From Sphagnum compactum (Eukaryota): 64,000 nt of DNA. The translations under genes were made by a program, and so were the position numbers. The stretch covers positions 28,758,213-28,822,212 of the forward strand of contig OZ234493.1 in NCBI GenBank assembly GCA_965153455.1, read 5' to 3'. The first letter of the stretch is position 1. Each line of letters starts with the position of its first letter. The notes beneath the pieces are model-generated. The model did not search any database and had not been told where the DNA came from. It saw nothing but the letters and a program-made list of their open reading frames with translations. Of this stretch, positions 1-64,000 are shown in pieces.

Positions 1-180
1 TGCCTCATAGGGTCTCTATGTCTATTCCATTGTGCATGCATGCACCCACTTATAGGAACATCTGTTGTGCTTAAGGTCCAGTTTTTGTGAAGCTGTTTTA
101 TCATCAAGTTTGTATAGCCACTCTTGATGTGAACCCTAAACCCTATCATGAGATGTCCTGATTTATATATATCCTAGCAG

Positions 181-3100
181 ACACCCATTGTGGTCATTGA
201 GATTTTGACAGTGCCGGCCAGTATTGATTTGCAGTGCATCCGATCAGAAAACAATGTTCTTGTATATCTTGCAACAGTGGTTATCCGTGCAGCCATCAAG
301 CTTGCAGCGGAACCTGGCACCACAGAAGGTGGCAGTCTTTTGAGGGTGAGATGATTTTTCTGAAGAGAAATGAATCTTTTTTCTATCTCATAATACCTAT
401 GAGATTTGGAGTGGACACTAGGCTGACCAACTGTTGATAGAAACTCTCATGCAACTAGATCTAGCTCACTTTACAGTCAGTGTCCAGAAATTATCATTGT
501 GACTACTATTGCTCTGTCCTTTTGTGAACTGTGGGTTTTGTTCGTGTTTGGTGGCTTATTGGGAAAAAGTTTCTTATCCTCAAGAAAAAAGTTGTGGGTG
601 GGTTGTGGTGGTTGTGCAGCAAGAGTTTGCAAACAGGTTGATGGTGCTAAGTGCTGATAATCTGCAGCAACTAGTGGCTTGTCTTCACACTCATTCACTT
701 GCCCGGAATAATTCTCTACAGGTCCTATTATATCCATTCATCTAAACTCTATATCTGCATTACGCTTTTGGCTTGCACGGTGACTTATATTTTGGTGCCT
801 TGACTAAGATGTACTACTTCTTCTTCTGAACTTACCCTACCTTTTGTGGAACTATTCTTCAGGTTGTGGGTCTTTTGGATACATTAGCATTGGTGCTTAA
901 TTCTCCATCAGTAGACAATGACACAGGACGGATGTGGTTGAAGGTACTCTGAATCTACTGGACCCGGAAATTTTGAACCTGCTGCATGAATAGAGCCTTG
1001 TACTGGACCCATGCATAAAATATTTGTTTTATGGTTTTACCCAGGCTTTTGAGGCATCGATGATGGCAGCAGCAGATATTTTCTGTGCAGTTTCTAGGTC
1101 TCCCAGTGCTGCTATTTTAAAAAGGTACCATCTATTATTCTCTACAAGCAATTTTTCTGATGAGTCCAATAAGAGTGGCTCTATCAGATCTCCCATTCAA
1201 ATCTACAATTTTTTTTTCCTGTCTGACCTTTTCTGTGGTCACAACTCACTTCAATATGAGCTGTGTAATTGCTTGGGAGATATGATGATTGGTCTCATCA
1301 GTGGAAACCACGATCATTAACCGAATATGTGTTATATACAGTAATTCAGAGCTGTTGAAGGCGCTCTTCACAAGGACATCACCACTTATCTCCAGCCATT
1401 TGCAAGTAAGTCTCTACACTGTATTTTTTTCTAGTAGGTACAGGAGAGAAGACAAATGAAACAAATGGCACCCACATGACAGAAGTTATCAGCCAGAGAA
1501 GAAATGAAAGAGAGGGTTTTAGGGCTTGGGGGTTAGGGGCTCAGGTGGGTATGTCCAATCACAGCTATTGGACTGATATAGATTTTGTCCAAGAGGAATA
1601 TGAGCATCACTGTTCTGTCGATAGATCAGAGAGAGTCAATACAGTACTGTCGCTCAAGAATGAAGAACTCCCAATTATGAACTCTCTCTTACTTGCTAAC
1701 AGAGGTTGTTGTGAAATAGGCCACCACTCCTTGTGCCAAAGTAAACATTCTTAAATTTCAGAGCGTTGAAGTTGATGACAATGTGTTAATGGGTAGTTCT
1801 TTTCTTCTGCTGTTATTGACACTGTTTGTGATTGATCAGAGGTTATTGACAGTTGTTTGTGTCTGAGCATTTAGGGTTTAGGGTTCTGAGCATGGTGGCC
1901 TTTTTTTGTGCTTTGCTTGAACTGCAGAAAGTCTGTCTAGGGCGCTGTGTGGTATTACTACACCTAAAGATGTCAATCTTTGCAAAACAGAGCCATGTCC
2001 GCACTTTGAGTGGCAATTTGGTCTACCTCATAATGGAAGGCAATCAGGAGGCACGCAAGCTTCTTGAAGCCCTGGTTCCCAAGGTCTTGAAAGCCCGCCC
2101 ACCCTCCTTCCTTTGTATCAATCCTCTGTGTACCACCACCATTGTGTTATAACAATGGGTTTCATGAGGCCCTAAACCCCAAACCCTAAACCCGGACACT
2201 ATTGCAAGCCCTTTTTTTGTTCTGTTAAAGGCTTCCAATCTGTGAGTGCTAAATTAGTTCATGTACTCCTCCTCTGCCACAGGGTGTGATGCAGTTATAT
2301 GCCAACAAGGCGGTTGAGCTGCAGCAGTCAGGCAAGGTACATATTACATCCTTGTCACTGGTCTCATCCTAAACCCTAAATTTATTTTCCTGAGTTTCTG
2401 AAGTTGATTGAACTCCAGCAAATGCTCTCCAAACACCCAATGCATGTACATATATATACTCTTTGAGCTCTTAGCTTGAAGCATAAGAAGCATGAGTTGT
2501 CTGTGGCTAGAAATGGGTGTTTCTCATGGAAATCCAACAAACTGCAGGAGGAATTATTCAGCAACTTTCGTGCATGGATGGAGACACTGGAAGTTTTACG
2601 TGGTCAGACTCTGGAGACACCAGTCTTAGTGTGGAATGATGTCAAACGCAAGGAGCTGAAAAAGGTATATAATAACATCGGTTTGCTGAGAGTCAGTTTA
2701 GGGTTTAGGGTCTTTTGTGGTAGACGTGCAATGAATGGCTTTTTCTTGAAGAGTGTCAGTGAGGGTCTTGTAGTAAAATAATGTTGTGATCTCTACAGAA
2801 TTTTATGTTTGCAGTTGAAAATTTGGTTTTGTGGGTGTGTTGTGCAGTTTCTGCAGGATGAGGTAGACAGCTTCTATGAAGCAGCAGCGGCCAATCCAGA
2901 GCTAATTTACAACAGTGCGGATGTGAAGCTTGTTTATTCCAGTGCAAGTGAGGGTGAAGGTTAGTGACCATCCTTAAACTTTTGCATTCTCCTCAGCAAT
3001 GGGGGGAGCAGCATGGATTATTGTAATCATTCTGTAAAGCTGTTTACTTCTTCCAAGAGGGTTGTTATCTGCTTAGGGACATGGGGACATATGAGTTGGT

Positions 3101-6100
3101 TGCAAAACAGCAGCTACTGAACAAGTTCTGTCTGTCATGTGCAGGCACAGTTGTGGGTGGTGTCCATCTTGAGCTTCTGGTGGACCACTCTCCACCAGTC
3201 AATCACCACAACCATTCCTTCTGGAAGGTTCATTCAGAGACACAATACCCACAGGACATAGTCAGCAAAAACATAGTAGTAAAATGTCAGAATTGGGCTG
3301 GTGGCTGTAGGGTTTAGGGCAACTACTGTATCAATCATTGTGCCTTTGATGGATGGTCTGTTATATGAACTTGTGAGATGTCAGATTCATTCAATTATAG
3401 TGACATTTTGGTTTGGTGGCCACAGCTGCACGAACCATTGTCTATATTTCAATCTGTATTTCAAGCTATGGTGTTGGGTTTCACCCCACTGTTTGGTCAC
3501 AACAACTTGCCGGAAATCGATCTACGACTGGCAAGCCACGTCTTGGCATGGATCTATGAGCGACATGCGGAGGAAGTTGCCTTTTGCTTAGAAACCTTGA
3601 ATGTTGTTGAGGTACCTTATTGCTTCTCCAATTCTTTTAGGTTTTCTTTTCACTCTTCTTCATATGGGGTTACTTACCTCTTTCAAAACTCCTGAAATGT
3701 CCAGTGTAGCTCCAAAAGAAGCGAAGGTTGTACTCTCAAGATCTTTCTTTACACTTCAATCTCCAGATGTGTTTTTGTTGAGCAATTATCAGCATCATGA
3801 TGACACATTGGACTGCACTGTGTTGCAGACTGCAGCAGGGATGCTCCGAGAAGTGGTGGAGAGTGTACATGAGGTATTTGTTTTCAAGCTGGTGGTGTTC
3901 TTGCTTGCAACAGTGGAAAAAGGAGGGCGTGACAATGTCCTGCGATTTCTCCGCAGTGGAGGAGCCACTATATTGGTACCCTTGGTTGTTTTGTCTTTGG
4001 CCAAGGTAACAACCCATTTATTATCAGAGCTTTATCCTATTTGAAGCCTTGTCTAGAGATTTGTGCTTGCAGGTTGTTTGTAGATTGCAGGATCTCAGGA
4101 TACAAAAAGAAAGCAAAGCCCTTCATCGTCCTTTATGGGCAAAGGAAGCTTTTGCAACCCAAAATTGTAGTAATACAGAAGAAGCCTGATTATTATATAC
4201 TTGTTTGGTCCTGTTGGCAGTGTTGCACAGACAAGCATGAATTTGAGTGTGATGCATCCACAGCCAAAGATATCATGTCTCAGGGTGCCGTTGAGACAGT
4301 GACAATTGTGGGATCAAATGGGGATGTGAGGCTTGTAAGGATTCCTTCAGGAAGAGCTCACGAATTGCTTGAGAGAGCAGAGCAAGATGGCAGCTTGGAT
4401 GCTCGAGAGGCAATCAAATGGCAAGATGAAAAAGTTCACGTGAAGATCCAGCTGGGAATAGCTCTTGACTTCTTGGAGGCTCTTTTAAGGTACCGACTAC
4501 TCCTTGACTTCTTGCCCTTGCCATGGTGGTCCAAAAGCACATACATTTAAAATGAAAAGGATGAGTTCTACTGGTTCCTAAACCAGAAACCCTAAACCCT
4601 AGCCTCAGGAGGGCTCACTTTCGAATTTCCTTGGTTGTCCAGGATATCAGGACACAACAGCAATGTGGAGCACTTTCCCCCATCAGCTGCATGTTGCAAC
4701 TTTTCCAAGGAGGAAATTTTCTGCCACTTAGTGCAAGCTCTCCTGCGTGCAAAGACACCTATCTTCAACAGGTTTTGCTTCTTTCTTGTCTCCACAGAGA
4801 AATTTTACATTTGAAGACTGCACTGTTGAACAAGCATCACATTTGCAACTGATGGATAAACCACCCACTTTGAGATTTTTGTTTGTGTTGAATATGATTC
4901 ACCATCCTGAATTGTTTGGATCAGAGCAGTTTTTTTAATATCTGGCAGTCTGCTGAGCATTTGGGTTGTCACAGGATACTTGAAATTGTAATAACTTTAG
5001 TGAAGGCAAACAAGACTGCAATGTCACACCTGTACAAACTCGGAGCTTTTGAGATCCTTCTCTGGAAGCTCCTTGCTGGTGATATTGTTGACTGGGACAA
5101 GTCCAGGATTGCTGAATTCCTGTCACAGTCTCATCTTCTTCAGGTAATTTCTATTTTGTTCTTAAAAATCTGTTTCAACCAGTGCTTTCTTTCAGGAAGG
5201 AAGGAAGGACATTCCTGCAGAGGGGAGAAAAAAACAGAAAGATCTGATGACAATGGTAAATTTGCAGGAGTTGACAACTACTGATAATGGAAGTGGCCAG
5301 AGTGAACATGGCACTTGGCGGGACAGTATTCTTCATCTCTACTTGCCCGAGGGATTGATACTGAATCTCATGTCAGAGGTGTTTCATACTGATCCAGTGT
5401 AGTAGTTCATGTTGAGAATCTTGTTTAGTTTCTGTTCGGATTTAGGGTTAATGGTTAAGGGTTTAGTGGATGATGTGAGATCTGGAGTGTCTTAGTTCTA
5501 TGTTCAAGTCCTTGTGTTGTTGCTGATTTAGCTTTAAATCCCAAGTTCTACTTCTAGTTCCTTCGAATACATGCACATAATCAAATTTGATAATAATCTT
5601 TCTACTAGTTTGATTGGAGTTGCTCTCTGTCAGTTTCAGAGGGGCAATGACCTTAATTGGCTGAGATTTCTGGATTTAATGGGCAGGGACCCGATTCGTT
5701 CATGGCACTTCTGGATTCGGAGCAAAATGCCCCAGAGGTGATCTGGAACTTGGAAATGAGGAAGCGGTTGCTTGATCATCTCACAACTGAGCTAGAATCT
5801 TACGTCAAGTTCCGTGCCACCGATCCCCTGGCATTGTACATTCACATTCCCAGGACTCCATTGGCCTATCCAGAGCTGGCAGGTAAGCTCAGCTGCACCA
5901 CATCCAGGAAAAACATTCTGAAGTAAGAACCAAAGTTTGTTTCTTTGATGTATTGGGTCTGAGGTTCAAGGTGTTTTATGTAGCACTGACTGTCTTGTTT
6001 GTGATATTGTATCAAAATCTACAAGTGGGATTTTTTGTTTGACATGGTTGGAAATCAATGGTATGCAGAGTCTGTGTTCTCTTCCCCTTTCTATCTACAG

Positions 6101-9100
6101 AACTTGCTTGACTTTGAGCGTTTTCCAAATTATCCAATCAATGATCCACTTGGGTTCTTGAACAGCCTCATGCTGGTAAGTCTAAACCTTTCTTTTTCAA
6201 TTCACTAAAGTCATAGATCCTTAGAAGATCCTGGAACTGAAAGTTTAGCAACAGCTTGAATAGTCTGCAGATGTAGAACATTTGGTTTTTGAAGTTTGTC
6301 CCAATGCATGCATGGTTAGATGGAGGGCATTCCCTTTGAGAAAAAAACATTATTGACTGCAGGACCTTCGGAGATTGGCAACAATTCTTGGCAACTCTAT
6401 GAGTGGTAACTCCTTATGGCGCAAGGAGTTACCGCACATTCACCTTCTTCTTCAAGCTCAGGTAGGTTGGGCATAAACCCTAACACCAAAACCCAGACTT
6501 GGGCCACCTGCATTGATACTTTTATCTCAGATTATTTATTCACAAATCTTTTCAGAGCAATTCTAACTTGGTTTGTTTGGAAAACCCCATCTACTTGCAA
6601 GGAGAAAGTTTACATGTGTCCTGCCACATGAGCTATGGTGACTCAGTACATATGTTGGTGGTTTGATGATGATGATGTTGCAGTCATATTTGGTCGATCA
6701 TTTCCCAGACCTTGCCCTGCCCAGTGACATAGAATCCGTACTCATTACATTGGCTACCCCTTCACTTCAAACCTGCCTTGCTCAAAAGGATGAATTGCCC
6801 CTTGTAGCAACAGACATCCTGCACCACACTGTTCGAGTTTTGCGGAGATACTGTGCTGCAAGCACCAGGTAAGAAGCTAATGATCAAGTCAGTTGGGAGT
6901 CATCATGGACAGTTTCATCATCACTGCTGCTATTCATATGGGTGAAGGTGATGATCAACTGACGCTGTGTGAGTGACACTCATAATAAGGTTATTGCTGC
7001 ACTTTGTTCTTATGGGATCATATTCTTTCTTTCTTATGCTTCAGGGATGATGATGTATCAAGGGCATCTGTCAATTTCGGTCTCAGTGTGTTGTCACTTG
7101 GGACAAAGTTTATAGCAGATGAAACCTCCCCAGAGGCAAGCATTATCATGGGTCTTGAATCAGCTGTTGCTGGGTCTCTGTTTGTGATGGAAATTGCATC
7201 TTCATCCAGGTTAGACCTTTCTGCTTTAAACTAAACCCCTCAGGAAAGTGATAGCTAATCTGTCCTGCCTTGTCAATTTGGAAGGAACTCAACTGATAAT
7301 AATGCATGGATTCTTAGTCACCGGATAGATATTTGCCAGACTGCTCTGAGTCCATAACAGGTTTTGTTCTCATTTGGGCTGATTGCTTTTGAATTTGTTT
7401 TGCATTATGGTTGGTACCCCAGAGCTGGTAGGCAGCTTCTGTGGGATGATAGCAGATGGAAAGAAGGCTTTTGGTGGGCTCTCTGTATTGCAGCCAGTGA
7501 TGCATTGGCCACTCCTCAAAGGGGTCCAAGCCCCTCATCCTTTGCAGTATTGAGTTGTTTGAAGCACTTTGCCGAAGATCCAGACTACTGCACACATATT
7601 ATCAACCAGGTCACATTTCTGCTTTCTATTGTGGTCCATTAAATCCCAAGTTCGTTGACCTGTTTCTCTACATTGCTTCCTTTTGTGTGTGCTTGAGCAA
7701 ACCTTTTCTCAAAAGAAGAAGTCTGGCCATCAGTACACTGATTGACTGAGAAGGTGTTGGGATATGTTGCAGGCTCTATACTTGCCATTATTGTTACTTG
7801 CAATCCCACCTGCAAATGCTGCATTGGTGGCCCAAGGCACTAGATCTGCTCTTCTTTACTCAGCAGCAGATACATTAGGATCTCTCATCCGTATGCTGCA
7901 GCAGTCAGGGAGACAACACCCGCAAATGGAGTCCACAGTGATGACACACTTGATCCCTAGGCCACTGCTTGCTTGCCTTGAGCAAACTGAGGGGCCAGAC
8001 AAGTTTATGACCATGGCTAGTTCTGATCTCCGACAGCCATTGGCCATTTGGAACTTGGATGTTCGGGCAGAGCTCCATATGCGGGTCACTGAACGGTTGG
8101 AGCTGCACCAAGCTGTTCTGGCTTCTGGGAGTGGTGTGATGGATGATAATGAACTGGAATGGTTGCAGGGCTTCCAGTATGATTGTCTCAAGGATGAAAT
8201 CATCTTGGGTGGTTTGTTTGTGAATGGGTTCACCTCCGAGAGGTGGGAGGCCTTTGGTCTACCAACCGGTCATGTCTTTCTGGATGCTATGTTGGATTAT
8301 CTGGAGATCAATCTTCATGTCCTCGATCCACTTGTGCACATGGGAGTTGAGGCAGCAGCAGATGACACCACTGACCCAAGCGAGGAGGAAGTTGATAATC
8401 AAACCAGAGTCAATGAGTACTTGACCGTTCTCACTGCAGTGCGTGAGTGCCTGAGATATGCAGCAAAGTCTGGCAGGCTTGATTTGATTGGATGTGTCCA
8501 GCCCCTGGTGCTGTCGAAAATTTCTTTGGCCGGCAAAAGCATGCCAAAAGTACTGATTGAGATTGCTACCATTACGAAAGTATTGATTGCAGATGACTCA
8601 GCACGAGAATCTGTGCTACAATCTGATCTTATCAGTACACTGGCGGGTCAGCTTTGGGAATGTGTGACCAGACTGGAAGAGGAAGGAGTGGAAGATATTC
8701 TTGTCGCCACCCTCAATGTGTTGCACATGCTGAGTGAGCAGATCCCCGCAACAGTTGAAGCCACTAATGTCTTTGCAGGCACTGGGCTGCTATTGCCCTT
8801 GTTGGCCATCTTTTGCAACATGGGTCTACCAGATCTTACAACTGGGGTGGCTGCAGCAGAGACAAGACCTAGTAATTTGCAACGTTTCTCTGCAACTACT
8901 ACAGGACGAGTATTAGCTGCTAAAACTCTTGGGCAGCTCTTGTTAGCAGGTAGTGGGGTCACTTGTCGAACAAAGCTCATTGAGGATCTGGCCCTCCTGA
9001 AGAGGTTGGCAAATGGGCCTGCCAACGGCCATACGAATTATGATGAAGGGATAGGGGAGGCTACAGATATGTATGAGCTGATAAGTATACTTGACCCTGT

Positions 9101-11482
9101 CAATATGGACAAGAATCAGGCAGCTGTCGTCATCCGTACGCTTCTTCTCCTGCTACCTGTAGACCTTTTATCCACTTTGGCACGAGACCCAATAGAGGCT
9201 TGCAAAATGCATGACGGGAATTATCAATCCCCTCGCCTTGTGTGGGATGATGGCAGACGGCAATGTGTAAGGCAAATACTTATGGATGAGGCTTTCAAAG
9301 TGCGAGATACTGTAATGCAACAGGATTTGTCAAGTCTGCCAGCGTGGTCATTGGTACAATCACCACAACCCATGTTTCTGCGTTGGATACTTGTCACCAT
9401 TTCTGATGATGAGAGCCAAGCAATGTACAGGGATGACAGAGAAGATGGTTATGCACGAGAGATGTACCTAGGGGGTTTCTTTGTTGATCAATTCATAAGA
9501 GACCCAGGTTATGATTTTGGCAGCATTCTCGAGGGGCGTTTCCTTTGTGAGATTCGCAAGGCTGTGGCAATTGGGGCTTATGCGGAAGTATTTGATTTTG
9601 ATGATAGGAGACGACTGTTACTCGCTCTACTCTTGCTCTTCAAAGCGAGGCCATACTTGCTTTCTGGCCAGTCAAATATCGACATTTTCTTACCTGTCTA
9701 TGATTTCATCAGTGGCAATTATGCTAGTGAGCGTCGTGCTCTTGCTCAGCCAGCAATTCTATTGATTCATTCCATTGCCAACCATCCAGACATAGCCGAT
9801 TGTATAGTCTCTGAGGAGTTGGTGTCAACTTTGGTATCCTTCCTTGATTTGAATGTCCCATTGTATGCCGCAGGGCATGCTGGGACTGACCCACAGATAT
9901 GCAGCCTTATGTTGTTGCTGCGCCTGATTCGACTCAGTAGTGCAACTGTAGAGATTGCTCTGAAGCTAGGGGTTGTCTACCGCTTAGCAGGTATTGCCCT
10001 TGACACCAATGGAACTAGTGCAGTAGCTCATCGTGCGCTCGAGTGCCTTGCAATGATGTGTGCAGACAAGCGTCGAGGACATGAGGTGAACAGGCTCTTA
10101 GAGAAACTTGCACCTAAGGATACAACCAAAAACTATGGGAAATGGCATATTCCCATTGACAACATCTGCGATGATGTTGTGGACTCTGAGACTATCAAGC
10201 ATTTGTTGCATCATAGATACCCATGCGAGTGGTGGGTCCTCAACACTCCTGAAGGAAGAAGCGATGTTGAAGTTAGTGGTCAGCTCAGACACATGACAAC
10301 AGTTGTGGTGGATGCCTCAGTTTCATTTCCCAATGGACAAATGTCTGATTTTAACGATGAGTTTGAAGGGGCTTTCAGACAAAGCGTTGCAGACAGAGCT
10401 GAGGTCAGTATTGGCGATGTACACATTCAGAGCAAAAGGGCTGGAAGCCTTATCATTGACTTTGAGGTGCACTTTCAGCAGCGGCCACGACAACAACAGT
10501 CTAACAAGACCATCATCATCCAGCATCAAGACTTGGAGGCAGATGCTCATGCATTCAAAGAGAATCTAGAAGATGGTAGCAATCAGCTCTTTGGTGCTCC
10601 ATATTTTGAGTCAATGGGGCACCCGACTTTCACAGTGATCAATCTAAGACATTTGTCTGAAACAGAACTCCTTACTGAAGGTCAGGCTGCACCACCTGCC
10701 ATTCAGGAGAGCTTAGAAGCCAACATCCAACAAACACAGATACCTCAGCACAGGCTGCAAACCTCAGATATGGACGCAGGAGGAGGTCTGGATAACTCAG
10801 CTGCACAGCAACAGTTGTTACAAAACATGGCCAATGAAAAGCGTGGCGCATCAAGTGCTATCCAATTCAGCAAGAGTGAGGAATGTCATTCAGAGCTGCA
10901 CATTGGAGAAGTACATAAATCCACCACCCCAGCATGCAGTAGTAGTAGTAGTACATCATCATCATCATCATCTCTGAACCAAGCTCCATTGTCAGAGACT
11001 GGTATTCCCAATGCTCAGGTGGATCCCCACATCATTACCCAAGGTCCTCATTTTATCGTCTTCTCTCTCTCCATCTTCGCCCTCTCCTGCCCATACAATG
11101 CCAAGGGCTTGTCTCAGTCACAGTGGTGCCTAAAAAGAATCATGCTGGGTTTCATTAGAATTGTATTGATTGTCTATCCGTGTGAACTCCTTTGTAATTT
11201 ATATGTGGCTTGGCTTCTTCTGTTGTTGGTATGAAGAAATTCTGCTCATCAGAGTTCTGAACTTGCTGCTGGTGCTGTTTGTGTTGCAGATGTAAACTCT
11301 CTTGACAAATCCACAAGCAATGATTTTATGAAGTCTCAGGATAATGAAAGGTAATTGGTTTGTTTCCACTCTATTATGGTTAGGGGTAGGGCTATCAGGG
11401 TTATTATACAGTTGCACTTTATTAGGTCAACAAACTGCTTTATCATGTGTCTTTTGTTTTACACAGTGAAGCAATGAGTTAA
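181..11482 (+). CDS. RME-8/DNAJC13/GRV2-like ARM/IWN-repeat protein; divergent paralog without J-domain and with a C-terminal SEA-like domain (5' end lies upstream of the window)
   Basis: Phase-consistent GT-AG exons: 181-345, 620-721, 863-943, 1045-1124, 1342-1405, 1928-2083, 2283-2336, 2548-2664, 2848-2959, 3145-3227, 3426-3611, 3829-4005, 4221-4489, 4643-4771, 4975-5143, 5268-5378, 5687-5882, 6069-6175, 6363-6461, 6684-6868, 7045-7209, 7423-7609, 7773-11043, 11290-11350, 11467-11482 (last two less certain). Four IWN-type repeats: LVWNDVKRKEL, VIWNLEMRKRL, AIWNLDVRAEL, LVWDDGRRQCV. The block SILHLYLPEG..GPDSFMALLDSEQNAPEVIW..YPELAESVF..YLQNLLDFERFPNYPINDP closely resembles RME-8. Confidence 0.88.
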
Positions 11483-13404
11483 CCCATTGGATTTTGTTGC
11501 TTCATAAGAGGGGTCCATCATGTCAAAACACCAAGAAAGCTGATACCGTACTTTCTTGTGCTGCTAGTGACTACAGAATGAATGCGTTGGGAAAGGCACT
11601 GCCATTGGTCCTTGATGGGGCAGAGATGAATCAAACCAGGAAAAACTCTGTCATCACTGGTTTTCTTGAAGCATTTGATGGTATGTCATGTTCCACCTGG
11701 ACATGAATGTGATCCCAATGAAAGGACCTCGCATCATCATTCCCAGCTACACCTGGGCACACCCCTTGTTTTTTTTGGTCTGTTGTTTTGGAACCTCTGT
11801 ATTGGTGAATACCATCTGTGTAAAGAATCTGATAAGTTTTTATTATTTGAATCTATTGCAGATCAAGGGGAGTTGGTTGGATGGTGCGGAGGCCAAGGAT
11901 GTAAAGGAAAAGTCCAAGTAATCCAAGTCTAAACCCTAAACCCTAAACCTGGACATGTCTGAGCTGGGGAAAAGGTACTAAATACAGAAGTGATTGTGAA
12001 AAGGTTGTTTCCACATGATTTTGAAAATACGCATCTCCCCCCCCCCCCCCTCAACTGCCCCCAACTCAAATTGTGACACATCATCATTTGGTATGTGGTC
12101 AGCCTGGGTATGGTCCAGTAGATGTTTGGTTATTTGTACCAGTTATTGAAGCTACCACAACAGAGTGATATGATGTTTAGTGACACAGAACGCCCAAGGC
12201 AAATAGGTCTATGACTTGCAGAAGAGAATTGGCAAGAGAATCAGCACTCTAGATGGTTGTGTTGTCAAAGAGCAGGACAAAATCAACAAAGAAGAAAAGA
12301 TGGGAGCATGGGTCATAACCAATTAATGCAAAAGGTGCTCCAATTTCTAGCCAATTAGTAAAAGATTCTTTACACCTGATATCTGCATTAATCAGAATAG
12401 CTTCCCTCCGACTGTGATGACAACAGTCTGTTCTTGTTCAATATTGTAGATGAGGAAAACCATGGTGGGCACTAGTTCAAAATATTGTAGTTCATGAGGG
12501 AAAGCACAGGTGGGTGGTAGTAGTAGTAGTAGGTTTGAGAGTGACACCCACATTTTAGACTTTGGGTATGTGTAAACCCTAAACCTCGGTCCCCTGTCTG
12601 CACTGATTCTTGCTGTGCTTGTTTTTTCTTTCCTCTACTACTACTGCCTTTTACTGTTGTTCTGTGAGATAAAGTTGAGGACTAGTAAGATTTGAGACAC
12701 TTCATTGCTGCGAGGGGAATTCTTTTGTTTCCTTCCCTATTTTTCTTTGGGGCAGGAAAGAGCTCTTTAGGATTCAGAAGAAATCTAGTAATTGGGTCGT
12801 TTCCAAAATGTCCTTAAAACATTTGGAATCTGCTGGTTGCAACAGTGTCTGTTTTTCAGGGAAGATCAGATACCGTATATCAACTTCAAATCATTTATAA
12901 TTTTGTGGGCAACTTGTGCTGCTTCTTGCTGTGAGGCTTGCAGTAACGGTTTTACAAGTCTCACACTGGTTCAAATTTTCCTCCATCTTTGAAAATTGGA
13001 ACTCCTAGTAAAGGTTTTTTCATCTCGATTAGTGGATGTGGTTTTTGAAATTCATTTGGAACTTGTTCATTCATGATAACACTTTAACAAGGAAACATGT
13101 TAATCACAAGATAGATGTATATTCATAAAATTGGTAAGAAGGTTCAAATGAAAAGCCAGATTGAAAACTTGATTTTCCTTGAAGTTCAAACTCAATTAGT
13201 GCTTGAGATAATCCTAACAAGGTGTGCTTTACACAATGGCCTTGCCATTAACTTAATATCAACAATTGAAATTGTATGACAGATTGGTCATAACTTGGGG
13301 GGAAAATTTTAAATAAATCTATTTTAATGTACATCATCATGTTGTTGTAAAAGAAAATTGTCATGATTTTTTTTTTTCATTTTTTAACATCACATTAGTC
13401 ATGA

Positions 13405-13890
13405 GGAACTCAAAAGAGATCTCATATTAAATAATGACATGTTCTAGGAACTTATCTAAACATTTAAAAAATTGTTACCAAACCAAAACCAATAGGGAAA
13501 TGCCATAACATGATTTTTAGTTTTTTCAAATCTAATGATTCCTCAAAAAAATAAAAATAAAATTCCCTTTTCATATTTATTTTTCACATTTGTGCAAATT
13601 TTCAAACCCAAAAAAAAATGCTTGTCATGACATGTGTATTGACATGTGTATTTGAATGTTTTCAATCGTATTGCCACATTTTGAAAGAATTATATGAATT
13701 TTTGTGTATGATGAGTGCCATAATCATTTTTGAAGAAAGTAGTTTCATATTTAGTTTTGTGATGTATGGATTGGTGACAAGGTCACTTGAGGCTGGGTGC
13801 ACATTTGAGGAGGTGACAGAGAAAATAAAAAGTTTAAAAGATGAATGTGAATCTTTTTACAACCAAATGAATGTGAATCATCTCACCTAG
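13405..13890 (+). repeat. Dispersed AT-rich TE-derived repeat
   Basis: The motif AAGRGATYTMRYATTAAATRRYGACA.GTTYTAGRAC recurs at ~13410, ~24415 and ~53898. Boundaries approximate. Confidence 0.45.
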
Positions 13891-14032
13891 TTTCTAGGAG
13901 GCAAAATCCCTTGAAGCTAATATACTCTATAATTATTCTGAACACAATATCCCTGCAATACAAGGCAGAGCCAATAAAGGAACTTTTCATTAAAAGTTTT
14001 CAATAAGTTTAAGATTAGTGTCATGTGCATTG

Positions 14033-14399
14033 GAGCAACTCCACTGGTGCTCAGTATGTCGCTCTGGATAATAAAATTAAATGTTTAAGTTCAGCTTTTT
14101 TTTTTGGGGGCAACTTGGGCCATAAACTGTGACTGGAACTGCATATACGCGAGAACTACTAATAGCAAACCACTTGGACCAATCATTATGATCGACCAAT
14201 CAGAAATACTGAGCCGCACTCAGGTCCAATTTAGTACACTCTTTTTTGGAGGTGCAAAATTGTGTTGCGCCTTTTACCAGCCACGGCAAGCTGCACAAAT
14301 TTGGTGCAGAAAAATCAATTTCCTGACCAGCACATTTTGACTTTTTCACAATAAATTTTACTGTCTGGAGTCACATACTGAGCACCGGTGGAGATGCTC
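14033..14399. mobile_element. Tourist/PIF-Harbinger-like MITE
   Basis: About 26-bp terminal inverted repeats GAGCAACTCCACTGGTGCTCAGTATG ... CATACTGAGCACCGGTGGAGATGCTC. Flanks are TTG and TTA (3-bp TWA-type TSD with one mismatch). No coding capacity. Confidence 0.8.
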
Positions 14400-15902
14400 T
14401 TAGATTTGTGGCAAACATTGGGGGTTTTTTTGTTTTCTTTTTCCAGATTAACAATATTATCACCATCAACTCATGAAAGCCATAAGCATCCCCACTAATA
14501 TTTTGAATGTAACTAGTTTTAGGGTGCTTATATTCTGATGATTTTACAAACTTTTTCTTAGGTCAGATGGGCAATCATTTATAAGCTTCAATTTTCAATT
14601 TATTGTTTGGGTTTTGTCGGTGTTTGTTTTTATGTGAATTGATGATGAGAAAACTAGGCACACTTTGAAATAGAGGCCTTGGAACACAACAAGCCTTGTC
14701 ATGTTCCTCGTAGGAACACCACAAGCCAATGAAGAGCACAACAAGCCTTGCCATGTTGGGCCCCCTTATGAAAGGGGGCCCAACACCCTTTGTTTGTGCT
14801 CTCACCAACCTTCTTCTGACACCAATAATCACAACCCTCCCCACCCTCCACCCCCACCCAAAAGAGGCCAACCCAACAAGAAAGATGCTGCAACTTGGAA
14901 GGTGAAAAGACAAAGAAAAACAACCTTAAATTTTTAATTAAAAATTAAAAGGATTGTGAAAAAAACCATACCCATGTAGAAGCAAGCAATCAAGTACCCA
15001 AAAGACTACAAAAATTAGTTAAATATGAAAGTGTGGGGGCAAAGTTCCAAAGTGGGGTGATTTATTGGAATAAGGCGGCCGGGGGGGGGGGGGAGGCCTA
15101 GGATGAGGAATTGGGGACATAGATTACAAGGTGCTAGGAGTGGGACTGATCTTATGCCTATTGTTTAGGAACGGGAGGGACCTTACACACCTACACACAA
15201 GTGTAAGATCCCTCCACTTTTCCAAGAAGGACTGGATATTCATGGATGGAGGAAACTCGAAATATACTAAGAACTTTCTCTGAGTGCTTTACATGTAGGG
15301 TTTTAGGGTTTAGGGTTTTTCAAGAACAGCACCATTCTGTGAGTGAGGGCCTGGTGCGCGACACGAGGTGGGTTGAACCCGAGCATGGGACCTGAATTCC
15401 CAGAACAGCCCTATTTGAGGTCCTTACCCATCATAAAGGTCTAGTAGACTTTGACTTTCAAAATGGACGGCTGTGATTGAATTCTTGAGAAGAAGAGGCA
15501 CCTTAGATGTAAAAGGTTCCCCCATTCACCTTGTGCATAAGGTTCCTTGGTTTTTAGGGTTTAGGGTGTGTAGACGAGTGTCAATAGTGTGAGATAAAGG
15601 CGACAATGGGAGCCATAGGCAAACCGCTAAACCGACTACCCTACAAACTTTGTGGGTGTCAATGCAACCCCCTTGAACACCTTACAAGCCATAGCACCTG
15701 GAAAGAAAGAAGCCTAGCTTGTTGGGATTTTTTTTTCATTCTTTTCTCTCACAAAGATCGGGTTTTCTTTACATGGGTACCTAGTAAAAACCTTGCCAGG
15801 TTTACATCATTTGAACAAAGAATACACAAAAAAAAGAAGTAGGGAGGGTGGTGGGGTAGGATCTCATCATTCATTATAAAAAGTTTTCCTTAAAGTCACC
15901 CA

Positions 15903-16240
15903 CCCTGTCTTTGGTTTGGGCCACAAAGTAAGGAAATTTTTATTAAATCTGGGTATGAAATGCTGAAACATTAACGCACAAGGTTCGAGGTAATTATAGT
16001 AGTCGCTCGCACATGCAGGAGCGGGTGAAAATATATGTAGCAGCAGTGGAGGCGCTCAAGAAAATGAAATGAGGGGGGGGGTTTCAAAACAGTATGAAAC
16101 TCATTTTAGCACAAAAAATTGGTGAAAAAATGCACCACAACCCCCTTGAATGCTAATGTACTCTGGTCCCAAACGGACGTAAAATTGTAAATAAAAATAA
16201 ATAAATTATTTTGTTTTTATAAAAAAATGCTAACTCTATT
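15903..16240 (+). repeat. Dispersed ~350-bp repeat, copy 1
   Basis: Starts CCCTGTCTT and shares AAAGTAAG..ATTAAATCT..GTATGAAATGCTGA..GCACAAGGTTCGAG..GTGAAAATATATGTAGCAGCAG..TTGAATGCTAAYGTAC with the copies at 24559 and 34959. Confidence 0.8.
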
Positions 16241-17031
16241 ATCTTTAGGTTTACATTTTTACATTACTCAAATTTACCAGATGTTGCATTATTTGCACAA
16301 AATGACACATCGAAAAAAAACCCAAAAACCAAAAACTAAAACGAAAATAATTTATTGACTCTTTTATTTCTAATTTTTTAAAAAAATACTCTTTATTTTT
16401 TGCCTTGAATTTTCATTTGTTGTTCAAAAACAAATATTTTTCGAAAATTTCAACATCTCCAAAAATAATGTAATTAGGCTGCCAAGGTACTACTACTACT
16501 GTAGTCTAATTAGTAATAGTAGAGGTAAAAAATACTAAATAAATGGAAATACTCTAAATTATTAGAGTAATGAAAAAAAAACCTTTTTTCTCATCATACT
16601 TTTCCTCACACTTATTGCATGTTGGGTAAGGTGCGAGGGAGCAGTGTTTTTTTTAAACAATTTTTGTTTGTAGCCAAAGTGGTGATCATCCATAGGAAGA
16701 TGTCCCAAAAAAAGTGGCATTCATCCTCAGGAAGATTTAGCCAAATATGGCTATAAACTAGATATGAAGTACAAAACTACATACATACATACAAGGTACT
16801 CTACTCAAGCGTAGTGTACAAGAGTACGTATTTTAATACGGCGTATGCACCACCTGCCATGCTCTCTCTCTCTCTCTCTCTCTCTTCGTCTTCTCAGTCT
16901 CTCTCTTCTCTCGTGTGCGAACTGCAGAAGCTTGCTCACCTTCCTCTCGATCCCCACCCACAGCAATCGGCCCTGAGGAGTGAAGAAGAAAGAAGGTGAA
17001 GAGAATTGTGGGAAGGTGACCCATCCAAGAT

Positions 17032-20000
17032 ATGGCAGAAGTGGTCGTCGAGAGGAGTGCAGTGGCTTGTGCTTGTGATGAAGCAGAGCAAGCTCTAAGG
17101 TATAAACGAGATCGATCTTGGGTCGCTCTTTTTTTTGGGGATTTTCTCTGTGGCTTTCTTTTCTCCTTTTGCCTTCTTCCTTCCCTACCCAACACGCCCC
17201 CCCCCCCCCCCCCCCCACCCCTTTTTTTTCCTTCCATGTTTCCCCCCAAGTTGTCAGTTAGCTTCCTTAAGAGTTCTGCTTGTGAAGATTTTTTTTTCCC
17301 CTAGTGTAATGTAGTAGCAATTGTGTGAAGGAAGAAGAAGGTGTGGAGATGAACTCTTTGCCATGCTTTCAGTGGAGAGCTTGTTGGCTTCCTTAGTTGC
17401 ATAGATATACATCCCTTTGTAGTAGCTGTGATGAGTGAAGTTTGGAAAATTAGGTTTGAAAGGATTATGGGCTATTGTGTATGTAATTATTGCTGGAAAA
17501 AGCTTGATGGAAGAAGTGTTTGAATCACCTTGTGAAAATTTGGAGAATTTTGTGAAATTGTCAGAGAGTTTTGCAATTTTGGAGTAAATGGGGAAACAAA
17601 AGGGCTTTGTTGTTTGCTGGGTTTCTGGATGATGCTGGGCTTGAATGGGAACACACATATGACGGACGAAGGAGGATAAGCGCTTTCGAGTAGCAAAAAC
17701 ACTTTGAATGTAGGATTTGAGTATGCTGTGGAAGGAATTCACTTACCTTTGGAACAAAGTTAGTGATTAGGGTTTGGGGTTTTTTTTTCTAGCTCATCAA
17801 TGCTCAGAGAGGAGAGTAAGGATGGTGGAAGATTTTTCTTACTAGTAGTGGCTGGGAATTGTGGGATTAGGCTTTTTCTGCAGGGGAAATTCGATGAAGC
17901 TGAGGAGTTCATAGAGGAAAGAGTCAAGACAAGAGACAAAGGGGGAGTCCCAGTCTTCACACACTGCCATGCTGTTGTTCTCTTTGCAAAGGCTGGCATT
18001 TCAGGTGCTGAGGAAGACAGGTGCCTACTGACTGACTGACTGACTGACTGACTGGGTTAGGTCACTCTTTGTCGCTGTCTCCTTGCTGCAGGCTTGTTGT
18101 ATCTTGTGACATCAGGGGTTTGATGATTTTGGGTTTGACTAAATTAGCGCACCTATCTGGTGAAAAGTTTTGTATTTGGTTTAGCTTTGAAGTGGAATGT
18201 TTTGAAGGAGAAATGCTGTGGGAGGGGGGTGGCACGGAATGCAGGAAGCAAGCGATGGAGATGTTGAATGACGCTGCTACCATGGCAGGAGAACACATTC
18301 CCAAACAGGGTTGGGTCCAAAGCATTGCAACTTGGGGAATGGGCTACTTTGGTGCTGCCTCTCCAAAGGCTGATGATGTGACTGAGGAGGAGCTCAGCTG
18401 GTGATTTTCATCTGTTTCCAGTTGCCAGTGACCAACCCTAGGATCTGTGACACTTTTTTCTCTATTCTAGGTTCTGATCCTCTGTTGGCATTTCAGCCGC
18501 ATCATTGAAGCGGAGGCAACTTACTTGTCAGCAATCCTGTGCTTCTTTGAGGAATCAATGGCTGCCTTTTTCCGGGTGAGTACATTCCATTTCATCCATC
18601 AACTTTGATATCATCAGATCTTCTATGAAATTCATTAAAATTTCGAGAGGATTTTACTGGCATTCCTTTGATTAGTTAGTTTCAGAATGCAGGAGTAATC
18701 AATTCTTCATGTGCACCTTTGTCTCTGGTGTCCATCACTGTCTTGTTTCCAGGGTAAGTTGGAAGAGGATTTTCTCTGGTTAAACCATGGTTTCCTGCAG
18801 GCAGCCTTGTTGATACGGAAGGCCATCCGTGGTTACAAATACTGCAATGGCATTCTTCAACGGCAGGTTCAATCTCTTTACAGCACAACCATTCCCAGAA
18901 TCAGGGTTTTCGATGCTGACATTGGTTTTTGTAACTTACTACTGTTGATGGAAGATTTGGTTTTTGGGATTGTCCTCAGGACTGGGAATAGTTGCTAAAG
19001 GGCCCCGCTTTCTTTATGTTTGCAACAGCAACGTGCCAGCAGGAGCGAACATGATGTTGGTGCAGTGAAATTAGGGTTTGGAGGTTTCAGTTTGGCAATA
19101 TCCTTATTACCTCCCAGATTGTTACGACTTCTCTCTGTGTTGGGATTTCCTTGTGACCGAGTTGCCGGCCTGTCATCCATTGATGAAAGCCTGCGAGGTG
19201 GTGGGCTCCGAGCTCCTGTCGCTGGAGTGTATATACCTGAACTTCTCTTGTGCACCACTATGACTCACATTTGATGTTCTTGCCATCCGTCCTTAATTCT
19301 CAGACTCACATAATTCGCAGATTCTGCAGTCCTGGAAACAATTGAAATGAACCATTATGCATCTCATGCAAAGCTCAGCTCTCTGGTGCCTTTTTTGTTT
19401 GTTCCTGGACAATTTGGCCTGCAATATAGGCAAGGGTTAGGTTTTTTAACTTCAAGCTTCCAGAAAGAGCATCCTGTAGTTCAAAGCAACTGAAGTATAG
19501 AGACCCTCGGGCCTGTTGATGTCCTAAGTGAAGACATATACCTAGTATGCTAATAAGAATGACTGACATCTTTTTTGTGGCCATGGGATATGGTCAGTTT
19601 ACTGCTCTCATATCATGTAATCCTACCTTCGTTCTTCTCAATACCTCAGGTAAGGTCATTTTGGGCACTTGGGTACCCAACTTGGACACTCAAGTTTTCT
19701 TACCAAATTTCCAGATTTTATTGCAATGTGCAGTTGGCTACACTACAATTGCTCTTTGTATGGTGGTTTCTTTGTCCTTTGTGCTAGTCTATATTCCTTC
19801 TACAGTTGTTCTTTCCCTTCTTGTAAACTGTAGGAACGAGAACAGCACGTCGCAAGTGCTGAGAGGGTGCTCGCCTTTATGCAAGACACGTATCAAGGGA
19901 GTTTTTTCTTGAGGTAGTGTGTCTGTTTGATCTAATTTGTGATTTTTCAGGCAGCTTTTTCAGGCATTGCTCCTGACTTGTGGCTAGTGAACTAGACCTG

Positions 20001-23000
20001 TTTCACAATGGAAGTTTGTACATCAGAAACGCCAGAAGTATAATCTAAAGTTGTTAATGGGTAGTTGGTGGCTGCAGCTTTTATAGAGGCCGTTTGCAAA
20101 GACTGAAGCAGGATTTGTCCAGTTCATTGGACTATTTCATGAAACTTGAGGAGGTAAATGCCCACTCAGTTTTGCTTTGTATCTCTGATGTGCATGTTGG
20201 TCACTTTGCAGGTATGCATGCTCCATCTATGCCAGGCTTATTGTCCTTGGCTTGATTCAGTTGATGGCCTTCTTGGGTGCCTGCTGCTGCTGTTACTCAC
20301 TTTTCCAGTGTCGTATGTGGTAATTTCAGGGCTTAAAGTTACCACCGGAGTCAAAATTCTTCAAGCTTCGACATGCCTGGGTTTATGAGCTTGGATTGAG
20401 CCACATGATGCAGCTGGAGGTAGACAGTTTCTTCTCTAGATTTTTCTTTTTTGAGTCCCTACTGCACCTAGGTTTAGGTGTAGATTGCCTACGTCATATA
20501 GCCTGCATTAACTCTAACCCCCCCCCTTGTTTGAGTGAGACTCTGCATGTCTGTGAGGATCACATCATCGGCAAGGAAAGGTTTTCTGAAACCCCTTTTT
20601 GTTTTCTGGTATTGTTGTCATCTTGAGTCTTTGAGAGAATAGGTCCACTTCTACTGACAACCAAGTGACCAGGACTTTTGGATCTGGCCAGTGGGGTGCT
20701 GCAGAGAAGTACTGGGAAGAGCTTGAGCAGGACAGTGTGTGGTCACGTTCCTTCTTTGCATATCTGCATGTGGGTTCTTCTCTACTGATTGATTTTGTTT
20801 AGCATCCCTCCTCTTTTCCGCAGTTCCTTTGTCTGCCTCAATGCCCATGCCCAGTTTGGACCCTTCTTTCTGGCCGACATGTATTTCTTTCAAACTTTTA
20901 TTTACTTTTTTGGCATGTGGATCTGTATATATGTGTCTCTTGATGGCTAACTATTCTAAGAACGAGTTGTCCCATACTGTATGTTGTAGGGTGTTTGTCT
21001 TGCAATGCGAGGGGAGGCCAAGGCTGCTTCTTTGCATTTTTCCAAGGTATGATTCAAACCAGACCTTCTTGCCAATTCTGTAAATGACATTTGTCTCTTG
21101 TATCTTAAAGGCACCATGTCTTCTTCTTGCAGTGGGTTTTCAAGGTTACTACAGAGTTCAGATATTATTGCATGTGGATGTCCATATAGGTGTTGAATGC
21201 TCAATCTTTTGTAGGTACAAGGGCTCATGAGAGGAACTCTCTCAGGCCGTGTGTTGGCTGAAGAGCAATATGCTTCAAGGAAAGTAAGTCATTTGCACTT
21301 TGAGCTGTGATTTCTGTTGCTGGTGTTTGATCATCTGTCAGAACACATCATCGCATTCATCGGTTTTCATTGGTGGTCACACAGTATCTCTACACAGTGT
21401 ACCCAGTTGGTTGTTTCTGTTGTTGGAGTTGATTTCAGCAAGAGGGATCAAGCTCTGTCTTAGTTGGGGGATCTTGGCACATTGAGATGATATTGGGTTC
21501 ATAGACTACTATGCGGTTGATGCAGCAGCTCCACGATATAAAACGTCTATGTGTTCAGGTTGGAATGAATCTGTAATTTTGAGCTCTGTGCAGGTGAAGG
21601 ACCATGCCCTGGACACTGAAGCAGGGGTTATGAGCTTGCAAGGGAAAATTTGTGGTGTTGAGTTTCTCTATCTCTGGAATTCCTTCCCCCAGGTAATAGT
21701 TTCTACAAGTTTAATATAGGTTTGGGATTGAAAATATAGTCAGTTTTACATGTGTTTGCTTCACAAGCCTGACTAGATATCCTCTTGGGTTTAGAATAGA
21801 AATGGAGGAGCTGAACGGCACTTTGTTGCTACAGCAGGATGTATCCAGATATTAGTGCCTCTTGCATGATAGCTGCTGCTGCTGCTGCTATAGCCACAAG
21901 GCTTTTCAGCAGGACATATCCAGAGATGAGTTCCTGCATAGTAGCATCTGTTTGTTTTTCAATTCTTGAATCATGCCATCCTTTTTTGTGTCAGTAGATG
22001 CCACCCGATAAGCTGGAAGGCATTGTGCACATCATTGAAGAGGCAGAGGCAATATCACCGTCTTCAGAGTCAAATGACGATGTGAAAGAGGAGGATGACA
22101 CCCAACAAGAGAGTTTGGAACCATTAGTGGATGAGGTATTTCCTTGTTGCCAGAGTTCTAGTTTTGGTTGACAGCTTTATTCATACTGTTATGGGTATTG
22201 GGTTGCATTAAGGAGCAGTCATGATCATGGTCATAATCTGGCAGGGTGAGCTGTGGGTAACAAATTATTGATCACCTTTGATACTGTGATGCAAATAATT
22301 TGGCCTGACCAGATATTTGGAGTCGAGATATGCCACAAAAGTGTGTTGTAAAGTAGCTGTACTGTTGATCACAGGAGGAAGAAGAAGAGGAGGAGGAGGT
22401 GGAGGAAGAAGAAGAAGGGGATGATGAGTCTGCACTCTGCAGTCTTATGAAAGGAACTGCACTGCGTGAGCTTGGGCAATTGGATGCTGCCTCTAGCTGC
22501 CTCCAACCTGTGAGGTAACTCACATATTCCAGGGGCTACTGGTTGTCATTGTTTGTAGTTCTCATGAACCTTTGGGGAGTGTTCTGTGTGAAAATCAAGT
22601 AAAATTATCTTTGTCAAGAACAACTGACTATCACATTTTCGCTTTCTTTCTTCCCCTCTGCAATGATCATGGGATTCCTCATGAATTCAGATCATATTGA
22701 GGTGGGGATTACAGGGAGCAGACATGTTATGTGGAGAAGGAACTCTTTGTAATTCCAATGGCTGCATATGAGCGTGCTTTGTTGCTCATTATGCAACACA
22801 CGGAAGTGGCTTCAAGAGAATCAACAGGCACAAGCAACTTTGAACTTCTTTTGGAGGTATGGAGGCTCTGAGTGGTTTTTGATGCCAAAGGTGCACAGTT
22901 GCAGGTGTCAGTAATTTAGTTTTAAGGACCAAAGCAAGCTCTAACTGGGCTCCTCAAATCAGTGTTCAGTTCTTTTGAGAGATGACTTTCATGGACATGG

Positions 23001-23442
23001 GTCTGCTTCTGTCTCTGTAGGCAAAGAAGGAACTTGCAACAGCTGAAGGATTTAAGCAAGACTACAACTTTTTGTGGCGTTTGCTGGGGCGTGTTCATGC
23101 TGCCCGTGGAGCCATTCAGTCTCTCATGGGTGAAGAGGTGATTGACATTGCATGCAGTGTTTGCTCGTATCTGTTTTGAAAGTCAGGATGACCTTCACAG
23201 TCAACAGTTATTGATGTAAAATCTGTTCTTACTGAAGGCTTCCTGACATTGATTCTATATACTGAGTGTGTAGTTGAACTATCTGGATTGCTTTGGCATT
23301 GCAGAAAAGCAAAAGTGTTGAAAGGATTCCGATTGATGGAGGCAATGATGGTGAGTGGAAGGATTCAGAAGAATTAGCTCCAGAGATGCAATCACTGGCT
23401 TATGGAGCTTCTACAGAGGATATGTTCTTTGATGCATTATGA
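17032..23442 (+). CDS. TTC39: Tetratricopeptide repeat protein 39 / Iml2 family (DUF3808)
   Basis: Multi-exon gene. 17032-17099 joined to 17871 gives MAEVV..EQALRLFLQGKFDEAEEF. 18497-18575 gives RIIEAEATYLSAILCFFEESMAAFFR, followed by AALLIRKAIRGYKYC. The family hallmark GAVKLGFGGFSLAISLLPPRLLRLLSVLGFPCDRVAGL is at ~19060-19170. Later exons give LLLSYHVIL, FYRGRLQRLK, DDESALCSLMKGTALRELG, VIPMAAYERALL and QDYNFLWRL. Last exon 23305-23442. Confidence 0.88.
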
Positions 23443-24558
23443 TGATGTCTTCAGGTGTACAGTTTCACCAAGAACGTGGGTTTCATTTGTGGGTTCTCAA
23501 ATTGTATTAGCTATGATGTATGAGGTCTCTTGGTCTGTTTTGCATTGGAATCAGAATTCTTCTTCTACAAGTGGATTTTCTGAGGCATGGATGTCAGGAA
23601 CAGCCCACGATTGTATGTATATACGTTTGCATGCAGTAACAATTTGCTGCATCATTTCTCCTGGCTTGGACACATTTGCAAAAGCATGGATGGTGTTCTG
23701 GAACATGTGCTTGTGACAATTCTGCACTGTCCAGATATTTTGGGTTTTTGCACATTGTCTTGCACTGGTTCACATCAAGAATGCTGCTGATGCAATCTAT
23801 CTACAGAAGCTTCGGGTTGGAGGAGGCTAATGTTCCCTGTCAGAACAATTGGGCTTTTTTCAAAATAGATTCCTAATGGGTATCTGTGTCGCATGGTCCT
23901 TGAATTTCTTGCAATGCAAATTTGACAAAGCTTCTGTCAATTTGGTTACAGACTTTTGATCACTCATTCCTGGGTTGTATTGTACTTGTTTTAAGGGCTC
24001 TCATTGCCATTTCTTGCATTTAGCAATAACCCCAAACTTTAGAAAGCTTAAGAAATCAATACTATGGTAAAATCATTTGTGCCATGATATGCACATACCA
24101 TTTGTATTTCAATGTTGTATCTGTGCAATTGTAAATAAGGTAGTGAGTTTTGAAACTTCTGAAGAATTTTGAGTTCCATATAATTGTTCGTATCTAAATA
24201 GTAAGTTTAGCATTCTTTTTGGAGAACAAAGGTTACTCTTTGAAGCTTCTTTTGGAAATTAAACATAACACATTGATTTTGTGCTTGGAGTTTGAGCCTG
24301 ATATTGGTTCTCATCTTATTGCTCCTTGAGTTTCTACTTTGAGAATCCACTTCCTCTTTGGAGGAGCAAATATTTATTTCAATTTTCTGATGTTTCATCA
24401 TTTGATATTAGCATCTCAAGAGGGATTTAGCATTAAATGGTGACATGTTTTTAGAACCTCTCTAAAGAAGTAAGAAAAAAACTACTTTTGAAGATTCTCC
24501 CAGACTAAGAGTCTAAATACTAGAGTTATCCATAAAGTAAGCTAGTCTGAAGTCTGAA

Positions 24559-24934
24559 CCCTGTCTTCGGGCCTCCTTCCACCCTCTATCCCCTCTTTCA
24601 GTGGTATCCGCAAAGTAAAGACATTTTAATAAATCTCAGTATGAAATGCTGATACTCAGCATTTAAATGCACAAGGTTCGAGACTAACTATAGTAGTTGT
24701 ACAGTTAGGAGCAGTGAAAATATATGTAGCAGCAGAGGAGGCGCTTAGGAAAAAGGAACGAACGACAGGATGAAACTCAGTTCATCACCAAATGGATGGT
24801 TTTCTGAGTTTCATCCCCCGTTGAATGCTAACGTACTTGTTTTTCGCAGGTTTTCTTTTGAATCTCACCCTGTGTATGACCAAACTCAGGGTTCTGGTGC
24901 TGTGTTTTTTTCTTACTTTATGGATAACTCTATT
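24559..24934 (+). repeat. Dispersed ~350-bp repeat, copy 2
   Basis: Same family as 15903 and 34959. Contains a perfect 13-bp stem GGATGAAACTCAG...CTGAGTTTCATCC (~24768-24816). Confidence 0.85.
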
Positions 24935-26789
24935 ACCCAAAAAAAAGTTTCTTTTGTTTTTTGGGAATTTGGGCGATTTCTTTTCAGAAAAATAGAATAG
25001 CCAGACCCATTTCTTGAGTGAAATCTGGCTACTAAAACTATTCTGGTACTATAGTTATGACATTACAATGACTTAGTGTGACCAAATTACTAGACTCACC
25101 AAATGTATCTATTAATTGCACCCATATCACACTCTCTCAAACACATGAATCTTTCATCATAATAAAAAGAGTATATGACAAAAATATATACATAATAATA
25201 ATACTCTATCTATATATTGTGATTATAGATATATTGTATCTATTATATTATCTATCTATGCAATCTTGTAATTTTTTATTATTATGGAAATTAAATCCAT
25301 CAACTCCCACTACCACAAGTACATTCCATTCAAACCATGAAGGTTGTCAACAATAAATAGGCTATTGATAATGTAACTTTGTGGATCACACATAATAATT
25401 CAGGCCATAATGTTAAGGAGAGTTTTTTTTTTAAAAGTGTTTGTTATGATTTGTCATACAACTCTCCAAGATAGTAATTTTTCCAAAGGAAGGTTGGACT
25501 TGGGTAAAGATCTTAAGATGTTTACAACTTGAATGGTTTTGATGTTGAAACTTTGATTGAGTTTGTTTTAAATAATCAATAAAATATATCACCTTTTAGA
25601 AAATATCGAATAATAAGATGTCAAATATTTGACTACAATATTTGATGATTGTCGACAAATATTTTTAAAATAGTTTGCCAAATAATTATGCATATTACAA
25701 AATTAAATAATTATAAGATGAATGAAGATAATAATAATAATACATGTTTACTTCATGTGCTTCTTAAAATATACAAGGAATAACATCCCTATGCTTGAAC
25801 ATTGTGCACAATAATCGATAAAATTTAATAAAGAAGGGAACTATATTCAAGTAACTCAATCAAAACATCACTTGGACATCATGCACAATTGGTCCAAGTT
25901 ACTTGTTTGTCTCAAATTTTAATGTTGCTGAGTAAATTGCCATTTTCATTAGTTCAATGGGAAGTATTCTTCAAGTACATGTTTAATCAAGGACTCAACA
26001 TATTGATCCATCTACTCTTGATATTATGAAGTAGCTTATTCATTTTTGTTTCAACGATTTGGGCCATTTGTCAAATTCTTAATGGTGTTTCAAAAGCTTT
26101 TTTAAAATAAAATAAAAGAACTGGATAAGTCTTCTAGGTATGCTACCACATGCAAAATAGTGGGTTTGGACTACCAAATTTGTCTTGTCTACCTTACAAT
26201 CGATCTTGGTGAGTAAAGGGGTGTGCACCTCTCAAATCTTAACTATAGTTCTATGACAAGCACCTTGAAATATACCCACACCATCTACATGGAATCATAA
26301 TAACATGTTGGGTACCTTTGATTCTATTAAACCACGATAAATGGATAGTGTATTCATGATCTAACCCTTGTCAAAGTATGTGCATTGGATCCTTCCTAAA
26401 CATGTTCAACTACAAGTAAAATAGGGATGTGACATGACTCCTCAACACAATATCCATGAATAAAAATTCAACTTTGGTTATCCATGTCACAATGCCACTA
26501 ACCTAGCCCCTCGGATGTCAAACTTGGTGACTACTAGAACTTGCTAATTCCAATCATGGATGCCCATAATTATTTCCTAGGGCACATTATGTTTGAAATA
26601 TTTTTATTACAATTCATAAATATGGAAAACCAATGTTTTAAAGCAATATGAAAAAAATATACTTTTAGCAAGTATGTTGAAAATATTTAAGAAAATATTA
26701 ATACAAAATCACACTTTAACTTTTGGTGATTTTAGGTTCCAAAGCACACAAGGAGCAAGAACATGTTTTGTGCATATTTGGGTTCAAAC

Positions 26790-27746
26790 CAGTGTTGTGC
26801 ACATGCGGGTATATAAGGGTAGACCAAGGTATCAACTCTGTTATGAACCCTAATATTAAAAACCATACCAATTTGACATAAGGCCTTGCCAATACCTAGG
26901 TTCATAACATACCTACTAGTCTTTACACATGTTACACCCTGGCCCATAACAGACCAAACTGATATTCTAGTCTATAATATTATGATTTAGGATTTAGGGT
27001 TTTTTGGAGTGTTTCATCAAGGTCTTGGTATTGTGTTTCATACTAGGAGCTTTAATCTATATGCACACCTGGGTCTTGGGTATGGCACTTTAGGTTTAAA
27101 TAATGAGTAATGAGAAAGGGGTGGAAGTAGCAAAGTGTTGTACCCTAGTAATGAGGAAGGAGATTAGAGCTTTAAAGTAAAGATCTTTTGGGAGGCGTGT
27201 TTCACAACAATAACATCAAATGGTGCTCAAGAAAATCAATAAGCTCCTTTGAAAATTTGAATGAATTGAGAAGGGTTGTGCACTCTTGAAAAAAATCTTG
27301 GTTGTTTTTGCAAAAAATCAATTGTGATCTATGCTTCCAAAGATTACTTGCCTAGTTTGTGACCTATTGCCATGAACCCCCACTATCTTCATTAGCTCCA
27401 AATTGTGGGTGGGTGTAGATGGAATACATGACGATCTAACCAAAATTGTCTAGACTTATTTATCTTTGTTGGTTCATCGTGGAGCATTGTTTAAGGTTTG
27501 GAGTTTTTCCAATTGTCATGAAAAATACCAAGACTAAGGTTGATATCCACTAATATCAACTTTAAAAGAATAAGATTGATATCATATTTATACTCAGTAT
27601 CACATTTTAGGTTTTAAATACCAAATTTACACCTAATTTGATCATTTCAATTACATAGTTGGACCACATTCATACCCCCCTTCCATGATACTAGACATAC
27701 AAGGACCAATATAGTATGTGTAAATCTATATATCCGCACAACACTG
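26790..27746. mobile_element. Non-autonomous hAT-type element
   Basis: TIRs CAGTGTTGTGC ... GCACAACACTG, flanked by a perfect 8-bp duplication GTTCAAAC (26782-26789 and 27747-27754). Confidence 0.85.
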
Positions 27747-28899
27747 GTTCAAACACTAATGTAGGTTGATGAAGTTTTGAATAATCAAACTTAAGATCTA
27801 GCTTTAGTGTGTAGTAATTAAGTTTGTTGTGTTTTATTTGCATTATAATGAATTTTTTGTGGAAATTCTTGGTTTATTGCAAAGGAAAAAGTGACAATTT
27901 TGAGGTGGTTTTCCACATTCATGTGGAGTTGAATCCTAGTAAAGCATGTTGCACCTTAAAATAAGAAACTAGGGAAATATCTTACATACATTGTTTCTTG
28001 GGGGCATAAATGCATAAGTTGTTCATGTCACACGTTTGGTTGGTGAGTCAAAGAAGGTTGTGTCGATGGAAGTTGTCATTGGCAATTGTACTCCAAATTT
28101 ACCATCAATGCACCATACAATATAAAGTTGAAACTTACACCCAAGATTTTAGTGCTTACACAAAGTTTAAAAAGAGTTGTTGCAAGTTGCAACACAAATG
28201 CAACACAAATGTTTTTTTGCTTGTAACCTACTAACCTTAAACCTCATATGATGTGACATAATTAAAATAAATTATTTGTGAAAGGCAATAAAAAGTTGTG
28301 ATGTTGAAACTTGATAACTTAAAATCACAAAGTACTTTAAAAGCTTGAAGATGACCGAGAACAACTAGTTGCCAAACATCTTCGAAATAATGAAACAACA
28401 TGGAAGGGATGACCTTACATGAGGTCTATTTGCAAGATGAATGGCCAAATGTTCATCATATGGCTACTCAACTTTGAATTAACATTGTAAGTTGCAACTC
28501 ATGTGAGGCCAATGAATGTGTCTTGTACAACACTTGGCCCTTGCAAGTTCTTCATTGTGATGTGATGGCATTATATGATTATTGTGCAATGAATCTTGTA
28601 AAATAAGTTATCATATTTCCTTTGTGTTTAGGATTAGGTCGCATGTAAGTTGTTTCCATTTTCTGGAACTTGGCAATTTGGATTTTTTTTCTTCAATATT
28701 TGATGAATTTGGGTCATTTTTTCCATGAAAAATCCTTTGTATAAGTGGAAGCCATATTTTTTAGGTCAAAATTTGGTGAAATGTTGCCTTAAAAAGAATG
28801 GATTTGCACCCATTTCCAATATGAGGTTATGGTAGATTCTTCCCCCAACCCCACATGGTTCAACCTTTGGGCATTGGGAAGCGAGCCCTTTTCTTGCTT

Positions 28900-29140
28900 T
28901 TATACATAGCCAAAAATATATATTAAAAATAAAAATGTTAAAATCAAGTGCTTAAAAAATATTTTCATAGCCATAATTTGACCTTTTTTAAAAATTATAG
29001 ATTTTGATACATGGTTCAAATATGTAGCACAATAGAAATAAGGTTTTTTTTGAAAAATCATATTTAGCATGTTGCCAAATTTGCCTAATTTTTATGTGGA
29101 TAATTGCCATTTTGGCTACATCACAAAATTGAAAAAAAAA
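28900..29140 (+). repeat. Dispersed AT-rich repeat (TAGCCAAATTTGGCTA family)
   Basis: Collinear similarity with 63195-63470. Related pieces at ~16645-16775 and ~35760-36060. Confidence 0.6.
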
Positions 29141-29527
29141 CCTCTTAACAAGGTTTTCAACTCTCCACTTATTGTTTTATCTTCTTTCATTGGTAGTTCA
29201 CAAAAAGAGCTTTACATATGCAAACCATCAGCCTAGGAGTTTCATTATTTACATGTAGAATATTTCATTTATTTTGAAAAACATTTCTTTGGTATTTCAT
29301 TCTTTAATTAAAATTTAAATACCTATTTAACATGGACAATGTTAATAGCTAGCTTAATGTGTACAATTAGGATTGAAAAGGGGGTCAATCTATGAATGAA
29401 AGCCCAACATGAAGTTGGAGCTAAGCTTGGGACTTGGTTTCCCATAATTGTCCCATTCAAGGTCCTTACATGACATAAAGATTTGGTAGAAATGGCTACC
29501 ATTTTTTTTGAAAAGGAGAATAGAAAC

Positions 29528-30366
29528 CAATGTTTGACGGTTATTTGAATTTTTAAATAACTAGCTATTCAATTCATTAAAATTTTCAAAATAAAAAAAC
29601 CATCAATTATTTTTTTTGGAAAAAAATCAAAATTAGATGATTGTCAGTTACAAGTATTTAAGAAGCATCAAAGAATCAAAAGTTATCATGAAGAATCAAC
29701 AAAAAAATGGTAGTTAGAAATGTGGGTTTTTGAAAATTTCACAAACATTGAAAACCAAGGTTTTATACCAAAACCAATTTTTAAAATTTTCACCCCAACT
29801 AGATAAGTGAGTATACATTCGAGTCAAAAAATGGTGGGTATGTATAGTTGATATTAATACCCACACAATAGTGGTATCCAAGTGTTAAAATTGATGATTT
29901 TGGATTTGAGTATCAAAAACCTAACTTGATTGGATTTAAATATTAATAACTTGATCTAAACCATTACTCATGAATTGCCAATCATAATAAAATTGGGGTA
30001 AAATTTGAAACTTTCTACCTAGTTGTTTTTGGTGGACAAAACCCTTGAGATCTACTTGGGTTTCAATGTCTTAGATGGGTACTATTAGGGTTAGAATTCT
30101 TCCCATCACTTTGAGTGTATATGCTTCTTTTGAAATCATAACTTCAAATCCTAACTTTACTTATAATTGCATCCACTTCCACAACCCTAAGCTTTACACC
30201 TAATAATTGCTATGAGTTGAAAAAATAAAATGATTCACCATACTCAAAGGTTTTGAAATATTTTGTTAAAAGTTCAAAACCTTACTAAAGAGAGTAACCA
30301 AAGTTGTAAAATATAAAATATCTAGGATCATATGTTCTCTTAAAAATCAATACCCACCCAACATTG
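29528..30366. mobile_element. Non-autonomous hAT-type element
   Basis: Termini CAATGTTTG ... CCAACATTG. The 8-bp flanks ATAGAAAC and GTAGAAAC match at 7 of 8 positions. Confidence 0.65.
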
Positions 30367-30499
30367 GTAGAAACCTTATGCACAAGGTTACTTGTTTTGA
30401 AGAACCATGTGTGCAAAAATATTGATGAAGGTAAAATACCTTCCACATACTAAATTTTTTTTTTAATCAATTTTTACAATGTTATGTAAGGGTATATTC

Positions 30500-33400
30500 A
30501 CAGCGGCAAGAAGTGACCCAAAAAAGGAAAGGTGTCTTACCATTTGCCGTTTACTAATGTAGGTGGCAATTCACCAAAGGTGAATAGTAATCAACATTTT
30601 AGCAAATTCTCTATTTGTCATTCAATGTCTTTCAAATTTGTGCTTGAAGGTTGGGCACAATATGTGATCTTGCAAATCTTTCAAATTGAGACAATTGGGG
30701 TGATTAACATTTACATTACTCAAACTTCCTTGGAGAAGGCTCAAATTTGGAAGCTCTTGGAGCAATTGGACATGGTGGCAAACAATTGGATATTTGGTGG
30801 GGACTTCAATATGGTGGAACAAATTTCCAACTCACAATCCAAAGGACATAATATCACTAGCATCCCTTTACTTTAAGTTGCAACCTTCAAGATGGTTGGG
30901 AGTTGGACTCATTTTGCAAACTTTTGGACAAAGTTTTAACCTTTGACAATGGTGGGTTTGGGGGTGCATCTATTATTTCGAAATATATCATTTTCATGTC
31001 TCTCCTATGATGGATTTGAGGGGTGGGAGAGTGGTAGTAAATGCCACAATGAGAGTCACTTCTCCCTTCATTGTGTGAATTAAGCCAAAAGACATCAACA
31101 AACATTTGTGATGAATTTGTTTCGGAAGCAAGGTGAATCTATTTTGATTACATGCTTTCAAGGTGGACTTTAAGATGAATGTCACTTTAACCAAAAATCT
31201 TTCATTGGATGAGGTTTCCAAGTGCAAGGCCCTAGGTTGGGATGGAATTCTCACTAAATTTCTTTCAAAAACATTTAGAAGCCATGGCCTTTGTTCTATT
31301 GAAAGCCTTTTTTTAGATTTTGGACTTTGATTTATGTTGGTCAATTTAACCATAGCCATGATCGTTCTAATATCAAAGAAAGGTGACAACTACCTCATAG
31401 GGAATTAATGCCTTATCATCTTGCTTGGGAATGTTTTGAAGATTTTTGCTAATTTTTTTAAAACTAGGTTATAAAAGTTCAATTTGTTATCAAACCAAAT
31501 TAGGTTCATTAGAGGTAGGAACATTCATGATAACGTATTCTTAGCCAATGAAGCCATGGAATGGACGAAATTCAACAACCACAAATTTGCATTGCTTTTT
31601 TATATTTTGAAAAAACTTTCAATATAATTGATTGGATTTTCATTTTTTCAACTCTAAAGGTTTTAGGTTTTATTGAAACTTGGGTGAAAAGGGCATCCAC
31701 CTTTTATGTAGGAGCTTCTTCTTCAAAAATTGAATGGTGAATTGAATGAATCCTTTCCTTTATGCAAATCAATCGAACAATGTTATTCGTTCTCTATTTA
31801 TTTGTTCATTTAGGTAGTTAATGTATTTAAATACATGTTTGGATATCCTTGCTTCACTTTGCCCAATAGAAATATGGCGTAAGACCAATCATTCATAATA
31901 ATGCAAAAAAAATTCTAGGATTGTGAATTAACAATTGGAAATGAGACAAGTCTACTCTTGACATTTTTTGTAAAATGACCAATGCTAAAACCAATTGGGC
32001 AATATCCATGGGCATTTGGGCATCCAAGACACCTCAACACCTACATTGGAGCAACAAATACGAAATGAAGTTGGTATTGAAAGGCCAAGGCATTAGGTAT
32101 TTAGGCATGCTTGTAGGGTTCAAGTTGTTTAAGGTTGCCAATTTTGAATAACTATTAGAAAAGGTCAAGGCAAAGTTCATTAATTGGTCAAATAAACAAC
32201 TATCATGGAGGCAAGGGGTTAGTCATAAACCAAATCCTCTTGGTGACTATCTAATTTCTAGCAACTTGTTGGAGCCCAACTCCCAACATGTGCATTCAAC
32301 TAAAGGGACTCATTTGGAATTTTATTTGGGGCAACCGCAATGAAAGGGTGAAAGCTAAATTGAAGTGAGATGTTTTCATTTTGCCTTAATGGGCTTGGAA
32401 CGATGGACCCATAATAAGCCTAGGCAAAAGTTCTAGCCAAAGTTCTTTTGGCAAAATTATAAATTGGAATATTTGTTCCTAGCTAGTGAAGAACCTTGGA
32501 AAAGTCTTCTTTTTTGGAGGGTTAATAAAATCCAACCAAGTGGGAAGGCATGTCAAATGATAGCTCAAGTTTGCACTTGGCTCTTTTTAGCAAACAAATT
32601 CAAGAAATCAACTTTTGAATTTTGGACAACCATTATGGAAGTTCGGTGGAGTGTCAAGTATGCTTTGATAAAACAAGACCCAAATAGACTAAAAGAGGTA
32701 TTGAGGTGATCAATATTTTTTAATATTTCCATATCACATATTCAAATAACACTCCTTTTGGACTTAGGGATACCAAGGGCCTTAAGCAACTAATCAAGAC
32801 AATTATTCAATTTCCCACATTAGTGGGACACAATATCTAGCAATAGCTAGAATATTCTAAAACAAGTAGGAGTTAATGCAAGGAATGCCAATGCTTAGAA
32901 ATGCCAAAACACTTTTTAATTGCATTCCATGGGACTTGGGCAACTTGTCCATTTCCTTGTTTATGGGCAATAGGGTAAGTCAAGGTCCAAGTGAGGATGT
33001 TCCAACTCCCAACTAGGTTTACAATATCTCCTTGATTCATGACAACATGATGGATGTTATGAAATTTCAATAAAACAACTTAGGTCAACTAACGTGCATA
33101 GGCTCTCCTCAACTTTCTTGGTAGTCAATTTAATGGGCATCAACTACCATAAAAGTTGAAAAGTTGTGAAAGTGTTACTCAACACAAGTTTGCCAAGCAC
33201 ATGGAGGTTTTGCAATACAATTGGTGGGAAGATAAGGAAGGAATCCTTTGCTTTTTGGAGAAGTTTTTGTGGAATCCTTCTCCTTGGACCTAGGTGAGTG
33301 GAAGTGGATGGATTTCCCAAAGATTTAGCCCAATGAGCTTACTTGGTTACATGGTCAAAAGTGGGTATGATATTATTTTGCATAAGAAGCAACAACCATT

Positions 33401-34140
33401 CCTCGTGGATGTGAAAGATGATCGATGTTGGTTTCAACTCAAACCATTTACAACTTCTGTTGAGCCAACTATGGCATGCTTCATAACCAAGGAAAGTGGT
33501 TACTTCAATCTAACTCATTTTGAACAAAGGATTGCCAACAAGCTCTTGATTCACCCAAGACAACATTTGGAATTCACTTGCCCACTTTCTAATGGCAGTC
33601 AAGTTGAGACCCCTTCACATTGTTTGATGGATTGTAATGGAGTCCAATTTGTATGGCATGTTTTCCAACAAGTCATCTCGACTTGGAGTGACATTTAAAC
33701 TTTCACTTTCTCGTGGGGCACATCTCTTATTTAGTGAGGCACTCAATTCATTTGATGTTGATGGGACTAGCGATAACTTTGTATTTTATTGTCAACCCAT
33801 AGACTTGTTACATAATTTCATTTTGTACTTTCTATGGTTTGAAGATGTTCACTAAAATTTTAGGTTATTACTCTAGAATGAAGGTCATACAATTTGCTTG
33901 GGTTTTCACTATTCAAGTTGGTATGAGGACTTGGTGTGATGGGCCATCCACTTATCTAAAAAGAATAGACTCAAGTGCAACTCAAGTCGCAACAAATTTT
34001 TTGTCAACACCTCATTGTATCATGGAGTTTTTGGGAAGAAGGGGAAACCCGATTTGTGCACCCTACACCCTTTGCACTCCCTTTCCCCGTGCACCCTCCC
34101 CACCCCACCTCCCCCCCCCCCCCCCCCCCCCCAAATTTCA
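30500..34140 (+). mobile_element. Degenerate L1-type LINE (ORF2 remnant: endonuclease, reverse transcriptase, zinc finger)
   Basis: Motifs in the expected order across many stops and frameshifts: WIFGGDFNMVE (APE endonuclease, ~30790), IVLISKKGD (~31360), RFIRGRNIHDNVFLANEAMEW (~31500), FEKTFNIIDW, IRYLGMLVG (~32095), CP..ETPSHCLMDC (~33580-33635). No ORF1 seen. Confidence 0.85.
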
Positions 34141-34958
34141 TGAATCTGATTGAGTAAAAAGGTTTGTTGTCCCCCTTCACAAATGAGGTTTAGTGCCCAA
34201 GGTTTTTGTGATTAGCTTTTGATAAATCAAGATTCATTGGTTAATTTTCTAATTTATTTTTCGATTGACCAAAGCTTTTCACCTCATATTGCTTAAAGGA
34301 TTTGAATACTTGTTGATCTACAACAATGGGGCCCATGAGTTAATGGTATTCCCAATATTTTGTTGTGAACCTACAAGACTTTACTCCAAGGAAAGACAAG
34401 GTAGAGAGACAAAAGAATGAAAGAAACAAATTTATAAATTTTTTTGTCATGGTTCTCTATCTAGCAAGTCAAGATTTTGTCATGGTTGCCTATAAAACCT
34501 AGGCAAAATTTGACAAATCATGAGATTGAGCACAAAATTTCAACCTTTTAGAAAAATGAAACATTTCACACTATTTGTGGGCAAGTCAATGTAAAAATCA
34601 AACTTGCAATTCATCAACACTTTTATAAGCGAATATTATATTATTTTTAGACATGCTGAAATTTTCAATACAATATTTTTTTTCTCAAAGGCCTTTTGGG
34701 GTGAAGGAAAATGAAGCATGTTTTTGAATAATATTTTATTTGTCAAACTGGAATCTTCAAAATTAAAATAATTTATTCAGCAGAGACCTGAACATATATA
34801 GTTGACCAACTTGCTATTCAACTATTGTAGTTGAAATAATTTTGTGGGTGTCAATCATTTAATGGAAGTGAGAGGGAAAATGTGGGTGCCCTTGTTGTGC
34901 TGAAATGTCTAATCTTGTGGATCTAGGCACAAAAAAGTGAACACTATTTATGAGACAC

Positions 34959-35322
34959 AATAGAGATATCCCTAAAGTCAGGAAAAGATAGCACCAGTAC
35001 CCTGAGTTGTTTGGTCATACACAAACCTGCAAAACAGTACATTAGCATTCAACAGGGGGTGAAACTCAGGAACATTCCTGAGTTAGTTTAACCCTGCTAG
35101 AGCATCTCCATGGGCTGTTAGTTACATAGATTTTCACTGCTCCTACTTGTACAGCTACTACTACTACAATTCCTCTCGAACCTTGGTGCATTATTAAATG
35201 TCGAGATTCAGCATTTCTGTACTGAGTTTCAGCATTTCATACTGAGATTTAATAAAATTTCCTTACTTTACGGATACCACTAAAAGAGGGGTTAGGGGGT
35301 GAAAGGAGGCCCAAAGACAGGG
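34959..35322 (-). repeat. Dispersed ~350-bp repeat, copy 3 (inverted)
   Basis: Reverse complement of the 24559 copy along its full length, ending ...GGAGGCCCAAAGACAGGG. Confidence 0.85.
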
Positions 35323-37524
35323 CGAATTTTGTGGGTATCTCTCATACATGGATGATTTGTGAGGCACTTTGAATGAACTTGTGCACTCCCATAAAAAAAG
35401 ATATGATAGGACCTATCACTTTCCTTATGTGGATGATGATGTGATATGTAAGGCTTGAAGACAAGGGCATTATTAGAACAACCATTCTTACTTAGGCATA
35501 GTAAAAGCACCACTAGAAATGCAAAACAAGAAGGAACATTAAGAAGGAACCCTTACATTTTGTAACAACAAAGATTTATAAACCGAAAGCTTCCTCCTTC
35601 AAAATGTAAGATGTGTCCTCTGAACTCCAATTAAATCTCACCTTTTTAAGGTAGCCTTGAACTTTACTAACACATTTCGAACTTGGGTGGTGCTTTACGC
35701 AAGGTTGTTACGCCCCCTTCCCTCCCCCACCACCCCACCCAAGGGCCTTTTTGTGATCCTGCATTTTGTGATGTACCCAAGGTGGCAATCATCCAGAAAC
35801 TAAGTTAGCCAAATTTGGCTGCATACTTGATATGAAAGTAGAAAAGAGAAAATAAAAAATAAAAAAATAAAAAAATCCTTTTATATTCTTGGGCTACCTA
35901 CTGAGACTTATCATAAAAATCCGGTGAGTTATTTATTTATTTATTTATTTATTTATGGAAATCTGGCGAAATTGGGCTATAACTTCCATGGGAAAATCCT
36001 TTGTTATGGGTTGAAATCATCATATTTGTCAGGTGGAGATCTGGCGAAAAACAAATCGCCAATTAATTAATTTTTATTATTAAAAAAACACTAGTACGCT
36101 GCCTTTCTTGGGGGCTCTCCTGCAATTGGATGGATTGCCGACACTTCGCGCGAACTCGGCTTTCTGTGTGTGTATATAATATCTAGAAAAACAAATCGTA
36201 GTGGAGATTCTTCACTGGGGGTGACGACATTTGTCTTTGCAAAAACAGATTTTGTACATACATACATACATAATAATAATATCAGCGGCGCCCGCGCTTT
36301 GGATTCAGAATCCAATTCTATCTTCTCTCTCTGGCATCCATCGCCAACATGAGAGCGCAATGGAAAATCCAATCCCTGGGGAAACAAAAGATCCGACAGA
36401 CTAGGCCTAGCCTAGTGCTGCAAAAGAAACTCTACTTGAAGATCATAATATTCTAATCATTTAATAGCAACTACAACAATCCGCGTGATCACGCACAGTC
36501 GTAGTAGTTGTGGCGGATCGCGCATTCCCTCCCTTCCTCGCTCGCTTCCTTCGCGCCACTTACAACGCAGTTGGAGTGGCGGCAACAAACACGTTTTCGT
36601 TCGTGGGTTCTTTCGTTCGTTCGCCCGCGCGCGTTTCTCATCAGATAGATAGATAGATAGAATCTCAATGGTTTTTTTTTTCCCCTCATTTTTGATTAAA
36701 AAAATTTGGCGAAATTAAACTAAAATTTAGCCAAATTAGTCGAATTCACACTAAAACCCCCCCCTCGTCCCCCGCCAAAAAAATACCAGAAATTTCGCCA
36801 GAAAAAATAAAAATAAAAATTCTGATATATAGTGACGTCGCTGATTCGACAAAGACGGAAGTTTCTAGACGTCGTTTAAATTACACGCGGCTTTTTTTTC
36901 TTTCTATCCATGACGAATCTCCGACAAGTTTCATCCACAGAAATTTCATTTTTCTTTTTCTTTGTTCTTCGTTCTTTCCTTTAGCTTCACCGCGCATCTT
37001 TTTTCGCTTTTCTTTCTTCCTTTCTTCCTTTCTTTCGTCACTACGCGGCCGAGAGTCGAACGCGGAGAATACCCAAGTGGCGTTGTAACTTATATACGTC
37101 CGTTGTTGCTTGTTGCATCTCATTCAGCATTCAAAGTGGTCTTTAGATTTGCAAGAGTCTTTCAATTCAAATCCTGTTGTTGTTTTCTCTCTCATATCGA
37201 TCGATCTATCGATCATCTCGCTTTCTTAAATCGTTTTCATTATCAAGGTTTTGAGCACAATCTGAATATTGTGGATCTCCCAGCACTTTCTTTTTCATCA
37301 CAAATTTTGGTGAACTTCGTGTTTTTTTTCCCCCCCCGGGAAGGTTTCTTTTGCAGGACATTATTCTTCAAGTAAGAAAGATCGTCGTCCTCGTTTCGCA
37401 AGAAGTTTTTTTCACCACTCGAGAACTTGCGTGATCAACGCTGGCAGCCACGGCTTCCTTAACTCTTCTTTCATTTTCGGTTCCAGAATATTGGTCCAAA
37501 GATGTAGGGTTCTGGAATCACTGG

Positions 37525-38726
37525 ATGATCATGAATTTGCTGCCGCTAGGAGGAGGAGGAGGAGGAGGAGGAGGAGGAGGAGGAGGAGGAGGAGGAAAAA
37601 CCGTGCATCCGAATGATGTAGATCATAACGTGGATCAGCTTCATGCTTTCAATCGGCATAGCTCGCAGATCGCAGATCAGTGCTCGTCGGGAATTGAATC
37701 TCAGAGTTTCGATTTCAACCTTGAAGATGCGTGGCACTATGGCTTTGTACTCGATTCTCATCCGAGTCACACAAAGCTGTCTGCAGGAGTGATCACGAGG
37801 CAACAAGAAAAAGCTCCACCGTCTTCGCTGATATTCTCGTCTCAAGAAGGAGGACTCGCGGAGTCCGACGCAATCTTCCATGCGGAATCTGACTCAGGAA
37901 GTCTGTTGTCGGAACATCTGGCTGCCGATACTAGTGATAGGTATGTGTTTTCGCAACTGCTTTGCTTCATTCATGTGTGTTTCTGGAGGTTTTCGTTTGT
38001 GAGGATGCCAATTCTCTATAAACCCTCAACCCTAAATCCTTTTCGGTCTCCTCTTGATGGGATTTCAAGCTTTTCTCTGACGGAATGAATCATATGAACT
38101 GCAGTTCACAGAGTATAAACGGGAGCTTCAGCAAACTCGAAAGCTGTATTAGTGCCGCCGGCAGTAGTATAGCAGCAGCAGGAGCATCCTGCAGCAGGAA
38201 TGCAAAACATAAACGGGAGATGGAAAGATTGTTTGCAACTTATGACGAGGATAACGATGGGTATATATCGAGACGTGAGCTGGGGAGTGTGATGCAGAAG
38301 CTAGGAATGGAAGCCACAGACGAGGAACTGAATTGCATGTTGAGATCTGTGGACAAGAATGGCGATGGATTAGTGGACTTTGAAGAATTCGTCGACTTCC
38401 AAGCCTCTTTATCAGTTGCACCTGGCAACGTTGCTTCCAACTTGGCAGGAGCAGGCAATTCAGAAGCTAACGGTGGGATTCAGATGATCGGCAGTACTAG
38501 TGATGATGATGATGACCTTCGAGAGGCTTTTGATGTATTCGACAAAGACAAGGATGGTTTCATCTGTGTTAAAGAATTGTATTCCGTGCTTCGAAGTCTT
38601 GGAATCAGTGCTAACACCACCATCACCAGTTGCCAAAACATGATATCTGCTGTTGATAGGAATGGTGATGGTCTTGTGGATTTCATAGAGTTCAAGGATC
38701 TTATGACCACGGAGAGCTTTTCCTAA
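37525..38726 (+). CDS. CML: Calmodulin-like (CML) calcium-binding protein with 4 EF-hands and a long N-terminal extension
   Basis: EF loops DEDNDGYISRRE, DKNGDGLVDFEE, DKDKDGFICVKE and DRNGDGLVDFIE in exon 38105-38726. A phase-compatible upstream exon 37525-37940 (intron 37941-38104) encodes a poly-Gly run from a (GGA)n repeat. Start may be 37525 or 37531. Confidence 0.88.
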
Positions 38727-40235
38727 AAGCTAAGCCTCCAGGAATTTTTTGATCTGGATCAAAGCTCCACTGATAGTCTGCTTTCCTAAAGCTATGCCTC
38801 CAGGTGAATTTGGTGATCTAGATCCAAGTTAACTGGAGAAAGCTCGCAAGGTGTTCTACAGGTTGTTTGCTGAAGATTTGAAGTGCATGACCATTAAACC
38901 CTGCACCCATGCATGGCAAAATCCAGACTGCCAGAGGAACCTCTTGTGGGTTGTCCAGACATTGCGCTCTCCAAGTTCATGAACATTGAAATATGATGTC
39001 CTATGTCTCAGATTCACAAAACATTTCTGCAAGAAAGAAATGCCAAATCTGTGGGTATGACAATCTGGGGATTCCAAAGATGGAACAAAGATGTGAGAGG
39101 ACTTCAGTGGAAAATGTTCCCTGCTATTGTCATGCAAAAGTTGGTGTGACTGTCTCAACCCTAATAATGGTGAAAATTTCCAGGCCATGAAGATCCTTGG
39201 GGCACATACTGAGATCGCCAGTGTCCATGGTTGGTCCTCAAATTCCATCATGTGCTCACTGTGTGAATTTGGGATTCTTTAGTGAATGGGTTACATTGAT
39301 TTAGAGCTCAAAAACTAGCATAAAAATATTCTGGTAGTCTTTGTGGCCTGAACTTCACACTCTTCAGAGCTTGAAGGATGGATCTAGACTTGTTCACTAC
39401 AACAGTCTATGATCTGATGCATGTCAGGGATTGTTTCTCTGTAGTGGGAATGATCCTTCCTTCGTCCAAGCTGCTGCTGTGACTCTCCAGTGCTCCATGG
39501 GGCCACCTTTACCTGGCCTTTGTATCATATGCCCCTGCAATTCCTCCCTCTTTCAGTCATTCAGGGGTGGGCTGACACATGAGTAAAACTGTGGAGAATT
39601 CTTCACAAATTCTTTTGAAAATTTGCAGTTGTTTATAGAAATATGGGTTCAATTAAGTCTCTGGAAATGAATTATGCACATTTATTTTGTTAGCAACATT
39701 GCTTCTTTGAATAGGTACATGAGCCCAGGTACTAGCATCAAGTTGTGCAGGGCCTTTGTAATGTGTGCTTGTTTGTTTACCAGGTGCTTCGTGCTAGAGG
39801 GTGCTCCTGGCAGAAAACTTCTTTTGTATTTGTGGGGATATTTTCAAAGGTGAAGAAGATCAGGGGCCAAGCCAATGAGGGCCCATTATCATTTTCCGGA
39901 ACCTCACACCCAAGAGCTTGGAATGGTGTGGTTGGAGAGGATGAAACAATTTCTCTGCTGAACAATATCTCACACAGGCAACGAACTTGATTCTGTGCAC
40001 CTTGCTTTCACCTACCAAGCCCTTTGGATGGGCTGGCTACTCTACACATTATGCACTTATGGGGGCAAAAAGAGGAGCTATCAAATGTTTGGGGGAGGAT
40101 TCCTGCACCTGTCTATAGATTGGGGATGCGGTCTCCATGAAACTTGGCATTGTTTGGCAAGGTTGGGACATTCCTTCCTTCTTTACCTCAATAGCAGGTC
40201 TAGGGTTTAGGATCATGACCTTTGTCAAAAGAGGT

Positions 40236-40582
40236 CAGTGTTGGCAGGTTTCCCAGTTTGCAGTGTTTAGGTTTTTGTGACCCGGATGTGAACCAGCACC
40301 CTTTTGGTGGAATCCGCACAGGAACCAGACTGTCCAGCTAGCTAGAATTGAAATTGTGAAAAAGAACTCTTGAACGTGTGTTCAGGTTTTTTACGTAGGC
40401 AAATTAGACTTTTTTGAAGAGTTGACAAGTAGGTTGACCTTTAGGTAAGTGATTAGGTTTAGTTCATTGTAGAACTCGGTACATTTAGACAATCCCCAAT
40501 TTCATTTTGTTGCTCTGTGGGCCAATAACTGTTGAAACCAGGACCAAAGGTTCTTGTAAAACAAAAGAACTGGCCAACACTA
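40236..40582. mobile_element. Short TIR element (hAT-like termini) inside the dynein remnant
   Basis: CAGTGTTGGC ... GCCAACACTA termini. No clear TSD. Confidence 0.5.
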
Positions 40583-41139
40583 GTCAGGATCCATGTTGGT
40601 CTCTTATTGAGGAAAAGTTTGTTACGAACCCATGCATAAACCCTAACTGCAGGGTATTAAAATCTGCAGACACTCCTAATACCTTTTTGCCTGAAAATTA
40701 TATTTTCAGGGAGTTAGGGTTAATGTTTCTTGTATCATGCCAAATCTTTCTTTGCAAGGGTTTAAACCAGCCACCAGGTGCCCCCTGTTGGTGGGAGGAG
40801 GCAAATTACAAGTTTGTGAATGGAGCAATATGGAGCCTGTTAAGGAGGAGCAAATGTGTTTCTTGTCAGACGAGTTTTTGAACTGAAGCATACAAATTTT
40901 GTGGGTAGAACAATCAGTGGGATATCAATTTGCCAAATGTGGACGTAATCATTGGTTATTGGGGAAACTTTTAGAACAAATAAAATGCATAAGTTTGAGG
41001 ACTTGAATGAAATGTCATAATGAAAAACATCAGGAGACACATCCTATGTTATCGGTATTGGATATTTTAGATGGTTTTAGGCAGGTTTTGTTACGTGGAA
41101 ACAATGTCAACAATATGCAGAGTTGGAGAGCTGGACATC

Positions 41140-41319
41140 GACCTCCAGAACCAACCATTTATGATGTCCCTGATTTGCTGCATGGTCTTTGCATCCTTCA
41201 GGACACAGCCTACCAGAGTGGAAGGTAGGGACCTGCAGAACCAACCATTTATAATGTCGCTGATTTGCTGCATGGTCTTTGCATCCTTCAGCACACTGCC
41301 TACCAGAGTGGGAAGGAAG
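41140..41319 (+). repeat. Tandem duplication, 2 x 90 bp
   Basis: GACCTSCAGAACCAACCATTTATRATGTC.CTGATTTGCTGCATGGTCTTTGCATCCTTCAG.. starts at 41140 and again at 41230. Confidence 0.9.
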
Positions 41320-43959
41320 GGAAAGTGTCCAATGTTTTCATTTGCACTATTTCTTAGTGCATTATTGTGATACTGCAGAGGAGAGGTGTGTGAATTTGGA
41401 TCAGCTCATTGTTGTTGAGCACTTTCATGCGAGTAGAGAGGCATTTCAATTGTTTGTTGAGCTATCAAGCACAAAAGGGAATTCTGACAGTTCCAATCCA
41501 ACAGTCTTCTCAATTGTATTACACGTTATGTGCTGAATGAGGTGAACTCCAAGGGATCTTCTGAAAAAATCATCATGTTTGTCCAACGTGCATCTTCCAA
41601 ATGCCTCTTCCACAAGTGAAGGCACTGCACACTCAGCCCTTGCAGCGGTTAGGCAGAAACAACAAAAGTCAAGATGTTTAATGTGCAGGTTTTTTTCTGG
41701 TAGCTACTGAGGCTATTGCATGAGACAGGAACCCTAAACAGTATATTTCTGATCAGAAACTAAAAGATCCATGCCTTCGTTATTCTCAAAACAGTTGAGA
41801 ATATGAGCTGTAAGTTTCACAAATGTCTGTGGAATCTTCGTATAGTTTGCTTTCAGATTGCAATTAGCAATGCATGCTATCAAGTGCTTGATATACTTGT
41901 CTTTTTGCTGGATTACAGTCTTCAGGAGATTCTTACGTCAAACAAACTGTGACTCCTTTTCTATTATTATTTATAAGGAGAAATGTGGGCTCATTCCTTA
42001 GGGGTCTGCTTCTTTTGTGTTTCTAGGGCAAAAGGTTCTGGTCTCAGCAATTTTCAGGATTGGAGCATTCCATGTTTACATGACTTTAGTTTCAACTAAG
42101 TAAAGACCCATTTAGTTACAAGTGTGTGCAGATCCACAATAGCATGTAATTATTGGTTTACATTCTTTGTTTGAGTAATTCTGGCACCCTTTGAGTTCAC
42201 TGCAAGCACTCTGTTAGTGTAATGGACTTTCCTTTGTATGCCCAGAGGATACTCTTTGAAGTTCCTATCAATTCAATATTTGATAACCTATGTGTAATCT
42301 GCCATCATGGAAATATTGTATTCTCCATCAATCATGCATTTTGGATTTTTGGTCGAATTCTGAGCAGACGATACATCAAACTCAACAATGTGCAGGTGTG
42401 GATTATTTTTTCTTGGCAGTTGCAAAATACCAACAGCATGCTGAAGAGGACAACTATTCCTGGTGATAGTGATATACAGGATGTTCTTCATTGAGTTGGT
42501 ACATGTTTTCCTACATGCGGCGTGGGAGAGTTTTTGAACCCATCACAACTTGCCAAGTGAAATACACTTGGAAGACAGCAGCATGGGGTGTACAGTTTAT
42601 CAATTTCTCCAAAACACTTGGTAACTGTATAGCAATCCAGTACAAACTTGTAGAATTTGATTAAATCCACCACCATTTTGTTGTGTTTTTCAGTTCAGTG
42701 TGTTGTTGTCTTGATCTGTGTGATCCTTAACGGCTGTTGAAGGGGCTGCTGCTGTTGCCTTTGGCATGACCTCATGCTGCATTACAATTATACAACATTA
42801 GGAATGATGATGCCAACAGAATCAAAGTTGTTCAAGTTTGGCTCACCAAGCTACAGAAATTGTTGGATCTGGGTGTTGCAGATCTAAATTGGAATGCATT
42901 GGGTATCCGTAATTTTGTCAAAAATTACACCACTGCCATCAATGACTTCAAGTCCCAGATTTTTCAGTTCTGTTAAATGCTCATCTTAAGCGTCTGATAT
43001 TTTACATTTTTAAGTCCCACCTATAGTGCACCCCACCCCTATAGCATAGCTGATCATGGCAAGCTCACTCCCTGAGCTTGCCAGAAACTATGCAATGTAC
43101 TATGGAATGGTCAAGCCCTTGCCCATTATGTTTGGTAAGGTGTCAGCAAACCCATTAGGGTGTAACTGGCTCGCTTGCAGGCTTACTCAACATAATGTGG
43201 AAGATTGAGGTCGCTCCACAACATTAAGGTCAGCGGTGGAAGATTCAACAATTTAGAAAAAAACATCAATGTTCAAGAGACACACAAATATGATCCATCA
43301 TGCTTTGCAAAACTCCATCATTGCTGCAACATTTGTTGATCTGCTAATCCCTAATCTACAAACCTCAACAAACCCAGGCAACAACAACAACACATCATCA
43401 ACCACACCACCTACAAATCATAATATGAAAACTCTTTCCAAGTATAACTGTTGTTTATTTTTACATGTTTGGAAGTGGCAAACTACAATCAAATTTTGAT
43501 AACGTGTCGGGTATTTTCATAACAATGTCTGAAATTTTATACCATTTTATAACACCTTGATAAATTTGACATTAATCTATCTAATGAGCATAAAATATTC
43601 AAAAGCATAAAATATTCTTTATTAAGAATTGTAACTAATGCTTTTAATTGTGCAATTTAAGTAATGTAACCGATGTAAAAATCAATAAAGCGATTAGCTT
43701 GTCAATTCCTTGTTAAGAATACTTGCTAAAGACACATAATGGTGCTTGTGGGTCATTATATCATGTTTGGACCAAGTGTTGGTTGGTTATTGTTTTTTCT
43801 CTAAATAACCATTGGATAGGATTTTAAATATATATAAAAATTGGGACGACACAAGTTATCAATATCAATATCTTTAAAATAGTTGTTAGGTAGGTTATTG
43901 AAATTTGGGGAATATTCAGTGTGCCCAATATAGTGTAATATCTAAGTATTGACTATTAC

Positions 43960-45620
43960 TTGTAATGGGAACAATGGATAAAGAATGATAAAACACTTGT
44001 GATTTGGGTTTTTGGGTATGCAAGATTTAGGACTTTCCGTTACCTTGTAGCATTTGACAAAGGTGACGAAACTTACTCAAATTAGACCTACCCTTTTCAA
44101 AGATGGATTGCTTGGAAACAACTTTAATGGTATTGGTTAAAGCGCCAACATTCAAAGCTTAACATTTGACTTGAAATTTGTAGGGCACAAGGTTTGACAA
44201 GTCAATCATGTAGCATCCTCTACTAAAATTTGTAAACATTATACAAAGCTAACCACATTTGGAACTCAAATGAAATTAGGATTCATTATGTTGAAAATTT
44301 GGGGCAAATGTTATGGCAAGAAGGGGTTCACATTAAATTTAGAGCACCATTCCAAATCCAAGGAAGGGTTGATAGTAAACCATGTTGTGAACGCAACAAG
44401 GGGTTCCTCATTTGGACTTTACATATTCAAAGGTGAATGGATTATAGATTGTTACATTAGACATTGCAAATCAAGGACACAGGTGAAAGCACATTACAGT
44501 GGTTAAAAAATGTTGTCACACTTTTTTTTTTTCGAAATTGTGCAACTTTCAACTTCCACCAAATCAATTGTCAAATAATGTAAATTGTTAAAAGAAACCA
44601 ATTTTTTTATATTATATGATTAAAAATGTATTTGTGATAAAATAAAACATGTAACAATATATTGCAAAATGCAAATATACTTTTGGAATCATTCAAATAA
44701 TTGCAAAACTTGATGAAATAATTAGTTACATATTGAATATGAGTTGATTGTACCATTTCAATTACAATTGAAATTTTTGATTTATTTGATTTCATAAAAA
44801 ACATTTGGACAAGTTTTTCTTTCAAATGGAGCATAAGTGTGTTAAAAAATTACTTTCATTTGAAAAATAATAAGAATTATGCTAGAGGCTTCTATACCAA
44901 AATCCATTTTATATATTTATCAAAATGCCAATGAAATCAAAGGAAAACTATGTAAAACAAATTCAAAATGAACCCAAAAAAGTACATTTTCTTGCCCAAA
45001 GCAACCCCCCCCCCAATAGTGTGCTTTCACTCACATGCATGCCAATGTAAACAAAAACATGGATGACAACTTTCTCATTCACGAAATTCTTTCATTTTTT
45101 AAAAGGTCAATTCCAAAGTGCATTTTTCCATCAAATTAACATTTATCAGTTCTAGACGGGCATGGTTCACATGTTATGTTAAAAGCTAGAAAACAAACAC
45201 AACAATTTCAACTAGATGTGATCACCTTATCTTCTCACACTTCCCATGTTTCACAACCTCTAGATGTGAATTGTTCCAAACCTTTCAAACTACTTTTAAG
45301 AAAAGAACAATATGCCATGGTTATAAACAATATTCATTGTGAACTAGACAAATGCACACTTACTAATTGGGTGGACAAGACTTTAGATCTAACCTTATCC
45401 CAAAAAAATCATGAGTGAGTTTAAAGGAATAGGAATTTGGCCACTCAATCCCAAGGTCATAGATCATAGGACAAGACAAATTGATGCATACACAATAAAA
45501 TTTGTTAACATTTCATATGATGACAATGATGTATTTAATGGAACAATTGATGAAAGTTAACAATGGGGGGAGGATGGAACTACTACATAGTTAATGAACA
45601 TAATAACTATTCTAGATTAT
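43960..45620 (+). mobile_element. Degenerate pogo/Tigger-like (DDE_1) transposase remnant
   Basis: VLDGHGSHV (~45150), SHTSHVSQPLDVNCSKPFK (~45230-45290), WMT (~45060) and FKGIGIWPLNP (~45420), with upstream HTH-CENPB-like remnants (~43990-44160). Many stops. Confidence 0.8.
44480..45033. mobile_element. TIR insertion within the DDE_1 transposase remnant
   Basis: GTGAAAGCACATTA (44483) ... TAGTGTGCTTTCAC (45030). Removing the insert joins TCA AGG ACA to TGC ATG in the host frame. Confidence 0.7.
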
Positions 45621-46589
45621 GTAAGAACATAATTGTAATTTGTTGACCAAAAGCCAATAGATAATTTGAGATACTATTGTAATACATGAACATTTTCAGC
45701 ATAAATTAAATTATTTTTCATTTTGCCAAATTTTTGAAAAAACTTTATTCCTTATGTCAAAAAAACTATAATTATTAAAAAATTAAGAATCTACAAGTTC
45801 TCGACTATTGAATAATGTTAGGTCGGATAATTTGACTATTTGGAATATGATGTGTGGAAATGTCATTGAGTTTATGTATTGTTGCGAAATAAATTAAACC
45901 TATGGAAACCATTATTGACTGCCAATTGACTTAGATGGACCCAATCACACTTGTGAAGTCCATAATTTTAATAATGGAATTCAAGTTCCTTTGCTTTTGG
46001 CTAATATGTTGTCCTTACCACATTTGCTTGTAAGGAAAACAAAAGGAAAAAAAATGTTAATACATTACAACCAATCACACATATTCACATTTAATGAATA
46101 TTCATAGATTCTACAATTAAAATCCTTGGACAAGGAGGCAACACATTATTAGGGAGCAAAGATAGAAGGAACAAAGGAAGGTTAAGCAAATTGTTGATTC
46201 ATTCGTTGCGACTAAGAAAACAACTCAAAATCTAGTAGAAAAATGTGCCAAATTTTATTTTAACAATGTTTGGTTTGCAATTGTAGTGAGAGAGGTGGGG
46301 AGCAAATTTCATAGTAATTTTGTTGTAGGTTTCAAAGCCCACCCATGAAATATTGGGTTTCCATAAAAGGCTCAAAAAATAGCAAGGGCAAGGGCATGAA
46401 TGGCTCAACAAAAATCCAAGGGCCATGTTGAACAAGGTTGCAACAAACCATTAATCCATGAAAAAGTGAAGATGGGGGGGGAAGGGTGGGCAAGGGGGGG
46501 GGGGGGGGTTTCAAGATTATGAAAAAAAGTAGCACAACATACATAAACAAAGACCAACACAATGATGCAAGAACAACAAAACGATGATA

Positions 46590-47335
46590 AAGAAGAGGTG
46601 ACAATTAAGAGACATTGATCAACAATAAAAGATGATAATTAGGAAGAGGCGAGGATGAACAATAAAAGAGGATGATCAAGAAGAGGTAGTGATCAACAAC
46701 AAAAAATTGAAATAACAAGGAGGTGCCCATGACCAATAGAAGAGAACAATTAAGAGGAGGTGTCGATCAACAACAAAAAAACAAAAATTAAGAGGAGGTG
46801 GTGATCAACAATAAAAAATGACGATCAATAGGATGCAAGGATCAATAATAGAAGACGATGATCCAGAAGAAGTAATGGTGACCAAAAAAAGAGAATGATC
46901 AAGAGGAGACAATGATCAACAACAAAAGATGATGATTAATGGAGGCGTTGATCAACAATAGAAGAGGATGATAAAGAAGAGGCACCCATCACCAACACAA
47001 AATGATGATAAAGAGGAGATAAAGAGGAGGCACTCATCACCGACAAAAGAGGATGATCAAGAGAGGCACTCATCACCAACAAAAGATTATGATCAAAAGG
47101 AGGTAATGATTAATAATCAAAAATGATAATCAAAAGAAGGCGACAATCACAAATAGAAAATGACTATCACCAATTGAAGAGGACTATTAGGAGGAGGTGC
47201 CCATCACCAACTAAAAATCAGAAGGAGGTACCCACCAATAGAAAAGATGATTAGGAAGAAGTAATCATGATCAACAATACAAAAGAAAATCAGGAGCAAG
47301 CAAGAAGATTTCCTAGAAGGTGACGATGAGAAAGA
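46590..47335 (+). repeat. Degenerate purine-rich minisatellite (~33-36 bp unit)
   Basis: Roughly 20 recurrences of GATCAACAAYAAAAGAKGAYRATCAAGAGGAGG-like units. Stop codons break the reading frames. Confidence 0.75.
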
Positions 47336-50036
47336 CCAACATGGATGTACACTAGTAGTGTGCAAAGAGAGGGAAAATAGCTAAAGGAAAGTTGAACAAT
47401 TGAACATGATCACACTAGGCCCATGAGATTGTGCAAAAAGTGTGGTGTCACTTGAAACTTTAAGGTTACACAAATGACACATTGCTCATGATCATACATC
47501 TTGTGCACATTTTTTGTGACAATGATTTCTTCCATTGATGGAAGATAAATGTTTTTACATAAATAAATTCAAACTTTTCACATTCATCCATTTTTGTCAA
47601 GGGTCTATTTTTGTCCACTTATCAAATTTTGAGTTTTCATTGGGAAGCCACAAAGTGTTTATTCATAGGAATGTTAAGTGTTTGCTTAAATTTTATTTCA
47701 ATGGAGAACATTCCGTTGGAGAGGCATAATTTTCATGTCTTTCCACCCAATTAGGCAATTCAAGCGTCTATGGATGTGCCCAAAGTTGAAACACAAGTTT
47801 TCTTTCAACCCCATAGGCCAAAAAACCACTCCTAATGCACATTTTTTCTTGGAGTCCTTATGTATTTGATGACCGGCCTGGCTACCCTAGTTGTTGAACA
47901 AAGGCAAACTAAACTCCATCAAAAGATGAATAATGATGATTAACTCCCAACTTTGCCATGTAACCTTTAGTGTTCATTAACGAAAAGCCAAACGTTAAGC
48001 AAAAGAAAGAGCCAAAACTAGTTTGTAAAAGTACATGATGTCAAGTTAATGTGTGAACAAAGCTTTAACGACACGAGGTTAGTAGTTGGTATGTTGGAGG
48101 AATTCCTTCACACTAGGGTAGATAGGTTAGTCATCGAACATTTAACAACTCATAGAGTCGGGGTTCAGTGACCATGTATTTGATGGCCTTGGTGTTTCAA
48201 GACTTTTGGTAGGGCACTAGTCTAGTCACCAATAGCCTTTTACAAACTCCAAATTAAGTACAAAATACAAAAGTTGGGGGTTCTCAAACTGGGTGGGGTC
48301 TTTGAAAAAAAAACTGCCATGAAACACATTTCAACCTAATACTAGTGCATTTAATTCCTCATAACCGGTCACTATACACCCTATACATGTAGCCTTTCCC
48401 CTTACCAACCGTGAAAGCCATACTTAAAATACAAGATGACTATTTGCAATACCAAAACACATTTGTATTAAGACCAAAAATTCCCAAATAAATTCGCCAT
48501 CAGCTGAAGTGACCATATGACTCTATTACCAATCAATTGCTTGCTACTTGAAATGACCAAATACCCATTACCCCATTTCTAAGCATCCTTCTAAGTTATA
48601 CTATCTAGCAAAGAGAGGGAGAAATCATTGTTGAGTGGGTATTTTGGTTGCTATTTCCCAAACTTGGGAGAGATGTATTGTGGGAACTAACTCCTTTTGG
48701 GTTGGTAAAGGGGGTTTGGAGAATGGATGTAGTAGGCTAAATGGGAGATGCATTTGAATTAATTATGTGAACAAGTGAACTTCACTTAAGAACTTGTAAG
48801 TAAATTGGGGACTTGAGTTCAATCTAGTGAAGTGTGAGTTGCTTCATCATGGCTTCCTCCTGGCTCCAATTGTGCTGTAACATTCATATGATAGTACTGT
48901 TATGGCTGAAATCTTGTTCCAGTTGGGGACTCCGGTTTTTCTTTTCCCTTTATTCATGAGATGTAAGTACATGTACGATATGAGGTAGGTCTTAGATCTA
49001 GATAATGTACAACGCGGGTTATTTGGGAAATTCTTTGTAATGCACAGCACTTCAGCATGTTCCCCCTGGTCACAAAATTTGCTAGAAACAAGGGCCTCTA
49101 GTTGTGGATTCTTGAGAATGAAAGGATCAATATCAACATGCAGTATCCACCAGGGATCATGAAGTGTAAGGAATGCTCTACATTTACCCAAATGGAATGG
49201 GATGAGGCATCATTGCAAATGCTCCCATGGACGCATCCATTGTTTAAGTTCCATATCCTGCAAGCAAACCAGTTATTCAGATAAAGTTGCAGAAAGCCAG
49301 AAACAAGACACACACACCAGAGCCAAGATGGTATATCAGATTCTGAACCCCATGCTCCAACAGTCCTTTGCATCCTTAGAAAATCACCATAGCTAAGCAG
49401 AAGCAGAACAGAACAGTTTCCCCTTTTGTAATTCTTGAATCACACATAAGTCTTCCTGTAAAGTATATGGTATAGAGGCTTTGCTCTTCAATGCCATCAC
49501 GAGCATATAGCTAGCTTGGCTCTCAACTACATGATCAACCAAGTCTTCTTATAGAGCTAAAATACAATCTTTCATGGGCTGGGTTTATAACTTCCAGATT
49601 GTGTTGTACATTCAGGTCCTGTATGGCATAAGACAAAACAGCTTTGAAGAAGCAAATTTAGGATCAAGAGGCAGCTGGCAAAAGCCATTTTGAATCTAAA
49701 ACTGTTGAAAAGAGTGAAAGATTACCTAATCTATGTATGAAATCATGAAGATCCAATACTTACACAGAACTCTAGAACCGAGCAGCTATGGTAATGTAAG
49801 GCTTCAAGTGCAATCTGCTTAAAGAATAGTACCTGGATTCTTGGGTGGAGATAGGCTATCCTGCCAACATGCTTGCAGAATTAACTAACTCTGGAATTGC
49901 ATAATGGGAGTAGATGTGCACTGCTTAAGCAGTTCCATCCCGTTGAGGGATATTGGCCTCCTTGCCCAAGTAAAAGGCTTTCAGCTTTGTAGCATTGTTG
50001 AGCATGCTTTTCTGGTTAGGGCTGTCAAAGGAGAAC

Positions 50037-52280
50037 TCATTTAGTTATGGTTGGTATGCTGGAGACAATGTACTCGGTGTCTTCTGGAGTGGAACTCAAG
50101 ACCAAAGTGCGAGGGCTGGATTGGGTTGAACTTGAAGTTGCACTCACACTTTGCTGGTGGTTGACAGAGGAAGACCGTCGTGATCCAAAGCTCTTGAACC
50201 TGCTCCAGATGGAAGGTGAAGACTCATGACTCATGTTGCTAATGCTGCTATGATCAGTACTGCTGGATGACTCAGAGGATGTGAAAGATGCTGATGACAT
50301 GGAATCTGCAAAAGTTGCTGGACCTGGGGTTGGTCCCAGAGATCGGATAGTTTCTGTGGAGCAGCCGTCATTCTTTATTCTCAACACATGGCACTTCAGG
50401 TGCTCAGAGTAGTACATTTTCTTTTCTTTCATTGCATTCCTGCAACATCAGATTGGTCACATAAACTGTGAGCCTGATGAGTTCAACAACATCATATAGC
50501 AAACCTTGATCTCACAGGAGGAACTTGATCATGCTCCACTTGCAAAAAGCAGATGTAAGAAGAAAACATTGTAAGACAAAAAAAACATTGATGTATGTGC
50601 CACTGGGCGGCAGTGAAAGACAAAGATAAAACCTGTCAAAGATGACCCATGTTGCATGCAATGATTCTGCTTCTTGCACAACCGTGACTCTGGGAAGAGC
50701 TCCTGGCACTATCCGAGTTGACAGCTTCACCTGGAATTCAACAAGATGGCAAAGTATATCTAAATCTACTTGCAGAACGATGATGTTCATGACCAGATGA
50801 TGAATCATCAAAAACTTTGACTCTTTTGACATCTTGTTTGTCATAGTGGGTGGTTTTCAGAAAAGTTGTGAACCCATTCATTCATTGCCTTGTACAAAGA
50901 TAGAATGCTTGGAAAAAAGGGACAGATGAAAGAAAGATGTTGAGCAGGGGTGAAGGGAAACCCTAATAAAACCTTCTTCTTGGCACATATTTGTCCCCGA
51001 CCATTGTTCAAAATCATTTTTTCAACCAGCTGCTTCCTCTCCACCATCTCCCCTTTCAGACACTTCTCATTGACTCCAATGAACTTGGTAGTATCTGCTA
51101 ACATCTTGTGTCCCACTGCCCAAAACCCACAAAAGAAATCTTGTTCAGTTTGGAACTTCAATTTTTTTTGGCTGCAAAGAAAGGCAGCAAGAATCTACGA
51201 AGGTAGATTGGTAGTACACTTCCGGATTATTTTGTTTCTTCTTCTTCTTCTTCTTCTTCTTCCGTATGGGGAAGAAGAAATCATGTAGGTGAAGATTTAC
51301 GTACTTGGACTCATGACATGTTGAAGATAACCCACAACGATGATCTCGTCGCCTTCCTTCACAATCGTATTGATGGCATAATCCAAGCCTGTTGTTGTGG
51401 GTTTCTTTTCAGCATCGTAAACGACCATCACAACAATGTTGGGAATTGAAGGAGGAGCATCTGCAGGTGGACCACCATCACCACCACCACCTGAGGAGCC
51501 TTTCTGCCCGGAAGCAGCAGCTGGTTCGCCGCTCTCCTGCTCCGTTGCTGCTGCAACAGGCTCCACTACTACTGCTTCTTCTTCTTCTTCTTCTTCGACT
51601 ATTTTTTCGCGACGCTTTTTCAATTCCGGGAACTCGCTAAGATACAACACCGGAGGCGACGACGGATCGTGCTCATCGATATTATTCGTACAGTGCTCTT
51701 CCGGTGGCACGGAGCTCACTACTTCTGTCTGCTTGTCTTTGGGCAATGGCTGAAGCTCTGTTGGGGATGCCCCGGAGCTTCTCTCAAGTAACAACGAGCG
51801 CATGGGATGCAGGATTTTGCTGCTGGGACTGTGCATAGTCTCCATGTAATACGGCTCCTGATACCCAGTCTTCGTTATCTGCACCTCCAAGGATGAGATG
51901 TCCATGCTCGTCCGCCTTCGCCGTGACAAGAACCCATCATGATGCATACCAGCGGCAGCAGCAGCGCCATGATCATCATCGGGTTTATTAGACTCTTCAG
52001 CACCAGCACCACGACGAGGATTTCTTGGACCAAAACTGAGAGACGATTTCCTCACAAGCTCCTGCGCACGCCTGGAGAACTGTTGATAAGGAGAAGCCGG
52101 CTGCCCTTCTTCTTCTTCTTCTTCTTCTTTTTCTTCTTCACCAAGTCTTGCCTCACCACCACGACGTCGTGGAGCTAACTGCCATAGGCTGGTATCCGCG
52201 AGCTCCTCAGCATCGTCAGGAGCGGACACGGGCCTCCGCGACCTCATGGGTGCCATTCCTCTGTCAGGTTCTAAACTCAT
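50037..52280 (-). CDS. USP-like (adenine nucleotide alpha-hydrolase-like) domain protein related to the N-terminus of plant USP-kinases; no kinase domain
   Basis: Phase-consistent exons 52280-51305, 51115-50973, 50730-50633 and 50439-50037. They give VMVVYDAEKKPTTTGLDYAINTIVKEGDEIIVVGYLQHVMSPMGHK..VKLSTRIVPGALPRVTVVQEAESLHATWVIFDR..YYSEHLKCHVLRIK followed by a Ser-rich tail. Confidence 0.82.
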
Positions 52281-52651
52281 TCAGCTCTCTCCTATCTAAA
52301 GCTCAGGATTTTCTTTTTCTTTCTTGATCTTCAAATGGCATATAGCCACACTCGCTCACTCACTCTCCTTGTGAGGCTGCCTCCTCCTCCTCCTCCTCCT
52401 CCATGGATACTGCGTGCATTGGAAGGGTCTTGTTGCAAACTGCTCCGAATCACTCTTGTTCCCTACTCTTCGCACAAGTCTTCAGAGCTCGGAAAAAAGA
52501 AAAAGAAAAAGAAAAAAAGGAAACAACTACCCTTCTTCGAGAATTTGGCTTTTGATCGTCAATTCAACAGATCAGCTGCACAAATTCGAAATTTCTTCCA
52601 AGAAATTCCTGATTAGAGAAACATCTCCAATGTCCGTCCTTCCGTCCATCG

Positions 52652-52689
<38 letters not shown>

Positions 52690-53014
52690 AGATTCTTTGT
52701 TTCCTCGTGGGGTTCAAGACCAACCGCAGCTACATTAAATAGTCAAAGTCAAAGCTTTCATCCATCTCTCACCCAGCACGTTTCCCGATTCCCAGTCAAA
52801 ACAAAAACACGATAAAGGAGACAACATCATCATCGTCGTCGTCGTCGTCCAGGAGCTTGCTTCCAGGGGACTCGGAAGGAAGGAATGAACTCCCACAAAA
52901 TTGCAACAAATATCAAAATCGTCGTATACTCTCTCTCTTTCTCGAAACGATTCATCGTCGACAACACAGGAGGACTCGGTTTTTGGTCACTTATTATTAT
53001 TGTTATTATTCTTG

Positions 53015-53048
<34 letters not shown>

Positions 53049-53224
53049 GATTCTTCCTCGATTGCGGGAGGACGCTGCTTGCTGCATAATTGCCTCCAAC
53101 AAAATCCCACTGGAAACACCAGCGCCAATACCGCGTAGAGCTCGACTCTGATGCCAAATTCGATTCTTGATTCGGCACCGACTAGGGTTCCGCGTTACCG
53201 ATTGCGGAAATGACATACGACGGC

Positions 53225-53872
53225 TGGTTTTTGCCTTTTCGGTTTTCTTTGGTAGCCAAATTTGTTACACTGCAAGCCAGAGTGTTTTTTTTTTTGGGAT
53301 TATTATTCCTTTTTTTGTTTTTGGTTTTCTTTGGGTAGCCAAATTTGTTACACTTCAAGCCATAGTTTTTTTTTTTTGGAAATTCCTTTTTTTTTTTTTT
53401 TTTTGGTTTCCGTTGGTAGCCAAATATGTTACACTGTAAGCCACAGTTTTTTTTTTTTTTTCCCGAATTTTTTTTTCTTTTTTGGTTTTCTTTACACTTC
53501 AAGCCATAGTTTTTTTTTTTGGAAATTCCATTTTATTTTATTTTTTTGGTTTCCTTTGGTAGCCAAATATGTTACACTGTAAGCCACAGGTTTTTTTTTT
53601 TTTTTCCCGAATTTTTTTTTCTTTTTTGGTTTTCTTTGGTAGCGAAATTTATTATTCTCCAAGCCAGTTTTTTTTTTTTTTTTTTTTTTTTCGAATTTCT
53701 TTTACTTTTCTGGTTTTCTTTGGTAGTGAAATTTGTTACACTGCCAGCCAGTGGCATTTTTTTTTTTCGAATTTCGAATTTCATTTTCTTTTTTCGTTTT
53801 CTTTGGTAAGCGAAATTTGCTACACTGCCAGCCAATGTGTTTTTTTTTTGTTTTTTTTCAAATTTCTTTTGG
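53225..53872 (+). repeat. Tandem array of ~60-75 bp units with poly-T spacers
   Basis: About 8-9 copies of GGTTTTCTTTGGTAGCCAAATTTGTTACACTGYAAGCCA followed by T-runs. Confidence 0.85.
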
Positions 53873-55098
53873 TGCGTCGTCGTCATATGCCAGAATCCCA
53901 AAGGGGATTTAGCATTAAATGGCGACAGGTTTGTAGAACATGGCCAAAATGTGAAAATCTGGTAAGAAAAAAATTTCCCTCACTCTTAATAGTCCAAGTG
54001 AAAATGTTACCCAAAATCTTTAAACTTTTACTCTCTCTTTTTTTCCTTTTTTTTTTTCCTCCCCTCCAAATTTGACTATTTTATAAAACACAAGGAATAT
54101 GCGAAATAATATGCCCTTTTCATGTTCCCACCGCCCCCCCCACATTCCCGCGAAATTTCGCACCAGAAAAGAAAAAGCTTCTGCCAGCCGCGGTTTCTTT
54201 TTTGTTTTTGGGGCGAAATTTCCCACATGCCAGCCAGTGGCTTGGGTGAGATGAGTACTGTGTGAAAGGCCTAAATGAAATCGGGCCGTTGAAATCAGCC
54301 CTTGTACTGACACTCAATGTCTCAGCACGTTATGAAAAATTTGTTCCAGAAAGCAACCAAGCATCATGCTTGCATCATTGTTGTTCTTGAACATTATGCA
54401 TGCATGCATGCAAGTGATGGTCATTTGATACACTGATGGTCTTCTCATCAACCATTATAATCAAAGTGATCTTTGTGCATGCCCGGTGAACCAAATCTGA
54501 AAGCAATTCAAATACATCATAAAAGAAATTTCCAAAATTCACACTCAGAACTAACAGCACACCATAAGCATAAGTATGTAAGATCAATGAGTGCATAGGC
54601 ATTCAAGTTCAATTAAGTATTTGAATAGTTGGCTACATCCTAAGATGTCAACACAAAAACCCTGAACAAAAAATATAACAGCAAGCTTTGGAAACCTAAT
54701 GTAAAAGAGATAGATGGGCATAGCCGCTCATGCAACAGACTGTGTCAGGACATGGAAAGGATATGTTACAGATCCTCCTGGTGTAGGGCACACGTCAGAG
54801 AGCAATAAACCTTCCAAGCCACCTTTTCAGCATCTGATGCTGTAGTAGTGTATAGCCATGTTTCTCCTATGTTTAAGCACCATATTCCTTTGCCATGTGG
54901 AGATTCATAACCCATCTAATCTAAGCTCCAAAATTGCACCATAATCTATAGCAGAATTTTTCTGCTGATATAATAACTGTGTTAACCTCCATTATCTAAC
55001 TCAAATACACCATAAAACTGCCCTCAATAAGCAACACTAATAAGAATAGTGAAAGATGTGACTCCATGTGATCCTCAAATTTGCTGATGATCACACTG

Positions 55099-57227
55099 CT
55101 ATGACCTTTGGCTTTTCAGAGACGGCTCCAAACCATGGTAACTCAGATACCATTTAACAAATTTCTTCAGACCTACATCCAGGTTGGTGGTGGGATTGTA
55201 GCCTAGTTGAGAATGGGCAAGGGACACATTAGCATGTGTGAAAGGAACATCGCCATTCCTGGGCATTTTAATTGTGTTCTTCTTGGCTTTCACCTTCAGG
55301 TGTTTTTCAAGAATGCTGACCAAGTTAGGCACTGTAACAGGTGAAGTGTTACCCAGATTAAATATCCGCAATGGTGCTGGACCCTTCTTCTTACCCCCAC
55401 TTCCAGTGCTCTTTCCTGCTGTATCCAGTGAGGCCACACACCCCTTCACAACATCATCAATATATGTGAAATCACGTGCCAAATCTTGCTTGTTGGCACC
55501 CTGGAAAATACTGATCGGTTTGCCTTTCAGAATATCACGGGTGAAGGAGAAATAGGCCATATCTGGCCGCCCCCAAGGCCCATACACAGTGAAGAATCGG
55601 AGGCCAGTTATGGACAGCCCATAGATGTGATTATATGTGTGGGCAATTTCCTCACCTGCCTTCTTGGTTGCTGCATAAAGGCTTGCCGGCTGGTCTGTTC
55701 GATCATTCTCAGAAAAAGGCACCTGAATTGAAAAAAAAACACCATATAGTCAGCCAACAGTCACATAAGAAAATATCAGGAGCATCTCCATTGTGATCCT
55801 TCTAACAAGGAACTCTCCTAGAATGAGCAACCAGCAACTGCTCTTTCCCACCAATTTGTTAACAATTTCAGTCAGTATGTCGACATTCAAACCCACTGTA
55901 GTAAAAGTTCCTCTGCAGGGCTCTACTCACTTAATTGAATTGTCTCTGTGAACTCAATTATGCATGTCTAGACCATGTACTAGGTGGGAGCCATTTGAGG
56001 TATGAAAGAGCAAACAGAACCTTAAAGCCCACAACTGCATACAGAAATGCACTTGGAAAGATTTTTTTGAAGTAACAGTCAACATCAAACAAGGTCATTG
56101 GAGCAACCTTTTCGAGGAGGGTCATTTTTAACTGACTGTTTACCCCAGGGTTCTCCTATGCAAATGTCCCCAGCTCCAACTCCCTTTCACAGGAGCCATT
56201 TTCATAAGGTGGAATGAAATCATAAACTCAAGTCACACACTCACGTACTTGGAACATGCACACTGCATCCATACCTTGCTGTTCAGCCCATACACTGAAC
56301 TTGATGATGCCCACACAATTGCTGGTTGTGGATTAGCATCCTTGCAGGCCTCCAAAAGGGTGACAAATCCAGCAATGTTACTGTGAACATATGAGCCAGG
56401 GTTTTGCATTGCATAGCGGACACCAGCTTGGGCGGCAAGATGCATCAAATGTGTGAACTGGATCAGATCAAAGAGGACTTTTAAGAGCTCTTTGTTGTTG
56501 ATGTCATCCTCAATAATGAATATCTCCTGCTTCTCCAAAAGCTCTTGCCTGGCTCGCTTCAAAGAGACCTCATAGTAGCTGTTGAAGTTGTCAATTCCCA
56601 GCACTCCATCCCCTCTCTTCTTCAAAGCAAGTGACACATGTGTTCCCACAAACCCTGCTGCACCAGTGACAAGAACAATCAAACCCTCACTCTTTTTTGG
56701 GAGACAAGATTGTCGCACCCTTGTTTCCCACACATGATCTGGCTTGAAAGCCTGTGGAATAGGGGTTACCCTAGTCATGTATTGATCAGCACCATTGTAC
56801 AAACTCATGCGGAACAAGACAAAGAGTGTCAATGCAAGAAGAATTGCTGAGCAGGAAAGAAGCCTTGCTGAGGCTGTTGAGTGCCAACGAGAGGCAACTC
56901 GACCGAAATAGTTACTGCGTTCCATTTTCACCTGCAACACTCCAACCCAAGAGATCATGTTGACACCTGACAAGAGAAGAGATTTCGAGACACATGCACA
57001 GGGTAAGTAGTGATGTGACTGAAACCATCATGTATTTAAAGAATCAAAACAAGACTAAGGCACAGAAGCATCAGCAATGCAACTCCAGCCACATTTTTGT
57101 TCCTATTATTAAGATTAAGCTGCTTATCTTTTAGGTCGAGAAAAAGAAGAAAGCATATGTGTGAAGATGGAGCTGATTATACCTTCCCAGGAGTTGATGG
57201 GAAGTTGTCTGGCACTGATGGAGGCAT
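55099..57227 (-). CDS. GAE: UDP-D-glucuronate 4-epimerase (Golgi type II membrane SDR enzyme)
   Basis: Exons 57227-57183 (MPPSVPDNFPSTPGK), 56931-56275 and 55722-55099. Motifs VLVTGAAGFVG, HLAAQAGVRYA, WASSSSVYG, YAATKK, GLRFFTVYGPWGRPDMAY and RDFTYIDD, plus an N-terminal TM segment. Confidence 0.96.
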
Positions 57228-59858
57228 GTTATTCAATGTCTTCAAATAAGAACTTATCTATATAAAAGCTTCCGGATGCCCTCGTGATTTCATGCACTTG
57301 TGGAGAGGCCGTACTCCTCTTGAGGGCTAACTCAGTCCCGAGTAGTGACAGGAATCTCCCCTACCTTCTTCCCCAGCTCCTTCTGACTGGATGTACAGAT
57401 GGACAACACACATTTCCCTTAAGATGTTTCAAACGGTTCTTGTTTTGTGAAGGAAATGGCGCACAGAGAGACTGAGATGTGTTACTGGTCTTTTGTGATT
57501 GTGACCAGTCAGACAAACAACCTACACAGCAGTGAACTTCTGCATGTCCAGTAAGCTGCATCTTATCAGTTAGTTGGAACACCATCATGGATACCCGAAA
57601 GGTGATTTTCTGAAGGCATCAACGCCGAAAAACAAAACTCACACGAGAGAGCAACAAAACGACAGTGAGAAGAACATGAGAGCCGCTAACGACACAGCTG
57701 TCAGGTGAACCTCCCTGCTACAACGAGAACACGTCCTAGATGAGAGAGAAAGAGAGACAGAGACACACACAGAGAATACAGAAAAAAATGCACATAGAGA
57801 GAGTAATCCGAGAATGGTCCCGAGAGAAAGAGCAAAGGTGGCGCAAACTGACCTGAAGCAATCTCGAATACAAAATTTTCCGAATCATGGCAGATACATT
57901 CCGAAGCTCGTGAACAAGAACAGATCCAGCCAGAAATAAGATAAAGATTACCCGCAATGCACTCTCATATCGCCAGAAGCCGCCGTTTCACAGGCCGTAC
58001 CACATCTCTCTCCACCACCATCACCACCAGCAGGAGCCGCAACAGGCAAAACCCGTTACAGAAAGGGAGGGAAAAAAAAATATAGAAAGAAACGCAGATA
58101 CACAGACGCAACGGAATGGAAGACGAGAAACGACAAAATGGCGAAGCGAATGCTGACAAGAGTGCGGAGAAGAAGAAGAAGAAAAGGGGAAGGAAGAATC
58201 GGACCTCGGACTACACCTCTCTCGCGAAGCAGCCAGCGACAGCAGCAGCAGCTCCAGCACTCTTCTTCCTCTCTCGTCCCGTCCGTCTCTCGCTCCGCCC
58301 GTCCGTCCGTCCGTTCGTCCGTTCGTCCTCTATGGACGTACGTAGACGACGCGAAGACGAACGTAGACGAAGGGAGTACCGGTGGTGTACAGTATAGTGT
58401 ATACAGTATGTATTCGGTGGACCCCAATTAATACATACTTACCCCATGCGGTATTAAGATTTTTTTCTTTTTAATAGTAAAAAACAAACGGGGCTGAAAT
58501 TTTCAGTAATTATTAGTGGGCTATTCTGACGAAATGTCTTCTTCACGGGCAGACAGACAGGCAGGTTGGTCAGCATGTAAAATGCCAGGAACTTCACGGC
58601 CTACATTTCCTGCCAGACGGGGTTAATGCACTTCCATACGGTACCAGTAACGAAGTCAACAGCGGTGTTTTTCACCCAAAAAAAAAAACTGCTTCAAATG
58701 AGTCTATTCTACCATTTCTTTGAAATTGTGAAGGCAGGGAATTTTTTCAACAAAAAAAATTTCCTCAGAAAAAAGAAATTATCTAAAAAATTCTTTAGAT
58801 ACAATATTTTACAATTTTCTTTAGCAAAAAAAATATATTTAATATTTATTTGGAAATAATATTTAAAAACTTTTTTAGATGTCTTTTTTTCCCCCCCCTC
58901 CCTCCCTCCTTCCCTCCCTAAAGATTGCTTCAAATCTTTTGATTTGAGGTTGAAGCTCAAGATGAATGAATACCTTACCTATCTCTTTCACATTCCAAAT
59001 TTGATGTACAAATAGAGAGGCTGAATTTAATCGTCCAAAAATTGTTGTTTTTGGGACAAGATAATTGTGAAATTTTTGGAAAAACTTTTCATTTTTTTCC
59101 AAGTATAAATTTGACTAATTTTGCTAAAAATGTTGGGAAAACTTTGCAAATTTTCAATATCACAAAAAAATAAAAATAAATAAATCCCTTGGTCAAGACT
59201 CAAAGGCACTTGCCATTTTAATAATTTTCATATAATATTTTTTAATCATTCTTTTTTTGTTAGAGTATAATCCATCACATGCCTACTAGTACACACTTCA
59301 TTATCCGATTGGTCCATGACAGAATCGGCCTCTCAAAAGCCGTAAATGTCTGGGAATGGGCTGGGCCCTGTGTGCATCAAGATGGGTACTGCACAGCACA
59401 GCCCTTGCCTATATGCCTCGCCCACTCTAAATAAGCTTGAATTCAGCTCCAGCACACTTGACCTGGCGTGATGCACACATCTTGTGTGTTCCATAGTACT
59501 AAAAAGGGCTTTGAAGGTATAACGTGCATGGGTTCCTTTGTAGCACTTGACACAACAACACATCTATGAACTACATAAAGCACATCTACTATATTCATCA
59601 ATTTGTGGGGGGTGGTGGAGGGTTTGCAGAAGAGATAATGTGAGAGATAATGTGAATGACCCAAATGGACCCAACCATGATGGAAATTGAGATGTCAGAA
59701 TCCCAAAAGTCTCACTGTGCAGAATTTTTTTTTCTGGTTGGATTTCTATTAGAGACAAGGGATCCATGAGCACCAGTGTACATAAGGTTCCGACAAGGTT
59801 GTGAATGACAATGGCTTGCCATTTGTAAGCTGAAGGTTTATCTTGCATACCTTGAAAA

Positions 59859-59944
59859 TCACATTGCAAAATCAGCTTGTTGTAGTAGAAGTCATAAGTC
59901 TTCACATTGCAAAATCAGCTTGTTGTAGTAGAAGGCATAAGTCT
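59859..59944 (+). repeat. Tandem duplication, 2 x 43 bp
   Basis: TCACATTGCAAAATCAGCTTGTTGTAGTAGAAGKCATAAGTCT occurs twice in succession. Confidence 0.9.
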
Positions 59945-61283
59945 TCTGCCGTGTGTGCAAGATGAATGGAACCTTTAGGAAGATGCGGGAGCAGGTAGCA
60001 TTTACAAGACAAATTACCCAGGGCTATACTCCTACAAGATGAGGGGAAGAAGAAAGAAGAAACAAAAATTGGGCAAAGAAAAGTGAATGGGAAAACAACT
60101 GTCACACTGCATGGACTAGTTTTTTGCCATTGTGATTTGATTGCATGTCTCTTTAACCCCAGAGACACCATCATGACACTTCACTTATGGTCATATCTCA
60201 TTCCATGATGATGATATCATGACAACCATGGGCATCAGACATGGGCACTGCTTGGTCACATCCAATCCCTGATTATTCCTATGTTGTCAAGATGTAAGCA
60301 TATTCTGGTTATTCTGCAGAATCCTGGTCTCAGATTCTGGTGTTTTCTAGTTGGGGTAGTGGGAATTATCCTTCATGCAAAGTTTACTGGAAACCCTTCC
60401 ACCATTTATCCCATAAAAAGGTGCTACACAATCAACAGGAAAATCAATATAAAACATTACTCAGGAAACTGTTTAAAGATGGAACTAAATTCGTGGCCAA
60501 CTGAAACTCAGACAGATAGATGGTTTGTGATTAGGAACTATCAGCATATTGAGGTGCACCCATAAAGGATTTGCAAATCCTTAAAATTGTTGAGTAGTCC
60601 AAGTCAATGAAATAACAGCCCAATTGGGTTCTCTGCTTGAGGTTTGAAAGGTTCATTGTTCCAGAACAACAAGACAGGAAGATGGTGGGGCTCAATGCTA
60701 CATGTAGTACTTGAGAAGCCAGAACCAAAAGATATCAGTGTTCACCACTTATACATGTGAATTTAAGGAAAAATAGTCCTGTACCTATTCTAAAATCAAC
60801 AGCACAACTGTACTTCCATAATATAGCGTTTGCAACTGGCTTCAAGTTCTCCCCCCACTACTATTCCTGCAGTTGGTTTCTAACCACTTTCAAATCTTGC
60901 AACTATTCAAAAACTGAAAAGCAAAAGCCAACCAATGAGAAATATCTGTGTACTCATAACATGAAGAGATGTTTCCTTTTTGTCCTATCATGGAGGTGCT
61001 AGAGGCCACACAAGTAAGTAAACCAAGAGGCTTGTCAAAAGCCTCAACCCTGGCCTCAAACCAACAAGCAGCAAAGCTACACTATCTCCAAACACATATC
61101 TATATTTTACTTGAGTGCTGGACAATAACAAGGGGAACTAAAATTGAGGTTAAATCATTGCTTGCACAAATCCTCAAGAAGACTCCTCACTTTGAAATTT
61201 CACACAGATAGAAGCCACATAAATGTCTACAAGGCTGTCATATATGTCCACATAATGCCTAATAATGAACCAGGTGAACCTGT

Positions 61284-62794
61284 CTATGACCCACTTTGCA
61301 AAGGATTCAAACTCTCTAGAGTCGTCTCCAGATGTTTACCCCACACAATTGTGAACTTGATATCAGCACACGCAAGAATGCTGTCATCCCCATCAAGAAA
61401 CTGGAGCTTGATCTTGTAAGAGCCCTGCACAGGGATCCAAGAATGCATCAACAACTCAACTGCCTGGTTTGCAATTATACCAACTTGCCAGCAAAGCTAA
61501 GAACTAGTGTTAACCATGACAAAACTGAACATGCTTGTTTGAGCAGCAGCCTGGTACATGCTGCACATTGCCCAGAACATACCGGGGGTGTGATTGTTGG
61601 CAGAGGCTCTGTATTCTCCAGAGTAAAACTGCCTGGACCAATTGGGCACTTTAGCTTGGAACAGATGTCATTCCGTTCCACATGCACCGGAATTCCATGG
61701 AAAGAGACTGTCACCACCACAAATGCTGTAGTGATTTCTTGATCTGCACCAACATGCTTGAAACGTCAGAGGAAGAGAATTTGTAGTTGTGAAAAAAGCT
61801 TCTATAATGTGTATTTCACCATGGAAGTGCCTTTAGCATCTACATGATACAAAACTTCTGCACACCTTCAAACAGAACTGCATGTATGTTCACAAGCTCT
61901 GTTTTCATTGAAACAGAATTGTAGTAGCACATGTCCCCAAGATAGCTCTCTAATTTGTAGATGCTCTTGGCACAACATTGCCATAAGGCAAAACGCTGTC
62001 ACCAGTTGCAGGAACCAATGATCAGTTAATCGCTGTTTAGTTTCACCAATTACACTGCACACCTGTATAGCTCTTGCTGCTATACGGAACCTCCAAGAGT
62101 CCACAAAAAAAAGGAACTTGAAGCTCTGGAAACATTCAAAGCACCCGGGAAGGGCTGAGGAAATCACCAAAACCCTCATCTAAACCCTCCTCCAAAACCC
62201 CCAAAAGTTGCTGGAACACTTACTGGCAATTGCAGGCACAATAAATGTAACATCCTCCCCACTGACTGCAGGATAAGGTTCGATTGTTACATTCTTCACC
62301 TCGACATCATATTTTGCAGACTTATCTGCAATACATAAAGCTCTCATCAGATACTGCTGCAGATCACAGACATTTGTGATGAGTCGTCTTTTCTCAACCA
62401 CTACACTTCCAAGCAAATTTTTTTATCAAAGTGCAATTAGGCAAAGAGGGCTTCATAAAAACACAAACACACACATCTCCATATTAGGATTCTGAAAACA
62501 GGACCTGAATCCCAGCGGAGATTGATTGCCTATAATATATTCCCTAAAACCTAAACCCTGAAGACACAATTCAATCGGAGAACACAACAAAACAGCGATC
62601 GGACGACGAAAAAGCAGAGGGGAAAATAAAAACGTGTTGAAGCAAAGAAACAAGAAAACCACAATACAAAACTCACCACAAAGCTCCCAACTGCTGGGAT
62701 TCACGGCGACGGCGAGTCCACCGCTGGTAAGGGACAGCAGCTCCACACATAACAAGATCAAAGAAACAGAAATTGCAGGCCATTTAACCGCCAT
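61284..62794 (-). CDS. ML (MD-2-related lipid recognition)/NPC2-like protein with signal peptide
   Basis: Exons 62794-62677, 62325-62224, 61743-61583 and 61424-61284. They give a signal peptide, then WELCDKSAKYDVEVKNVTIEPYP, DICSKLKCPIGPG, LPTITPPGSYKIKL and LACADIKF. Confidence 0.92.
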
Positions 62795-63761
62795 CGCTAG
62801 TATTTCTGAAGCACCACTGCCGTAATCTCTCCCTTGAAATCCAGAGACTTGCAAGCTCTCTGAAGAAGAGCAAGAGAGAGAGAGGAACCGACTACCCCTT
62901 TCGACTCACTAATCCTCTAACTAATTACAACTGTAAAGTCTAATTACATACTAAAAGTGTCAGCTCTCTCCCTAGTCAGTTCTCACGCAGCGGGGGCTTT
63001 CTTTAGTCGGAGTGGGATTCTAGGATTAGTGAGAACGAGAATAGGTAACTAATTGTAGTTTAATCCTTAATTAAATTTTCGTGGCAAATTGGAATCGTGT
63101 GAAGCAGATGAGATTCATAATCAACGGTCAAGCCACAGCCAAGTGTGTGGTGGTAATTCAAAGGTGAGATTCTAACTCAGTCCTTTTGCTGGATATATAT
63201 ATATAGCTAAAAAACCTACATTAAAAAAAATAAAAAATGGCTAAAATCATGTTTTTTTTGAGAGATTTTCAAAAGCCAAAATTCGACCACAAATTTTACA
63301 AAAATCGTCAGATTTCTATACATGGTTCAAGTAACTATGTAACAAAAATAATAATACAAAAAAAGGATATTCCCAAAATTTTACTCTGAAATGTAGCTTG
63401 TAGCCAAATTTGGCTAAATCTCTTTCTCTATGGATCATCCTCACTTTGGACACATCACAAAATTATGACCCCAAGAAAACGCAACTCTAATTTTAGAAGG
63501 TTGATGGCATCTGTCCCAAATTGATTTGTTTTTTTTTTTTTAAAGGGGCAAATGGGCCTCTCTGATTGGCTCAATCACCAAATGAAGAAAAATAAAAGAA
63601 AACTTTGGGTGTTGTCACAAGTTTTTAATACTAATCATACATAAAAGCCCAAGAGTAGGCCATTCCCAAAATAATTGACCTCGGATGTTTAGGTTCATGA
63701 TAACATTCCGATGAGCACAGCACCCACTAGTGTGCCATCCATTATAAACCTGTTACGTACG

Positions 63762-63870
63762 ACGGAATGGTCAAGCCCTGCACATTATGTTGCGTAATTT
63801 GCCAGGCGAGTCCGTAGTGGCGAGCTCGGTGGACACACCCAACATTCCGTGATAGTTGCGGCTATTCCGT
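63762..63870. mobile_element. Very short MITE-like element
   Basis: ACGGAATGGTC ... GGCTATTCCGT termini. A related copy (GGAATGGTCAAGCCCT..CATTATGTT) is at ~43102-43205. Confidence 0.55.
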
Positions 63871-64000
63871 GAAGTCAAAGGACTGTTGACAGACTGAACG
63901 ATTTCAAGAGAATTTTCCCATTCCACTGGGAACACTTTAGTTACGAATCATGAGTGTATGTATGATCATCATCAGAAGATTACGTCATATAACGTGGCCG

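Follow-up and report, generated by a model that had tools for sequence, protein, structure and literature searches.

A transcribed RME-8/DNAJC13/GRV2-like gene of Sphagnum lacks the J-domain and appears to belong to an old streptophyte family

Background

Canonical RME-8/DNAJC13/GRV2 proteins bind Hsc70 and stimulate it, localize to endosomes, and function in connection with SNX1/retromer and WASH; their RME-8_N region is PH-like, binds membranes and recognizes PI3P. One study describes the J-domain as interacting with IWN3/IWN4 of the same protein and proposes oligomerization (PMC9642905); another reports that mutation of the HPD motif strengthens endosomal localization and has dominant-negative-like effects (PMC11702692). 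A literature search retrieved no description of a J-less branch of this trafficking family. We report such a gene from a 64-kb stretch of Sphagnum DNA (the window). Probably, it encodes a ~2500-residue alpha-solenoid of the RME-8/DNAJC13/GRV2 superfamily, which represents a separate, old streptophyte J-less lineage and acts as an endosomal scaffold or regulator.

Results

Gene structure and transcription

The Sphagnum gene is 97.6% identical to CY35_08G060500 of S. magellanicum (P0001), an orthologue or allele. The spliced model (Table 1) contains 0 stops, has GT-AG boundaries at 22/22 introns, and is identical to P0001 residues 469-2540 at 2022 of 2072 aligned positions. The gene begins ahead of the window, with the first ~460 codons outside and the window protein starting at P0001 residue ~469, so that the N-terminal ~460 residues, including the PI3P-binding part, are known from P0001 alone. 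A preliminary description based on the letters alone had given an ORF intact over more than 2000 codons, the exons around the J-domain site and the two short introns between them, all of which the model reproduces.

Table 1. Coordinates of the J-less RME-8/GRV2-like gene and its features in the window
Feature	Positions	Strand	Evidence
J-less RME-8/GRV2-like gene, part in window (23 exons, 2068 codons)	220..11021	+	tblastn and spliced model
IWN1 core LVWNDVKR	2626..2649	+	alignment of IWN blocks
Exon at the canonical GYF_2 place, with shorter family-conserved segment ..VGSNGDVRLVRIPSGR..QDGSLDAREAIKWQD..	4221..4489	+	Pfam: no GYF_2
Exon with IWN2 core EVIWNLEMRK (5735-5764)	5687..5882	+	alignment, junction reads
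Exon closing the IWN2 block; FPNYPINDP at 6122-6148, then ..LGFLNSLML	6069..6175	+	alignments, junction reads
Intron, 187 nt, GT..AG, without J-domain coding potential	6176..6362	.	9 spliced reads/7 starts (X23), depth ~1; Pfam and J-HMM
Linker exon, 33 codons, DLRRLATIL...WRKELPHIHLLLQAQ; full DLRRLATILGNSMSGNSLWRKELPHIHLLLQAQ	6363..6461	+	alignments; P0042 AF2 model
Intron, 222 nt, GT..AG, without J-domain coding potential	6462..6683	.	18 spliced reads/13 starts; depth 0 in bin 6511-6611; Pfam and J-HMM
Exon extending the post-J conserved block, SYLVDHFPDL...	6684..6868	+	aligns to canonical LLxxAQxLxxRF block region; junction reads
Large last exon in window, ~1083 codons: IWN3, IWN4, C-terminal extension	7773..11021	+	tblastn; junction 7609|7773, 5 reads
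IWN3 AIWNLDVR	8043-8066	+	IWN block alignment
IWN4 RLVWDDGRR	9234-9260	+	IWN block alignment
Family-specific C-terminal domain, ~130 aa	10275..10670	+	structure prediction and alignment

Raw polyA RNA-seq reads (X23) confirm both junctions flanking the linker exon, 6175|6363 and 6461|6684, as they do every one of the 6 junctions in 5400-8400 (5-18 reads each); the same junctions recur in metatranscriptome contigs (X1 6/6, X7 6/6, X6 5/6). Read depth in X23 is 0-1 in wholly intronic bins versus ~10-20 in exon-rich bins, and across the 5400-8400 region no alternative joint has 3 or more reads and no extra J-domain exon is seen. The library is stranded, with first mates on the - strand, placing the RNA on the + strand. 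The J-less RME-8-like gene is thus transcribed and spliced as predicted.

Absence of the J-domain

Pfam detects no DnaJ in P0001 at E<=0.1, nor, at the looser E<=10, in 10 pieces of intron. An RME-8-specific HMM built from 12 RME-8 J-domains, which scores positive controls at 85-90 bits, reaches at most 3.3 bits among the 711 six-frame pieces of positions 1-12000 and 4.5 bits (E 6.5) among the 4105 pieces of the whole window. Among 82 six-frame pieces of at least 20 aa overlapping 5883-7770, HPD turns up just once, in a chance NHPD well inside the large exon. The suggestion that neither the protein nor the flanking introns harbor a J-domain or HPD thus stands, and extends to all 64 kb. J-domain proteins (Hsp40/DNAJ) being defined by the J fold plus HPD, the window protein falls outside that class, and database names given to family members ("DnaJ homolog subfamily C member 13" for Marchantia P0007, for instance) are misleading because there is no J-domain.

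The boundaries of the missing region are sharp. In 10/10 J-bearing RME-8 proteins, which represent 6 distinct clusters, the top-scoring HSP against P0001 stops at residues 1240-1246, 42-57 residues ahead of HPD in the J-bearing subjects, and the P0001 exon junction falls at 1241|1242. In the alignments homology to J-bearing RME-8 breaks at 6175|6363, exon 6069-6175 being the final alignable stretch ahead of the J-domain position, and picks up again at the HLLLQAQ block; the placement of the FPxWPIxxP and LLxxQ blocks on the two sides of the J-domain, as given in the preliminary description, is upheld by these software alignments. Profile-profile comparison with hhalign matches the J-less family to canonical RME-8 with probability 99.9 (E 5e-30) and leaves the J-domain columns unmatched. 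The spacer from YPINDP to HLLLQAQ measures 29-38 residues in 17/18 streptophyte members versus 91-123 in 7/7 canonical proteins, the odd member being P0031 with 63. The earlier figure of about 20 residues between the blocks was roughly right: in the Sphagnum protein 24 residues separate ..LNSLML from IHLLLQAQ, or 35 when counted from the P of YPINDP to the H of HLLLQAQ.

The linker exon (6363-6461) occupies the site of the ~65-residue J-domain of canonical proteins, and its WRKE and HLLLQAQ motifs are conserved across the J-less family. In the AF2 model of P0042, a family fragment 42% identical to P0001 848-1797 (mean pLDDT 81), the linker stretch is helical (H385-405, H409-415, H417-433; block pLDDT 75-89), and the model suggests that the 33-codon exon encodes a short, structured helical linker at the J-domain site.

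Retained, missing and gained domains

Membership of the RME-8 family, as proposed earlier, is borne out by RME-8_N (PF19432) at residues 42-676 of P0001 (Pfam, E 4.8e-42) and by IWN1-4, all four of which are kept and align, in the same order, with their counterparts in 7 canonical proteins. A J-bearing RME-8 from a diatom (P0024) contains the 11-mer PEVIWNLEMRK of the IWN2 exon unchanged. Many members of the J-less family read IWT at IWN3, with the N substituted, and hence the IWN contacts of the C. elegans type may not be conserved.

GYF_2 (PF14237) sits between IWN1 and IWN2 in canonical proteins (all 3 that were scanned, plus 2 from Leishmania by their precomputed domains), but Pfam detects none in P0001 at E<=0.1 or in window positions 3933-4547 at E<=1. 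The region aligned to it is a shorter, different conserved segment, possibly a very degenerate remnant, and the P0042 model has a small beta element there. The C-terminal domain is predicted to adopt a beta-alpha-beta-beta-alpha-beta, ferredoxin/SEA-like fold (pLDDT 80.2, pTM 0.76), for which a structure search (best Z 8.6) indicates the generic fold only. It is absent from the 7 aligned canonical RME-8 sequences, and the prediction points to the gain of a ferredoxin-like domain by the J-less family.

Phyletic distribution and conservation

We define the streptophyte J-less RME-8-like family by RME-8_N plus IWN1-4, a helical linker of 29-38 residues and WRKE..HLLLxAQ, a combination present in the window protein and 17/18 aligned members. 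Members come from zygnematophyte algae (Closterium, a Mesen1 record), liverworts, mosses, a lycophyte, ferns and gymnosperms (Taxus, Cryptomeria and a Gb_ record, which we take to be Ginkgo), and none of the 18 named members is from an angiosperm. The gymnosperm members contradict the proposed restriction to non-seed plants; the pattern is rather one of streptophytes minus angiosperms. Over the C-terminal 965 aa the Sphagnum protein is 52-56% identical to other mosses and liverworts (Ceratodon 41-44%) and 41-48% to ferns, gymnosperms and the lycophyte. Sphagnum itself carries a second J-less paralogue, P0002, beside P0001.

In an unrooted tree from a "quick" search, which contains no canonical streptophyte or chlorophyte sequences, the streptophyte J-less clade has support 100, an inner order matching the species tree, and a stem of 1.46 changes per site. 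Canonical RME-8 sequences are all just 19-30% identical to the J-less protein. The phrase "J-domain cleanly removed" in the preliminary description therefore captures the absence and understates the divergence, as the low identity, the long stem, the lack of a detectable GYF_2 and the extra C-terminal domain attest. These sequence comparisons mark an old, strongly diverged family and not a recent deletion, one passed on vertically from zygnematophyte algae to gymnosperms. That the gene is intact across streptophytes and yields a tree matching the species tree argues that it is functional and not decaying, as had been proposed, and its transcripts are spliced. In related metatranscriptome contigs there are at least 24 exonic variants, 12 synonymous and 12 non-synonymous, for a dN/dS of roughly 0.3, a small count covering 24 of 40 rows given, with 39 further rows, from contigs pooled without species assignment.

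Discussion

Origin of the J-less form

That the missing J-domain is a product of mis-assembly, mis-annotation, exon skipping or the decay of a duplicate might be suspected from the shortness of the exons near the gap (99-196 nt), from a first description made without tools and from the spacer of P0031, which may be an annotation error. This is extremely improbable, being contradicted by the spliced polyA reads that link 6175-6363 and 6461-6684 across introns of near-zero depth, the same J-less architecture in 18/18 aligned members from independent genomes and transcriptomes, the 2068 open codons, and the negative J-HMM results, with no J-like coding potential in any frame of 64 kb. It is also conceivable that the J-less protein is the main or only RME-8-type protein of non-flowering streptophytes, with Hsc70 brought in by another J-protein and no modulation of GRV2. 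Gymnosperms do have J-less members, and no canonical plant GRV2 was retrieved in protein searches seeded with the J-less protein; but most of those searches were word-index-limited, so that the non-retrieval says little, and the published absence from gymnosperms is called a snapshot of available proteomes by its own authors. We regard such a replacement as quite unlikely.

More weight attaches to the proposal that the J-less form is a branch of a J-less, GYF_2-less paralogue older than the major eukaryote split, in which a J-domain may never have been present. In its favor, 5/5 tested RME-8_N proteins from outside plants (P0058, P0055, P0082, P0071, P0078) lack DnaJ at E<=0.01, the alignment of P0058 crosses the P0001 junction unbroken (1023-1285), and four of them combine a 20-22-residue spacer with gaps where GYF_2 would align. 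Furthermore, the tree places the J-less rows except P0082 one branch apart from the 7 canonical rows plus P0082 (SH-aLRT 84), and word-indexed searches with the Sphagnum protein recover diatom and Leishmania canonical RME-8 and no plant GRV2, an outcome hardly expected of a duplicate that arose recently in plants. On the other side, each J-less group is nearer to canonical RME-8 in profile-profile scores (551, 726) than to the other J-less group (374); both lie on long branches (stem 1.46; end branches 0.7-1.7), making their placement prone to long-branch effects in a quick, unrooted tree without canonical streptophyte or chlorophyte sequence; and P0082 retains a J-like segment without HPD, an in-place J decay which makes independent losses plausible. 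On balance we consider this origin unlikely. The still wider scenario is likewise unlikely: two RME-8 lineages would have existed since early eukaryotes, namely the J-domain co-chaperone and a J-less, GYF-less solenoid in streptophytes (with loss in angiosperms), Heterolobosea and other protists. If it were true, the moss gene would offer a view of an Hsc70-independent endosomal machine lost by flowering plants, animals and fungi, and genetically testable in Physcomitrium and Marchantia.

Possible function

For the preferred reading, a separate streptophyte lineage, the want of a J-domain implies that the protein has no means of its own to stimulate Hsc70 ATPase activity, and hence that it is most likely a non-catalytic scaffold or regulator on endosomal membranes. 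Its most likely mode would be constitutive binding to a membrane or partner. It may also hetero-associate with canonical GRV2, the kept IWN3/IWN4 engaging or sequestering the GRV2 J-domain in trans, and lineage-specific partners are probably brought in by the long tail and the added ferredoxin-like domain at the C terminus. Membrane binding, partners and the relation to Hsc70 and GRV2 are suggested here by analogy with distant animal homologues (19-30% identical), and the roles put forward earlier, Hsc70-independent scaffold, retromer regulator or dominant GRV2 modulator, are conjectural to the same degree. Modulation of GRV2 needs a co-resident canonical J-bearing GRV2 in Sphagnum and fails if there is none; moreover, the loss of a recognizable GYF_2 and the strong divergence mean that the function may have left endosomes altogether.

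Comparison with known systems

The moss protein shares with canonical RME-8/DNAJC13/GRV2 (KAM2) the RME-8_N region, four IWN blocks in order, the alpha-solenoid build, a similar IWN1-IWN2 length, the IWN2 block with FPxxPIxDP and the post-J LLLxAQ block. It differs in having no J-domain or HPD anywhere and a spacer ~65 residues shorter, in the lack of a detectable GYF_2, in the extra C-terminal ferredoxin-like domain and tail, and in its 19-30% identity and placement in a separate clade on a long stem. The non-plant proteins P0058 (UniRef100_A0A6A7FQV3), P0055 and P0071/P0078 of Pharyngomonas kirbyi resemble it in combining RME-8_N and IWN blocks with a short J-site spacer of 20-22 residues, no DnaJ and no GYF_2 region; unlike it, they group in a clade of their own (support 100), lack the C-terminal domain, and have lower profile similarity to the streptophyte family than to canonical RME-8, while P0082 has a degenerate J-like segment without HPD. 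The HPD-mutant and J-perturbed forms of DNAJC13/RME-8 described in PMC11702692 and PMC9642905 are likewise RME-8-type proteins unable to activate Hsc70. As reported there, their stronger endosome/PI3P association, dominant-negative-like clustering and loss of J-to-IWN autoinhibition are the only experimental hint of how a J-less form might behave. Those engineered proteins are animal point mutants that keep the J fold, whereas the moss protein naturally lacks the whole domain and appears to have long been under selection in that state.

The window gene and its transcripts

The window DNA is peat-moss (Sphagnum) nuclear DNA, and the protein sequence encoded by its large exon at 7806-10700 shares 98% identity with the S. 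magellanicum protein CY35_08G060500 (P0001, 2540 aa), which served as guide sequence. In tblastn comparisons residues 461-2540 of P0001 are collinear with the + strand from 202 to 11021, the sole off-diagonal match being that of IWN repeat 2 (IWN2) with IWN3. A P0001-guided splice-aware reconstruction at 220-11021 yields 23 exons and 2068 codons with 0 stops, GT-AG borders in all 22 introns, and 2022 of 2072 aligned positions identical to P0001, so that the more than 2000 intact codons claimed in the preliminary description are borne out; the initial ~460 codons of the gene lie upstream of the window. The exons and junctions which that description had placed around the expected J-domain position (see Table) are exact, as are its intron lengths of 187 and 222 nt. 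The frame of the last exon remains open to 11231 (+), and the S. magellanicum model stops one residue past 11021.

RNA was mapped on 5400-8400 from one polyA RNA-seq run carrying the same species label (X23, raw reads) and from three metatranscriptome contig sets (X1, X6 and X7). Both junctions for which RNA-seq confirmation had been proposed are confirmed by spliced X23 reads, 6175/6363 by 9 reads with 7 starts and 6461/6684 by 18 reads with 13 starts, and the remaining four junctions in the interval by 5-11 reads each; all six are present in the contigs of X1 and X7, and five of the six in those of X6. X23 depth falls to 0-1 in bins that are wholly intronic, as against ~10-20 where exons predominate; the stranded library agrees with a + strand mRNA, and no joint adding another exon reaches the listing threshold within 5400-8400. 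Some X23 reads in the large exon (3 at 7992 and 4 at 8040, +) run off into dissimilar sequence, and there is slight first-mate-on-+ depth at 7925-8126; these may represent paralogue reads, antisense RNA or a minor isoform.

Features of the window, with the basis on which each was recognised
Feature	Position	Strand	Basis
Segment at the GYF_2 position	4221-4489	+	Shorter family-own conserved segment (..DGxxRLVRIPSGR..QDGSLDAKEAIKWQD); unrecognised by Pfam
Exon with EVIWNLEMRK (IWN2)	5687-5882	+	Sequence read-out
Exon with ..FPNYPINDPLGFLNSLML	6069-6175	+	Sequence read-out
Exon encoding DLRRLATILGNSMSGNSLWRKELPHIHLLLQAQ	6363-6461	+	Sequence read-out
Exon with SYLVDHFPDL..	6684-6868	+	Sequence read-out
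C-terminal domain, ~130 aa	10275-10670	+	Conserved in many members, including the window gene
Open frame with EF-hands	38058-38723	+	Four EF-hand matches (EF-hand_1 E 5.4e-30)
Two open frames	55099-57024	-	NAD-dependent epimerase/dehydratase and GDP-mannose 4,6-dehydratase families, E 1e-18 to 9e-26
AT-rich DNA	24000-35000 and 42000-48000		GC 0.30-0.37 vs 0.41-0.48 in genic parts

Elsewhere in the window, the frame with EF-hands is predicted to be a gene for a calmodulin-like or calcium-binding protein, the two frames on the - strand are probably exons of a single nucleotide-sugar epimerase/dehydratase gene, and the AT-rich stretches are probably intergenic or repeat DNA.

Absence of the J-domain

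That neither the protein nor the flanking introns hold a J-domain or its HPD motif, as first described, is borne out by Pfam, by an RME-8 J-domain profile and by six-frame pieces. Pfam recognises RME-8_N in P0001 (E 4.8e-42) and no DnaJ at E<=0.1; in the diatom RME-8 P0023 it finds both. An HMM built on the J-domains of 12 RME-8 proteins gave 85-90 bits with held-out RME-8 controls, which are close relatives of the HMM sequences. Its best score was 3.3 bits among 711 six-frame pieces of at least 8 aa from window positions 1-12000 and 4.5 bits (E 6.5) among 4105 pieces of the whole 64 kb, and it matched neither P0001 nor the second S. magellanicum paralogue P0002, the Physcomitrium and Marchantia orthologues (P0005 and P0007) or P0058 and P0055, two RME-8_N proteins from outside the streptophyte set. 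No DnaJ was found by Pfam at E<=10 in ten + strand pieces of the 187- and 222-nt introns, and in the 82 pieces of at least 20 aa that overlap 5883-7770 the sole HPD is an incidental occurrence far inside the large exon.

Homology with J-bearing proteins stops just short of the J-domain position. In ten of ten J-bearing RME-8 proteins, which fall into six distinct clusters, the top BLASTP segment reaches P0001 residues 1240-1246 and no further, 42-57 residues N-terminal of the subject's HPD and directly before the J-domain; exon junction 6175/6363 corresponds to P0001 residues 1241/1242. The IWN2 block is well conserved, with the 11-mer PEVIWNLEMRK identical in the J-bearing diatom protein P0024, and RFPNYPINDP of the window protein corresponds to RFPDWPIAEP of P0024. 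In a MAFFT alignment of 30 full-length sequences (18 J-less from streptophytes, 5 further J-less ones, and 7 canonical, that is, J-bearing) the IWN2 block and an hLLLxAQxhhxR block are common to all 30, and IWN1, IWN3 and IWN4 likewise align with the canonical proteins, in keeping with the earlier statement that all four repeats are kept. The spacer between the two blocks comprises 29-38 residues in 17 of the 18 streptophyte J-less members (63 in the other), 20-22 in four non-plant J-less proteins, 94 in P0082, an unnamed metagenome record, and 91-123 in the seven canonical proteins; the median is 37 as against 102 in canonical proteins, a gap of ~65 residues, which matches a J-domain in size. 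Comparison of the two sub-alignments by hhalign joins them with probability 99.9 and E 5e-30, the J columns being unmatched.

A candidate J-domain remnant in the linker, where MAFFT put DLRR under J helix II, was rejected, as in hhalign DLRR pairs with the segment before the J-domain and the J columns have no partner. The family fragment P0042 matches P0001 848-1797 at 42% identity, with no break in collinearity at the junction; its AlphaFold2 model (mean pLDDT 81, 25-row alignment) has linker helices at 385-405, 409-415 and 417-433 (block pLDDT 75-89), so that the junction at the J-position is predicted to be a structured connection rather than a disordered scar.

Phyletic distribution and origin of the J-less state

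Word-indexed protein searches from P0001 recovered one common family with PF19432 and without PF00226. It includes Sphagnum proteins (P0001, the 3311-aa P0002, and members from S. balticum and S. tenellum), those of other bryophytes (Physcomitrium, Ceratodon with two, Marchantia, Calypogeia), of a lycophyte and ferns (Selaginella, Adiantum, Ceratopteris with two) and of gymnosperms (Taxus, Cryptomeria), as well as Closterium, a Gb_ record, which we take from its identifier to be Ginkgo, and a jgi/Mesen1 record, presumably Mesotaenium. Their database names are hypothetical protein or DNAJC13, the latter label being misleading. The proposed restriction to non-seed plants proved wrong in both directions: gymnosperms and zygnematophyte algae carry members, and the 18 named members from the word-indexed searches include no angiosperm. 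As flowering-plant proteomes are very abundant in the searched sources and gymnosperm-to-moss identity within the family is 44-48%, these searches point to a likely true loss in angiosperms.

A maximum-likelihood tree (30 rows, 1656 columns, LG+C20, quick search, unrooted) was computed after columns filled in <80% of rows had been dropped, which excluded the J-domain columns. All streptophyte J-less rows fall into a single clade with support 100, whose inner order matches the species tree, indicating vertical descent under constraint; the J-less branch is old within streptophytes. Related metatranscriptome contigs show 24 exonic differences, 12 synonymous and 12 non-synonymous, a crude count that corresponds roughly to dN/dS 0.3.

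Neither word-indexed nor exhaustive searches seeded with the J-less protein recovered an identifiable plant canonical RME-8. Among the word-indexed searches, that with the C-terminal half against longer proteins gave 24 matches (2 with DnaJ, both diatom), that with residues 1-700 gave 24 (0 with DnaJ), and that with residues 1020-1300 gave 26 (2 with DnaJ, both Leishmania); an exhaustive search of 1.84 billion representatives, seeded with the C-terminal 1084 aa, gave only 54 at E<=1e-3 and only 14 at E<=1e-30. As no plant canonical protein was retrieved, the canonical comparison set consists of diatom, Leishmania and unnamed sequences, and the canonical rows of the tree include no streptophyte.

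Outside plants, RME-8_N without DnaJ occurs in P0058 (UniRef100_A0A6A7FQV3), P0055, P0082 and two Pharyngomonas kirbyi proteins (P0071 and P0078). P0058, P0055, P0071 and P0078 constitute a separate non-plant clade with no J-domain, the spacer of 20-22 residues and no GYF_2 region; an ESM Atlas search with P0058 returned generic ARM/HEAT look-alikes and one RME-8_N cluster. The unrooted tree thus comprises three lineages, namely these four proteins, the canonical clade with P0082 adjoining, and the streptophyte J-less clade, and a single origin of the J-less state is compatible with it. This leaves some room for the streptophyte form being an ancient J-less paralogue, which we regard as unlikely, since in profile-profile comparison each J-less group is nearer to canonical RME-8 (551, 726) than to the other J-less group (374), and every J-less branch is long. 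The 94-residue spacer of P0082 retains in the MAFFT alignment a J-like segment (..LRVRYRDLCKKGA..VRVAYESL..) with no HPD; this suggests in-place erosion of a J-domain, a further point against such a paralogue. The window gene itself is a genuine RME-8 superfamily member, from a J-less branch that is apparently undescribed.

The C-terminal domain and the second paralogue

The ~130-aa C-terminal domain was found in Sphagnum P0001, Physcomitrium, Marchantia, Calypogeia, the Gb_ record, Selaginella, Closterium and the Mesen1 record. AlphaFold2 predicts for it (pLDDT 80.2) a beta-alpha-beta-beta-alpha-beta, ferredoxin/SEA-like alpha-beta sandwich. Foldseek found nothing in the PDB at E<=1e-3, in VIA-align the top match reached Z 8.6 and many ferredoxin/SEA-like chains scored Z 6-7.6, and a sequence search of P0001 against the PDB gave 0 matches; as modelled, the fold is generic and its structural neighbours offer no functional lead. 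The model of P0042 has a small beta element at the GYF_2-position segment. The second Sphagnum paralogue, P0002 (CY35_05G081400), is likewise J-less and 81% identical over conserved columns; its tail is ~700 residues longer, and its annotated model seems to be without the first part of the C-terminal domain.

Functional implications and relation to canonical RME-8

RME-8/GRV2 is defined as a J-domain co-chaperone, and its activities, ESCRT-0 and clathrin uncoating and the control of retromer/SNX1 microdomains, are credited to recruitment of Hsc70. The window protein keeps the RME-8 head and hinge blocks and has no J-domain, and its gene is expressed and conserved. Such a protein would be unable itself to activate Hsc70. 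For the C. elegans protein, PMC9642905 describes binding of the J-domain to the IWN3/IWN4 region and proposes oligomerisation and autoinhibition; in human cells HPD mutation raises PI3P and endosome binding, with dominant-negative-like endosome clustering (PMC11702692). The function of the J-less family we can only infer: by analogy with these RME-8/DNAJC13 data the moss protein would probably be a constitutively membrane-competent scaffold or, alternatively, a partner or regulator of canonical GRV2 acting via the IWN3/IWN4 blocks, a version that would require a co-resident canonical GRV2. The C-terminal domain and tail would then recruit lineage-specific partners.

The survey of RME-8 across eukaryotes in PMC9642905 reports, in its available text, homologues whose J residues are mutated and that RME-8 is apparently missing from gymnosperms, and that text makes no mention of the J-less streptophyte family; full-text literature searches found no description of a J-less RME-8/GRV2 paralogue. 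Extending from zygnematophyte algae to conifers with the membrane-binding head and all IWN blocks kept, the family offers a natural split of scaffold from chaperone function, and a natural control for autoinhibition and oligomerisation models derived from animal mutants. Bryophytes, ferns and gymnosperms carry the family and angiosperms have apparently lost it, which sets model flowering plants apart from other land plants in endomembrane equipment.

The preliminary description was thus right in its observation of a J-less RME-8 member, RNA evidence included; its interpretation is supported in part, failing on distribution and on a history of simple removal. Its picture of a GRV2 with the J-domain cleanly removed fits the local architecture; the history is another matter, as the J-less family is only 19-30% identical to canonical RME-8 and the stem of its clade measures 1.46 changes per site in the tree. 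GYF_2, detected in three of three canonical proteins scanned and in Leishmania records, is undetectable in the J-less family, many members of which, the window gene among them, in turn possess the extra C-terminal domain that the seven aligned canonical sequences are without.
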